A stretch of 54,670 bases of DNA, counting the filler, from Jimgerdemannia flammicorona (lineage: Eukaryota): assembly GCA_003990765.1 (NCBI GenBank). It is 3 parts of 3 records of this genome, joined end to end, with 100 filler letters (N's around TTAATTAATTAA, not from the genome) between each part and the next. Parts side by side here need not be neighbours in the genome. Positions count along the whole stretch, not along the records: positions 36,516 to 54,670 come from RBNJ01002283.1; 2 more parts are not named here. One strand, written 5' to 3'. Below are positions 1-54,670 of this stretch, piece by piece. The translations under genes and the position numbers were made by a program. The first letter of the stretch is position 1, and each line of letters opens with the position of its first letter. The notes beneath the pieces are model-generated. The model worked only from the letters and a program-made list of their open reading frames with translations, did no database searches and was not told the origin of the DNA.

Positions 1-1140
1 AAAAAAAGAGCTGGCAGTGGCCCCGTTGCTCCAGAAGTCAATCTCGAAGTTTGCAGCTACCTTGTGCTTTTGGGGCTTGGTGGTGATGGTGAGGATGATT
101 CTGGGGCTTATTTCAAAACAGGTGGCTGGAGCAGCCTCAGTGAAGTTCCTGAAGGGTCTGGAGGGGGTTGAGGTGGGCTTTGAGAAGGCAAGCCCACTGG
201 ACAAGGCCCTGATGACTGGAGTAGTGGTTGAGGAAGTGGTGGTCCCTATGGTGCAGTGCTTGAGATAGTACCCCAGAGTGGTGCAGCTTCTGGTGAGGGG
301 GGTACCAATGGTGACAAAGGAGGAGACTATGAGGAGGGTGGAGGAGGTGATGGTAGAGTATAGTGACATGGTGGACATTGGCTTCCAGATATGGGAGGGG
401 ACCACATTCAGAATGGGTGATGTTGATGTTAGGATTCAGCTGGTGGGGAAGGTGGCCACAGGGAAGACAAGTCACTGGCCCTTGGTGCTAATGTGGGGGG
501 CTTTTGTCTGTAAGATGTTGAGGGTGAAAGAGAGTAAAGAGGTGGAGGAGGACTTGTTGGAGGCTCTGGAGGAGTTGAGTGGTATAGTTGAGAGAAGGGC
601 AAAGGCCTGGAGAATGTTTGAGGAGTCAACACATCTGGAGATTGTAGATGGGAAGTGTATTTGTACTGACAAGAGGCAGTGGGAGTGGGCACAGAGGCAC
701 AGGAGGCAGAGGGAGCTATTGGTGAGTATGAAAGAAGAGGTGAAGAAGAAGGCAGATGGGGCTGAGGTGATGGGGGGCATCAAAGCCAGTGTCTGGGCTA
801 GTAAAGGAGAAGGGGAGGTGGAGGCAAGCAAGGAAGGAGCTGGGAAGGTACTGAGCAAGGACCCCTATACTGACAGCACATTCGAGGTCTGGGAGCAGGA
901 ATTGGATGCCACCTCCCCCCCTCTTATCAGGAGGGGCCCGGCTGTGAAGAGAGGGACAACAGCAGATGTACTGATGCAGGGGGCCCAGCGAGTGCACTTT
1001 GGGGTCCCTGATGTGGTGAAAGGGGGCCAGGTAGTGGTAGTTGGTGAGGACAAGCTGGTGGATGTCCCTGAGGAGGAGTGGGATGAGACTGCCAGTGTAG
1101 GAGCTGATACCATGATGTTGGATGCAGGGTGGCCAGAGAC
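1..1140 (+). pseudogene. LINE ORF1 remnant (RRM-like nucleic-acid-binding region)
   Basis: ORFs 17..268 and 278..1156 match the 559-aa ORF 31093..32772 (VVQLLVxGVP...YxDxVDIGFQxWEG...GDVDVRI). Interrupted by a stop, and the C-terminus is deleted. Confidence 0.85.
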
Positions 1141-4100
1141 TCAGGAGCTGGGGTGATCACTTGGTCTGGGGAGATTGGCATTGGCCAGGGTGGGAGTTGG
1201 TGAGGGTTGACTCTTGTTACTGCCCAGCAGTTAGGGGCGAGAGAACTGCATGGATTAAGGAGCTGCTAGAGGAGGGTATTCTCTTGGAGGAAGGGGTCGA
1301 TGTTCTCAGTAGGGATGTTAATATAGTTTGGGATCAGTGTCTAGACAGAACTGATGGAGGGAGGAGTGCAGGGGGGAGAAGTGGAGGTCTGGATGCATGG
1401 GAGGGGGTGGAGAATTTGAGCTCCTTAGAGGATATGGGCAGAACATGGTGGGGCAATACCAGGGTCTACACACATTGGGTGAATGGCTTGGGTACAAGGA
1501 TTGACTGGATTCAGACAGCCAAGTATTGGGGTTCAGATGTTTGGAAGATATTGGAGGTAGAGTAGTGCCCATGGTCTGATCACTGGGGACTGTTGGGGCA
1601 GGGGCAGTTTGGGGGGAGTGGAGATGGACCCAGACATTGGCACCTTAACTCCTCCCTGCTGGCTGAGAAGGGGTTGTGGGACTCATGGGTGGAGGACATT
1701 TAGGCAAAGGATTTTACCTGGAGGCATGAGGGTTTGTCTGTGGGTATCTGTTGGATGATATTGAAAGAGGCTGCTAGGGTCTATTGGAGAGGAGCAGGTA
1801 GAGAAGCTGGGAGATGAAGGAGGAAGCACATGAGGGGTGCTTCCAGTAGGCTGAGGAGACTGCAAATGGATTGGGTGGATTTGCTTACTTCTGGTGGGGT
1901 GGAGGATTGGAGGATAGAGCAGGCAAAATTAGAGATAGTGGAACTACAACAGGTGTTGAGAGAAGAGGAGGTGACTCATATATGAGGAATGGCTGCTAGG
2001 CTATGGTAGCAGGGACTTGAGGAGGATGAGTAGCCTACTAGGTACTTGTCAAGACTCCTCAAAGCTAGGAGGGTGTGATATCAGTGGGATGGGGTCTTAG
2101 ATGCCAATGGGGACATGGTGCATGGCATGCAACAAGTCTTAGGGGTTTTGAAGGAGAGATGGCAGGGTTTGTGGAGTGAGGGAGAAGGGAGTGCTGATGA
2201 GATAGTGATTGCAGATACACTAGAGGAGTGGGGGCCACTGCAAGTAGTGGGACTGGGTGACTTGATCTTACTGGTATAAGAAGAGGAGATCCAGAGTGTC
2301 CTTGAGGCAACTAAGCTTGGAACAGCACCAGGGGAGGATGGGTTACTGTGGGACTTCCAGAAGAAGATGGTAAAGATCCCTGGAGTTTTGGGTGAGATGG
2401 CTGCTCTCTGTGACCATGTTCTTCAGAGTGGTGAGTGGATTGGAGAGCAGGACCTCAGGCTGGTGGCCTTATTGTACAAAGATAAGGGGAGGAGGGAAGA
2501 CTGGAAGAATTGGAGACTGATCATACTTCTGGATATAGACAGGAAGATGGTGACTAAGGTGATTGTTGCAAGGCTGCAGAAAGTTGCCCAACAGGTGCTG
2601 GGGGAGGAGTAGCAGAGCTTTGTTAGGGGCAGACTTATAAGGGATGGGACTGCATGGGTGCATGGTGTCATTGAAGGGGCCTGGGCTTGTGGACTGGATG
2701 GAAGATTGGTCTTTTTGGACCAGGAGAAGTCCTATGACCATGTATGATAGGTTTGGCTGGGCAAGGTGTTGGATCAAATTGGTGTTCCCTCAAGATTTCA
2801 GGCTTTTATGTTGAATCTACTAGAGAGCAGTTGGGTGGTGCTGATGTGTAATAGTTACCAAGGTCTGGCATTCTCCTTGGGAAGAGGAGTTCCTCAGGGG
2901 GACCCTCTGTCCCCCATTCTCTATGCTCTTTCATTAGAGCCTCTGATGGATAGGATTCACTAGAAGGTGGCAGGGCTCTCTATATATGGTATAGTGTGGA
3001 AGGTGGGGGCCTTTGCTGATGATATGGTGGTTGGACTTGGGTCTGTGGCAGATGTCAAGGCACTTAAGAAGACAGTGGAATGATATAAGGCTCACTCTGG
3101 GGTGAAGCTCAACTGGTATAAGTGTGAGATAATGGTGCTAGAGAATGGGCTAGTGGGTGGGGACATCATTGGAACAATTGTTCCTACTGGTGAGGTAGTG
3201 CAGTATCTGGGTATCTTCCTTTCTGTATATGGTTCTGTCTTGCCACAAGTGTGGTGGGAGAGCAGGGTGACTATTTGGGGTAAGGCCCTTCAAGGTCCAT
3301 ATCTCTCTAGCAGAGTGGGTGTCAATTCTGAATGTATACTGGTTCCCCAAGCTATAGTATGTGGCCTATTACCTAGACTTCCCAGCTTGGGTGGTAAAGA
3401 GGCTGACAAAGGTGGCTAGGGATTAGATTTGGGCAGGGAGGAGGTCCCAGATCAGTGGGCATACTCTTGCAACACTAGTGGTCAGAGGAGGTCTTGGCCT
3501 TGTGGATTTCCCTAAGAGGTTGTACTGCTTGTGAGCCTGGTGGTTGAAGAGGACTGCTGAACTGCAGAGAGGGGGTTGGGTGCCACTGCTGCAGAAGTAT
3601 GGGAGATGAGAACCTCCCCAAGAGGGTCCTCAGGAGATCTGCTCTCTTTGGTGGGGCTGAATGGAAATCAGCAGCTGCAGTTTAAGGGCTTTTGGTGGAG
3701 GGTAGTAGATGGAGCACATCGAATTGGCCTGCACTGGCAAGGCAATGAGGCAGAGGTAATATGGGGACCAGATATGTAGTGATGGGATAGACTGCTTGTG
3801 GGGGGTGCTTCACTTGCTGAGTTTGATATTGGGGATGGAGTGGAGTGTCAGCAGGGTCTAGGCCAGGATCTTTGGCCAAGTGGCTGGTAGGTGGCAGGGA
3901 TCAGTGAGGAGTGGGACTGGGCAGGTATCTGGTCTTGGATTGCTGAGGTGCAGAGGTGGCTTCCTCCCAAGTTCTGGGTGGTATAGTGGTGAATGCTGCA
4001 GAGGAATGTTATGTTGAATTTCCACACTGGGTATCTGGTAGATGGTGGCTATTTCGATTGTGAGGAGTGTTACAATATAGAGCAGGCTAGGGGACTTGTG

Positions 4101-4581
4101 CAGATGCCAGAACATTAGTTGGGAGAGTGTGAGGTTTTGGTGGACTTTCGGGTAGAAATAGGGAATAAACTGGGTATAGAGCAAAGGCTGGCAGGTGAGG
4201 GAGGCTGCTGAGAGGACTTGAGATCTCGGCTAGTAGGTGGTGTGGGTGATAGTTGGCTAACTATAGGGTGGGTGTTAGCAGTATGGGTGGGACTGGTGGG
4301 CCATTGGCTTTTTGTATTTGAGGAGGGGTAGTAGATGGGGCTGCAGGAGAAGGTATTACAGTGGAAGGAGCTGTTGGGGGATCTGCTGACTGGATGGTGG
4401 GTGGGTTGGGGTCCTCAGGGGAGGTGACGTCACAGTTTGGTGGCAAGGATCTGTGAGCAGAGTGGTAGGAGGATAGAGATAGTATTAGACAAAGTGACTT
4501 TTCATCAGGAAGGGGTAGGGGGGGAGAGCCCCCCTAGGGGGATTGGATAGGGGGTGGGATCACTGTATTTATATGGAATAG
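1141..4581 (+). pseudogene. LINE ORF2 remnant (APE endonuclease C-part + reverse transcriptase + C-terminal Cys/His region)
   Basis: Fragments KNWRLIILLDIDRK, FLDQEKSYDH, QGDPLSP, FADD, YLGI. Many TGG/CAG/CGA-derived stops. Confidence 0.9.
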
Positions 4582-5099
4582 ATGGGTGTAATAAAGGAAG
4601 GAAGTCTAAGTGACTATAAAAAAAAAAAAAAAAAAAAAGATATATGTTAGTTCTGGGACTAGAAGGTTCTGCAATTGTTCTCCGATTGCATAGTGGGCCT
4701 AAAGTTGATGGACCTGTAGCAATTGTCTGGCCAGGACAAGTTCTCTTGATGAATCTGAATTCTTTAGAGAGTAGTCCCATTGATTTCTCGAAATTGGAGT
4801 AGGGGAACTGGCAGTAATTGAAATGAGCTAAGGATAAGGGTCTGGAGGCAGTTGTCAACTCTCTGATTCATGATATGGAGAAAGGTATATCTTGAGGCAA
4901 TTGATGTGTATTAGTGTCTTCAGAGTTTGTCCATTCATACTTCTTAAATAGATGCTGGTTCCTCTGATGTTATATACAAGATAAGGTCCTTCTTGGGCTA
5001 GAACTGCTCTGAGGTCATCTTTAGAAACATCTGTATACAAGATGAATGGCTTCGTGCACAAGGATTGGTGCTGTAGTCATGCAGTTCTTGAGTTCTTTG

Positions 5100-5950
5100 A
5101 AGGCTTTTTCTTGTGATTCTGTCTATTTGAATGGTACTTCTTTCTTGAGAAGGATTTGGATTGGGGTAGCAATTTGGGCAAAATTCTTAATAAACCTTCT
5201 GTAGTAGGATACCAGCATCAGGAATGATAATGTTTCCTTCAGAGTTTTGGGTGCTGGCCAATTATTGATCTTTTCAGTTTTCTTTGGGTCTGTATGGGTT
5301 CCTTCTTTTGAAACTATGAATCCAAGAAATTCGAATTTCTGTTTCCCAAAGTAGCATTTCTTTGCATTCAGTCTCAAGTGGTTCTTGCAGGTGAGCTTGA
5401 AGAATTCCTCTAGGTGGTGGAGGTGATCTTTGAAATTTGCTGAATAGATGTTAGAATCATCCATGTATACAATCAGATAGTAGTGGATTAAGGAGGCATA
5501 GACTGAATTCATCATCCTTTGAAAGGTTGGTGGTGCATTACAAAGTCCAAAAAGCATTTGGAGGTATTCAAACAGTTTTCTTAGAGCAAGGAAGGCTGTC
5601 TTCTGAATGTCTTTGGGGTCCATGGGGATCTCATGGAATCCTGTAAAGAGGTCCATTTGCTGAAGTATCTGGCATCTTGTAACTGATCCAAAAGGTCATT
5701 GATTCTGAGCAAAGGATAGGCATCCTTTTCAGTGACTGAATTGAGTTTCCTGTAATCTACACAAAGTCTCCATCTTCCTTTCTTTGGTACAATAAGTATA
5801 GGGCTGGCCCAGGGGCTGGTAGAGGATCAGATGACTCTATTGTCTAGGAGTTCTTGAATATGCTCCTTTTTGAATGTTTTCAAGTGATGGGGTATTCTAT
5901 AGGGTTTCTGCCAGATAGTTGTTGCATTTCCTGTATTTATGCCATTGTGA
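5100..5950 (-). pseudogene. Gypsy reverse transcriptase (family A)
   Basis: [28 protein letters not shown] upstream of ORF 5123..5656, which contains YMDD. Confidence 0.92.
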
Positions 5951-6559
5951 TATAATGGATTGTATAGCAGGTTGCCATAATCAGTTGTGAAGATATCTTG
6001 ATATTTATTGAGGTGTTCTGCTAGTCATTGCTGTTGTTGGGATGTCAATTCTTCTCCAATATTGGTGGAAGGCTTCACTGTCTCCTGGGTCGCAGAGGGG
6101 CCTTTCCTTTCTTCTGGGATCTTTCGCTATTTCCCGATAGGTTTAGTTTGTAAACTTCCCTATAAGTTCAGTTGAGAAAAGGCACCAGATGTCCTATGAT
6201 GATTTCTTTTAGCAAGATGATGGTCTCCCAACTTTGGTTAGTTGCTTGGGAGTGCACTGGATTCATCTTGTCAGAGAAGGTGTGTCCCTCTATATCCAGA
6301 TGTGGGATATCTTCATTGGGTTCAAAGAAGAGATTTCTGGGATCAGGTGGTGCAAAGAGATTTCAAAGGTGGTTTGTTCTCCAGACTCCAGGATGTGATT
6401 CTTGTATAGTTTGACTGGTTGGTGATATACTTGCCAGGGAATATTCCTCTTGAGGTGGTTGACTTGAAGGAGATGTACTTCCTTCTTATCTGAGCTTCCA
6501 AATCCTTTGGCTTGTCTTGTTCCTTCAGTCAGTTCAGAAACTTCTTGTAATTGTAGTGT

Positions 6560-6870
6560 CTTGACCTTTATGAAGACTGCTTGGGTGATCTTCTATCCTC
6601 TAATAATTTAGTGACATTATCCACAATTATTGTGTAGGATGACCTTGATTTCACCTATATATCCTAGGTCTGTGGTTCCTCCTTCTATAGTTATTCCTTA
6701 TCTGACAAGTCCAGACCTTGAGGTCAGTTGGATGTAAGCTCCTTGGGGTGGCTGCATGGCTAATCTGGTTCTGATCATGAAGGTTTTTCCAGGGTTGATA
6801 GATTTATCCTCCAGACTGTGAAGATCATATCTTATATCCTCTGGGTGGGCTTTGGTTAGGATTTGGCCTT
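6560..6870 (-). pseudogene. dUTPase domain in Gypsy family A (between protease and RT)
   Basis: Manual translation: TKAHPEDIRYDLHS...IQLTSRSGLV..GITIEGGTTDLGYIGEIKVILHN...KITQAVF. These are dUTPase motifs I-IV. Confidence 0.85.
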
Positions 6871-8387
6871 GGGATGCAGCAGGGCATACTGGGCAATATC
6901 CTTGCTGAGTTTGGGCTGACCTAAGGCTGAAGCACCACTAGCAGAGAGCCTCTAAGCTCTAAGATTGAGGTGTGGCCATTTGGCTCCAGTAGAGGGGTCT
7001 CAGAGATAGTTGATCCTCTCCTTCCTGTAGGGTCTAGGGCCTCCATGAAGTTGGTAGCATCTTCTACCCATCCTTGGCAGGTTGCATGTCTGATGAGAGC
7101 TAGGATGACTTCTCCTAAGTCATAGATCCTGAGGGTCCTCCTTCCTGGCTTTTTGGTCTGGCTTTCTCAGTCTGGCTTTGGTTATCTCTTCTCTTCAAAG
7201 TGTGGATTGTGACATCATGACTAAGATAGATCTTCTGATGCCTGCAGTCTCAGCAGTCTGGGTGTCTCTATAGTTACAGTATCCCATTGCTTAAAAATGA
7301 TATTCCCAGTTATTGATCTCTTGTTGTTTCAGGAATCAGTACCCATCTTGGTCATAAGTTGGTAGAAGAGTAGTCAAGAGGTATACTTCTGTCTGGGTGA
7401 AGAGGCCTTGTCCTCTGAATCAGCTTTGCAACTTGGTAGTAACTTCTTGAAAGATAGTTGACTGTGTAACTGTGTTTGGGGGTTCAGGTCTCTGGGGTCT
7501 CTGTCTCTCCTGTTGGTCTAGTAGATGGTACTGATGGCAGTAGTTTCAGGGAGAGTGGAAGACCATTTGGTATGGACATCTTCCTAGCCAAAAAGTCTTT
7601 TATTGGTGAGTTTCTTTCTTGGGGATAATGGCGATTATACTGGGTCCTTCTTCTATATTTCAAGAGTCATTGTCTTCAGGTGGTGTCCAGTGAGGGTCAT
7701 CCCAGGGAATGAGTTTGGGGACTTCTTCCTCTTCAGACACTTCTTGTTCAGGAACTTCTTGGTCATGAACTTCTTCTTCCTCAGATGATTCTTGTCCCCA
7801 AATTGCTTACACTTCTGCAGCTTCAGCTGCAGTGTTTCTGGAGTATGTCTGTATTTCTTCTTCTTCTTCTTGCACTCAGAGCAGACTGTACCAGGCGAAT
7901 TCCTTTTCCCAATAATTTTAGAGGAGTGCTCAGGGCACTTGTATCTCTTGAGGCAGGTGGAACATCCTTTGATTTCTCCTGCAATGGCTTCAATGGTAAT
8001 AGGGACAGTGTTCTTGGCCCATACATTGTCTTCTGGTCTATCATTCACTAGGTTAATTCGGGGGTTGAGATTGGGATTATTTCCATCTTCAGATTCTTCT
8101 TTCTTCTTTATGGTAGACTCTTCATTACTGGCATATTCTTCTTGAATAGTGACCTTCTTCTTCTTCTTTGATTACTCATAGCTGGTCATCTTAACTCTGT
8201 ACTTCTTGCCTCAGTAGTCAAACTTGAGTACTTGTTGATCAATATCAACAACCACATTCATTTCCTTCATCCAGTTGGTGTCAAGAATCATGTCATAGGT
8301 GACAGCTTCAGTAACAACAGCTTTTGGGATAGAGAACTGAATATGTCCAAGGAAGATGGTGATATTTCATACTTCACCAAGGGGTTG

Positions 8388-10312
8388 TGTAAGAGGGTTG
8401 CTTTTTTAGAGTAACCATTACGTAGTTCTGAAAAGATTTTCTGGATATTCTGGATGTTCTGGAAGACTGTTTTCTTATGTTCAAGATCAATTTCGTATGG
8501 AGTACATCCTCTATGCTTATTGATTTCAAGATTGGGTTGACATCTCAACCAAAGTCCTTTTTTGGACTAGTTTTGGATGTTCAGGATTTTCCATATTTCA
8601 GGAAGTTCAAGAAACTAAGACCAGCTTAGTTGAATTGGCATATTGCTGCAGACAATACCCAATTAGGAAATTTCGCAATGGGGTTAGGAGTGGGACCTAA
8701 CAGGGAGTGGATTTACTTAAGAGTGGTTTGTGGGTTATTTGAATAGATTTATTTTCTATTCATGATATTGCTATACTAGGAGTAGTTGTATAGAGGGATA
8801 TTGTGGGGAAGTATTCAGGAATGTTCTTGTGTATTCGAGTCTGAGATTCTGAGGTCTGGGGGAGGGGGTATTTATACTAGTGAGGGGCTATCTGGACTAT
8901 GCTAGATATGGATGTAGCACTAAGTGCTTTGCTGAGTCAGAATGCACTCACATAGTACAAGTGTGATCTGATATATCAAGAGATCATCTGACTGTTGAGT
9001 CAGTTCACAGTTACGTGATACAAGGCTAATCTAACTATACTTATGACTGCTAGGCTATTTGTAGGTTTAGGCACTGTCTGGGTAGTCCTCAATGACATCA
9101 CTATCGATTGCATCATCTCTGATGAAGTAGTCATCTAGGAAGAGTGGTTTGCAGATTACTTCTCCTTGTTCACTGAGGTAATAATACATTGGAACTTTGT
9201 CTTCTGTAGGTTACAGCACTATGAGTCGCAGGGTTATAGTAAGCTAGTGGCTGTGGTTCATGTCGCTCATACTCAGATGGTGGAGTGGTTGGTTCAATCT
9301 CGAGGGTTGTCTGAAGGTGCAGGTTATGTTCTCCGGTCTCTTCATTATAGTTGAACTAATCAGGGGTGAATGCTGGTTGGTATTCATGTGAGTGGTCATT
9401 GTCCCAATAAGTCTCGTATGCAGTTATGAACTGTTGTAAGTTCATTGGCAAGGTTGGTGGAGTGATCAGGGTTGGCAGAGATCCTTGGCTGGAGGTCATA
9501 TCGGCATTGGAGGGATCATTGTCTTCTGCTTCATCTTCATCGAAGTGGATTATATCATAGATGCCCTTCATGGCATATCCAACTTGGGGCATTTGCAGAA
9601 TATGATCATTGGGGTGTGAGAAGGTTCTGTCTGTGGTTTCGATATACTCGAGGTACTTGTGGTTGAGTTCTTGTATTATGTCGTCGATTTGGCCATAGGA
9701 CAGGGTAGCAACCATTTCAGCTGTGGTAACTCAGAGGCAGGGAATAATGGTGCTATGTATACTCATAGAAGAGTTCTCGATATTTGTGGGCAATGAGCTT
9801 CTGGTGTTGAGACATCTGGGTAATGTCTGTATCATGGTGGTGTTCGACCATGTCTTCCAGGAGGCAGCCGATCTGGTAGTAGCTTGAGATTTGTCCAATT
9901 CAGTGGACCTCACTAAGCATGTTCAGAGTGTTCCATTGGGCTTCCACAAAGTAGAGAGGTGCCAGGCTATGGATATTCATGAGGGGCAGAGGGGGTGTGG
10001 CTCGGTTGACAATGGCATTCCAAATGTCAGCGCAGATATGGTTATAGATCTCGGTGGTCATGTTTGTGTGTTTGGAAGTTATAGTTATTGTTTGTTTTGG
10101 TTCTCTGATTTATCTCGGTGCTCAGTATATATGCATTTGTTCCTGATTGGTAAGATTCCATTTGTATAAATCTTGTATTCTGTGACTTCATATTGACTCA
10201 GCTTTGTGTGCTGTGACTTCAGTTTGACTCAGCTTCGTGATCAAGCAGGTGATTTCCAGATTTGTTCAGAGGTCATATATGATTTCAGTGGCTTGGAGGT
10301 TGTGCGCTTACA
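8388..10312 (-). repeat. 3' LTR of copy B (~1.9 kb)
   Basis: Starts TGTAAGAGGG at 8388 and ends GCTTACA at 10312, adjacent to the PPT. Homologous to 16622-17872 and 52508-54563. Confidence 0.92.
9067..10061 (-). pseudogene. LTR U3-encoded ORF, copy B 3' LTR (degenerate, with internal deletion near 9200)
   Basis: ATG at 10061 (MTTEIYNHICADIWNAIVNR). Includes ORF 9356..9715. Ends DYPDSA* at 9067. Homologous to 53184-54281. Confidence 0.75.
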
Positions 10313-10327
10313 ACTCTCCCCTTCTTT
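10313..10327 (-). other. Polypurine tract of copy B
   Basis: Minus strand AAAGAAGGGGAGAGT immediately precedes the TG of the 3' LTR. Confidence 0.88.
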
Positions 10328-10539
10328 GCTTTTGACATTCTTATTGGGTCCTTCTAATTTTGTTCAGTGGTACAGAGAGAATAGGCTTGCTTTCAGTTTT
10401 GCCATTTTTCCAGGGGGTCAGTATTCTTGTCTTGTTTTACTGAGTTCTTGGTTTGGTTTGCAGTAATTATAATGTTCGGGAGGATAATATATAGTATGTA
10501 TAGATAGGTGTGGAGTATTTGGTTCTAGTTGTTCAAGGA

Positions 10540-11900
10540 ATCATATTTCTGAACTAGGTCAGTAGCATTCTGGAGATTTGTCTTGGGTTCCCAGGTTGCA
10601 TCATGGATCGGGTAACCTTTCCATTTGACAAGGTACTCAGGGTGGCTCTTGTTGCCACATTTGTTGAGGATTTGTTCAACTTTGTACTTCTCTTGATCAT
10701 TAATAATAACAGATGCAGGTGGTTTGGTGGTCCTGTTTGGAAATAGTTCATCATCATTCTCATTATATCACTTGAGATGTTGAACATTAAAGACTGGGTG
10801 AATCTTAATGGTGTCTGGTAGTACCAGTTTGTAGGAGGTTAGAGAGACTTGTGCAATGACTTCAAATGGTCCAATGAACTTGCTGTTCAGCTTTGTAGAT
10901 GGTCTGTGCTTGAGGTTGTCAACTTGGTATCCTCTGATGTCCAGTAGAACCTTTTCTCCAATATCAAAGGTTTCTTCTCGGCAGTGTTGGTTAACATACT
11001 GTGACTGTTGTTCTTAAGCTTGTGATAAATTCTTGATTGTGATCTGGCTTAGATTGTGCATTCAGAGTAGGAATTCTTCAACAGCTTTGACTGTGGAGGG
11101 TTCTTCAGTGGTTTGGATAAGTGTCAAAGGGGTGTTTGGGTTTTGTCCAGTATTGGCAAAGAATGGGGTCATTCCAAGAGAGGCTTGCTTGCTATTGTTG
11201 TAAGCAAACTTAACTGTGGTGAGGTGTTCATGCCAATCATCTTGTCTATAGGAAACATAGTTCCTTAGTATTTGTTCCAGAGTTCAGTTCATTCTTTCAG
11301 TTTGACCATCAGTTTCAGGGTGAAAGGCTGTGGATAGTGCAAGTTTTGTTCCAAGGTGTGCATGGAGGGCATTCCAAAAATAGCTGGTAAATTTCAGGTC
11401 TCAGTTGCTAACAATGATCTTAGGAAGACCATGATAGTGGAAGATGCTGTCAAATAAGAGGGTGGCTATGTCTGGTGCTGTTGCAGTAGTGGTAGTAGGC
11501 ACAAAGTGGGCTTGTTTGCTGAGATAGTCCACAAAGACAACAATTGTATCTTTTCCATTCTTGGTTCAGGGTAGTTGTACAATAAAGTCCATAGAGATTT
11601 GTTTCCAATTCATGGATGGTACTGGGATAGGGTGGAGTAAGCTGGGTTTTGCTAGTGTTGAGGACTTGTTGTGTTGGCAGGCATCACAGGAAGTGATATA
11701 GGTCTTGAGCTGATCTGCCATGTAGGGCCAATAGGAGTTTCGGGAGATAACTTCGTAACATTTATCAAATTCTAAATGTCCAGCTGTAGGGGCATCATGA
11801 CATTCGAATAGGATAGTCCTTTGGAGGTCTCGGTTGTTTGGGATATACAATCTGTCTTTGTAGTAGATAGCATTGTCCTTCAGTTGGTATTGGTGATACT
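10540..11900 (-). pseudogene. Integrase + chromodomain (copy B)
   Basis: HHCC region (ECHDAPTAGH..CDACQ), [32 protein letters not shown]. Chromodomain YKVEQILNK...YLVKWKGYPIHDATWEP at ~10570-10700. Confidence 0.93.
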
Positions 11901-12029
11901 TGTATGCTTGTCGGCATCATCACTGTTCAGGATTTCTCACAGTGCTTGAGCTTCCTTATCATTGGCACATGCTGTGATAATTTATTCTATGATGGAGTTT
12001 GTAACCAAGGTGAGATTTTGGATAACCTC

Positions 12030-13330
12030 TTCGATTAGTAGTCTGGAGATTGCATCAGCAACAATATTTTTCTTGCCAGGGTGGTACTAGATTTCGTAGT
12101 CAAAGTTGGTGAGGACTTTTATCCATCTGGCTTGTTTTTGAGAAAGGGTAGCCTGTGTCTTGATGTTGACTAATGACTTGTGGTCAGTCAATACAGTGAA
12201 GTGTACTCCTTCTAAGTATGGTTGCCATTTGATCAGAGTGTCTACGATGGCTAGCATTTCCTTCTCATGAGTTGTGTAGTTGATTTTGGCATCATTGAAC
12301 TTGTGGGAGTGATAGGCCACAGGGTGTCCTTCTTGCATGAGCACTGCTCCAAGAGCTAGGTCAGAGGCATCAGTAGTGACTTCATATGGTAGGTACGCAG
12401 GATTTGCTGGTTGAAGTACTGGAGTGGTTATCAAGGCATCCTTCAGTGCTTGAAAGGTGGTATCTTGCTCAGGTCCACAATTTACAAGATTGTTGAAATC
12501 TTTCTCTTGTTTCATGGTCCAGGGTTGTTCTTGTTTCTTGCTGTACTTGGTCATTTGGGTGAGGGCAGTAGCAATTTTAGCAAAGTTGGCAACAAATCCC
12601 CTGTAATAGTTTGCTAATCCCAGGAATGACTGGAGGTCTTTCAGCTTCTTGAGTCTGGGCCAATCTTTGATTGCAGAGATTTTGCTGGGGTCCACTTTGA
12701 TTCCATTTGGAGTGACAATGTGTTAAAGGAATTGAATTTCTTTCAGGAGAAATTTGCACTTGCTGAGTTTTGCAAAGAGTTGGTTTTCTCAGAGTTTCAG
12801 TAGTACTAATTCAAGGTGTTCAAGATGTTCCTCCAGAGTTTTGCTGAAGACTAGGATGTCATCAATATAGACAACAACGAATTTGTCCAGGTATGGATGC
12901 AGAATGGTATTTATCAGTGTCTGAAAGGTTGCTGGGGCATTAGTTAAGCCAAAGGGCATAACCAGGAACTCAAAGTGTCCATAGCGAGTTTGGAAGGCTG
13001 TCTTGTAGATGTCTTCTCCTTTCATAGCAATTTGCCAGTAACCATTTTGTAGGTCAAAAGAGCTCATGAATTGTGAGTTGGTAAGTCTATCAAATATTTC
13101 ATCAATCCTCAGTAGTGGGCAACAGTTCTTGATGGTCTGTTCATTGAGATCACGATAGTCAATGCACATTCGCAGGTCTCCTCCTTTTTTGACAACAAAG
13201 AGGACTGGTGCACCATAGGGTAATACGCTGGGTCTGATGAATCCTTGTTCTAGGAGTTCATCAATTTCTTTCTTGAGTGTATTGATTTCTCTCAGAGACA
13301 TGTGGTAGATTGACTTGAAGACTGGTTTGG
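12030..13330 (-). pseudogene. Reverse transcriptase + RNase H (copy B)
   Basis: ORFs 12789..13301 ([17 protein letters not shown]) and 12087..12695 (VTTDASDLALGAVL, EKEMLAIV, TDHKSL). Confidence 0.96.
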
Positions 13331-13639
13331 TATCTGGGATAGTCTTGATTGCATGGTCTACTGCTCGTTTGGGAGGTAGGTCTTTTGGGAGCTTCTTTGG
13401 GAATATGTCTCGGAATTTCTGAAGTAGTGGTCAGATGTAGCTGTCAACTTTGGAAAAATCTTCTTCAGAGTTCTCGGGTTCTCCTTTGGATGGACGGATG
13501 GAGATGGTGAAGGGAGGGCATTTCTTGGCCAATTTCTTGAGTTGTAGCTTGTTGATGTGGGGGATCTTTGGTCCGGGGTCACTAGAATTAAGTGGGTCCT
13601 TTCTGCCTTGCAGTTTGAAGTTGTGGCATCCTTTTTTGA

Positions 13640-13970
13640 TGGTCAGAGAATGGTTTACCCAATTGATCATAGGGTTCTCTTATTTCAACCATGGGGTTCC
13701 AAGGATGATTTCATTGTCAGGGAGTGGTACAATCTGGAGGGTAATATGTACTCAGTAGTTGCCAATTCGGAAAGGTAGATTGCAGACTTCTTTGCTAATA
13801 ACATATGAGGTTCTATTAGCTGTAGCAACTGCTTGAGTTTGCTGTACTGAGAAGGTGAAGACCTTGAGTCTGTTGGCTGTCTCATCATTGATGAAGTTGC
13901 TTGAGGTACCACTGTCTATCATGATCTTGACAGGTGCTCGATTGACAAAAGCCTTAAGTGTAAGCAGTTT
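13640..13970 (-). pseudogene. Aspartic protease (copy B)
   Basis: IMIDSGTSSNFI active site and downstream IILGTPWL. Confidence 0.92.
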
Positions 13971-14189
13971 GTCTGATCCAATGTTGGTGATTTCAGTTGT
14001 TTGAGCTTTCCTTCTGTTAGTTCTTTTTTGAGCCAGTTCATTGACACAAGAGAAGCAATCATCAATCATTCAGGAAGAGTACATTCCAATGCTGTAAGGG
14101 CATCGGTCACTTGGTACATATCCATCTTCGATCTTCTTGTAGAATTGTTCCTCTTTGCTCATGGTAGGTTGGGCTGGGGCCTTGTTTGA

Positions 14190-14600
14190 TGAGCCAAATC
14201 CTTTGGATCCTCGGATAGTGGGCAGTAGTTCAGGGACTTCCTTGACTGTCAGGGTTGACTCGATTTTTTCGAATAGGATCTGGGCAATGCAGAAACCAAT
14301 AGAGATCTTGAAGGGTGTCCAACTGTGGTTTCGAATGAGGACAATGATTTCGCCTGTATAATCCTCATCAATGACTCCTCCTTCTACTGAGAGTCCTTTC
14401 AGTGCTAGGCTGCTGCGTCAGCATATTCTTCCAATATGTCCTTCAGGGATTTGGATACTGATTCCTGTGTAGACCTGTTTGACTTCTCAGTTGGAAACTG
14501 TAGCTTTTTTGGCTGCATACAGGTCATATCTAGCTGCTTTTTGACTTCCTTTAGTTGGGGCCTTAGCAGTTTGCCTTAACTTAACAAAGTCTAGTGTTCT
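14190..14600 (-). pseudogene. dUTPase between Gag and protease (copy B)
   Basis: KAPTKGSQKAARYDLYAA...GHIGRIC*RSSLALKG..VEGGVIDEDYTGEI..IAQILF...RGSKGFGSS. All five dUTPase motifs are present. Confidence 0.93.
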
Positions 14601-14609
14601 GGTGGTCAG

Positions 14610-16582
14610 GTTGTTGAGGTGGTGCAGAGTGGTAACAGTTGCTCATGTTGCTGTTCAGGGTTTTCAGTTGGGGCAGGCACTGGCCATGTGTCCTGTCTTT
14701 CGACAATAGAAGCATGCTCCACTTCTTCGAAGTTTGTTCCTTTCACCTTCAGTAAGTTTCTTGAAGGTACTTGGCTGGGTGGGTTCATGATTTCTGGGTG
14801 TCCAAGAGGTGGATGTGGAGGGAGCTCGAGATGCTTCATGCTTGGGTTCTTCTTTCTTGGTCCACATCCTTTCCTTGTTGTTAAATTGTCTTTTGGGCAG
14901 AATTGGTCCAGCTGTTAGAATTCGCTTGACCATGGTCTTGATTCTTACTAGGCACCATTGTTGGTGATCACAACCAACTGGGCGGCCTTGTTCTCGGATT
15001 TTTCTGGTAAGCCATTCAGGCAGGGCATCGAATAAATGGTCTGCTCTTGTACCATTTTGTGCTTCATTGTTGGCAATATATCTTAGGCCAACAGTGTTCA
15101 GGAGTGACTCAAGTTTTGTACAGAAGGTTTCAAATTCTTCTTTGCCATGTACATCAAATTTGAGGTTGTGGAGTTTTACTCAAGATTCGGCTATCATAGT
15201 TTCGCTGCGGTATTGAGCAATCATGAGTTGTTTGAGTCCAGGGGCTGCAGGATGGGCTCCATATCCTGGGGCATTGTTTGCTGCATTCTGAGCAACTACT
15301 GCAGGTTGGGTATCCCATGTGAGGGGTTTTTCAGGAAGGGTTCACCACCATTCTTCAGCAGGTCCTCGGAAGAATGTAACAACTCGGTGGACATAGGCTG
15401 TAGTGGTAGCAAAGAGTTGTTCCAGAGTGTGGTCTTGATTGTTTGTCAGAACGTGGTCAGTAACTCGCTCATTGGTCCATTGATTGGCTTCGAAGTTGGT
15501 GTCCACTATACTAATGAAGCTTTGGACTTCTTGTACAGTACCATTGAAGGTAGGTAGGCTCAGATTTTTGGTAGGTCGGGTCTGTTCAGCTAAGGTAGTA
15601 ATGGTTGCTGCCATTATAGCTACTTGGGCTGTGAGGTCTAGAATCTGTTGGTTTGCCATGTTGGCTGCTGGAGGCGGTTGGACTACTGGTAGTGGTGTTA
15701 CTGGTACTACTTGAGGTACTGGTGCAGAGTGTGATGGAGTTCTTTGGGTCTGTGTAAGTTGCTGGAGTAGTAGTTGTGGATCTGGAGTGAGGACTTGATA
15801 GATAGCTGTTTGTTGCTGTGTAGGTGTATTCTGTCCTGATGGATGTGTGTCTCCTTCGGTGGTGTATCCGGGATCGAATTCGGTGAGATACTCCTCCTCT
15901 TCTTCGGTTTGGTCCCCATGTAATTGGGTTTGCTTGGCATCAAAGTAGACAGAATCAGTTGTATATCTGATTTCAGATGGACTTAATTCAAAGTCAAGTT
16001 CAGGTTTGGTATTGGTTTCAGATTCAGGTAGGGTTGTAGCAGGGCCTGCTTCAGGTTCGGGGTCAGGTAGTTGATGAAGGGCTTCTCTTGCTTCTTCCTT
16101 AAGGATATGGCAGGCCTTGCTGTTCTGGAATCGGTAGTATAAGGTGGTCTTGGTCCTGGTGCGGTGAAAGTCGGTAGAGTTGAGCCACTTAGCTACAGAG
16201 GCTTGGGCTTCGTGAGGAACTAAGGCTAAAAAGACTGCTGCTGGTTATCCTAGGTCGCTCAGATTTGTGAAGCTGACAAAACTCTTGTTGAGAAGAGTAA
16301 AGAAGGCTTCGATAAGACCTTCTTCATTGTGACTTGCTGGGTGTAGTGCAAGGAGTTCGGTGAATAGGGTTTTGCCTATTTGCTGGTTTAACTTGAGTAC
16401 TTCTTTCTTAGAATGAAGTTTGTCCCACTTGTTGCAGGTATGGAGGTCAAATTGTCCTTGTACGTCAGGTTCAATTCTCTTCAGATTGTCGGATGGTTCA
16501 GGATAAATTCCAGTTCAGAGGTTGGGCTTTATACCAACTTGTAGGAATTTGCAGAAGGGTTTGTAGTGGGGTGAGGAAGCAT
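14610..16582 (-). pseudogene. Gag with long N-terminal extension and CCHC knuckle (copy B)
   Basis: LPTFNG..FRGPAEEWW capsid-like region (15342..15659) and CFYCRKTGHMASAC knuckle. The upstream reading frame extends ~300 codons toward the PBS once stops and an indel are corrected between copies. Confidence 0.8.
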
Positions 16583-16606
16583 CTTGAAGCGGAATTGGAT
16601 TGTAAA

Positions 16607-16618
16607 CCGCTGCTACCA
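16607..16618 (-). other. Primer-binding site, initiator tRNA-Met type
   Basis: TGGTAGCAGCGG lies 3 nt inside the 5' LTR end (…CTTACA ACT TGGTAGCAGCGG). TGGTAGC is the complement of eukaryotic tRNA-iMet 3' ends. Confidence 0.8.
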
Positions 16619-16621
16619 AGT

Positions 16622-17872
16622 TGTAAGAGGGTTACTTTTTTGGGTGACTGTTACGTAGTTCTGGAAAGGTTTTCTGGATATTCTGGATGTTCTGGAAGAC
16701 CGTTTTCTTATGGTCAAGATCAATTTCGTATGGAGTATGTCCTCTACACTTATTGATTTCAAGATCGGGTTGACGTCTCAATCAAAGTCCTTTTCTGGAC
16801 TAGTTCTGGATGTTCAGGATTTTTCGTATTTCAGGAAGTTCAAGAAACTAAGACCAGCTTAGTTGAATTGGCATATCGCTGCAGACAATACCCAATTAGG
16901 AAATTTCGTGATGGGGTTAGGAGTAGGACCTAACAGGGAGCTGATTTACTTAAGAGTGGGTTGTGGGTTATTAAATAGGTTTATTCGCTATTCATGATAT
17001 TGCTATACTAGGAGTATTTGTGTGAAGGGATATTGTGGGGAAGTGCTCAGGAGTTGTGTTTGGATTGTTCAAGTCTTTCAAGTCTGAGATTCTGAGGTCT
17101 GGGGGAGGGAGTATTTATACTAGTGAGGGGCTATCTGGACTATGCTAGATATGGGTGTAGCACTAAGTGCCTTGCTGAGTCGGAATGCAGTCACATAGTA
17201 CAAGTGTGATCTGACATGTCAAGAGATCGTCTGACTGCTGAGTCAGTTCACAGTCACGTCGTATAAGGCTAATCTATCTATACTATGACTGCTAGACTAT
17301 TTATAGGTTTAGGCACTGTCTGGGTAGTCTTCGATGACATCACCATCAATTGCATCATCTCTAATGAAGTAGTCGTCTAGGAAGAGTGGTTTGCAGATTA
17401 CTTCTCCTTGTTGGCTGAGGTAGTAATATATTGGAACTTTATCTCCATCCCACAGGATAGCATCGTCTGTTTTGTATGCCAGATAAGGTGTTGGTGGGCG
17501 AAGGATGGGTGTATTGTCTTTGCTTTCATCGGATTCGCTGTCTGCATACCTTCTATAGATTACAGCACTATGAGTTGCAGGATTGTAGTAAGCTGGCAGT
17601 TGTGATTCATGTCGCTCGTATTCAGGTGGTGGGGTGGTTGATTCAATCTCGAGGGTTGTCTGGAGGTACAGATTGTGTTCTCCAGTCTCTTCATTGTAAT
17701 TGAAGTAATTGGGAGCGAATGCAGGTTAGTATTCGTGCCAGTGGTCATTGTCCCAATAAGTCTTGTAGGCGGTTATGAACTGTTGTAAGTTCATCGGCAA
17801 GGTTGGTGGCGTGATCAGGGTTGGCAGAGATCCTTGGCTTGAGGTCATGTCAGCATCAGAGGGATCATTGTC
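16622..17872 (-). repeat. 5' LTR of copy B (truncated by LINE insertion at 17873)
   Basis: Begins TGTAAGAGGG at 16622. Homology to the other LTRs stops abruptly at 17872. Confidence 0.9.
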
Positions 17873-18159
17873 CGTGACCAGCCACATCTCTCTCCACTAC
17901 AATTCACGTTACACACACTTTTCAACACACTTTCGAAGCATTTATTGGAGAAAAGATACTAAGGCAATGTCAACCAGCAAGCAAGCCGACGTGCGTCCTA
18001 GGTCGGGTGGACCTGGGGCCTTCGACTGGCAGACTGTCGGGAGAGGGTATGGTTTGGGGATGGGGTCCTTCGGTGGCTCGAGTGGGCAGAGTGGCTCAGG
18101 CAGTGGAAGTGGCACTGGTGGGGAGGCTGGAGGGAAGCAGGGGAGGAGCTTTGCGGACA
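17873..18159 (+). mobile_element. 5' end of a young LINE (5' UTR + ORF1 start, ATG 17967), cut by contig end
   Basis: The UTR resembles those at 30670 and 38469 (caacactttcga...). MSTSKQADVRPRSGGPGAFDW...GRSFAD parallels GGPGAFGW...SFVDK of ORF1. CpGs are retained. Confidence 0.8.
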
Positions 18160-18259
18160 NNNNNNNNNNNNNNNNNNNNNNNNNNNNNNNNNNNNNNNNN
18201 NNNTTAATTAATTAANNNNNNNNNNNNNNNNNNNNNNNNNNNNNNNNNNNNNNNNNNNN
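18160..18259. other. Artificial contig spacer
   Basis: 44 N + TTAATTAATTAA (stops in all six frames) + 44 N. Confidence 0.97.
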
Positions 18260-18672
18260 GCCAGAACCATGCTCGCCGGGAAGCTCGCCAAAGCCAGAGG
18301 GCCCCACCACAGGCACCAAGGACCTGCAGGTAACCTACACTGAGCACTTGACGCCCAAGGTCGGCCGACTCCCTACGTAGCCCGAGACACACCGAGACAA
18401 CTCCTTGTTGGCGACGGCAAAAGGAAGAAGGCACTGCACCAAAACGGGTACACCCCAGATGCAGCTGAAGGCACCAGAATCCGCAAAAAAGTGGAGAAAG
18501 CACCGATCCGACACCGATAAAGGGGCAACTCATCACCATTGCCCTCCTCCCACCATGCCCCTACAGGCACAGCAAACCAACCCGAGGTAGAGGGGGTAAT
18601 ATTAGGGGAAAGGGGACTCGGAAGGTCACCTACCAAACCTTGTAACCGGTAAGGTAGCGGAGAAAGGAGGCG
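18260..18672 (-). repeat. Young partial copy of the non-coding retroposon at 19315-20482
   Basis: Colinear with ~20070-20480 but retains CpGs. Confidence 0.8.
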
Positions 18673-21600
18673 AAGAACTAATTATAGTTACAAAACTAAT
18701 ATCTGTATATTATAGATATAAAAGACATTAATAGAGATATAAAATAGTAAGTATAATAAGAGTAATATATAAATAAATTAAAGAATATATATATTAAAAA
18801 GATTATAGAATATAAGTTTTGAATAATTGATAACTATTTCTTGAAAACTATATTAATAAATATAATAAAAATAAAATAATAAACAATATAACTTTATAAT
18901 ATATTTTTATAAACTTATCTATAAATATTAAAATTGTTTAATAAATAAGATATTATTACTTATTACTATTAGATAAAAATATAATTACAATTAGTAATTT
19001 AGGCAAAATAATAATAGTAAGTAATTACTAATATAGTCTGAACTTCAGTTTAAATTTATTAAGCTAGAAATAGAAAAGAGATAGAGAAAAATAATTAGAT
19101 AAGAGATTCTGATATTAATTAAGATAGATATTAATAAATCTTATACATACTTATATATAAAATAAGAATAAAGATCTCTTATACTTATTGAGTTTAGATA
19201 TATCAATTTATTTTGAATATTTCTTGAGCTCTAATTTTCAATATAAGAATAATTAATAAAGTACTTCTATTTAATAAATAAAGTTTTAAAAAATAAAAAA
19301 TAAACTTGATATATTATTATTATTATTATTTTTAATGGACTCATGTCTCATAGATTTTTATTGAAAGGGAACCTAGACTATATAGGCCAAAACCCTCCTC
19401 TACCACCCACCAAGCACTGCCCCCTCATTAACCTAGGCTAGCTATTGTCTAGCAGCTCAACCATACCAGACCAATATAGGCCCATACCTCATTCTGTGCA
19501 CCATGCTCTCCCTACTACCAGGGGAAACCCAACCATATACCAATGACCAAAAGCACATGCCTGAGAACCCAATATATATACAAGGCTATGCCTGAGCTAA
19601 ATAGAATAGTCCCTGCTACCCCAAAGAGAATGACAGATAAAGAAAAACTCTCATCAAAGCACAACATAGTGGGTAGGGCCTAGTTCTCTCAGTTGAGATG
19701 AGTAAAGGACTTACACATAAGGCAGGAGAAAACCCCCAATACCCCACTACTCAAGCCTGCAGGCCTCAATCACATTGCCGTGTCAGCTCCCGGTTCCAGT
19801 TGAGTGTAGCCAAGATACCTGAAATAGGTCTCAACCCTCTCTGACAACTGGGGCCCAATTCTGCTGACTGCCAAAAGAAGCTGAGAGTGATACCTACTAC
19901 CTAATCATACCGTACCAATCAAAAGGCCCCACTGAAGCAGCATCTGCCCCAGCCCCAATGACTGCCCCCAGCCTGGCACCCTACTGGTTCACCGTTATCA
20001 CCCTTCCTCCTATCTATAATGGCCATCTCCTCTCCCATCCTGACAATACCCAAAAAACAGTCATCTATGTCCGAACTGTGCTCACTGGGAAGCTCACTAA
20101 AGCCAGAGGACCCCACCACAGGCACTGAGGACCTGCAGGTAACCTACACTGAGTACTTGACACCCAAGGTTGACTGACTCCCTATGTAGCCTGAGACACA
20201 CCGAGACAACTCCTTATTGGCAATAGCAAAAGAAAGAAGGCACCACACCAAAACGGGTGCATCCCAGATATAGCTGAAGGTACCAGAATCTATTAAAAAG
20301 TGGAGGAAGTACCGATCTAATACCAATAAAGAGATAACTCATCACCATTGCCCTCCTTTCACCATGCCCCTACAAGCATAGCAAACCAACCCGAGATAGA
20401 GGGGGTAATAATAGGGGAAAGAGGACTCAGAAGGTCATCTATCAAACCTTGTGACCAGTAAGATAGCAGAGAAAGGAGCATATGATATATCATTATTTAT
20501 TAACTATAATAAAACAATTACTAAAATAGGTAATACTTAAGTTTAAAATTACTTAAAAGTAGATATTTATTATAAATATCTATTACTTTATCTTTCTGAT
20601 AATATTGTTTTTAAAATATAAAAATCTCATCTATAAGTATATTTATAATAAACTTTTCAATATCTACTTACTACTCTATCTTAAATATTTTCTTATCTTT
20701 ATACTAAAAATGTTAACTGATTATATATGAGTATATAATACTGAAGCCTATAGTATAGAGGAAAAAAGTTCTAATTGATAAGGTTCTCAGCTACTCTACT
20801 ATTAATAAGTACTTAAATTTATTCTTTTTATTTAACTAAGTCTATAAAGATATATATAACTTATATTGAGTTTTTAAATAAACTTACTACTTGATCTGAA
20901 CTATTAAATTCTTTTTATTTTACTTAATTAATATTAATTTTTTAACTATATAATCTTAATTCTTCTAATTAATAAATAAGATTTAAACTTAGCTATAGAA
21001 GTTTAAGTTAATAATAATATTATTAATATCTTATATAATAATCTTTTAGCTATTAGACTATAATTTTAATAAATATTAAACTTCTTTCTTATATAGAAAT
21101 AATAACTTATTTAACTAAGTATATATTAAGTCAAATAGTTTTTTCTTATTGATATTACAGAATCTGAGTTTTTAGATAAAATTTCTTGATCTTAAATTCT
21201 GATTAACTTATAGAGTTGAGAGATATATTTTTAAAAAATATAATGAATTATCTAAATAGTTTATTTAACTTTTTAGTAAATTTAATTATAATATTTCTAG
21301 TCTAATAATAGAAAAATATAATTTAATTTTTTTTATTTTATTTTATTTTATTTTTTTTAAATATAAACTTATATTTTTTTATTATTAAAAGATTTTAAAT
21401 CTATAGATATATTCTTATTTTAAATATTATAATATTATAATATTAAGAATATTATAAAATATAATTAAAAGAGAGCAAATTTGGAATTTTATATACTATA
21501 TTATAATTATTAATAATATAAATATATAGAGATATTTACTTAAGCTAGAACTATTATATAATAAAATTATTATATAAAAAATTACTTATATAACTTTTTT

Positions 21601-21790
21601 TAAAAGAATAATATACTAATATAATATATATATTTATAAAATTATTACAATATTATTTAAAGATAAATATACTTATTTATTTAATATCTATTATAATAGT
21701 TGATCTAAATTAAGAATAATAATTAGAGGATAGATATTTGATCATAGTATCTTCAATATAATATAGTATTATAGTTTAGCAGTCACTCAA
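18673..21790. repeat. Extremely AT-rich hypermutated TE relic (interrupted by the 19315-20482 insertion)
   Basis: Almost devoid of C/G, with an excess of TpA and no long ORFs. Confidence 0.6.
19315..20482 (-). mobile_element. Putative non-autonomous retroposon (~1.15 kb) with AATAAA and (AAT)n tail
   Basis: GC-richer block in AT-rich DNA. Plus strand (TAT)n at ~19313-19330 and TTTATT at ~19357. Flanked by TGATATAT at 19307-19314 and 20483-20490. A second copy lies at 18260. Confidence 0.65.
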
Positions 21791-21799
21791 TCTCTTAGT

Positions 21800-24705
21800 T
21801 GTATAATTTATATAATTATATGAAAAGTATAGCTATAAAAATCTCTCAGATATAATGATCTCTCATTTGTACAAATTTTACAGATATACTAATCTCTTGA
21901 TTGTATAAAATAACTTATAGAAAAAGAAGTCTTAACTTAGTTACTATATAGCTAATAAAGATATATAAATATCTCTAGTATTTAGAGTAAATAAATCTCA
22001 GATCAAAGTAGTTTAAGTAAAGAGATAAGAAACTAGTAAGTCTGCAGATAGATATATTTTAAACTTACTTATTTCTATATCTGAGAACTCTAAGACATCA
22101 AAGAAAATCAAGTATTCAAGATAAAGAAATCTGCTAATATATATCTACTATATTACAACTTAGTGTCTATTAGCTAGTGATTTAAGATAAATATCTCACT
22201 TTTAAGCTAAGTAATAAATAACTACTATTACTCAAATATATACTTAAATTGAACAAGATATTCAGATAAGATAAATATAAGACTACTAATATTTTATAGA
22301 TATATATATCTCTGATAAATGAATAATTATCTTCTTTAATAATTTTAAGTAATATACTACTATAAGAACTCTATCAGTATAACAATAAGTAGCTTTAATA
22401 CTATTTAGTCTCTAAGAATCAGTAAGAGCTATATTTATAATAATAATCTATATTAGAATTGATAATGCTATAATACTAGTAGTATAAAAGATCTAGTTAT
22501 GAATTACCTACTATATAGATAAAATCAAACAGACTCTAAAGAACTAACTCAATAGTATCAGTTAAGAAATAAATAAAAATCCAAACACCTTCTATATCCA
22601 AATCTGCTATCAGATAATCTTGGTTAATTATGTATACTAATACTATCAAAGATCAAATAGCCAAAATAATCTTTATAAAAAGAATTTATATAGAGATAGC
22701 TATAGCAATCTGATTAATATTAATAGTCCTGAACTTAGTACAGAAGGTAACTTATGCTTAGCAATATTAGATAGCCAGATACTCTCAAGACTATATAATA
22801 AAGAAAGTTACAAAAGTTAGAATTAAAGTATTTAAGGTGACTAGTATAATTTCTATAACTATAATTAATTGAAATATATCTCAACTAAAGACTACAGAGC
22901 AGTAGAGGAATAGTGATCTTATGGAGAAACTTATTAAGAAGTTTGCTAAAATAACTACTCATCTGAGAGATATAGTGAAGAAAATCAGAAAAAGAGATTA
23001 TTATCTAGTTTAGAAGTTACTACTACTATAAATAAGAAGAGAAAAATCTGCTATATATATAAAGAAAAAGAACACTCTTATAAATATATAAGTGAGACTA
23101 AGTATATGATCCAACTAAGCAATACTATCAGAAACTATAAATAGATTAATACTATTATCTTCAAAGAGATTGAAGATTTAGAGAAAGAGGAAGAATGGAA
23201 AGCCTATTCAGCTCTTATCTTCAAGAAGGATATTTGCTAGAAACTCTATAAAAGGCCATCAGAAAGACCTAAAATAAAAGCAGTAGAATAGTCTATAGAA
23301 GAACAGACAGAAGTATCTACAGAAATTGAAACTACAGCTGAGAAAATGAATTAAAATATAGAGCTCAAATAAGTAGTTGAAGATATCATCTAAGACAATA
23401 CTTCTGCCAGTGAAGAGAAAAAAGAGAAATAGCTATAAAAGAGTAAGACCTTTAAATATAATATCTTCAAGGATCTCAGCTAGTTAAAAGTTAAGTAATC
23501 TTTAGACAGTTGATAGAAATTCTCACCTTCAGACAATAAATGAGATAGAAGTAGTCAAGAATCAAGAGTGGAAAATAGTTGAGGCCAACAATATATAGAA
23601 GAATTCAGGTGAAAAAAGTGAAAAAGATAACTACAAGATCTCTGCCTATACTATCTATCAGATTGAGGATAGGATCTTTGAAGCTATCATTAATATAAAA
23701 GTATAAAAATACCTTCTCAGCAAGAAAGCTATAAACTGTCTAGATTAAAAAATTGAAGAAGCTATAAAATTGATATTTGTCACAGCTAGTGCTCTCAATG
23801 AATCGAATTGAATCGAATTTGGCCCAAACTCAATTCAATTTGATCGAATCAAGGGTCTAATTCAATTTGATTTAAATCAAATCAAAGGTCTAATTCAATT
23901 CGAAGTTCAATTTGAACCTTAATTTTCAAAATGTAATAACTCAACGAAAACTCATCCAAATTTAACATATTTTAGCTTGTTAGATTTACTGTATTAATGT
24001 GATTCTAACAAGCTAAAGTACATTAGATTTGGATGAGTTTACGCTGAGTTATTACATTTTGAAATTTAGGGTTCAAATCAGACCCTCAATTCAATTTGAC
24101 TTTTGATTTGATTCAAATTGATTCAAATTGAAAAATCCCCAATTCAATTCAACTCGTTTAACCCTCAATTCAATTCGATTCAAATTGATTCCACTCATTT
24201 GGGAGCACTAGTCACAGCAGATTGTATAAGAGCTATCTCTCTGGAAAAGATTCAGAATATCTCCATCAAGTTCAGAGGAGCAATCATTCCAGTAGATATG
24301 ATTATTACAAATACTATCAAATATATATATCATCCTCATTGGTAACCAGTAGCTTCACAAAGCTAAGACTATAATTGATATAAACTTCTGGAAGATACAG
24401 ATTGTTTACTGAGGACAAAAGATGTGAATTTCCATTAATGTTAACAAAGAAGAACTCCCTGAGATAGAGAAAGAAGCCAGTGTATAAGAAGAAGCCTACA
24501 TGGTAACTACTTAAAAGAAGAAGAAGAAGGTCAGAAGAAAACTGATGTAAGAAGAATGCTGAAGGATATGCCCCTCAATGGAATTTTAAATATACTATAT
24601 GAAGCATATAGATGAGTACTAACCAAGATCCACAAGATTCATTACAAGAAGAAGGAAAGAAGACAGAAACAGCAAGAAAAAGAAGACCAGGAGGATGAAC
24701 CACAA
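21800..24705 (+). mobile_element. Highly degenerate Ty3/Gypsy relic (candidate LTR ~21800-22157, gag with eroded knuckle, protease), interrupted by a MITE
   Basis: SAYTIYQIEDRIFEAII...(MITE)...ISIKFRGAIIPVDMII..YILIGNQ matches the protease at 30180-30520. Eroded CYI(C)KEK(G)H near 23050. TGT...TTACA followed by ACTTAG (decayed TGG). Confidence 0.65.
23787..24210. mobile_element. hAT-type MITE, 424 bp, with 8-bp TSD
   Basis: TIRs TAGTGCTCTCAA / TTGGGAGCACTA. TSD GTCACAGC at 23779-23786 and 24211-24218. Subterminal AATCGAATT/AATTCAATT repeats. Confidence 0.9.
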
Positions 24706-25591
24706 GGCAACCGTTTCGAGACTCAACATGCGGTTTATCGGCATGTCTAAAGTCCTGGCGTCAAACAAACAAAACCGAACGTAAATTGCGTCGGTTTCTG
24801 GGTCTGATTTTGGGCGAGGTCAATCAATAGGGACGTCGAAATCGTCGTCAAGAATCGGGCTCCGTTTCTGACCAACAACAAATATCTTCGTTTGACTGGC
24901 ACATCTAAGGAAGTGCCAATTCATGCTATCCAGTTCTTATGATATGGAATTCCGTAGGTTTCAACTTTATAGATTCCCACGCTTCCGGCCCACAGCTGCA
25001 ACCTTCCTACCTTCCGGTTCCCTGTACTTTTTGAGGGATCCAGCTAGAGATGTTTGATGAACGAGATGCCCTCGGAAACCAGGACATCTAATTTATACAT
25101 ATATACATTCCTATCTGGGGTAGCAAAAATACATATACACTCTTTGCGGCCAATGAACTGAATACCCTGATGCTGGTGGAACGTTACTTTTTTATTTGGA
25201 CTTGGTGACATGAGGGTTCAGATAGGAAGTCGTGAAGTTTGATCCACAGTTCATTTATAATCGCACTTCAAAGAAAACGCATTTCACATCCGCTCATCAC
25301 AAAGCCAAATTGCGGAAACGTAATCTCTACGATGTCAAGGCTGACAGCTTTTTAAAATTGATGGAAGAATGTACCTCAATGGACCTACTGTCTCTGAGTA
25401 CCTTGGCCAGCCGAGAGAGGAATTAGAAAACTTCAAAGCCTACTTTGGGATGGCCTTCCTCAATTTCAGACATGTGCGACAACGTCCTGTGATGACGCTG
25501 CATTCGTCGAGAATGCTCTCGAAACCAAAATTGGACAGTGCGACTTGATATCGAATTGGATCACAGCTTTCGACAAGCGACTCCAGGAATT

Positions 25592-25592
<1 letters not shown>

Positions 25593-25635
<43 letters not shown>
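25593..25635 (+). repeat. Isolated poly(A) tract (43 nt)
   Basis: Pure A run in otherwise CpG-rich unique sequence. Confidence 0.9.
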
Positions 25636-25636
<1 letters not shown>

Positions 25637-26366
25637 AAAAGGGATGATTGAGGAGCACTTGAAGGCCGACGTAACCGCAAAAGTATATTCGCGAAAATAC
25701 GAGATGCTGGACACTGAGCAATAATCGCAGCACCCGTTGGTGTAATCGGCTTTCTCACGCTCCGTGGAGCCGTAACAATGGCATCCACGTCCACGGCATC
25801 CGCGGGATCCGCCGGTTACTGTGTTGATCGTGACACCGCAAGGTTTGTTATCATTTTAGACCCATCTATTTGTTGCAAAAACTGTTCACCACGATATTTA
25901 ACATGACTGTTAACATTACCAACCAAATGCAAACCAACATCAATGTCCTGCAGCCCTTGATCGACAAACTAGATTTATTGTGCAGTGATATTAAGCCTTT
26001 CGGTCCGTTTTGGAACACGAAAATACCGTTGTTCGTTAATGTCAAGAACTCGTCGAATGGCAAGAAAGGATAAAAAGCCCGAGGGAGAAGTGTGAAGCCA
26101 AACGACCACGAGTATTACCGTTCCACTTTTTCTAACCATTGTGAATTGCATTTGCCACTGAAATGGAGTTCATTCCAAACGCCTGACAGAAACCGAAGAG
26201 AAGCGATTGCTGGAATACGCACAAAAATTTTCGACTTGACTTTTTTTGTCGTTTCGAATTTTCGAGAACCACTTTTTTCTGTTCTTTAGATCTATCTCTT
26301 CTTTGACGCACTGAACATTTCAATCCGATACAAATCACATTCCTTCCACCCTCCCCTTGCGACACC

Positions 26367-28319
26367 TCATAACCCGGCACCTTGGGCCCAGACGTTGTCA
26401 GCGTTGGCGCCAGGTATGTCGTTCTGTGTCCACCACTTTGCGGTCCAGGTTTGGCCGTTGTAAGACACAACGGAGCCGCCAGTGTAGGCCGTTGCAGAAT
26501 TCCAAGGAGAAACCGCGCTGCCACCGCCAGTGCTGCCGCCACCCGTGGCATCTTGGCTCCAGACATTGCCGGCGTTGGCGCCAGGGATGTCGTTCTGTGT
26601 CCACCACTTGGCGGTCCAGGTGGAGCCATTGTACGTGACGACGGCGCCACCGTTGTAGGCCGTCGAAGGATCCCAGGCAACCGCCCCACCACCACCACCA
26701 CCACCACCACCACCACCACCACGAGCAGGACCTGCCCCACCACCACCAGCGGGACCCCCCTCGGCGGCACCCCCCTTAATATTATCATACATGCTCCGGG
26801 GGTACTCCAAGTGATTTTCCGATTCCTCCACTCTTCTACCCAACCGTTCAAACACGGCATTTAAAAGACTCCTCCCATGCGAGCCCTTATGATCCGCGGA
26901 CAACTCCCACCACATAACTCCGCCGAGCCCCTTCTCCGAGGCGTAAGCGGCCTTGCGTGACACGACCTCGACCGTGTCGTACGTGACTAGCTCGCGTTTT
27001 ACGGAGTCGTAACTCCATGATGCCACCAGCTGGTCGTCGAAATGCTCCTGCGCGCCAGGCTGAGGGAGGGCCTTGTAGTCGTACACGCCCTTCTCCCAGG
27101 ATCCTTGTGGGGTGTCGGAGAACGGGTGCCCTATCCCAGAGGTGTTGCAGAACCCGCGGCCGTACATCGGGAGGCCAAGAACGAGCTTGTGCGCGGGGAC
27201 TCCGGCGTTAAGGTAGGCGTTGACTGCCGCGTCGGTCGAGAGCTTACCGCCGTAGAGGTTCGATTGGTGACCCGAGGTTTGATCCCACGAGCCCTGGGGA
27301 GTTTGGGGACGTTAAGGTATTAGGATGAACTCGTTCCATGTTACTCACGTTCGCACCCCTCCCCCGAAACATATGCATCACTACTGAGACGGGAGAGAAA
27401 TCGCGTCGCAACTCACCGCATAATCGTAGCTCATCAGATACAAATGGTTGCACAACCGCCCCATATCCGCCAGGTTCAGGAGGCTATAGTTCTGCGGGCC
27501 GCACGGCATGGCCGCCGTGAGCAGGTAGTCATGCTGGCTTTTTGCCGCCGCGGACCCGTCCAGCGCCGCACGGAGATCTCGGAGGAGTCGTACGTAATCT
27601 GCGGCCTCGGCAGGAGTCTTGGGGTATTCCCAGTCGATATCTAGAGGGTGGGGTTTGGCGACATGAGATTTATTTTACTTTATTTTTGGCAACAGAATAA
27701 AAAAAGAATTGAAAAGAGAAGGAAAGACGAACCGAGTCCGTCAAGCCCGAGATCGTTGAGAAGTTGCATGGAGCTCTCGACGAATTTACGACGGCCGGCC
27801 TCGGTGGCGGCCACACCGGCGAAATTGGTGCTGAACGTCCAACCGCCAATGCTGAGCTGGACCTTGAGGTGGCGGTGACGCTTTTTGAGCTGGAAGAGCT
27901 GTTTGAAGTTGCCGTAGAGGTTTGTGCCCGAGTCACTCCACGAGTCTGCGACGCCATCTACGGTCTGCTCGGCGGGGAAGTGTTTCTCGAGGTCGGAGAA
28001 TGTGTCCTGGGGAATAGAGGGAAGAGGGAATGAGGCGGCTGGGAGAGGGAGGGGAAAGAGAGAGAAAGAATAAAGGGAATACCAACGGAGAGGAAGACAG
28101 TGCCGTCTGGGTTGAGGTTGGCGAAGGCGTAGAGGATGTGGGAAAGTTTGGCGACGTCTTGGATTAAGTCGACTACGTTGTGCCCGCGTGCATAGATACC
28201 CCTGTGTAGAAGGATGGGGTGAGACACAAGACGGAAAAGGCAAGAGGGGAGGATAAAGAAAAACAAATTGGGTACCAGTTCACAAAGTATCCAGCAACAA
28301 TAGGGGAGGTGTGAGCCAT
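26367..28319 (-). CDS. GH18 chitinase (fungal subgroup A/class V-like), 527 aa, with Gly-rich linker and two C-terminal CBM5/12 chitin-binding domains; exons 28319-28276, 28201-28087, 28006-27733, 27640-27417, 27293-26367
   Basis: The spliced frame is intact across four GT-AG introns: [22 protein letters not shown]...[15 protein letters not shown], catalytic [37 protein letters not shown]. Two [33 protein letters not shown] repeats follow. Confidence 0.96.
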
Positions 28320-28489
28320 GGTTCGACGGAAGTGTGTGTTGAATGGGAGTGGTGGCGTCGTGGACGAGCAAGTCGAGGATGACGCGACTTAACCCTATTT
28401 GGCCAGGGCGTAAAGTTCTCCACAAAACATGTGTATACACAATTACGGTTGGCCGTTGCGGCAATTTGCCAAAGGCTAGTAGGAGGCCA

Positions 28490-30665
28490 GTCCAAGGAAG
28501 GTATGGACTTTTGTAGTTGTTCTGGGTCTTGAGTAGCCTCAATCTTCATAGGGTCCATATGAATTCCAGTGGTGATTTCCTGAGCTGCAAACTTGCACTT
28601 CTTGGGCTTGATGTAGAGGCCATGCTCTTTGAGCTTCTGGAGAGCTAGCTGTATGTGGCTGACATATTCCCATGTATTGCTGAAGATGATCATATCATCA
28701 ACATAGATAAAGAGCTATTTTCCAATTTCATTGCTGAAGACTCTATTTATTATTCACTGAAAACTTACTAAGATATTACATATTCCAAATAGTATTCATA
28801 GGTAGATATAGATGGCATCAGGTATGATGAAGGCTGATTTCTCACTGATATCTTGAGTGAGACCAATCTGATGAAAGCCTAAGAACAGATCCAAGGTGGT
28901 GTAGTATTTGGCTTCACTTCTAAGAATGGTAAGAATTTTTTGAATATTTGATAAGAGCTACTTATCTTTTTTAGTAATTATATTGAGCTTCCTGTAATCA
29001 ACACAGAATCTTGGGGTGAACTCTCCAGACTTGCTTTCTTTCTTTCAGATGAGAACAATGGGTAAAGCCCAGGAGCTAATAGCTTGCTTGATAATATCAT
29101 TTTTTTCTATTTTCTTAAGTTCTACTTATAGCTATTCTCTATAGTCAAGTGATATAGATCTAGCTTTCTGATAGTTGGCTTGGTATCACTGGTGTCAACT
29201 TCATAGTAGTACTTGGGTTCTTGATTGTAGATATCTCTGAAGTCTGTGGCAAGTACTTCTTCATTCTAGTATAGAATTTTGAAAAGTTGTTCTTCTAGAG
29301 AAAAGTTTTCTTTGTATGCTTGTCCTGATTCTTGTCTTTCTTGTGCTCAAGTTTGGTAATCTTGGTGGCAGTATAGGCTCCTCTTCCAGTAGATCCAAAG
29401 TCTTGTTTTTCTCTCTTAGTTTTGATAAGTTCAATGGCTTTAGTGATCTTAGGCTTCTTAACTTTATGGATCAGTATCTGGCCAATCCTATCAAGCTTCT
29501 TGACTTTGAATAGAGTGGTGGGGTTGTGATTCCTGACTATAAGGAAGATCTCACCAGTGTAATCAAGATTAATGACTCCTCCTTCAACTGAGATTTCACT
29601 CTTGGTCAGACTGCTCTTGGTCTTAATAATTCCAGTATAGTTCTCTGGTAACTTGACTCCAATTCTAGTGTTAAGTAGAGTAGTTGTCTGTAGTTCAAAA
29701 ATAGTATCTTAAATACTAGCAAGATCTATTCCTATAGCTTTTTCAGTCTTATATTCTAGGATCTTAGCTTCAGAGTAAAACTTCTTGATCTTGAGAGTAA
29801 TATCTAGTTCTTATTCCTCCTTATCATTACTATCAGCTTGAAGCTCTGGGGGCTGGTTATCTTCTTTAGTTTTTTTTTTAGCTTCAGCAGCTTCTTGCTT
29901 ATATCTTTATTGATAGATTTTTCTAACTTTGCTAATATAGGACCAGCAGTCATTCAGGTGTTCAGAGCAGTCCATCCTAGCATTATGGAGGTATCTTTCT
30001 TAAGGAGCATAGCCATTGATGATCTTGTTATACTACTGCTCATCTGTAAGCTTAGTTGTCTTACTCTTGTTCTTATATACTGAGTATATGAAGACTTCTA
30101 TATCCTCTTCATATTCTTCCTCTATGTCTAATAGTACTCCTTTATAAACATTGATAGAGACTTATATCTTTCTTTCTCTATAGTTGATCTGCATCTTCTG
30201 AATATTGAGGTCAATAATAGCATTAGTCTTGTAAAGCCATTGATTACCAATGTGAATATCATAGTTGGTAGTACTTATAACAATCACATCTACTGAGATG
30301 ATAGCTCCTCTAATCTTAATGGAGACTTCTCAGATCTTATCTACAAAGGTAGCTTGTATACTATCTACTATGATATAAATCATTTTGGTAGATTCTTCAA
30401 TATCTCAGCCTAGGCAGTCAATTGTCTTCTTGCTTATGAGATATTCTTCAGCACTAGTATCAATAATAGTATCAAAGATATAATCTTCAATTTGATATTG
30501 GATATAGGCTGAGGTCTTGCACTGATCTTCAGATTCTTCACCTGAGTCTTCTTGTTTATCTTTCTGTATATTGTGAGCTTCTATAATCTTGTACTCTTAG
30601 TTCTTGACAGTGGTTGTAAGTTCTGCTCTCAACTGTTATATGAGATTGCTTTTTTCTCTGGTAAT
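28490..30665 (-). mobile_element. Degenerate Ty3/Gypsy pol fragment: protease, dUTPase, RT
   Basis: Protease IFDTIIDTSAEEYLIS (~30440-30490). RT SWALPIVLI...[29 protein letters not shown] (28520-29100). Confidence 0.85.
29470..29800 (-). pseudogene. dUTPase domain between protease and RT
   Basis: LKIKKFYSEAKI..KTEKAIGIDLAS...GVKLPENYTGIIKTKSSL..SVEGGVINLDYTGEI...DRIGQILI. Confidence 0.85.
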
Positions 30666-30730
30666 ATTCAGGTTACACAATCTTTTGGCAACACTTTCGA
30701 CACAGTTTCTGGAGACAAGCTACTAGTATC

Positions 30731-32772
30731 ATGGCTACCGATGAGAATCCTGAGGTGTGTACTGGGCAGGGTGGCCCTGGAGCATTTGGATGGTAGTATG
30801 TGGGGAGAGGACCTGGCTTGGGGGGAAGCATAAGGGGCCTGCTGGCGGGAGGACATGGTGGAGGAGGAGGCAGGGCTGGAGGGCAAGGGTCTGCTGGTGA
30901 CAATGGGGGAAGATCCAGGTTCCCGAGCTTCGTGGACAAGGTCAAGGGGAGTGGGTGGCCAGCTGATAATAGGGCTGGTGCTGCTGAGGGGAAGGGCAAG
31001 GCAAGCCTAGGGAGGGGGGGTGGTGCTCTGGCTGGGAGTGCAGGAGTAGGGGCTGGAGGGGCGGTGGCTGGGGGTGTGACTATTGATGGGGCGTGATGGG
31101 GAATCAGGAAAAAAAAAGAGATGTAATGGCTGATGGCCAGGTGGGGCAGGGGGTCCCGATGTGGAAGGGGGACCTGGCCGATGGTGTTACGGGGCTGGCG
31201 GTGGCACCGTTACTCAAGAAGTCAATCTCGGAGTTTGCGGTGACTCTGTGCTTCCGAGGCTTAGGGGTGATGGTGAGGATGGTCTTGGGACTTATCTCGA
31301 AGCAGGTGGCTAGGGCAGCTTTAGTGAAATTCCTGAAGGGTTTGGAGGGAGTTGAGGTGGGCTTTGAGGAGGCAGGCCCACTGGAAGAGGCACTGAGGGC
31401 AGGAGTGGCAGTTGGTGAGGTGGTGGTCCCCATTGTATGCTGTTTGAGGTGGGACCCCAGGGTGGTGCAGCTGCTGGTGAAGGGGGTGCCCACAGTGACG
31501 AAGGAGGAGATAAGGAGGAGGGTAGAGGAGGTGATGGCGAAGTATGGAGATGTGGTGGATATTGGCTTCCAGGTGTGGGAGGGGATGACGATCAGGACTG
31601 GTGATGTTGATGTCAGGATTCGGCTGGCAGGGAGGGAGGCCACAGGGAAGGCTGGTGACTGGCCCTCAGTATTGATGTGGGGGGCCTTCATTTGTAAGGT
31701 GTTGAGGGTGAAGGGGAGTGAGGAGGAGGAGGAGGATTTGTTGGAGGCATTGGAGGAGATGAGTGGTACAGTGGAGCGGCGGGCAAAGGCCTGGAAGCTT
31801 TATGAGGAGTCGACGCACTTGGAGATTGTGGAGGGGAAGCGTATCCGCACTGACAAGAGGCAGTGGGAGCAGGCTCAGGGGTGCTTGAGACAGAGGGAGC
31901 TCTTGGCGAGTATGACTGGAGGAGAGAAGAGGAAGGTTGATGGGGCTGAAGAGTCTGGAGGCATCAAAGCCAGTGTATGGACTAGCAAAGGCGGCAAGGA
32001 GCCAGTGGTGACAGAAGAATGGGCTGTGAAGGTACTGAACAGGGATCCCTATACAGATGGTACTTTCGAGGTCTGGGAGAAGGAGTCAGATGGTACCCCC
32101 CCCCCACTTATCAGGAGGGGCCCGGTGGGGTGGAGAGGGGCAGCGGAAGATGTACCGATGAAGGGGGCCCAGCGGGTTACCTTTGGGGTCCCAGATGTGG
32201 TGAAAGGGGGCCAGGTGGTGGCTGTTGGTGAGGACGAGCTGGTGGATGTCCCAGAAGAGAAGTGGAATGAGGATGCCAGTGTGGGTGTGGATACTATGAT
32301 ACTGGATGCAGGGCGGCCAGAGACCCCTGGAGGGAAGGAGATTGGGAATCTGCTGTGGATGAGCAAGGTGATGGATAACCTTGCAGCTGAGGAGTTGGGG
32401 GAAGTGGATCTGAGGGTTATGCCAGAGGAGCACTGGGCATGGATTCTGCGAGGTGAGGGAGTGGTGGAGGCACTGCAGATGGAGATTCTTACAATACTGC
32501 TGGAGGAAGAGGGTTATGAGGTGGATGAGGTGAGGAAGGTGGAGCTGGTGGTTGTTGTGGGTGAGCGGGTGGCCTACTGTTGGGCAGAACGCCATGGTTT
32601 GCAGTTCTGGCAGGAGGCCTGTAGGGAGTATAGGGAGGACTTTGAGGAGAAAGAGGATGGGGCAATGGTTGAACTTCTGGGGGGATTGGAGGCACAGGGA
32701 ACTGAGAGGAAGGAATGGGCTACAGGACACGACTTGGATTTGGCACAGGTGGACTTGAGTGCGGATTTGTAG
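30731..32772 (+). pseudogene. LINE ORF1 (Gly-rich N-terminus, RRM-like core, acidic C-terminus)
   Basis: ATG at 30731 (MATDENPEV). The Gly-rich segment 30800..31096 joins the 559-aa ORF 31093..32772 across an A-run indel and stops. Confidence 0.85.
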
Positions 32773-32803
32773 AGGAGAGGTTTAATCTTTAACAATATTC
32801 CTC

Positions 32804-35800
32804 ATGAATAGTACAACTAATATTTTCTCTCTCAATGTGAATGGTCTTCGAGGATCTGGGTGGCGTAAGAACATTTTTACTTGGCTAAAGGGATTGGAGG
32901 CTGATCTCTTTTTACTGCAGGATGTACGGTGTGAGGATGAGGATGATCAGGTGGAATGGACTAAGGAATGGGGTGGGGCTACTGCTTGGTTTGGAAAGGT
33001 GGCGATTCTGTTGAAGAAGGGTAGAGGAGATTTGGAGGGGATCAAGAACTGGGGAGATTGACTGGTCTGGGGTGAATGGCACTGGCCAGGGTGGGAATCA
33101 GTGAGGGTGGGCTCATGCTACTGCCTGGCAGCTAGGGGAGAGTAGATTGCATGGATCAAGGAACTACTGGAGGAGGGTGTTCTCTTGGAGGATGGGGTCG
33201 ATGTTCTTGGTGGTGATTTTAACATGGTTCGAGATTTGCAGTTGGATAGGACTGATGGAGGAAGAAATGCTGGTGGGAGGAGTGGCGGTCTGGATGCATG
33301 GGAGGAGGTAGAAAACCTTAGCTCCTTAGGGGATATGGGCCGAACATGGTGGGGCGACACCAGGGTCTACACACACTGGGTGAATGGCTTAGGGACAAGG
33401 ATTGACTGGATTCTGACAGCTGAATGTTGGGGTGCTGATGTCTGGAAGACTTTGGAGGTGGTGTGGTGCCCGTGGTCTGATCACTGGGGACTGATTGGCC
33501 AGGGGCGGTTTGGGGAGAGTAGAGATGGACCCAGACATTGGCATCTTAACTCCTCCCTGCTGGCTGAGAAGGGGTTGTGGGACTCATGGGTAGAGGACAT
33601 ACAGGCAAAGATTCTGTTTTAGAGGCAGGAGGGTTTATCTGTGGGTGTCCGTTGGATGAGATTGAAGGAGGCTGCGAGGGTTTATTGGGGAGGAGCTGGT
33701 AGGGAGGCAGGAAGAAGGAGGAGGAGGCAAATACAGTCTGCCTCCAATAGGCTGGGGAGATTGCAGTTGGAGTGGGCAGATTTGCTTGCATCTATGAGGT
33801 GGAGGATTGGAGGTTAGTGAGGGCGAAATTGGAGGTTGTAGAATTGCAACAGGTGTTGCGAGAGGAGGAGGAGATTCATATGCGAGGTATGGCAGCCAGG
33901 CTTAGATGGCAGGGGCTTGAGGAGGGGGAGTGGCCTACTAGGTACTTATCTAGGCTCCTCAAAGCCAAGCGGGTGAGGCATAGGTGGGATGGGATCTTGG
34001 ATGCTGAGGGAGAGTTGGTGCATGGCACACAGCAGATCCTGGGAGTGTTGAAGGAGAATTGGTGGGGTCTGTGGAGTGAGGAAGAAGGGGGTGCTGATGC
34101 AGAGGCGATTGGTGACACACTGGAAGAGTGGGAGCCACCACAGATAGAGGGGCTGAGTGACTTGACCTTACCTGTCCAGGAGGAGGAGATACAAGGTGTC
34201 CTGGCAGCGACTAAGCTTGGGACGGTGCCAGGGGAGGATGGGTTACCATGGGACTTCTGGAAGAAGATGGTGGAAGTCCCAGGGATGCTGGGTGAGATGG
34301 CGGCCCTCTGTGACCATGTTCTTCTGAATGGCATGTGGGTTGGTGAGCAGGACTTAGGGCTGGTTGCCCTATTGTACAAAGATAAGGGCCGGTATAAGGA
34401 TTGGAAGAACTGGAGGCCAATCATGCTGCTGGATATGGATTGGAAGTTGGTGACTAAGGTGATTGTTGCAAGGCTACAGAAGGTTGCTCAACAAGTGCTG
34501 GGGGAGGAGCAGCAGGGCTTTGTAGGTGGTAGACTTATAAGAGATGGAACTGCCTGGGTACATGGCATTATTGAAGGAGCCCAGGCCTGTGGACTGGATG
34601 GGAGACTGGTCTTTTTGGATCAAGAGAAGGCCTACGACCATGTTCGGTGGGTTTGGTTGGGCAAGGTACTGGACAGGATTGGTGTTCCGCCACAGTTTCG
34701 AGCCTCTATGTTGAGTTTGTTGGAAGGGAGTCGAGCAGTGCTGATGTGTAATGGTCATAGGGGTTTGGCATTCCCCTTGGGGAGAGGAGTCCCTCAGGGG
34801 GACCCACTGTCCCCTATCCTTTATACACTCTCCTTGGAACCTTTGATGGACAGGATCTGTAAGACTCTGTATATGATGTGGAATGGAAGGTGGGGGCCTT
34901 TGCAGATGACATAGTAGTTGGACTTGGATCAGTAGTGGATGTAGAGGCTCTTCGGGAAACAGTGGAGTGATATGAGGCACACTCTGGAGCAAAGCTCAAC
35001 TGGCATAAGTGTGAGACAATGGTGCTGGGGAATGGGCTAGTGGGAGGGGATGTCATTGGAACAATTGTCCCCACAGGAGAGGTGGTGCGGTACCTAGGTA
35101 TCTTCCTCTCTGTATATGGATCAGTCCTACCATGGATATGGTGGGAGAGGAGGGTGGCCATTTGGAGAGAGGCTCTAAAAGGCTGGGGGGGTCGTCACAT
35201 CTCCCTGGCAGGGAGGGTGGCAATTCTGAATATATACTGGTTCCCCAAGCTGTGGTATGTGGCATATCACTTAGACTTTCCTGCTTGGGTGGTAAAGAGG
35301 CTGATGAAACTAGCTAGGGATTGGATTTGGGCTGGTAGAAGGGCCCAGATCAGTTGGGATACCCTTGTTGAGCCAGTGCTTAGGGGAGGCCTGGGCCTTG
35401 TGGATTTCCCTAAGTATCTACACTGCCTGCAAGCTTGGTGGTTGAGAAGGGCTGTTGATCTACAGGGTGGAGGTTGGGTGCCATTGATGAAGAAGGTGTG
35501 GGAGATGAGAGTCTCCCCCCGGGGGTCCACAGGGGATCTACTCTCTTTGGTGGGTCTGACGGTTATGGTATAAGGGCTTCTGGTGGGGAGTGGTTGATGG
35601 GGTGCACTGGATAGGCCTATGCTGGCATGGAAATGAGGGGGAGGAGGTATGGGGTCCAGCTATGTGGTGATGGGACTGTCTGCTTCTAGGGGGAGTTCCA
35701 CTAGCTGAGTTTGACATTGGCAATGGAGTAGAGTGTCAGTGGCAAATTGGCCAGGATCTTTGGCCAAGTAGCTGGCAGGCAGTGAGGATTGGTGAGGAGT

Positions 35801-36415
35801 GGGATTGGGCAAGGATCTGGTCTTGGAGTATGGAGGTCCGGCGGTGGCTCCCTCCCAAGTTCTGGGTAGTGTAGTGGCATATATTGCAGAGGAATGTTAT
35901 GTTGAACTTCCGTGCTGGACATCTAGTGGATGGGGGTCAGCTGGATTGTGAGGAGTGTTTTAATGTTGGGCAAGTTGGGGATTTTGTGCAAATACCAGAA
36001 CATTGGCTGGGGGAGTGTGAGGTTCTGGGTGACTTTTGGATAGCTGTAGGGGACTGCCTTGGGGTTGAAAGGAGACCAGATGGGGAGAGAGGTCGCTGGA
36101 AAGATCTGGAATCTAGACTTGTGGGAGGTGTTGGTAATGGGTGGCTTACTGTAGGATGGGTTGTGGCAGTGTGGGTGGGGTTGGCTGGACATTGGCTCTT
36201 TGTTTTTGAGGAGGGGCGACAGATAGGGATACAGGAGAAGTTATTGAGATGGGAGGAGTTGGTGGCAGATTTGTTGACAGGGTGGTGGGTTGGGTGGGGA
36301 CTGCAAGGTGGGCGACATCGCTGTCTGGTGGAAGGGATCTGTGAGCAGAGTGGTGGGCGGGTGGCGATGGTGTTTGATAAAGTGGTTTTTCGTCAAGAAG
36401 GGGTAGAGGGGGGGG
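32804..36415 (+). pseudogene. LINE ORF2: APE endonuclease + RT + C-terminal CxxC..H..C
   Basis: MNSTTNIFSLNVNGLRG, LLQD, GGDFN, RIDWI, SDH. PGEDG, NWRPI, LDQEKAYDHV, QGDPLSP, FADD. CEEC...EHWLGEC. Confidence 0.95.
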
Positions 36416-36515
36416 NNNNNNNNNNNNNNNNNNNNNNNNNNNNNNNNNNNNNNNNNNNNTTAATTAATTAANNNNNNNNNNNNNNNNNNNNNNNNNNNNN
36501 NNNNNNNNNNNNNNN
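36416..36515. other. Artificial contig spacer
   Basis: 44 N + TTAATTAATTAA + 44 N. Confidence 0.97.
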
Positions 36516-36766
36516 ACAGGTTGGTGGGTGGGTTGGGGACCTCAGGGGGGACGACATCGAAGTTTGGTGATGAAGATCTGTAAGCAGAGTGGTGGGAGGG
36601 TGGGGATAGTGTTTGTCAAAGTGGTCTTTCACAGAGAAGGGGTAGGGGGGGGGAGGGCCCCCTAGGGGGATTGGATAGGGGTGGTTTCATTGTAATTATA
36701 TAAGATAGATGAGTATTAATAAAGGAAGGGAGTCCAAGTGACTATAAAAAAAAAAAAAAAAAAAAA
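36516..36766 (+). mobile_element. 3' end of another LINE copy with AATAAA and poly(A) 36746-36766
   Basis: Homologous to 4385-4638. Overlaps but differs from 36277-36415, so it is a separate copy. Confidence 0.9.
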
Positions 36767-37730
36767 TCAAGTGAATTCAGGTCTATCTGTCCACAAGATA
36801 GCTGCAAACATAGGTGTTAGTCTCATGACAGTCAGTCAACTTAGAAAAGAACATTGTACAGATGTCAGTTTATCCAAAGGAGGTCATCTGAGCCTATTAA
36901 CAACTTATGATAAATTATGGATTATATGTCAAGCAATATCTACCAAGTCAGATACTGCCTTTATAATCGCCAAAGACCTTAGAAATGATGGCCAAGTATC
37001 TGTTAGTGGTCAGACTGTCTGCTGAGTTCTGAAAAATACTGGGTTGAAGACTGTAATTAAGCAGAAAAGATTAAGATTATTATGATATCATATCAAAGCT
37101 TAGTTTGTCTTTGCCCAGAAGTACAAAGACTGGACTGACAATAACTGGAAACATATCATATTCTCCAATGAGACTAAGATTAACTACCTAGGATCAGATA
37201 AATAGATATGGATATGGAAGAAGCCTGGTGAGGGACTTACTGATTATTTAGTAGATAGAACAGTAAAATTTGGTGGTAGATTGCTTATACTTTGGAGCTA
37301 TATGATATATGATGGACCCATATTTGTATGTCAGATTGATGGCAAGATGAATGTGGATCTATATACTAGTATCCTAGATGATAAATTATAGCAAATGTTT
37401 AAATATTATGATATTGACCCCAAAATGACAATATTTCAATAAGATAATAATTCCAAGCATACATACAAATGGTTCAATAACTATTTGATTGAACTACTTG
37501 ACTGGCCCATGCAATCCCCAGACCTTAATCCAATCAAATATCTCTAGCATCATCTCAAACAAATGCTAAATAGGTATGAAGAGGTACTGAAGGGGATAAT
37601 AGAACTTTAGGAGCATATCGAAAAGAAGTAGAATACTATTCCTATAAGCATATGTGTAGATTTAATAGAGAGTATGCCTAGGTGTATAAATGTAGTATTT
37701 AAAGCCAAGGGGATATATACAAAGTACTAA
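36767..37730 (+). pseudogene. Tc1/mariner-family transposase (DDE, degenerate, N-terminus missing), directly followed by poly(A) 37729-37796
   Basis: HTH-like VSGQTV..LK, WKHIIFS(N/D)ETKIN, TVKFGG, IFQQDN.SKH, LDWPMQSPDLNPI, ESMPRC..V.KAKG.YTKY*. Confidence 0.93.
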
Positions 37731-37796
37731 AAAAAAAAAAAAAAGAAAAAAAAAGAAAAAATAAAAAAAAAAAAAAAAAAAAAAAAAAAAGAAAAA

Positions 37797-38468
37797 GAGT
37801 AGATGTATGAAGGAATATTGTGGGGAAGTGCTCAGAAGTTGTGTTTGGATTGTTCAAGTATTCAAGTCTGAGATTCTGAGGTCTGGGAGAGGGAGTATAT
37901 ATACTAGTGAGGGGTTATCTAAGCTATACTAGATATGGATGTAATACTTAGTGCCTTGCTGAGTTAGAATACAGTCACATAGTATAAGTGTAATCTGATA
38001 TAACAAAAGATCATCTGACTGCTGAGTTAGTTCACAGTTATATCATATAAGGCTAATCTAACTATACTATGACTGCTAAGCTATTTATAGATTTAGAGGC
38101 TGTCTGGTTAGTCTTTAATGACATCACTATTGATGATATCATTCCTGGCAAAGTCGGAGTAGTTATCTAACTTTTGACATTATGAGTTTCTAGGTATCAT
38201 CACTTCTATCTCTTGTAAGATTAAGGTTGTCCTTAGTTGCAGTGGTTGTACAAGGATAACAGGTCTTGGTTCTCTTTTTTTTTTAGTCTGCTGGTACATT
38301 TGTGAGGACTAGTCATCCTTGTCTAGGGCAAGAGCTCCTAATGTCATGGCTGGGGGTTTGAACCTCTCAGAAATAATATATATTTTCTATAATCTGAGGC
38401 AATTTCTAGTAATAATATCTATCATGTAGATGGCTTGTGATTGGTTTCAATGATATTGGCTTTCTTTA
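37797..38468 (-). repeat. Variant 3' LTR of chromovirus copy C, part 1 (R/TATA region and U3, left of LINE copy 3)
   Basis: 37797-38135 aligns with 17010-17360 and 52895-53240. From 38140 onward the sequence diverges from the other LTRs. Confidence 0.8.
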
Positions 38469-41400
38469 CTGACCACCTTTCACCAGTAACATTCAAGTGA
38501 TACAAGACTCAAGCAACACTTTTGACAATATTTTTGGTGAAAGGTGACTAGCAACATGGAAAGCAATGAACATACAGGTGTATGTACTAACCTAGGGCCT
38601 TTGACTGGCAGCAGGTGGGGAGGGGTTATGGCCTGGAGATGGGGGCCTTTAGTGGGCCAAAGAGTGGAGAAGGCTCTAGAGGGGGACTGGTGTCCAGTGG
38701 CGATGGGGGAAGATCTCATCTCCCGAGCTTTGCAGACTAGGTTAAGGGGAGTGGGTGGCCAGCTGGTACTGAGGCTGGTGCTGCTGAGGGGAAGGGCAAG
38801 GTGAGCCTTGGGAGGAGGGGTGGTGCTCTGGCTGGGAGTGCAGGCATAGGGGCTAGAGGTGCTGTGGCTGGGGGTATGATTGTTGATAGGAGTGTGATGG
38901 GGAATCAGGAAAAAAATGAGATGTGATGGCTGATGGCCAGGTGGGGCAGGGGTTCCCAATGTGGAAGGGGGACCTGGCAGATGGTATAATGGGGCTGGCA
39001 GTGACCCCATTGCTCAAGAAGTTGATCTCAAAGTTCATGGTGACCTTGTGCTTCTGGGGCTTAGCAGTGATGGTGAGGATGGTTCTGGGGCTTGTTTCGA
39101 AGCAGGTGGCTGGGGCAGCCTCGGTGAAGTTCTTGAAGGGTCTGGAGGGGGTCAAGGTGGGCTTTGAGGAGGCAGGCCCACTGGATGAGGCACTGAAGAC
39201 TGGAGTCATGGTTGGAGAGGTGGTGATCCCTATGGTGCAGTGCTTGTGATGGGACCCCAGAGTGGTGCAGCTTCTGGTGAAGGGGGTGCCTACAGTGACT
39301 AAGGAGGACACTAGGAAGAGGGTGGAGGAGGTGATGATTGAGTATGGTGATATGGTGGACATCAGCTTTCAGGTGTAGGAGGGGACAATGATCAGGACAG
39401 GTGATGTTGATGTCAGGATTTGGCTGGTGGGCAAGGAGGCCATGGAGAAGGCAAGTGACTGACCTTCTGTACTGATGTGGAGAGTGTTCATCTGTAAGGT
39501 GTCAAGGGTGAAGGGGAGTGAGGAGGAGGAGGAGGACTTGTTGGAGGTGCTGGAGGAGATGAGTGGAGCTGTGGAGTTGAGGGTAACGGCCTAGAAGATA
39601 TATGAGAAGTTGATGCATCTGGAGGTTGTGGATGGGAAACACATCTGTACTGACAGGAAGTAGTGGGAGCAGGCACTGGGGCGCAGAAGGCAGAGAGAGC
39701 TACTTGCGAGTATGAAAGTAGAGGCAAAGCAGAAGGCAGTGGGAGCTGAAGGGTCTGGGGGTGTCGAAGCCAGTGTTTGAGTGAGTAAAGGAGTTGGGTA
39801 GGTGGAGGCGGGAAAGGAAGGGGCTGAAAAGATGCTGAGCAAAGACTCCTACACTGATGGCACTTTTGGAGTCTAGGAGCAGGAGCTGGATGCAACCCCC
39901 CCCCCTCTTATCAGAATCCCTGATGTGGAAAAAGGGGGTCAGGTGATGGCAGTTGGTGAGGATCAGCTGGTGGATTTCCCTGAGGAGGAGTGGGATGAGG
40001 CTGCCAGTGTTGGGGCTGATACCATGATATTGGACATAGGATGGCTGGGGACTCCAGGAGGGAAGGAGGTGGCGAACTTGCTGTAGATGAGCAAGGTGAT
40101 GGATAACCTCACAGCTGAGACTTTGGGGGAAGTAGACCTGCAGGTAATGCCTGAGAAGCATTGGGCACAGATTTTGCACAGCAAGGGAGTGGTGGAGGCA
40201 CTGAAGGGGGAGATTCTTTCAATTTTCCTAGAGGAGGAGGGATATGAGGTTGATGAGGTAAGGAGGGCTGAGCTGGCGGTGGTTGCTGGTGAGCAGGCAG
40301 CATACTGTTGGGCAGAGAGGCATGGTTTGTAGTTCTGGCAGGAGGCCTGTTGGGATTATTGTGAGGACTTTGAGGAGCGAGAAGATGGGGCTATGTTAGA
40401 ACTTCTGGGAGGGTTAGAGGCACAGGAAGCTGGTGAAAGGGATCTAGCTGCTGATCATGACTTGGATTTGTTACAGGAGGAGCAGGATGCAGAATTGTAG
40501 AGAGTGGGTTCATGATACAACTTTTTTCTCTTATGAACAGTACAACCAACATTTTCTCTTTGAATGTGAATGGGCTTAGGGGATCTGGGCGGCATAAGAA
40601 CATTTTTAATTGGCTCAAGAGATTGGAGGCCAATCTCTTTTTACTGCAGGATGTTCGGTGTGAGGATGAGGATGATTGGGTTGAGTGGACTAGGGAATGG
40701 GGTGGGGTTACTACTTGGTTTGGAAAAGTGGCAATTCTGGTGAGAAAGGGTAGAGGAAACTTGGGGGGTATTGGGAGCTGGAGTGATCACTTGGTCTGGA
40801 GAGATTGGTATTCGCTGGAGTGGTAGTCAGTGAGGTAGTCAGTGAGGGTTGACTCTTGCTACTACCCTGCAGTTAGGGGTGAGAGGATTGCATGATTTAA
40901 GGAGCTGCTGGAGGAGGGTATTCTCTTGAAGGAAGGGGTCGATGTGCTTGGGGGGGACTTTAATATGGTTTGGGATCAGCATCTGGACCGAACTGATGGT
41001 GAGAGAAGTACAGGAGGGAGAAGTGGAGGCCTGGATGTATGGGGGAGTTGGAGTGGCTGAGCTCCTTAGGGGATATGGGCAGAACATGATAGGGCAACTC
41101 CAGGGTCTACACACATTGGGTGAATGGCTTAGGTACATGGATTGACTGGATTCTGATAGCAGAATGCTCGGGGTCTGATTTCTGGAAGGTTTTGGAGGTG
41201 GAATGGTGCCCATGGACCAATCACTGGTGTCTGTTGGATGAGATTGAAAGAGGCTGTGAGGGTCTATTGGGGAGGGGCTGGGAGTGAAGCTGGGAGACAG
41301 AGGAGGAAGCACACAAGGTGTGCTTCCAACAGGCTGAGGAGATTGCAAATGGATTTGGTAGGTTTGCTTACTTCTGATGGAGTGGAGGATTGGAGGTTAG

Positions 41401-44118
41401 CATGGATTAAATTGGAGATAATGGAACTGCAACAGGTATTGAGAGAAGAGGAGGAGGTGGATATGTGAGATATGGCTGCTAGGCTAAGGTGGTAGGGGCC
41501 TGAGGAGGGTGAGTGGCCTACTAGATATTTATCCTGTCTGCTCAAAGCTAGGAGAGTGAGACATCAGTGGGATGGAGTCCTGGATACCAATAGGGACATG
41601 GTACATGGCATGCAACAAATCTTAGGAGTTTTGAAAGAGAGATGGCCGGGTTTGTGGAGTGAGGAAGAAGGGGGTGCTGATGAGATGGCTATCGAAGATA
41701 CATTAGAGGAATGGAGGCTGCTGCAAGTGGCTGGACTGGATGGCTTGGCCTTGCCGGTACAAGGTGAGGATGTCCAGATTGTCCTTGTGGTAACTAAAAC
41801 TAGAACTGCACTAGGGGAGGATGGACTACCATGGGACTTCTGGAAGAAGAAAGTCAAGGTCCCTGGCATTTTAGGTGAGATGACTGCTCTCTGTGATCAT
41901 GTTCTTCAGAGTGGTGAGTGGGTTGGAGAGCAGGATCTCGGGCTGGTGGCTTTACTGTACAAAGACAAGGAGAGGAGAGAAGACTGGAAGAACTGGCAAC
42001 TGATCATACTTTTGGACATGGACAGGAAGATGGTGACTAAGGTGGTTGTTGCAAGGCTGCAGAAGGTTGCCCAACAGGTACTAGGGGAGGAGCAGCAGGG
42101 CTTTATTGGAGGCAGACATATAAGAGATGAGATTGCATGGGTATATGGTGTCATTGAAGGGGCCTGGGCTTGTGGCCTAGATGGTAGGTTGGTCTTCTTG
42201 GACCAGGTGAAGGCCTATGACTGGGTCCAGCAGGTTTGGCTGGGCAAGGTGTTGGATCATATTGTTGTTCCTTCAGGATTTTGAACTTCTATGTTGAACC
42301 TGCTAGAGAGCAGTTGGGTGGTGCTGATGTGTAATGGTTACTGTGGTCTGGCATTTATCTTAAGAAGAGAGGTTTCTCAGGGAGACCCCCTGTCCCCTAT
42401 TCTTTATGCTCTCTCATTGGAACCATTAATGGATAGGATTTGCCAGAAGGTGGTAGTGCTCTCTATCTATGGTATAGTGTGGAAGATGGGAGCTGTTGCA
42501 GATGATATAGTGGTTGGCCTTGGGTCTGTGGCGGATATTGAGGTACTTAAGGAGATGGTGGAATGGTATGAGGATCACTCTGGGGCAAAGCTCAACTGGC
42601 ATAAGTGTGAGACTATTGTGCTTGGGAATGGGCTGATGGGTGGGGATGTCATTTGAACAATTGTCTCTACTGGTGAGGTGGTACAGTATCTGGGTATATT
42701 CCTCTCTGTATATGGCTCTGTCTTGCTACGAGTGTGGTGAGAGAGCAGGGTGGCTGTTTGTGGGGAGGCCCTTTGAGGTTGGGGAGGCTGCCATATCTCT
42801 CTAGCAGGGCAGGTATCAATTCTGAATACATACTGGTTCCCCAAGCTATGGTATGTGGTCTACCACCTAGACTTCCCAGCTTGGGTGATGAAGAGACTGA
42901 CAAAGGTGGCTAGGGATTGTATTTGGGCAGAGAGGAGGTCCCAGATCAGTTGGGATACTCTTGCAACACTGGTGGTCAGAGGAGGTCTTGGCCTTGTAGA
43001 TTTCCCTAAGAGGTTGCACTGCTTGCGAGTCTGGTGGTTGAAGAGAGTGGCTGAACTGCAAGGAGGGGGTTGGGTGCCTCTGCTGCAGAAGGTGTGAGAG
43101 ATGAGAACCTCCCCCCGAGGGTCCTCAGGAGATCTACTCTCTTTGGTAGAGCTCAATGGCATTCAGAGGCTGCAGTTTAAGGGCTTTTGGTGGGGAGTGA
43201 TCAATAGAGTGCACAGAATTGGTCTGTGCTGGTAAGGCAATGAGGAGGAGGTGTTGTTGGGACCTAGTATGTGGCAATGAGATAGACTACTACTGGGGGG
43301 TACTCCACTTGCTTCCTTTAATATTGGGGACAGAGTGGAGTATCAGCAGGGTCTTGGCCAGGATCTTTGGCCAAGCAGTTGGCAGACAGTCGGGATTAGC
43401 AAGGAGTGGGACTGGGCAGGTATCTGGTCTTGGAGTGCTGAGGTATGGTGGTGGCTTCCCCCCAAGTTCTGGGTGGTGTGGTGGTGAATGTTGAGGAGTA
43501 ATATCATGCTGAATTTCTATACTGGGCATCTGGTGGATGGTGGCTGTTTCAATTGTGAGGAGTGTTATAATGTAGGGTAAGCTGGGGGTTTGGTGCAGAT
43601 GCCAGAACATTGGCTGGGAGAGTGTGAGGTTTTGGGGGACTTTTGGGTTGAAATAGGGAATAGACTGGGTGTAGAGTGCAGGCTGGCAGGTGAGGGGGAT
43701 CGCTGGGAGGACTTGAGATCTTGGCTAGTGGGGAGGGTGGGTGATAGTTGGCTCACTGTCAGGTGGGTGTTAGAAGTTTGGGTGGGATTAGCAGGACATT
43801 GGCTATTTGTGTTTGAGGAGGGGCAGTAGATGAGACTGCAGGAGAAGATTTTAAGATAGGAGGAGCTATTGGGGGATCTGATGACTGGATGGTGGATAGG
43901 TTGGGGTTCTTCAGGTGGGCAATGGTGAGGTTTGGTGGCAAGGATATGTGAACAGAGTGGTGGGAGAGTGGGGATTGTATTTGATAGAGTGGTATTTCGT
44001 CAAGAAGGAGTAGGAGGGAGGGGCCCTCCTTGGGGTATTAGATAGGTGGTGGGTTCACTGTACTTATATGAGATAGATGGGTGTAATAAAGAAAGAGTCC
44101 AAGTGACTTAAAAAAAAA
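38469..44118 (+). mobile_element. L1/Tx1-like LINE, copy 3 (full-length span, degenerate) with ~17-bp TSD
   Basis: 5' UTR, ORF1, ORF2, AATAAA and poly(A) 44110-44118. Flanks are GATATTGGCTTTCTTTA (38452-38468) and GCTATTGGTTTTCTTAA (44119-44135). Confidence 0.93.
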
Positions 44119-44579
44119 GCTATTGGTTTTCTTAAGTTCAGATGAAGTATTCATCATTCTCCAATGGAGGTGACACAGATAGAGCAAATGGAGTTGTTCA
44201 AATGTGTTTTGCTTCAGCTAAGTAATGAGGTCTTGTATAGTTGTGGAGTATCTTGATCTTGAGTTTGATAGGTGCAGTTCATCAACCCTTGATGGATGAG
44301 ATAGGGTCCTTCTTGTCTCAGTTTGAGTTTGGTACTTTCGGTTTCCTTTTGTAATAATACTATATATCAAACTAGTTATAGAGGTTCACAGTCAGTCTTA
44401 TGATTGTAGTACTTCTTCTGGTATTCTTGTATCTTGGCAGTAGGTTCTCATGTTTGCTGGTGTATTTTGTGTAACTAAATGATCTCTTCAATAACTTGTT
44501 TTATAGTCTCAAATGTGGTTTCCAAATTAGTTCTGAGGATGACATGTGATTTTGGTGGCTTAGAGGTTGTGTACTTACA
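44119..44579 (-). repeat. Variant 3' LTR of chromovirus copy C, part 2
   Basis: The last ~65 bp (…GGTGGCTTAGAGGTTGTGTACTTACA) match the LTR ends at 10312 and 54563 and abut the PPT ACTCTCCCC at 44580. Confidence 0.8.
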
Positions 44580-47500
44580 ACTCTCCCCATCTTAGCTTTT
44601 AATGTCCTCATTGAGACCTTTTAATTCATTCTAGTATTGTTATACCATTTGGGAGGTCAAAAGTCTGGTAAAGTCCATTTTTCTCAGAAAGTGGTATACT
44701 CATAGTATAGTTGTCTGATGTATTGGATTCACATATTTAAAGGGTTGTGTGTTCAATGCCATATGCCAGAAGTAATTCTGATGTCATTCACTACTGGAGA
44801 ATTTCCTCTAAGAAATCTTCTTAAATTTCTATGCCTTGTTTCCCACCAGGGATATGGGGAGAATAGGCTTGCTTTCAGTTTTGCTATTTTTCCAGAGGGT
44901 CAGTATTCTTTGTCTTGTCTTGCTGAGGTCTTGATTTTATTTGTGATAATTATAATGTTCAGGAGGGTAATATATAGTATGTACTAATAGGTATGGAATA
45001 TTTGGTTTTAGTTGTTCAAGGAATCATATTTCTGAACTAAGTCAGTAGCTTTCTTGAGATTGGTCTTGGGTTCCCAGGTTGTATCATGGATTGGGTAACC
45101 TTTCTATTTGACAAGGTACTCAGGGTGATTCTTGAGACCACGTTTGTTGAGAATTTGTTCAACTTTATATTCTTCTTGGTCATTAATAATGATAGGTACA
45201 GGTGGTTCAGTGGTCTGGCTTGGGAATAGTGCATCATTATTTTCATTGTATTGTTTGAGATATTGAACATTAAAGACTGGGTGGACCTTAATGGTATCTG
45301 GTAGCACTAATTTGTAAGAGGTTGAAGAGACTTGTGCAATGACTTCAAAAGGTCTAATAAATTTGCTGTTTAGCTTTGTAGATGGTCTGTACTTGAGGTT
45401 TTCAACTTGGTATCCTCAGATGTCCAGTAGAACTTTTTCTCTAATGTCAAAGGTTTCTTCTTGGCAGTATTGGTTAACATACTGTGACTATTGTTCTTAA
45501 GCTTGCAATAAATTCTCAATTGCGATCTGGCTTATATTGCATATTCAGAGTAAGAATTCTTCAACAGCTTTAACTGTAGAGAGTTTGTCAGTAGTTTGGA
45601 TAAGTGTCAGAGGGGTGTTTGGATTTTGTCCTGTATTGGCAAAGAATGGGGTCATTCTAAGAGAGGCTTGCTTGCTGTTATTATAGGCAAACTTGACTGC
45701 AGTGAGGTGTTCATACCAATCATCTTGTCAATAGGAAACTAGTTCCTTAGCATTTGTTCCAGAGTTCAGTTCATTCTTTTGGTTTGGCCATAGTTTCAGG
45801 GTAAAAGACTGTGGTTAGTGCAAGGTTCATTCCGAGGTATGCATGGAGGGCTTTCCAAAAGTGGCTGGTGAATTTTGGGTCTCAATTATTAACAATGATC
45901 TTAAGAAGATCATGATAGTAGAATATGTTGTCAAACAAGAGTGTGGCTATATCTGGTGCTGTTGCAGTAGTAGTAGTTGGTATGAAGTGGGCTTGCTTGC
46001 TGATATCGTCCACGAAGACAACAATTGCATCTTTCTCATTCTTAGTTTTGGGTAGTTGTACAATGAAGTCCATTGAGATTTATTCTCAATTAGCAGATGG
46101 TACTGAGATAGAGTATAGTAAGCCAGGTTTTGCTAGTGTTGAGGACTTGTTGCATTGGCAGATATCACAGGAAGTGATATAGATCTTTAGCTGATCTGCC
46201 ATGTGGGGCCAATAGAAGTTTTAGGAGATAACTTCATAGCATTTGTCAAATCCTAAATGTCCAGCTGTAGGGGCATCATGACATTTGAACAGAATTGTCC
46301 TCCAGAGATCTTGGTTGTTTGGGACATACAGTCTGTCCTTATAGTAGATAGTATTATCCTTGAGTTGGTATTGGTTGTACTGAGTATATTTGTCAGCATC
46401 ATCACTGCTTAGGATTCCTTAGAGTGCTTGGGCTTCTTTATCATCAGTATATGCTGTGATAATTTATTCCATGATAGAGTTTGTAATCAAGGTGAGAGTT
46501 TGAATAACTTCTTTGATTAGTGGTCTGGAGATTACATCAGCAATGATATTTTTCTTACTAGGGCAATACTGAATTTCATAGTCAAAGTTGGTGAGGACTT
46601 TCATCCATCTGGCTTGCTTTTGAGAAAGGGTAGCCTGGGTCTTGATATTGACTAATGACTTATGGTCAGTCAATATAGTAAAGTGTGCTTCTTCTAAGTA
46701 TAGTCGCCATTTGATCAGAGTGTCTACAATGGCTAGCATTTCCTTCTCGTGGGTTACATAGTTGATTTCAGCATCATTGAACTTGCAAGAATGATAGACC
46801 ATAGGGTGTCCTTCTTGCATAAGCACTGCTCCAATAGCTAGATCAGAGGTATTAGTAGTAACTTTGTATAATAGAGCAGGGTTTGCCACTTGAAGTACTG
46901 GAGTGGTTATCAAGGTATCCTTCAGTGCTTGAAAGGTGATATCTTGCTCAGGTCTCCAATTTATAAGATTATTGAAGTCTTTCTCTTGTTTTGTGATCCA
47001 GGGCTGTTCTTCTTTCTTGCTGTACTTGGTCATTTGAGTGAGGGCAGTGGCGATTTTGGTGAAGTTGATAACAAATTGCCTATAATAGTTTGCTAATCTC
47101 AGGAATGACTAGAGGTCTTTCAGCTTCTTGGGTCTGGGCCAATCTTTGATTGCAGGGATTTTGCTGGGGTCTACTTTGATTCTATTTGGCATGACAATGT
47201 ATCTAAGGAATTAAATTTCTTTCAAGAGAAATTCACACTTGCTGAGTTTTGCAAAGAGTTAGTTTTCTCAGAGTTTCAGTAGTACTCATTCAAGGTGTTC
47301 AAGGTGTTCCTCCAGGGTTTTGCTGAAGACTAGGATGTCGTCAATGTAGACAACAACAAATTTGTCTAGGTATGGGTACAGGATGGTGTTCATCAGTGTC
47401 TGAAAGGTTGCAGGAGCATTAGTTAAGCCAAAAGGCATAACTGGGAACTCAAAGTATCTATAATGAGTTTGGAAGGCTGTCTTTTAGGTGTCTTCTTCTT

Positions 47501-49991
47501 TCATGGCAATTTGCCAGTAATCATTTCACAGGTCAAAAGAGCTCATAAATTGTAGATTGGTGAGTCTATTGAATATTTTGTTGATTCTGGATAGTGGGCA
47601 ACAGTTCTTGATGGTCTGTTCATTGAGGTTACAGTAATCAATACATATTTGCAGGTCTCCTCCTTTCTTTACAATGAAGAGGACTGGTGCACCATAGAGT
47701 GATACACTTGGTCTGATAAATCCTAGTTCTATGAGTTTGTCAATTTCTTTCTTAAGTACATCAATTTCTCTCAGAGACATATGGTAGATTGACTTGAAGG
47801 CTGGCTTGGTATCTGAAATAGTCTTGATGGCATAGTCTACTGCTTGTTTAGGTGGTAGGCCTTTTGGAAGCTTCTTCAGGAATATGTCTCAGAATTTCTG
47901 GAGTAAGGGTCTAACATGGCTGTCGACTTTGGAAAAGTCTTCTTCAGAATTCTCAGGTTCTCCTTTAGATGAGTGGATGGAGATAGCGAAGAGAGGGCAT
48001 TTCTTGGCCAATTTCTTGAGCTGTAGTTTGTTGATATTTGTGATCTTTGGTCCAGGGTCACTAGGGCTGAGTGGGTCCTTTTTGCCTTACAGTTTGAAGT
48101 TGTGGCATCCTTTCTTGATGATTAGAGAATGGTTTACCCAATCGATTATGGGGTTCTCTTGTTTTAACCATAGAGTCTCAAGAATGAATTCATTATCATG
48201 GAGTGGTATGATCTGGAAGGTAATATGTACTTGGTAGTCACTAATTCAGAAGGGCAGATTGTGGACTTCCTTACTAATAACATGTGAGGTTCCATCAGCT
48301 GTGGCAACTGCTTGAGTTTGTTGTACCAAAGAGGTGAAGATCTTGAGTCTGTTGGCTGTTTCTTCATTAATGAAGTTGCCTGAGGTACCACTGTTTATCA
48401 TAATCTTAACAGGTGCTCAATTGACAAAAGTTTGAAGTGTAAGCAGTTTGTCTGATACAATGGTAGTGATTTTGGTTGTAGAAGCTTTTCTTCTATTGGT
48501 TCTTCTTTGAGCCAGTTTGTTGATACAAGAGAAGCAATTATCAATTATTTGAGAAGAGTACATCTCAATGCTATGGGGACATCAGCCACTTGGTACATAT
48601 CCATCTTTGATCTTCTTATAGAATTGTTCTTCTTTATTCATAGTAGGTTGAGCTGGGGCCTTGTTTGATGAGCGAAATCCTTTGGACCCTCAGATGGTGA
48701 GCAGTAGTTCAGGAACTTCCTTGACTGTCATGGTTGACTGGATTTTTTCAAATAGGATCTGAGTAATACAGAAACTAATGGAGATCTTGAAGGGTGTCCT
48801 ACTGTAGTTTCGGATAAGAACAATAATTTTGTCTGTGTAATCTTCATCAATGACTCCTCCTTCTACTGAGAGTCCTTTTAATACTAGGCTGCTGTGACAG
48901 CATATTCTTCCAATATGTCCTTCAGGGATTTAGATACTGATTCCTATATAGACTTGCTTGACTTCTCAGTCAGAAACTGTAGCTTCTTTGGCTGTATACA
49001 GATCATATCCAGCTGCCTTTTGACTTCCTTTAGTTGGGGCCTTAGCAGTTTGTCTTAACTTGACAAAGTCCAGTGTTCTGGTGGTCAGGTTATTGAGGTA
49101 GTGCAGAGTAGTAACAGTTGCTCATGTTGCTGTTCAGGGTTTTCAGTTGGGGCAGGCACTGGTCATGTGTCCTGACTTTCAGCAATAGAAGTATGCTCCA
49201 CTTCTTCAAAGTTCATTTTTTCTCCTTCAGTGAGTTTCTTAAAGGTGCTCGGCTAGGTGGGTTCATGATTTCTGAATGTCCAAGAGGTGGATGTGGAGGG
49301 AGCTTGGGATGCTTCATGCTTGGGTTCTTCTTTCTTAGTCCAAGTTTTTTCCTTATTGTTAAATTGTCTTTAGGGCAGAATTGGTCCAGCTGTTAGGATT
49401 CACTTGACCATAGTCTTGATTCTTGCCAGGCACTATTGTTGGTGATCACAACCAACTGAGTAGCCTTGTTCTCAAATTTTTCTAGTAAGCCATTCAGGTA
49501 GGGCATTGAATCAATAGTCTGCTCTTATATCATTTTGTGCTTCATCATTAGCAATATATCCTAGGCCAACAGTATTCAGAAGTGACTTGCTGTATATATC
49601 AAATTTGAGGTTGCAGAGCTTTACTCAAGATTTGGCAATCATGGTTTTACTGCAGTATTGAGCAATCATGAGTTGTATCAGTCCAGGAGCTACAGGATGG
49701 GCTTCATATCCTGGGGCATTATTTGCTGTATTCTGAGCAACTACTGCAGGTTGGGTGTCCCATGTGAGGGGTTTTTCAGGAAGAGTTCACCACCATTCTT
49801 CGGCAGGTCCTCAGAAGAATGTAACAACTCAGTGGACATAGGCCATAGTAGTAGCAAAGAGTTGTTCCAGAGTGTGGTCTTGATTATTTATCAGAAGGCA
49901 ATCAGCAACTCACTCATTTGTCCATCGATTGGCTTCAAAGTTGATTTCAACTATACTAATGAAGCTTTGGACTTCTTGTGCAGTACCATTG
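44580..49991 (-). mobile_element. Chromovirus copy C internal region (PPT, chromodomain, integrase, RNase H, RT, PR, dUTPase, partial gag)
   Basis: Colinear with 10313-15545. More stops than copy B. Gag is cut at 49991 by a copia LTR. Confidence 0.94.
48665..49075 (-). pseudogene. dUTPase (copy C)
   Basis: KAAGYDLYTA...CHSSLVLKGLSVEGGVIDEDYTD...GSKGFRSS. Confidence 0.9.
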
Positions 49992-50747
49992 TATTGTGAA
50001 CTCAGGAGGAATAGGAAGGATGAGAGAAGAAGAATGTTTATTGATCACCTAATGTTACATGCTTTTATGTGATTATTGATGATGTCACCCCAATGCCACT
50101 GCGCCACAAATTATCTATATTGAGTGCTATATCAAGTTGGAATCTGTAATCTCAACACTCCCGCTCAACGAGATAAAGATTGCAAATGCAAATAAAACTG
50201 ATCAATCTCCAGCTAAGTTAAGCAGAAAACAAAACATTGCCAAAGGGATACTATCTAGATGACCAAAAAAGGTTGAAATTCCCTACTTATAAGCATAAAA
50301 ATACATAAGAGAAGTAGTGAAAAAATGGAAATCCTGAGCAATGTTATAGGTTTCCATTACAAATATTTGCTGTAACACTCATTCTACCCATCGTTTCACT
50401 GTAATATTTATTTTTACCCATTGTTCACCATTATTTGCTCGTCGCTCGTCATTATACCCATTCCTTGCACACAAAAATCAAACTTTGCCTTTGGAAGGGC
50501 CTTCATTAGTGAATCTGCTGCCATTTGCTCCGTAGGGGTGTATAACAGGCATATAGCCTTGTTATCAATGCATTCTCATATGTAATGGTGCTGTATATCG
50601 ATATGCTTGGTCTTTGCATGATATATAGAATTTTTTACCAAAGCAATGGTGGATTGGTTATCCTGTCATATAGTCATAGATTCTTGAGGGAATCCCAGAT
50701 TCTTTAGCAGTTCACGAAGCCAGATGGTCTCCTTCATCGCCTCCAAG
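49992..50747 (-). mobile_element. Ty1/copia 3' fragment: RNase H (50450-50747), PPT (50158-50168), ~166-bp LTR (49992-50157)
   Basis: KETIWLRELL...QDNQSTIALVKN..YHAKTKHIDIQHHYI...TEQMAADSLMKALP is typical copia RNase H. Minus strand TTGAGCGGGAG|TGTTGAG. Confidence 0.9.
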
Positions 50748-52865
50748 TCTTTTCCTTGTTGTTAAATTATCTTCATGGCAGAATTGGTCCTGCTGTTAGG
50801 ATTCGCTTGACCATAGTCTTGATTCTTGCCAGGCACCATTGTTGGCGGTCACAACCAACTGGGCAGCCTTGTTCTCAGATTTTTCTAGTGAGCCATTCAG
50901 GCAGGGCATTGAATAAATAGTCTGCTCTTGTACCATTTCATGCTTCATTGTTGGCAATGTATCCTAGGCCAACAGTGTTCAGGAGTGACTCGAGCTTTGT
51001 ACAGAAGGTTTCAAATTCTTCTTTGCCATTTACATCGAATTTGAGGTTGTGGAGTTTTACTCAAGATTTGGCAATTATGGTTTCGCTGTAGTATTGAGCA
51101 ATCATGAGTTGTTTGAGTCCAGGGGCTGCAGGATGGGCTCTATATTCTGGGGCATTGTTTGCTGTATTCTGGGCAACTACTGCAGGTCAGATATCCCATG
51201 TGAGGGGTTTTTCAGGAAGAGTTCACCACCATTCTTTGGCAGGTCCTTGGAAGAATGTAACAACTCGGCAGACATAGGCTGTAGTTGTAGCAAAGAGTTG
51301 TTCCAGAGTGTGGTCTTGATTATTTGTCAGAATGCAGTCAGCAACTCGCTCATTGGTCCATTGATTGGCTTCAAAGTTAGTGTCAACTACACTAATGAAG
51401 CTTTGAACTTCTTGTGCAGTACCATTGAAGGTAGGTAGGCTCAGATTTTTGGTAGGTTGGGTCTGTTCAGCTAAGGCAGTAATGGTTGCTGCCATTATGG
51501 CTACCTGGGCTGTGAGGTCTAGAATCTGTTGGTTCACCATGTTGTTTACTAGAGGCGGTTGGACTGCTGGTAGTAGTGTTACTGGTACTACTTAAGGTAC
51601 TGGTGCAGAGTGTGATGGGGTTCTTTGGGTCTGTGTAAGTTGCTGGAGTAGTAGTTGTGAGTCTGGAGTGAGGGCTTGATAGATAACTGTTTGTTGTTGA
51701 GTAGGTGTATTCTGTCCTGATGGAGGTACTTCTCCTTCGGTGGTATATCCGAGATCGAATTCAGTGAGATACTCCTCCTCCTCTTAAGTTTGGTCCCTGT
51801 GTAATTGGGTTTGCTCGGCGTCAAAGTAGATGGAATCAGTTGTATATCTGATTTCAGATGGACTTAATTCAAAGTCAAGTTCAGGTTCAGTATTGGTTTC
51901 AGATTCAGATTCAGCTGTAGCAGGGCCTGCTTCAGGTTCAGGGTCAGGTAATTGATGAAGGGTTTCTCTTGCTTCTTCTTTAAGGATATGTATGGTGGGC
52001 CTTGCTGTTCTGGAATCAGTAGTATAAGGCGGTCTTGGTCCTGGTGCGGTGAAAGTCAGTAGAGTTGAGCCACTTGGCTACAGAGGCTTGGGCTTCATGA
52101 GGAACTAAGGCTACAAAGACTGCTGCTGGTTGTCCTAGGTCGCTTGGATTTGTGGAGCTGACAAAACTCTTATTGAGAAGAGTAAAGAAGGCTTCAATAA
52201 GACCTTCTTCATCTTGACTTACTGGGTGTAGTGCAAGGAGTTCAGTGAATAGAGTTTCACCTATTTGCTGGTTTAACCGGAGTACTTCTTTCTTAGAATG
52301 AAGTTTGTCCCACTTGTTGCAGGTATAGAGGTCAAATTGTCCTTGTATGTCAGGTTCAATTCTCTCCAGATTGTTAGATGGTTCAGGATAAATTCCAGTT
52401 CAGAGGTTGGGCTTTATACCAACTTGTAGGAATTTCTCAGAAGGGTTTGTAGCAGGGTGAGGAAGCGTCTTGAAGCAGAATTGGATTGTAAACCGCTGCT
52501 ACCAAGTTGTAAGAGGGTTGCTTTTTTAGAGTAACCATTATGTAGTTCTGGAAAGGTTTTCTGGATATTCTGGATGTTCTGGAAGACCATTTTCTTATGG
52601 TCAAGATCAATTTTGTATGGAGTACGTCCTCTATGCTTATTGATTTCAAGATCATGTTGATGTCTCAACCAAAGTCCTTTTTGGACTAGTTCTGGATGTT
52701 CAGGATTTTCCACATTTCAGGAAGTTCAAGAAACTAAGACAAGCTTAGTTGAATTGGTATATCGCTGCAGACAATACCCAATTAGGAAATTTAGTGATGG
52801 GGTTAGAAGTAGGACCTAACAAGGAGTGGATTTACTTAAGAGTGGTTTGTGGGTTATTGAATAGG

Positions 52866-52994
52866 TTTATTTGCTATTCATGATATTGCTATACTAGGAG
52901 TAGTTGTGTGAAGGGATATTGTGGAGAAGTATTCAGGAATGTTCTTGTGTGTTCGAGTCTGAGATTCTGAGGTCTGGGAGAGGGGGTATTTATA
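52866..52994 (-). promoter_or_regulatory. LTR TATA box (TATAAA, 52994-52989) and poly(A) signal (AATAAA, 52871-52866)
   Basis: Both are conserved at the equivalent positions of the LTRs at ~8870/8750 and ~17115/16982, and their order fits U3-R-U5. Confidence 0.7.
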
Positions 52995-53183
52995 CTAGTG
53001 AGGGGCTATCTGAACTATGCTAGATATGGATGTAGCACTAAGTGCCTTGCTGAGTCAGAATGCAGTCATATAGTATAAGTGTGATCTGACATGTCAAGAG
53101 ATCATCTGACTGCTGAGTCAGTTCACAGTCACGTTGTACAAGGCTAATCTAACTATATTATGACTGCTAGGCTATTTATGGGT

Positions 53184-54281
53184 TTAGGCGCTGTCTGGGT
53201 AGTCCTCGATGACATCACCATCAATTGCATCATCTCTGATGAAGTAGTCATCTAGGAATAATGGTTCGCGGATTACTTCTCCTTGTTTGCTGAGGTAATA
53301 ATACATTGGAACTTCGTCTTCATCCCACAGAGTAGCATCGTCTGTCTTGTACACTGGATAATGTGTTGGTGGGTGAAGGATGGGTATATTGTCTTCACTT
53401 TCATTGGATTCGCTGTCTGCGTACCTTCTATAGGTTACGGCACTGTGAGTTGCAGGGTTATAGTATGCTGGCAGCTGTGGTTCATGTTGCTCATACTCAG
53501 GTGGTAAAGTGGTTGGTTCAATCTTGAGAGTTGTCTGGAGGTACAGGTTGTGTTCTCTGGTCTCTTTGTTGTAGTTGAAGTAATCGGGGGTAAATGTGGG
53601 TTGGTATTCGTACCAGTGGTCATTGTCCCAATAAGTCTCGTATGCAGTTATGAACTGTTGTAAGTTCATCAGCAAGGTTGGCGGAGTGATCAGGGTTGGC
53701 AGAGATCCTTGGCTAGAGGTCATGTCAGCATCAGAGGGATTATTGTCTTCTGCTTTATCTTCATCGAAGTGGATTATATCGTAGATGTCCTTCATGGCAT
53801 ATCCAACTTGGGGCATTTGCAGGATATGATCATTGGGATGTGAGAAGGTTCTGTCTGTGGTTTCAACATACTCAAGATACTTGTGGTTGAGTTCTTGTAT
53901 CATATCATCGATTTGGCCATAGGACAGGATAGCGACCATTTCGCTGGTAGTAACTCAGAGGTGGGGAATAAAGATGCTGTACTTGTAGAAGAGTTCTCAA
54001 TGTTTGGGGGCAATGAGCTTCTAGTGTTGAGACATCTGGGTAATGTCTGTATCATGGTAGTGTTCGATTATGTCTTCCAGGAGGTGGCTGATCTGGTAGT
54101 AGCTTGAGATTTGTCCAATTCGGTGGGCCTCGCTAAGTATGTTCAGAGCATTCCATCGGGCTTCCACAAAGTAGAGGGGTGCCAGGCTATGGATATTCAT
54201 GAGGGGCAGAGGGGGTGTGGCTCAGTTGACAATGGCATTCCAAATGTCAGCGCAGATACGGTTGTAGATCTTGGTGGTCAT
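53184..54281 (-). pseudogene. LTR U3-encoded ORF of unknown function (~365 aa reconstructed; open part 53184..53939)
   Basis: In-frame ATG at 54281. The four intervening stops are TGA/TAG, and three are CGA/CAG sense codons in the copy at 9067-10061. Confidence 0.78.
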
Positions 54282-54670
54282 ATTTGTGTATTTGGAAGTT
54301 TTTGTTTGTTTTGGTTCTCTGTTTCAATGCATCTCGGTGCTCAGTATGTATACATTTGGTCCTGATTGGTAAGATTCCGTTTGTGTAAATCTTGTGTTCT
54401 GTGACTTTGTATTGACTCAGCTTTGTCCACTGTGACTTCGGTTTGACTCAGCTTCGTGATCAAGCAGGTGATTTCCAGATTTGTTCAGAGCTCACGTGTG
54501 ATTTCAGTGGCTTGTTCAGAGGGTGATGTGTAATTTCGGTGGCTTGGAGGTTGTGTACTTACACTTCCTATATTCTAATAACTTACTATATTTTAACTTT
54601 TGGTTTTCTGCTTTCTTAATGACCAACTATATTCTGATGACCTATTAGCCCACCCATATCCTGATGAACT

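Follow-up and report, generated by a model that had tools for sequence, protein, structure and literature searches.

Accessory genes in or overlapping the U3 region of an LTR are known from retroviruses, e.g., sag of MMTV, and yeast Ty1/Ty2 hybrids are mosaics of LTR and coding blocks that arise by recombination during reverse transcription. In the Ty1/copia elements Tnt1, Retrolyc1 and Retrosol of the Solanaceae, U3 blocks that cannot be aligned with each other mark the subfamilies, which is read as modular regulatory evolution in the parts of the source considered here (PMC1838419). Varied extra ORFs are described for LTR retrotransposons of bdelloid rotifers, several of which have a dUTPase, and according to the relevant sections these ORFs are considered gains through RT-mediated template switches (PMC5408684). 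Fungal chromoviruses with a dUTPase, such as PosPlaTy3 of Postia placenta, elements of Phanerochaete and Tmt1 of Tuber, vary in the position of the dUTPase in Pol, and for some elements a figure legend mentions an “additional ORF with unknown function” (PMC2864245, excerpts).

The window analysed here, i.e., the whole stretch of 54,670 nucleotides including filler from Jimgerdemannia flammicorona (assembly GCA_003990765.1), contains an LTR retrotransposon family in which the coding region and the LTR flanks are conserved, whereas one variant copy (copy C) differs from three sister LTRs by an unalignable U3 block. The sister type carries a sense-strand ORF inside U3 and upstream of the LTR promoter, like MMTV sag. 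By analogy, such an ORF would reach the genomic RNA only via the 3′ LTR, and presumably a subgenomic or spliced mRNA would be needed. Unlike MMTV, however, the present family is of the chromovirus type and lacks env, and its predicted U3 protein matches no Pfam family. The copies are mosaics of LTR and coding blocks as in the Ty1/Ty2 hybrids, but the yeast blocks are homologous alternatives drawn from two known families, whereas one partner in the present exchange lacks a known source. With the Tnt1 superfamily, as far as it is covered in the parts of PMC1838419 used here, the family shares the conserved coding region and remaining LTR next to an unalignable U3 block. However, the Tnt1-type elements are plant copia elements whose U3 variants consist of regulatory boxes that do not code for protein, with many copies each, whereas in the present family a protein gene occupies one U3 type and the other type is seen once. 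The rotifer ORF3 differs as well, since in the sections of PMC5408684 considered it follows pol, precedes the 3′ LTR and is documented in several distinct types, whereas in the present family the ORF lies inside the LTR and one type is shown. Finally, a chromodomain gypsy element with a dUTPase is what the family has in common with the fungal chromoviruses, judged by the excerpts of PMC2864245.

The elements are Ty3/gypsy chromoviruses, as seen from their LTR ends (TGTAAG...CTTACA), a PBS-like TGGTAGCAGCGG located 2 nt past the 5′ LTRs of copies B and D, a polypurine tract (PPT) preceding the 3′ LTRs of copies B and C, and the domain order. Pfam matches along the minus strand of copy B follow one another as zf-CCHC, dUTPase, RVT_1, RT_RNaseH, Integrase_H2C2 and Chromo, and the DSG motif of the protease was recognised by eye. 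All three sister LTRs also lie on the minus strand. The LTR D5 (52508 to 54563) has 2056 bp with exact border motifs at both ends and serves as reference, B3 (8388 to 10312) has a decayed U3 ORF with a 107-bp deletion, and B5 (16622 to approximately 17880) is missing the 5′ half of U3. The exact border TGTAAGAGGGTT occurs only at 8388, 16622, and 52508. Sequence has also been exchanged between copies of the family, as in a block of about 45 bp after the TATA box the two LTRs of copy B are not each other's closest relatives.

In D5 the U3 ORF is intact (53184 to 53939, minus strand) and comprises 251 codons plus stop. It spans positions 625 to 1380 of the LTR in D5 numbering, thus lying wholly upstream of the TATA box, the TATAAATA box following downstream at position ~1565. 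Differences between copies fall on the codon positions 1/2/3 as 18/8/38, 22/14/41, and 12/8/43, an excess at third positions as expected of a sense ORF inside U3 under purifying selection. Moreover, a full-length homologue (P0001) shows 64% amino-acid identity, aligns over 98% of the length and shares both the starting Met and the end. The 251 intact codons, the third-position excess and the full-length homologue together indicate that the sister U3 ORF is a genuine, selected gene. Its product has no Pfam family and gave no usable match in the Atlas search, so that a relation to a known retroviral accessory protein was not found in either, and the AlphaFold2 model reaches a mean pLDDT of 32. 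The representative-library search with the U3 ORF returned P0001 alone besides P0002, a tandem-repeat protein that was rejected as a second relative and taken as spurious. In metagenome, viral and genome contigs neither the protein-alignment search with the U3 ORF (0 confirmed loci) nor a 20-mer of the invariant block after the TATA box (0 matches) was successful. A limited literature search, which is no proof of absence, for ORFs inside retrotransposon LTRs did not find a description of this element, the papers listed dealing with retroviruses or with unrelated topics. By eye, a putative acceptor-like CAG is seen directly before the ATG of the U3 ORF.

Copy C is an older member of the same family. 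Its 5′-truncated internal region (44580 to 49991, minus strand) encodes the decayed end of gag, dUTPase, PR, RT, RNase H, IN and the chromodomain, with 27 stops in 1278 aligned codons, and a 5′ LTR of this copy is not present in the window. An extra 232 bp lie ahead of the PPT, as expected of a diverged lineage. Gag-pol of copy C is 86.5% identical to that of copy B over 5172 nt, compared to ~91% between B and D, and hence is not near-identical as had been claimed in a preliminary description of this DNA. In gag-pol as well as in the shared LTR parts (four LTRs, two or three internal regions) copy C is the outgroup, a pattern from which one block of ~45 bp departs, and its CpG observed/expected ratio is 0.09, compared to 0.24 in B and 0.45 in D. 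The junction between copies C and D is odd, with a 650-bp overlap duplicate and a foreign 750-bp filler.

The 3′ LTR of copy C is interrupted by LINE copy 3 (38469 to 44118, plus strand), an RT-bearing non-LTR element with an RVT_1 match in Pfam and a poly(A) tail at 44110 to 44118, which is nested in the U3 interior and is 80–83% identical to the LINE copies at 10 to 4626 and 30897 to 36415. Its target-site duplication (38452 to 38468 on the left side, which is part of the variant interior, and 44119 to 44135 on the right side) matches at 14 of 17 positions, a value that 0 of 2000 neighbouring 17-mers reached. When the LINE is taken out at this duplication, its flanks rejoin to the 3′ LTR of the minus-strand copy C, just as previously proposed, with the PPT (44581 to 44600, minus strand), a purine-rich run common to copy B, directly upstream of the LTR start TGTAAGTACACAACC at 44579. 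The border motif is exact at 44565 to 44579. The first 65 bp of the LTR, starting with TGTAAG (44515 to 44579, minus strand), form the conserved U3 5′ terminus, which together with the PPT region (44515 to 44626) is 79% identical to B3 and D5.

A second stretch of homology to the sister LTRs, with 82–87% identity, runs from 38154/38169 down to 37797, firm homology beginning between 38142 and 38169. It holds the last ~17–22 codons of the U3 ORF, a 63-bp tandem repeat (37957 to 38059), a predicted TATA box (37895 to 37903) followed by a 23-nt invariant block, and the start of what is designated R. The ORF remnant itself (38093 to 38169, minus strand) was identified by tblastx and DNA alignment to D5, B3, and B5 and consists of the last ~22 codons plus stop, with one in-frame stop and a small indel. 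The promoter-proximal U3 with the start of R (37797 to 38092, minus strand) is 82–87% identical to all three sister LTRs. Alignment thus bears out the resemblance to the other LTRs that had been noticed in the TATA/R region, in the last ~20 codons of the U3 ORF and in the terminal 65 bp. At 37797, corresponding to position ~1666 of 2056 in D5 numbering, the LTR ends against the 77-nt A-rich tail of a Tc1-like transposase fragment (36767 to 37796, plus strand), which lies behind a LINE poly(A) and has weak HTH_Tnp_Tc3_2 and DDE_3 matches, both under the Pfam cut-offs. Since the LTR stops in R at this point, only one LTR border can be compared for copy C, and the statement that it has the same borders as the sister copies has to be narrowed to the U3 side.

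Between these two flanks lies the variant interior, which reads from 44514 to 44136 (part a, 379 bp) and from 38468 to 38170 (part b, 299 bp) on the minus strand, about 680–693 bp in total, whereas the sister interiors comprise 1120 bp (B3) and 1188 bp (D5). A sensitive blastn (word size 7) against the sister interiors found nothing, the best tblastx E-value was 0.5, and in six Smith-Waterman comparisons z ranged from −0.54 to 1.94, the reference score of the B against the D interior being 777. The interior is therefore indeed unalignable to its counterparts as noted before by eye, and a diverged homologue of the ORF-bearing U3 was rejected, as blastn and tblastx were empty and Smith-Waterman was no better than shuffles. 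A known TE or protein domain has no support, since Pfam gave 0 matches in 12 frame-pieces, a second C-type interior was not found on either strand of the window, and neither terminal inverted repeats nor a flanking duplication were found inside the interior. The anatomy of copy C, its breakpoints and the missing homology of the interior are direct observations, and a non-homologous interior between sharp conserved flanks is the pattern of non-homologous recombination or template switching.

Such sharp breaks, of which the right-hand one falls inside the ORF ~20 codons ahead of its stop, would also fit the previously suggested idea that U3 is a slot in which accessory genes replace each other through template switching and are joined to a conserved acidic tail, the copy C interior being a decayed second cargo. 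The real gene in U3 of the sister copies, the short block exchanged between family copies, and the varied extra ORFs captured by bdelloid rotifer elements (PMC5408684, sections considered here) argue in the same direction. However, no frame of the interior gives a coding signal. In the best frames 6 of 126 and 4 of 104 codons are stops, close to the shuffle means of 8.3 and 7.1, and 8 stops interrupt part a in the frame that continues from the ORF tail over the LINE junction. Stop counts alone leave room for a decayed ORF, as the 4 of 104 in part b compare to 2.2 expected at the rate of copy C gag-pol. The codon-usage scores of the best frames (−0.19 bits per codon for part a, −0.17 for part b) correspond to those of five non-coding controls (−0.06 to −0.18), whereas copies of the U3 ORF reach 0.13–0.28 and all 14 of 14 windows of the decayed copy C gag-pol are above the interior (minimum −0.033, median 0.147), although these tests are blind to a cargo gene with codon usage unlike that of the element or decayed far beyond gag-pol. 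Given the shuffle-like stop density and the codon usage of non-coding controls, the interior is non-coding, and what had been read as another degraded protein-like sequence does not stand out from non-coding DNA. A protein homologue of the frame proposed earlier was not found in the protein database, which barely covers this family. A gag control query gave no matches there either, and missing protein matches as well as the scarcity of U3 ORF relatives therefore weigh little. A decayed gene thus has no support from stops, codon usage or protein search. The sense strand of the interior has the base skew of copy C (A 0.40, C 0.21, G 0.145) and a CpG observed/expected ratio of 0.09–0.10, compared to 0.09 in copy C gag-pol, and this shared skew and CpG depletion indicate that it is as old as copy C and retroelement-like.

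Of the U3 cassette, the gene in the sister copies, the non-homologous interior between sharp flanks and the block exchange hold, whereas the second cargo gene does not, since the interior is non-coding. Two or more unrelated ORF types in one U3 slot are not seen, the interior having neither coding properties nor protein or Pfam relatives and the single variant having been found once. A slot with a decayed second cargo is accordingly quite unlikely. Its fullest form, in which U3 would be a true accessory-gene slot and lineages with unrelated genes on one acidic C-terminal tail would swap these through template switches between co-packaged RNAs, with copy C as decayed second type and the 251-codon protein as a diversifying host-interaction factor, is very unlikely. 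Repeated exchange or an arms race with the host is not supported by a variant seen once, and the ORF tail, previously taken as a fixed fusion partner, is better read as the remnant of a deleted ORF.

The direction of the change depends on the age of the U3 ORF. D5 and B3 differ at 64 of 646 ORF sites (9.9%), similar to the ~9% in other D/B alignments. As the ORF thus diverges at about the rate of the element, P0001 with 64% amino-acid identity is far more distant than copy C is from copy B (13.5% at the nucleotide level). Furthermore, copy C keeps the tail in the ORF frame with at least 15 of ~23 residues. It can therefore be assumed that the U3 ORF predates the C/B split and that the ORF-bearing state would be ancestral, provided that P0001, which comes from a single 998-bp contig, has not moved between lineages. 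The opposite order, with the C-type U3 as ancestral and the B/D lineage gaining a ~1.2-kb ORF block whose ORF runs into the old U3 for its last ~20 codons, would agree with copy C being the oldest copy by CpG decay and the outgroup in every shared segment. However, P0001 has the same ORF and tail at a depth beyond C/B if the ORF evolves at the rate of the element, and the frame retained in the copy C tail speaks against this order as well, which makes it unlikely. A mis-join in the assembly of highly repeated draft DNA is highly improbable: the finding lies wholly inside one piece without N (36516 to 54670, record RBNJ01002283.1), the LINE target-site duplication ties both halves of the interior together, and neither base composition nor CpG decay changes at the junctions, although the window consists of three pieces with N44-linker-N44 spacers and the junction between C and D is odd.

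Altogether, the best explanation is that copy C is an ORF-less derivative which arose through a single non-homologous replacement, of the kind known from modular evolution of U3, and we assign this reading a probability of roughly two thirds (0.68), the variant interior being known from one copy alone. Copy C would then belong, as an old and 5′-truncated element, to a sister lineage within a single chromovirus family (gag-CCHC, dUTPase, PR, RT, RNase H, IN, chromodomain), whose ~2-kb LTR normally bears a 251-codon orphan gene wholly within U3. With the replacement, U3 positions ~66 to ~1310 would have been lost, which comprise the non-coding leading part of U3 and the gene's first ~229 codons, and ~680 bp of unrelated, A/C-rich, non-coding sequence would have come in instead. 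What survived would be the cis needs of an LTR, namely the terminus recognised by the integrase beside the PPT and a ~250-bp promoter-proximal block with TATA box and R, and the retained ORF tail would be a leftover of the deleted gene and not a fusion module. The event was probably a template switch during reverse transcription or an illegitimate recombination, and it is somewhat more probable that the lineage was still active at the time than that the copy was changed in place once inserted.

A variable U3 as such is ordinary in the evolution of LTR retrotransposons, and the data do not demonstrate an exchange of cargo. The result of lasting value is a chromodomain gypsy element with a 2-kb LTR and a selected orphan gene of 251 codons wholly within U3, an arrangement most familiar from the accessory genes of retroviruses. 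For this U3 gene, copy C would represent a natural deletion derivative. Comparing gene-bearing and gene-less lineages in copy number, age and silencing would offer a cheap first handle on the role of a gene that is borne by an LTR.

The window is littered with decayed transposable elements (TEs) and consists of three separately assembled pieces, joined artificially through spacers at 18160-18259 and 36416-36515, in each of which a 12-base all-frame stop linker sits between two runs of 44 N. The LTR under study, the 3' LTR of copy C, and LINE copy 3 fall wholly on the third piece (36516-54670). Self-comparison together with ORF and Pfam scans identified a Ty3/gypsy chromovirus family on the minus strand, with gag carrying a CCHC knuckle, dUTPase, protease, RT, RNase H, integrase and chromodomain. 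Copy B comprises a 3' LTR (B3, 8388-10312), an internal region to 16621 and a 5' LTR (B5, 16622-~17880) without the front half of U3; copy D comprises a 5' LTR (D5, 52508-54563) and gag down to 50742; and copy C comprises an internal region at 49991-44580, followed by the LTR under study, all on the minus strand. Behind the 5' LTRs comes a PBS-like sequence, and the 3' LTRs of B and C are preceded by a polypurine tract (PPT). The gag-pol region, which the preliminary description had called near-identical, shares 86.5% identity over 5172 nt between C and B; copies B and D are about 91% identical. In the LTR segment that the copies share, C takes the outgroup position too, with 44 private differences vs 4-9 in the others. 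It is also the most CpG-depleted copy (observed/expected 0.09; B 0.24, D5 interior 0.45), which gives the relative age order C older than B older than D. Window-wide, the TEs are strongly depleted (0.05-0.45) and the chitinase region has 0.77; the depletion of TEs fits methylation-driven decay of repeats. Of the genes in the window, only this multi-exon GH18 chitinase gene (26132-28300, minus strand; two CBM5/12 modules, a Gly-rich linker, GC about 55%, CpG not depleted) seems to belong to the host; together with the literature on dUTPase chromoviruses it makes a fungus the probable host. On the minus strand at least one other gypsy family has left fragments, at 28280-30660, including an RT fragment and a second dUTPase (29295-29708), and at 5123-5695 (a further RT fragment). 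The ~650-bp duplicate (85% identity) by which copies D and C overlap marks them as two separate elements. They are joined through 750 bp (49992-50741, minus strand) that are blank in Pfam and in which one frame resembles by eye the C-terminal end of a Ty1/copia polyprotein.

On either side of LINE copy 3 (38469-44118, plus strand, terminal poly(A)) lies a 17-mer; the two agree at 14 of 17 positions, a level which none of 2000 nearby 17-mers reached. Therefore the two flanking pieces are one LTR split by the LINE, as had been proposed; they were analysed separately throughout. The LTR starts at 44579 on the element's strand, and B3 and D5 can be aligned to its first 65 bp and the PPT region (44515-44626, 79%). 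Homology to the sister LTRs restarts between 38169 and 38142 and reaches 37797 with 82-87% identity; this second block holds the end of the U3 ORF described below (its last ~17-22 codons and stop), a 63-bp tandem repeat, the TATA box, the start of R and a 23-nt stretch invariant across all four LTRs. The 63-bp repeat upstream of the TATA box (37957-38059 in C), which all four LTRs have kept, resembles an enhancer repeat, and D5 carries a 32-bp tandem duplication near the LTR start (54515-54546) that B3 and C lack. Of the border motif used in the preliminary description, one end is exact at 8388, 16622 and 52508 and the other at 44565 and 54549; at 10298 the latter recurs with 2 mismatches. The claim of shared LTR borders stands for the LTR start, but the U5-side border is beyond view, as the LTR of copy C ends at 37797, about position 1666 of 2056 in D5 numbering, against the 77-nt A-rich tail of a decayed Tc1-like transposase fragment (36767-37796, plus strand; Pfam matches below curated cut-offs). 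This fragment lies directly behind the poly(A) (36745-36766) of another LINE that runs off the start of the assembled piece, an arrangement suggestive of 3' transduction by a LINE or of a DNA-transposon transcript retrocopied by LINE machinery. What had been termed LINE copy 2 is two different LINE fragments, with the same LINE region at 36277-36414 and 36516-36653 (81% identity).

Between the homologous blocks of copy C lie roughly 680 bp (part a, 44136-44514, 379 bp; part b, 38170-38468, 299 bp), and the core claim that this interior cannot be aligned to those of B and D was borne out. Against the 1120-bp (B3) and 1188-bp (D5) interiors sensitive blastn found no match, tblastx none better than E 0.5, and local alignment only shuffle-level scores (z -0.54 to 1.94 in six comparisons), whereas the B and D interiors scored 777 against each other. 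A second copy was found on neither strand of the window, and inverted termini or a flanking duplication suggesting a nested element were not found in the interior. In base composition (A 0.40, C 0.21, G 0.145, T 0.24) and in CpG depletion the interior agrees with the remainder of copy C on that strand, which argues that it is as old as the copy and retroelement-like in this orientation. The further claim that it reads as a degraded protein found no support. Stops in the three frames number 6, 7 and 8 in ~126 codons of part a (shuffles 8.3 +/- 2.8) and 7, 4 and 11 in 104 codons of part b (shuffles 7.1 +/- 2.5), in comparison to 27 stops in 1278 codons of C's own decayed gag-pol; in part a, 8 stops interrupt the frame that reads across the LINE junction into the U3 ORF tail. 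In a codon-usage test (log-likelihood score trained on copy B genes) the best frames of the two pieces score -0.19 and -0.17 bits per codon, a level shared by segments known to be non-coding (-0.06 to -0.18 for pre-ORF U3, R-U5 and the extra 3' UTR segment). All 14 windows of the equally old gag-pol of C score above the interior (minimum -0.033, median 0.147), and the U3 ORF copies reach 0.13-0.28, the decayed B3 copy included. Neither a Pfam search with six frames of each piece nor a protein homologue search with the frame proposed earlier gave a match.

The sister LTRs carry a 251-codon ORF in U3, which in the ~2-kb LTR D5 is intact (53184-53939, minus strand; ATG at LTR position 625, stop at 1380), an orphan gene whose whole length precedes the TATAAATA box at about 1565 and AATAAA at about 1694. 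Its remains lie on the minus strand at 9137-9749 in B3 (stops and a 107-bp deletion) and at 17320-17870 in B5 (cut). This ORF is a real gene under purifying selection, since differences between copies are in excess at third codon positions (18/8/38, 22/14/41 and 12/8/43 at positions 1/2/3) and since a full-length homologue, P0001, exists (247 residues, 64% identical over 98% of the query, two small gaps, coinciding Met start and end). P0001 is the one homologue among 5.8 billion proteins, but this rarity is not informative, because a gag query run as control for database coverage found zero relatives and the databases thus hardly contain the family. A full HMMER pass over 1.84 billion representatives returned only P0001 again and a tandem-repeat protein, which we read as spurious. 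The protein, acidic and with abundant Tyr and Pro, has no Pfam family and no Atlas neighbour, and its AlphaFold2 model is uninformative (mean pLDDT 32). An acceptor-like CAG, seen by eye 2-5 nt ahead of the ATG in D5 and B3, hints at a possible spliced mRNA. Retroviral accessory genes such as MMTV sag lie inside U3, and the chromovirus ORF recalls them in its position. A literature search for ORFs inside retrotransposon LTRs gave nothing relevant among the matches listed.

The ORF diverges between D5 and B3 at 9.9% of sites, and the element elsewhere at ~9%. Since the ORF thus evolves at about the rate of the element, the lineage of P0001, at 64% amino-acid identity, would have split off long before C and B (13.5% nucleotide divergence). 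As the in-frame tail of the ORF is also still present in C, the ORF-bearing U3 is most likely the ancestral state and C a derivative. A single non-homologous event would have replaced U3 positions ~66-1310 in C by unrelated non-coding sequence. What was kept on the flanks is required by an LTR in cis, the terminus on one side and the promoter with R on the other, and this accounts for a break inside the dispensable gene. Where B has 17 bp from the end of pol to the PPT, C carries an additional 232 bp (44627-44858, minus strand), without relatives within the window. For this one copy without a 5' LTR, the replacement could have happened in place after insertion or during reverse transcription in an active lineage; we lean towards the latter because of the uniform composition and the further 232-bp segment before the PPT, as in diverged subfamilies. 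Unalignable U3 blocks among otherwise conserved relatives characterise the Tnt1 superfamily and serve to define its subfamilies (PMC1838419).

Template switching has been described as the way in which bdelloid LTR retrotransposons acquired extra ORFs (PMC5408684), and dUTPase-bearing chromoviruses, some of them with additional ORFs, have been described in fungi (PMC2864245). The preliminary description had taken U3 as a slot in which genes are swapped by template switching between fixed flanks. The flanks are indeed conserved around an unalignable interior, but the interior of C is non-coding by stop density and codon usage, and we give such an exchange system for genes a small probability. 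A stretch of ~45 bp immediately downstream of the TATA box, with an 11-bp indel in it, groups B5 with C (92%; approximately 16990-17040 and 37797-37880) and B3 with D5 (93%; approximately 8790-8830 and 52910-52960). Copy B thus has two LTRs that are not sister to each other, a sign of sequence exchange among copies of this family by recombination or gene conversion. The anatomy of the copy C LTR is real, and what it shows is one ORF-less derivative of a family with a gene in its U3, not an exchange system.

Follow-up and report, generated by a model that had tools for sequence, protein, structure and literature searches.

A probable accessory gene inside the long terminal repeat of a fungal chromovirus

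Can a fungal retrotransposon's long terminal repeat (LTR) hold a protein-coding gene? To our knowledge, fungal LTR retrotransposons are credited with no genes beyond gag and pol, and the LTRs themselves are regarded as non-coding control regions. The question is raised by a stretch of 54,670 nucleotides from Jimgerdemannia flammicorona (GenBank assembly GCA_003990765.1), which joins three parts of three records with filler between them and is called the window here. From the sequence of this window, an earlier note had proposed that a gene for a protein of about 365 amino acids lies on the sense strand of an LTR of roughly 2 kb, upstream of its TATA box.

The host chromovirus and its LTRs

The host element is a chromovirus (Ty3/gypsy, Metaviridae): its LTR ends, PBS and PPT, and domain order all fit. 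The window holds a left-hand element (L) and a right-hand element (R), whose features are collected in Table 1. On the minus strand, Pfam families follow one another as gag-asp_proteas, RVT_1, RT_RNaseH, Integrase_H2C2, SH3_Tf2-1 and Chromo (E 2.4e-17), and the internal part of element L reads gag, CCHC, dUTPase, protease, RT, RNase H, integrase (H2C2, SH3), chromodomain and PPT.

LTR copies A, B and C share TGTAAG...CTTACA ends and are 88–93% identical. Copy A runs on the minus strand from TGTAAG (54563) to CTTACA (52508) and is followed by ACT, TGGTAGCAGCGG and then gag, with an identical junction after copy C at 16621. Metagenome contigs lose their match at 54563 and read on into a PPT. The purine tract AAAGCAAAGAAGGGGAGAG and the chromodomain ORF stand before copy B (10312→8388), purine tracts precede both 10312 and 44579 ahead of the 3′ LTRs, and the likeness between copies A and B stops exactly at the LTR end, where unrelated flank adjoins copy B. 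All landmarks by which the earlier note had delimited the LTR (the TGTAAG/CTTACA bounds, the PBS and the PPT of copy B) are therefore in place. At 2.06 kb, the LTR appears long for the dUTPase-bearing chromovirus group.

Since the 5′ LTR of element L is truncated and the 3′ LTR of element R is broken, no pair of flanks can be compared for a target-site duplication. Copies B and C differ by 10–12% and bear the signature of selection described below, so they are not sister LTRs, and we rejected this pair as a neutral control for dating the insertion of element L. Once its first 50 bases have passed, the 3′ LTR of element R is followed by a stretch (44530→44118) without a match to the LTR or to the ORF within it. 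The LTR family appears abundant in soil metagenomes. Four sequencing runs, of which three are soil metagenomes and one comes from an organism, cover the whole LTR, including the ORF, with 29 of 30 bins filled in each and the empty bin falling in the flank; the 12 listed indels against contigs, of 22, all lie outside 52950–54296.

Table 1. Features of the LTRs and their host elements, in window coordinates
Feature	Position	Strand	Basis or remark
LTR copy A, 5′ LTR of element R	52508..54563	minus	compared with copies B and C by self-BLAST and MAFFT
LTR copy B, 3′ LTR of element L	8388..10312	minus	preceded by chromodomain ORF and PPT
LTR copy C, 5′ LTR of element L, truncated at 17872	16622..17872	minus	
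Fourth LTR, decayed remnant, 3′ LTR of element R, interrupted by a LINE-like insertion	37797..38170	minus	
PBS-like TGGTAGCAGCGG	52493..52504	minus	three bases past the LTR end
Internal part of element L	10313..16621	minus	Pfam; dN/dS by domain against element R
ORF-N, ATG 54281, 108 codons, then TGA 53957–53955	53955..54281	minus	
ORF-C, ATG 53939 to TAA 53186–53184, 251 codons, intact in copy A	53184..53939	minus	codon phase, dN/dS, homologue
Two tandem 31-nt units, each GCTGAGTCA...AGTCAC, sense orientation	54392..54453	minus	
Two GCTGAGTCA-motif units, opposite orientation, between ORF-C stop and TATA box	53048..53153	plus	
TATAAATA, presumed main LTR promoter	52987..52994	minus	motif only
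AATAAA, presumed polyadenylation signal in R	52866..52871	minus	conserved in A, B and C

A 251-codon frame under purifying selection

The frame that concerns us, ORF-C, is found inside the LTR in the 5′ LTRs (A and C) and in the 3′ LTR (B), and not between the LTRs. Its remnant in copy B (9715→9070) has lost 107 bp to a deletion and contains one stop (TAC>TAG). Copy C carries the last 187 codons (17872→17312), with one stop, in agreement with the C-terminal part that the earlier note had placed in the LTR at 17308–17872, and the fourth remnant retains the last ~24 codons together with the motif pair and the TATA region. ORF-C occupies 5′ as well as 3′ LTRs, so it would be part of any full LTR, much as had been suggested for every insertion. 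The end of ORF-C precedes the conserved TATAAATA by ~190 bp and AATAAA by ~310 bp, and to judge from the order of these motifs the frame most likely sits in U3. The open run in copy A spans 256 codons. No stop is common to copies A and B in the ORF-C frame, where the remaining two frames have 8 and 10, and no antisense ORF exceeds 87 codons.

Differences within ORF-C at first, second and third codon positions number 18, 8 and 38 between copies A and B, 20, 11 and 36 between A and C, and 11, 4 and 38 between B and C. A sliding scan finds the third-position excess only from ~53960 to 53190, starting and stopping at the borders of ORF-C. The corresponding dN/dS values are 0.15 (A–B), 0.19 (A–C) and 0.08 (B–C) by NG86, which ignores the strong transition bias, and the three pairs are non-independent. 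With the same estimator, nine segments of gag-pol give 0.15–0.40 between elements L and R, and RT gives 0.15. Non-synonymous changes (28, 31 and 17 for A–B, A–C and B–C) fall short of the 43, 45 and 36.5 expected under a neutral model in which each copy pair is given the class rates of its non-coding LTR, and the fraction of 3000 neutral simulations that reached the observed count was at most 0.0003 in all six runs. The CpGs of ORF-C lie mostly across codon boundaries, and changes are more frequent on the synonymous side than on the replacement side, at 12/19 versus 4/19, 8/18 versus 7/17 and 8/12 versus 2/11. Divergence in ORF-C (10–12%) is not below that of the non-coding LTR (6–10%), so the case rests on the placement of changes and not on their number. 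While the LTR lineages compared were diverging, purifying selection on ORF-C equalled that on RT in strength. Copy A has itself undergone decay: the 20 listed sites in ORF-C at which it disagrees with metagenome contigs are distributed over codon positions as 6, 6 and 8, and 11 of them change a residue.

A homologue is available for comparison. P0001, a protein of 247 amino acids from a 998-bp metagenome contig, is an open homologue of ORF-C at 64% identity (159/250 identities, 201 positives, 4 gap positions), and both its first Met and its C-terminus coincide with those of ORF-C. Random decay of ORF-C to 64% identity introduced 3.6–5.3 stops and left the frame stop-free in 0.3–1.3% of 400 runs per setting. 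P0001 stands alone among ~15 billion predicted proteins, from databases that contain called open frames only and thus carry an ascertainment bias. A scan for shorter protein relatives in the range of 30–74 aa yielded none. Peptide patterns picked out 231 stretches in JGI metagenome contigs and 133 in IMG/VR contigs, none of which was confirmed as a relative, and an invariant 23-mer had 0 matches in either collection. Two further candidates, P0002 and P0003, were rejected as repeat proteins in which 38–40 residues matched repeatedly at 34–37% identity.

Taken together with its position, these data make it likely that ORF-C is a real protein-coding gene of a dUTPase-bearing chromovirus, lying wholly within the LTR, and we read it as a lineage-specific accessory gene. 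That there is no gene at all, the frame being a by-product of a C/A-rich, T/G-poor sense strand, seems to us extremely improbable. Shuffled LTRs do yield long open runs (with a median of 93 codons and a maximum of 252), and the ORF-C protein matches no family and gives no confident fold; against this, just 1 of 5000 shuffles reached at least 251 codons, the codon-phase pattern is confined to ORF-C, and P0001 is open despite sharing no more than 64% identity.

Extent, position and origin of the gene

How much of the proposed 365-codon frame belongs to the gene? The frame from 54281 to 53184 translates as the earlier note gave it, and its four in-frame stops are confirmed at codons 20, 87, 95 and 109. 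Three of these, within ORF-N, are private to copy A and correspond to CGA, CAG and CGA in copy B, as the note's CGA/CAG sense codons had indicated. The fourth, TGA 53957–53955, is common to A and B, the two copies that cover the site, and to this extent the description of all four stops as single C>T derivatives is only partly supported. Differences in ORF-N are distributed over codon positions as 14, 7 and 8, with third positions accounting for 8/29 versus 38/64 in ORF-C, and 23 non-synonymous changes are seen versus 20 expected. The earlier note had taken a dN/dS of ~1 to speak against its gene; the C-terminal 251 codons stay at 0.08–0.19, whereas ORF-N gives 0.8. A 66-aa stretch of ORF-N used as a query returned no candidate homologue. 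ORF-N is most likely non-coding, either regulatory U3 or leader sequence. The gene most likely comprises 251 codons and not about 365, because its sole homologue begins at the internal Met. Coding evidence therefore attaches to codons 115–365 of the original proposal and not to those upstream, and a "helical N-half" finds no support in a segment that lacks codon phase, evolves at such a ratio and is severed by a TGA common to A and B.

It is rather unlikely that the whole frame is nonetheless one gene, with TGA 53957 arising by parallel decay of CGA or being read through. Such a gene would accord with the stops in codons 1–108, each private to one copy with CGA or CAG in the other, and with the upstream frame having 0 stops common to A and B where the other frames have 3 and 4. 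ORF-N and ORF-C are in frame in copy A, the 4-bp insertion that shifts ORF-N of copy B looks private, and the AUG of ORF-N is the first after a TATA-like box (~54350). CpG decay is heavy enough, with one quarter to one third of non-coding CpG sites differing per pair, that parallel CGA>TGA changes are not far-fetched. What weighs against a single gene is the unphased, near-neutral divergence of ORF-N reported above, the lack of a homologue for its 66-aa query and the TGA in both copies covering the site. Moreover, P0001 begins at the internal Met despite 254 spare bases in its contig, and 108 open codons, with a chance of ~0.03 at the stop density of the other frames (~3%), are only mildly unusual.

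The motifs around the frame bear on two other readings, which concern the position and the origin of ORF-C. The window contains 8 GCTGAGTCA sites, each of them within an LTR copy, against 0.52 expected by chance. The tandem units sit 110–170 nt upstream of ATG 54281, and together with the downstream pair they form imperfect inverted repeats around ORF-N and ORF-C (54452; 53049–53145), 34 nt long and 74% complementary with arms 1273 nt apart, or 21 nt at 86%. Just past TATAAATA, 23 bases (52975–52953) are identical in all four LTR copies. A search of the LTR against Rfam returned 0 families.

If the upstream repeats at 54392–54453 and TATACATA at ~54350 were the promoter, ORF-C would be a real gene in R or the 5′ leader, namely a 5′ "ORF0" ahead of gag and downstream of the main promoter, as a parallel to Retrosat2 and the related rice elements RIRE3 and RIRE8. 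The repeat pair and TATA-like box above 54281 are kept in A and B, a 5′ place would simplify translation of ORF-C, and very long R regions are known, that of Retrosat2 being 2023 bp in the available part of its description (PMC3485330). We nevertheless consider this placement unlikely. The canonical TATAAATA lies downstream of the ORF with its own motif pair and the 23-mer identical in four copies, and AATAAA follows it by ~120 nt in the usual short-R layout. With an R of 1.5 kb, the functional poly(A) signal of the 5′ LTR would be a long way from the cap.

Could the ORF instead be a cassette of foreign origin, whether a captured gene or a small nested element, that the inverted GCTGAGTCA repeats delimit and the retrotransposon carries as a passenger without a role? 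A nested element was one outcome that the earlier note had named as damaging to its proposal, and the inverted repeats do bracket ORF-N and ORF-C; a protein unlike anything in gag-pol and without a family would also suit such an origin. By eye, however, no target-site duplication was found outside the arms, which as tandem bZIP-type sites before a TATA-like box fit enhancers better. In addition, no host-gene homologue is present in the protein collections searched and no metagenome contig joins across the ORF. Whatever its origin, a selection signature between LTR lineages equal to that of RT indicates that the ORF matters to the element now. We regard a passenger cassette as highly unlikely, and prefer the reading in which ORF-C is an accessory gene of the element located in U3.

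Expression, product and known systems

As an accessory gene in U3, ORF-C would be the 3′-terminal cistron of the genomic RNA, behind pol and the PPT, and reverse transcription would place it in both LTRs, such that solo LTRs would retain it. The likeliest route of expression would be a separate short mRNA from the 5′ part of the LTR, possibly driven by the two GCTGAGTCA repeats and the TATA-like TATACATA upstream of 54281 and ending at the LTR's own poly(A) signal. An mRNA starting upstream of 54281 has the AUG and 108 codons of ORF-N ahead of ORF-C, which is awkward for scanning ribosomes. A spliced subgenomic RNA may be considered a less likely route. In a scan of the leader for GTRHGT donors, element R showed a single site (52222) and the 17120–16000 stretch of element L showed none. 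A YAG immediately precedes AUG 53939 in copies A and B.

The predicted product is very acidic (pI 4.2), rich in Asp, Glu, Tyr and Pro, and free of Cys, with 49 Asp and Glu residues, 34 aromatic residues, a GRAVY of −0.81 and no hydrophobic segment seen. It matched 0 Pfam families at E up to 10 and 0 PDB chains at E up to 1, and gave no usable match or cluster in the ESM Atlas. AlphaFold2 with a 4-row alignment returned no confident fold (mean pLDDT 33.2, pTM 0.26), and we found no DNA-binding or membrane features in the protein. As a guess, and a doubtful one, a soluble acidic product could act through protein-protein contacts in the nucleus, either as a co-activator of the LTR or as a binder of chromatin or silencing proteins. 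A co-activator would presumably work at the repeated AP-1/Gcn4-like sites of the LTR, which stand ahead of the ORF as well as ahead of the main TATA box.

A more elaborate reading, which we offer as speculation and hold improbable as a whole, is that each LTR is a gene cassette comprising an AP-1/Gcn4-like stress-type promoter, the 251-codon ORF and a poly(A) signal. Full elements and many solo LTRs would then both express a new acidic retrotransposon accessory protein, which would either feed back on LTR promoters through the common motif or disarm host chromatin silencing. The regulatory genes of complex retroviruses would in this way have an equivalent in a fungus. The foamy-virus protein Tas is a transactivator with response elements in an internal promoter and in the LTR promoter. 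In a similar way, one composite motif precedes both the accessory ORF and the main TATA box, and the product of ORF-C is acidic and aromatic-rich, resembling activation domains in composition only. Unlike Tas, the ORF-C protein has no DNA-binding region that we could find, and it has no homology to Tas.

A gene under RT-like constraint inside an LTR is an unusual gene location for a retrotransposon. It would mean that solo LTRs, usually dismissed as dead promoters, could stay protein-coding, and that transposable-element annotation which masks LTRs misses such genes. Belonging to no known family, the ORF-C protein could, through its function, point to a novel way for a retroelement to deal with its host.

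In full-text literature searches, we found no example of an LTR retrotransposon whose LTR itself contains a gene; two items that came up, crapaud (PMC10787394) and PMC4031123, were not relevant in the portions available. Extra ORFs on related elements offer the nearest comparison. We take the "add. ORF" of fungal chromoviruses, brtn of Botrytis and the ORF3s of bdelloid elements to lie between the LTRs. In the accessible parts of their descriptions, the first is listed for fungal chromoviruses (PMC2864245), brtn is the extra ORF of Boty/BcGypsy1 (10.1101/2021.04.13.439636), the ORF3s belong to bdelloid elements (PMC5408684), and ORF0 of Retrosat2, RIRE3 and RIRE8 lies in the internal region upstream of gag-pol, its Ka and Ks in Retrosat2 having been compared with those of the element's ORF1 (PMC3485330). 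As far as these excerpts go, ORF-C resembles all four in being lineage-specific, without homologues outside its family and carried by a Ty3/gypsy element, and it differs from the internal ORF0 in lying inside the LTR. Among dUTPase-bearing chromoviruses of Basidiomycota, the PosPlaTy3 families of Postia placenta and the Phanerochaete elements share with the element described here a Gag CCHC and a dUTPase that is N-terminal in Pol, followed by PR-RT-RH-IN-chromodomain; in the part of that source available, an LTR-borne ORF is not reported for them (PMC2864245). Like extra internal ORFs, ORF-C is kept by selection, at a dN/dS comparable to or below that of gag-pol (0.08–0.19 versus 0.15–0.40).

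The closest parallel in location comes from retroviruses. MMTV sag is the U3-encoded superantigen gene of a betaretrovirus, and nef of HIV/SIV and bel/bet of foamy viruses also overlap U3. ORF-C differs from retroviral accessory proteins in matching neither Pfam (E up to 10) nor the PDB, and its hydrophilic product, with no hydrophobic segment seen, is not a membrane glycoprotein. Its host is a fungal Ty3/gypsy chromovirus and not a vertebrate retrovirus. Like sag, however, ORF-C would be a sense-strand accessory ORF past the PPT, within the LTR and upstream of the LTR promoter, provided that its U3 placement is correct, and it is doubled in both LTRs and would lie at the 3′ end of the genomic RNA. 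A gene kept under RT-like constraint at this site would mean that accessory genes in the manner of retroviruses can arise in chromoviruses too, at the unusual location that MMTV sag occupies.

The element and its LTR copies

On its minus strand the window holds two decayed copies, element L (left) and element R (right), of a single Ty3/gypsy element. Pfam domains follow the order gag with CCHC, dUTPase, protease, RT, RNase H, integrase (H2C2, SH3) and chromodomain, which makes the element a dUTPase-bearing chromovirus, a kind described in Basidiomycota (PMC2864245). We delimited three LTR copies (A, B and C) and a fourth remnant by self-BLAST and MAFFT. Downstream of copies A and C come ACT and TGGTAGCAGCGG, a PBS-like site, and then gag; a chromodomain ORF and a purine tract lie upstream of copy B, and similarity between B and A ends exactly at CTTACA, with unrelated flank beyond. 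The stretch carrying the 365-codon frame of the earlier note (ATG 54281 to TAA 53184) thus belongs to the LTR, whether 5' or 3'. Four public runs, three from soil metagenomes and one from a coded organism, contain thousands of short contigs that span the entire LTR; in each run 29 of 30 bins are covered, the exception being the flank bin, and contigs exiting the LTR at 54563 run into a PPT. The family is therefore a high-copy one in which LTRs normally bear the ORF.

Features of the window
Feature	Position	Strand	Remarks
LTR copy A	54563->52508	-	5' LTR of element R
LTR copy B	10312->8388	-	3' LTR of element L
LTR copy C	17872->16622	-	5' LTR of element L, truncated
Fourth LTR remnant	38170->37797	-	From 3' LTR of element R
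dUTPase domain	14070-14417	-	Pfam E 7e-19; between gag-CCHC and protease; L versus R dN/dS 0.15
32-bp tandem duplication	54481-54546		Very start of copy A; missing in copy B and some metagenome contigs
Direct duplication	49339-49991 and 50742-51427		Inside gag/CCHC region of element R, ~1.4 kb apart; element L without it
Long T-rich run	37740-37800		Element R 3' LTR remnant; replaces sequence after R region
412-base stretch	44118-44530		After first 50 bases of element R 3' LTR; no match elsewhere in window
Non-LTR retrotransposon, first copy	10-4638	+
Non-LTR retrotransposon, second copy	30897-36766	+
Non-LTR retrotransposon, third copy	38697-44118	+	Disrupts 3' LTR of element R
GH18 chitinase gene	26132-28545	-	Two CBM5/12 modules; 54-57% G+C
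Low-G+C stretch	21001-22000		Only 13.8% G+C; a few kb from GH18 chitinase gene

Copies B and C, nominally the LTR pair of element L, are 10-12% divergent; neither is nearer to the other than to A, and a signature of purifying selection marks the sites at which they differ. This pattern argues that they are not sister LTRs of one insertion and that element L probably arose by recombination between two lineages. Identity between elements L and R falls from ~92% (16621-14700) to ~85% (14400-10300). Copies A, B and C represent separate active lineages, which makes the selection test informative. Transitions account for ~90% of the differences among LTR copies, each LTR pair differs at 10-38% of its non-coding CpG sites, and where copy A alone departs from metagenome contigs the sense strand mostly shows C>T or G>A; the substitution pattern looks like methylation-linked deamination of repeats.

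The window looks fungal; elsewhere it carries a multi-exon GH18 chitinase gene with CBM5/12 modules, to which fungal Atlas clusters are the closest. The three copies of a non-LTR retrotransposon are 76-84% alike, encode an Exo_endo_phos endonuclease and RT, and have a G+C content of 50-58% with very strong GC skew (0.4-0.5).

Selection on the frame and its extent

Copies were compared site by site, without a consensus, using Nei-Gojobori dN/dS. Over the last 251 codons of the frame (ORF-C, ATG 53939 to TAA 53184), differences at first, second and third codon positions numbered 18, 8 and 38 for A-B (dN/dS 0.15), 20, 11 and 36 for A-C (0.19), and 11, 4 and 38 for B-C (0.08). The same estimator gave 0.15 (RT, dUTPase) to 0.40 (gag) across nine gag-pol segments of L versus R, and a phase scan of pol revealed periodicity similar to that of ORF-C. 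In a sliding scan of A-B, third-position excess was confined to ~53960 to ~53190, the borders of ORF-C. Because most differences between copies are transitions, often at CpG, we used a neutral model calibrated on non-coding LTR from the same pairs, with four site classes and separate transitions and transversions. Non-synonymous differences in ORF-C were 28, 31 and 17, against neutral expectations of 43, 45 and 36.5, and the fraction of 3000 simulations reaching the observed value was <=0.0003 in each of six runs. The CpGs of ORF-C mostly span codon boundaries, and changes were more frequent on the synonymous C side than on the replacement G side (12/19 v 4/19, 8/18 v 7/17 and 8/12 v 2/11). 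Third positions differ between copies by 18-26% in ORF-C and 24% in RT, compared with 6-10% overall for non-coding LTR; within the LTR it is thus the synonymous sites of ORF-C that change fastest. Together, these patterns point to a protein gene under selection inside the LTR.

The frame translates as the earlier note described, with stops at codons 20, 87, 95 and 109 in copy A, and at three of these copy B indeed reads CGA, CAG and CGA; one further stop is private to copy B, and copy A reads CGA there. All covering metagenome contigs have C on the sense strand at 54023 (CAG), as do most at 53999 (CGA). At 54224 and 53957, no majority difference from copy A appears among the metagenome rows listed, a weak hint that many members of the family carry these two copy A stops. 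Copies A and B have the fourth stop, TGA 53957-53955, in common. Downstream of it copy A is open for 256 codons; 1 of 5000 composition-preserving LTR shuffles reached 251 open codons, and no antisense frame of the LTR exceeds 87.

That the whole 365-codon frame is one gene, as first proposed, we regard as quite unlikely. In its favor, the upstream 108 codons (ORF-N, 54281 to the TGA) contain no stop common to A and B in their own frame, versus only 3 and 4 in the other two; the chance of an open ancestral frame is therefore ~0.03, which is only mildly unusual. Against it, that TGA is present in both copies that cover it, a search for ORF-N homologues found none, and ORF-N lacks a third-position excess (14, 7 and 8 differences by codon position), with a dN/dS of 0.8 and 23 non-synonymous changes observed where the neutral model expects 20. 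The proposal of a selected gene inside the LTR thus stands, but its extent is revised by the codon-phase and dN/dS signal from 365 to 251 codons, and we conclude that the gene is most probably ORF-C.

Putative transcription signals, predicted product and homologue of ORF-C

ORF-C ends 190 bp upstream of TATAAATA, a box that A, B and C all retain; in the fourth remnant TATATATA stands in its place. A 23-mer after the box is identical in all four copies, and AATAAA lies ~120 nt further on. We infer that U3 extends from 54563 to about 52965 and would contain all of ORF-C. The gene would then lie beyond the PPT as the last cistron at the 3' end of the genomic RNA. In A and B, its AUG at 53939 carries A at position -3 and G at +4.

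A composite motif, GCTGAGTCA...AGTCAC, occurs 8 times in the window (0.52 expected by chance), in LTR copies in all 8 cases; its core, TGAGTCA, is the AP-1/Gcn4 site. Copy A has two tandem units 110-170 nt upstream of ATG 54281, followed by TATACATA, and two inverted units 55-160 nt upstream of the presumed main TATA box. This pairing suggests two promoters with one common input, and the upstream promoter could yield a short mRNA that would terminate at the poly(A) signal of the LTR itself. The motif repeats also make imperfect inverted repeats flanking the ORF, so it may have arrived as a cassette; against such an origin, no target-site duplication was seen around it.

The predicted ORF-C product (29.6 kDa, pI 4.2) is acidic, with 49 Asp+Glu versus 13 Lys+Arg, and contains 34 aromatic residues, 21 Pro and no Cys (GRAVY -0.81). 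Searches returned no Pfam family (E up to 10), PDB chain or usable Atlas cluster, and no signal peptide, hydrophobic segment or basic region was seen. AlphaFold2, run with the four available sequences, gave a mean pLDDT of 33. Our guess, a doubtful one, is that the protein could be a nuclear adaptor or co-activator working through acidic and aromatic contacts.

Among ~15 billion predicted proteins, we found a single true relative, P0001 (247 aa, from a 998-bp metagenome contig, E 1e-98), with a composition similar to that of the ORF-C product. The two share 159/250 identities and 201 positives with two short in-frame gaps, and conservation spans the full length. The first residue of P0001 is the Met matching 53939, and the C-terminus is the same (YPDSI versus YPDSA in ORF-C). 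When ORF-C was decayed randomly to 64% identity, 3.6-5.3 stops arose and the frame was open in 0.3-1.3% of runs, a figure to be read knowing that protein databases, the source of P0001, contain called frames only. Positives at that identity averaged 74-75% in random decay versus 80% in P0001.

Comparison with known systems

Full-text literature searches, outside subscription journals and Repbase reports, yielded no instance of a gene located in the LTR of an LTR retrotransposon. Among complex retroviruses, MMTV sag resides in U3, and nef and bel/bet overlap it; in layout, ORF-C is nearest to these U3-resident genes. In kind, its nearest counterparts are extra ORFs that LTR retrotransposons carry as orphans, namely Retrosat2 ORF0, Botrytis brtn and the 'add. 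ORF' of fungal chromoviruses (PMC2864245). We assume that brtn and 'add. ORF' lie between the LTRs. Retrosat2 ORF0 is located in the internal region, upstream of gag-pol (PMC3485330), whereas ORF-C lies within the LTR itself.
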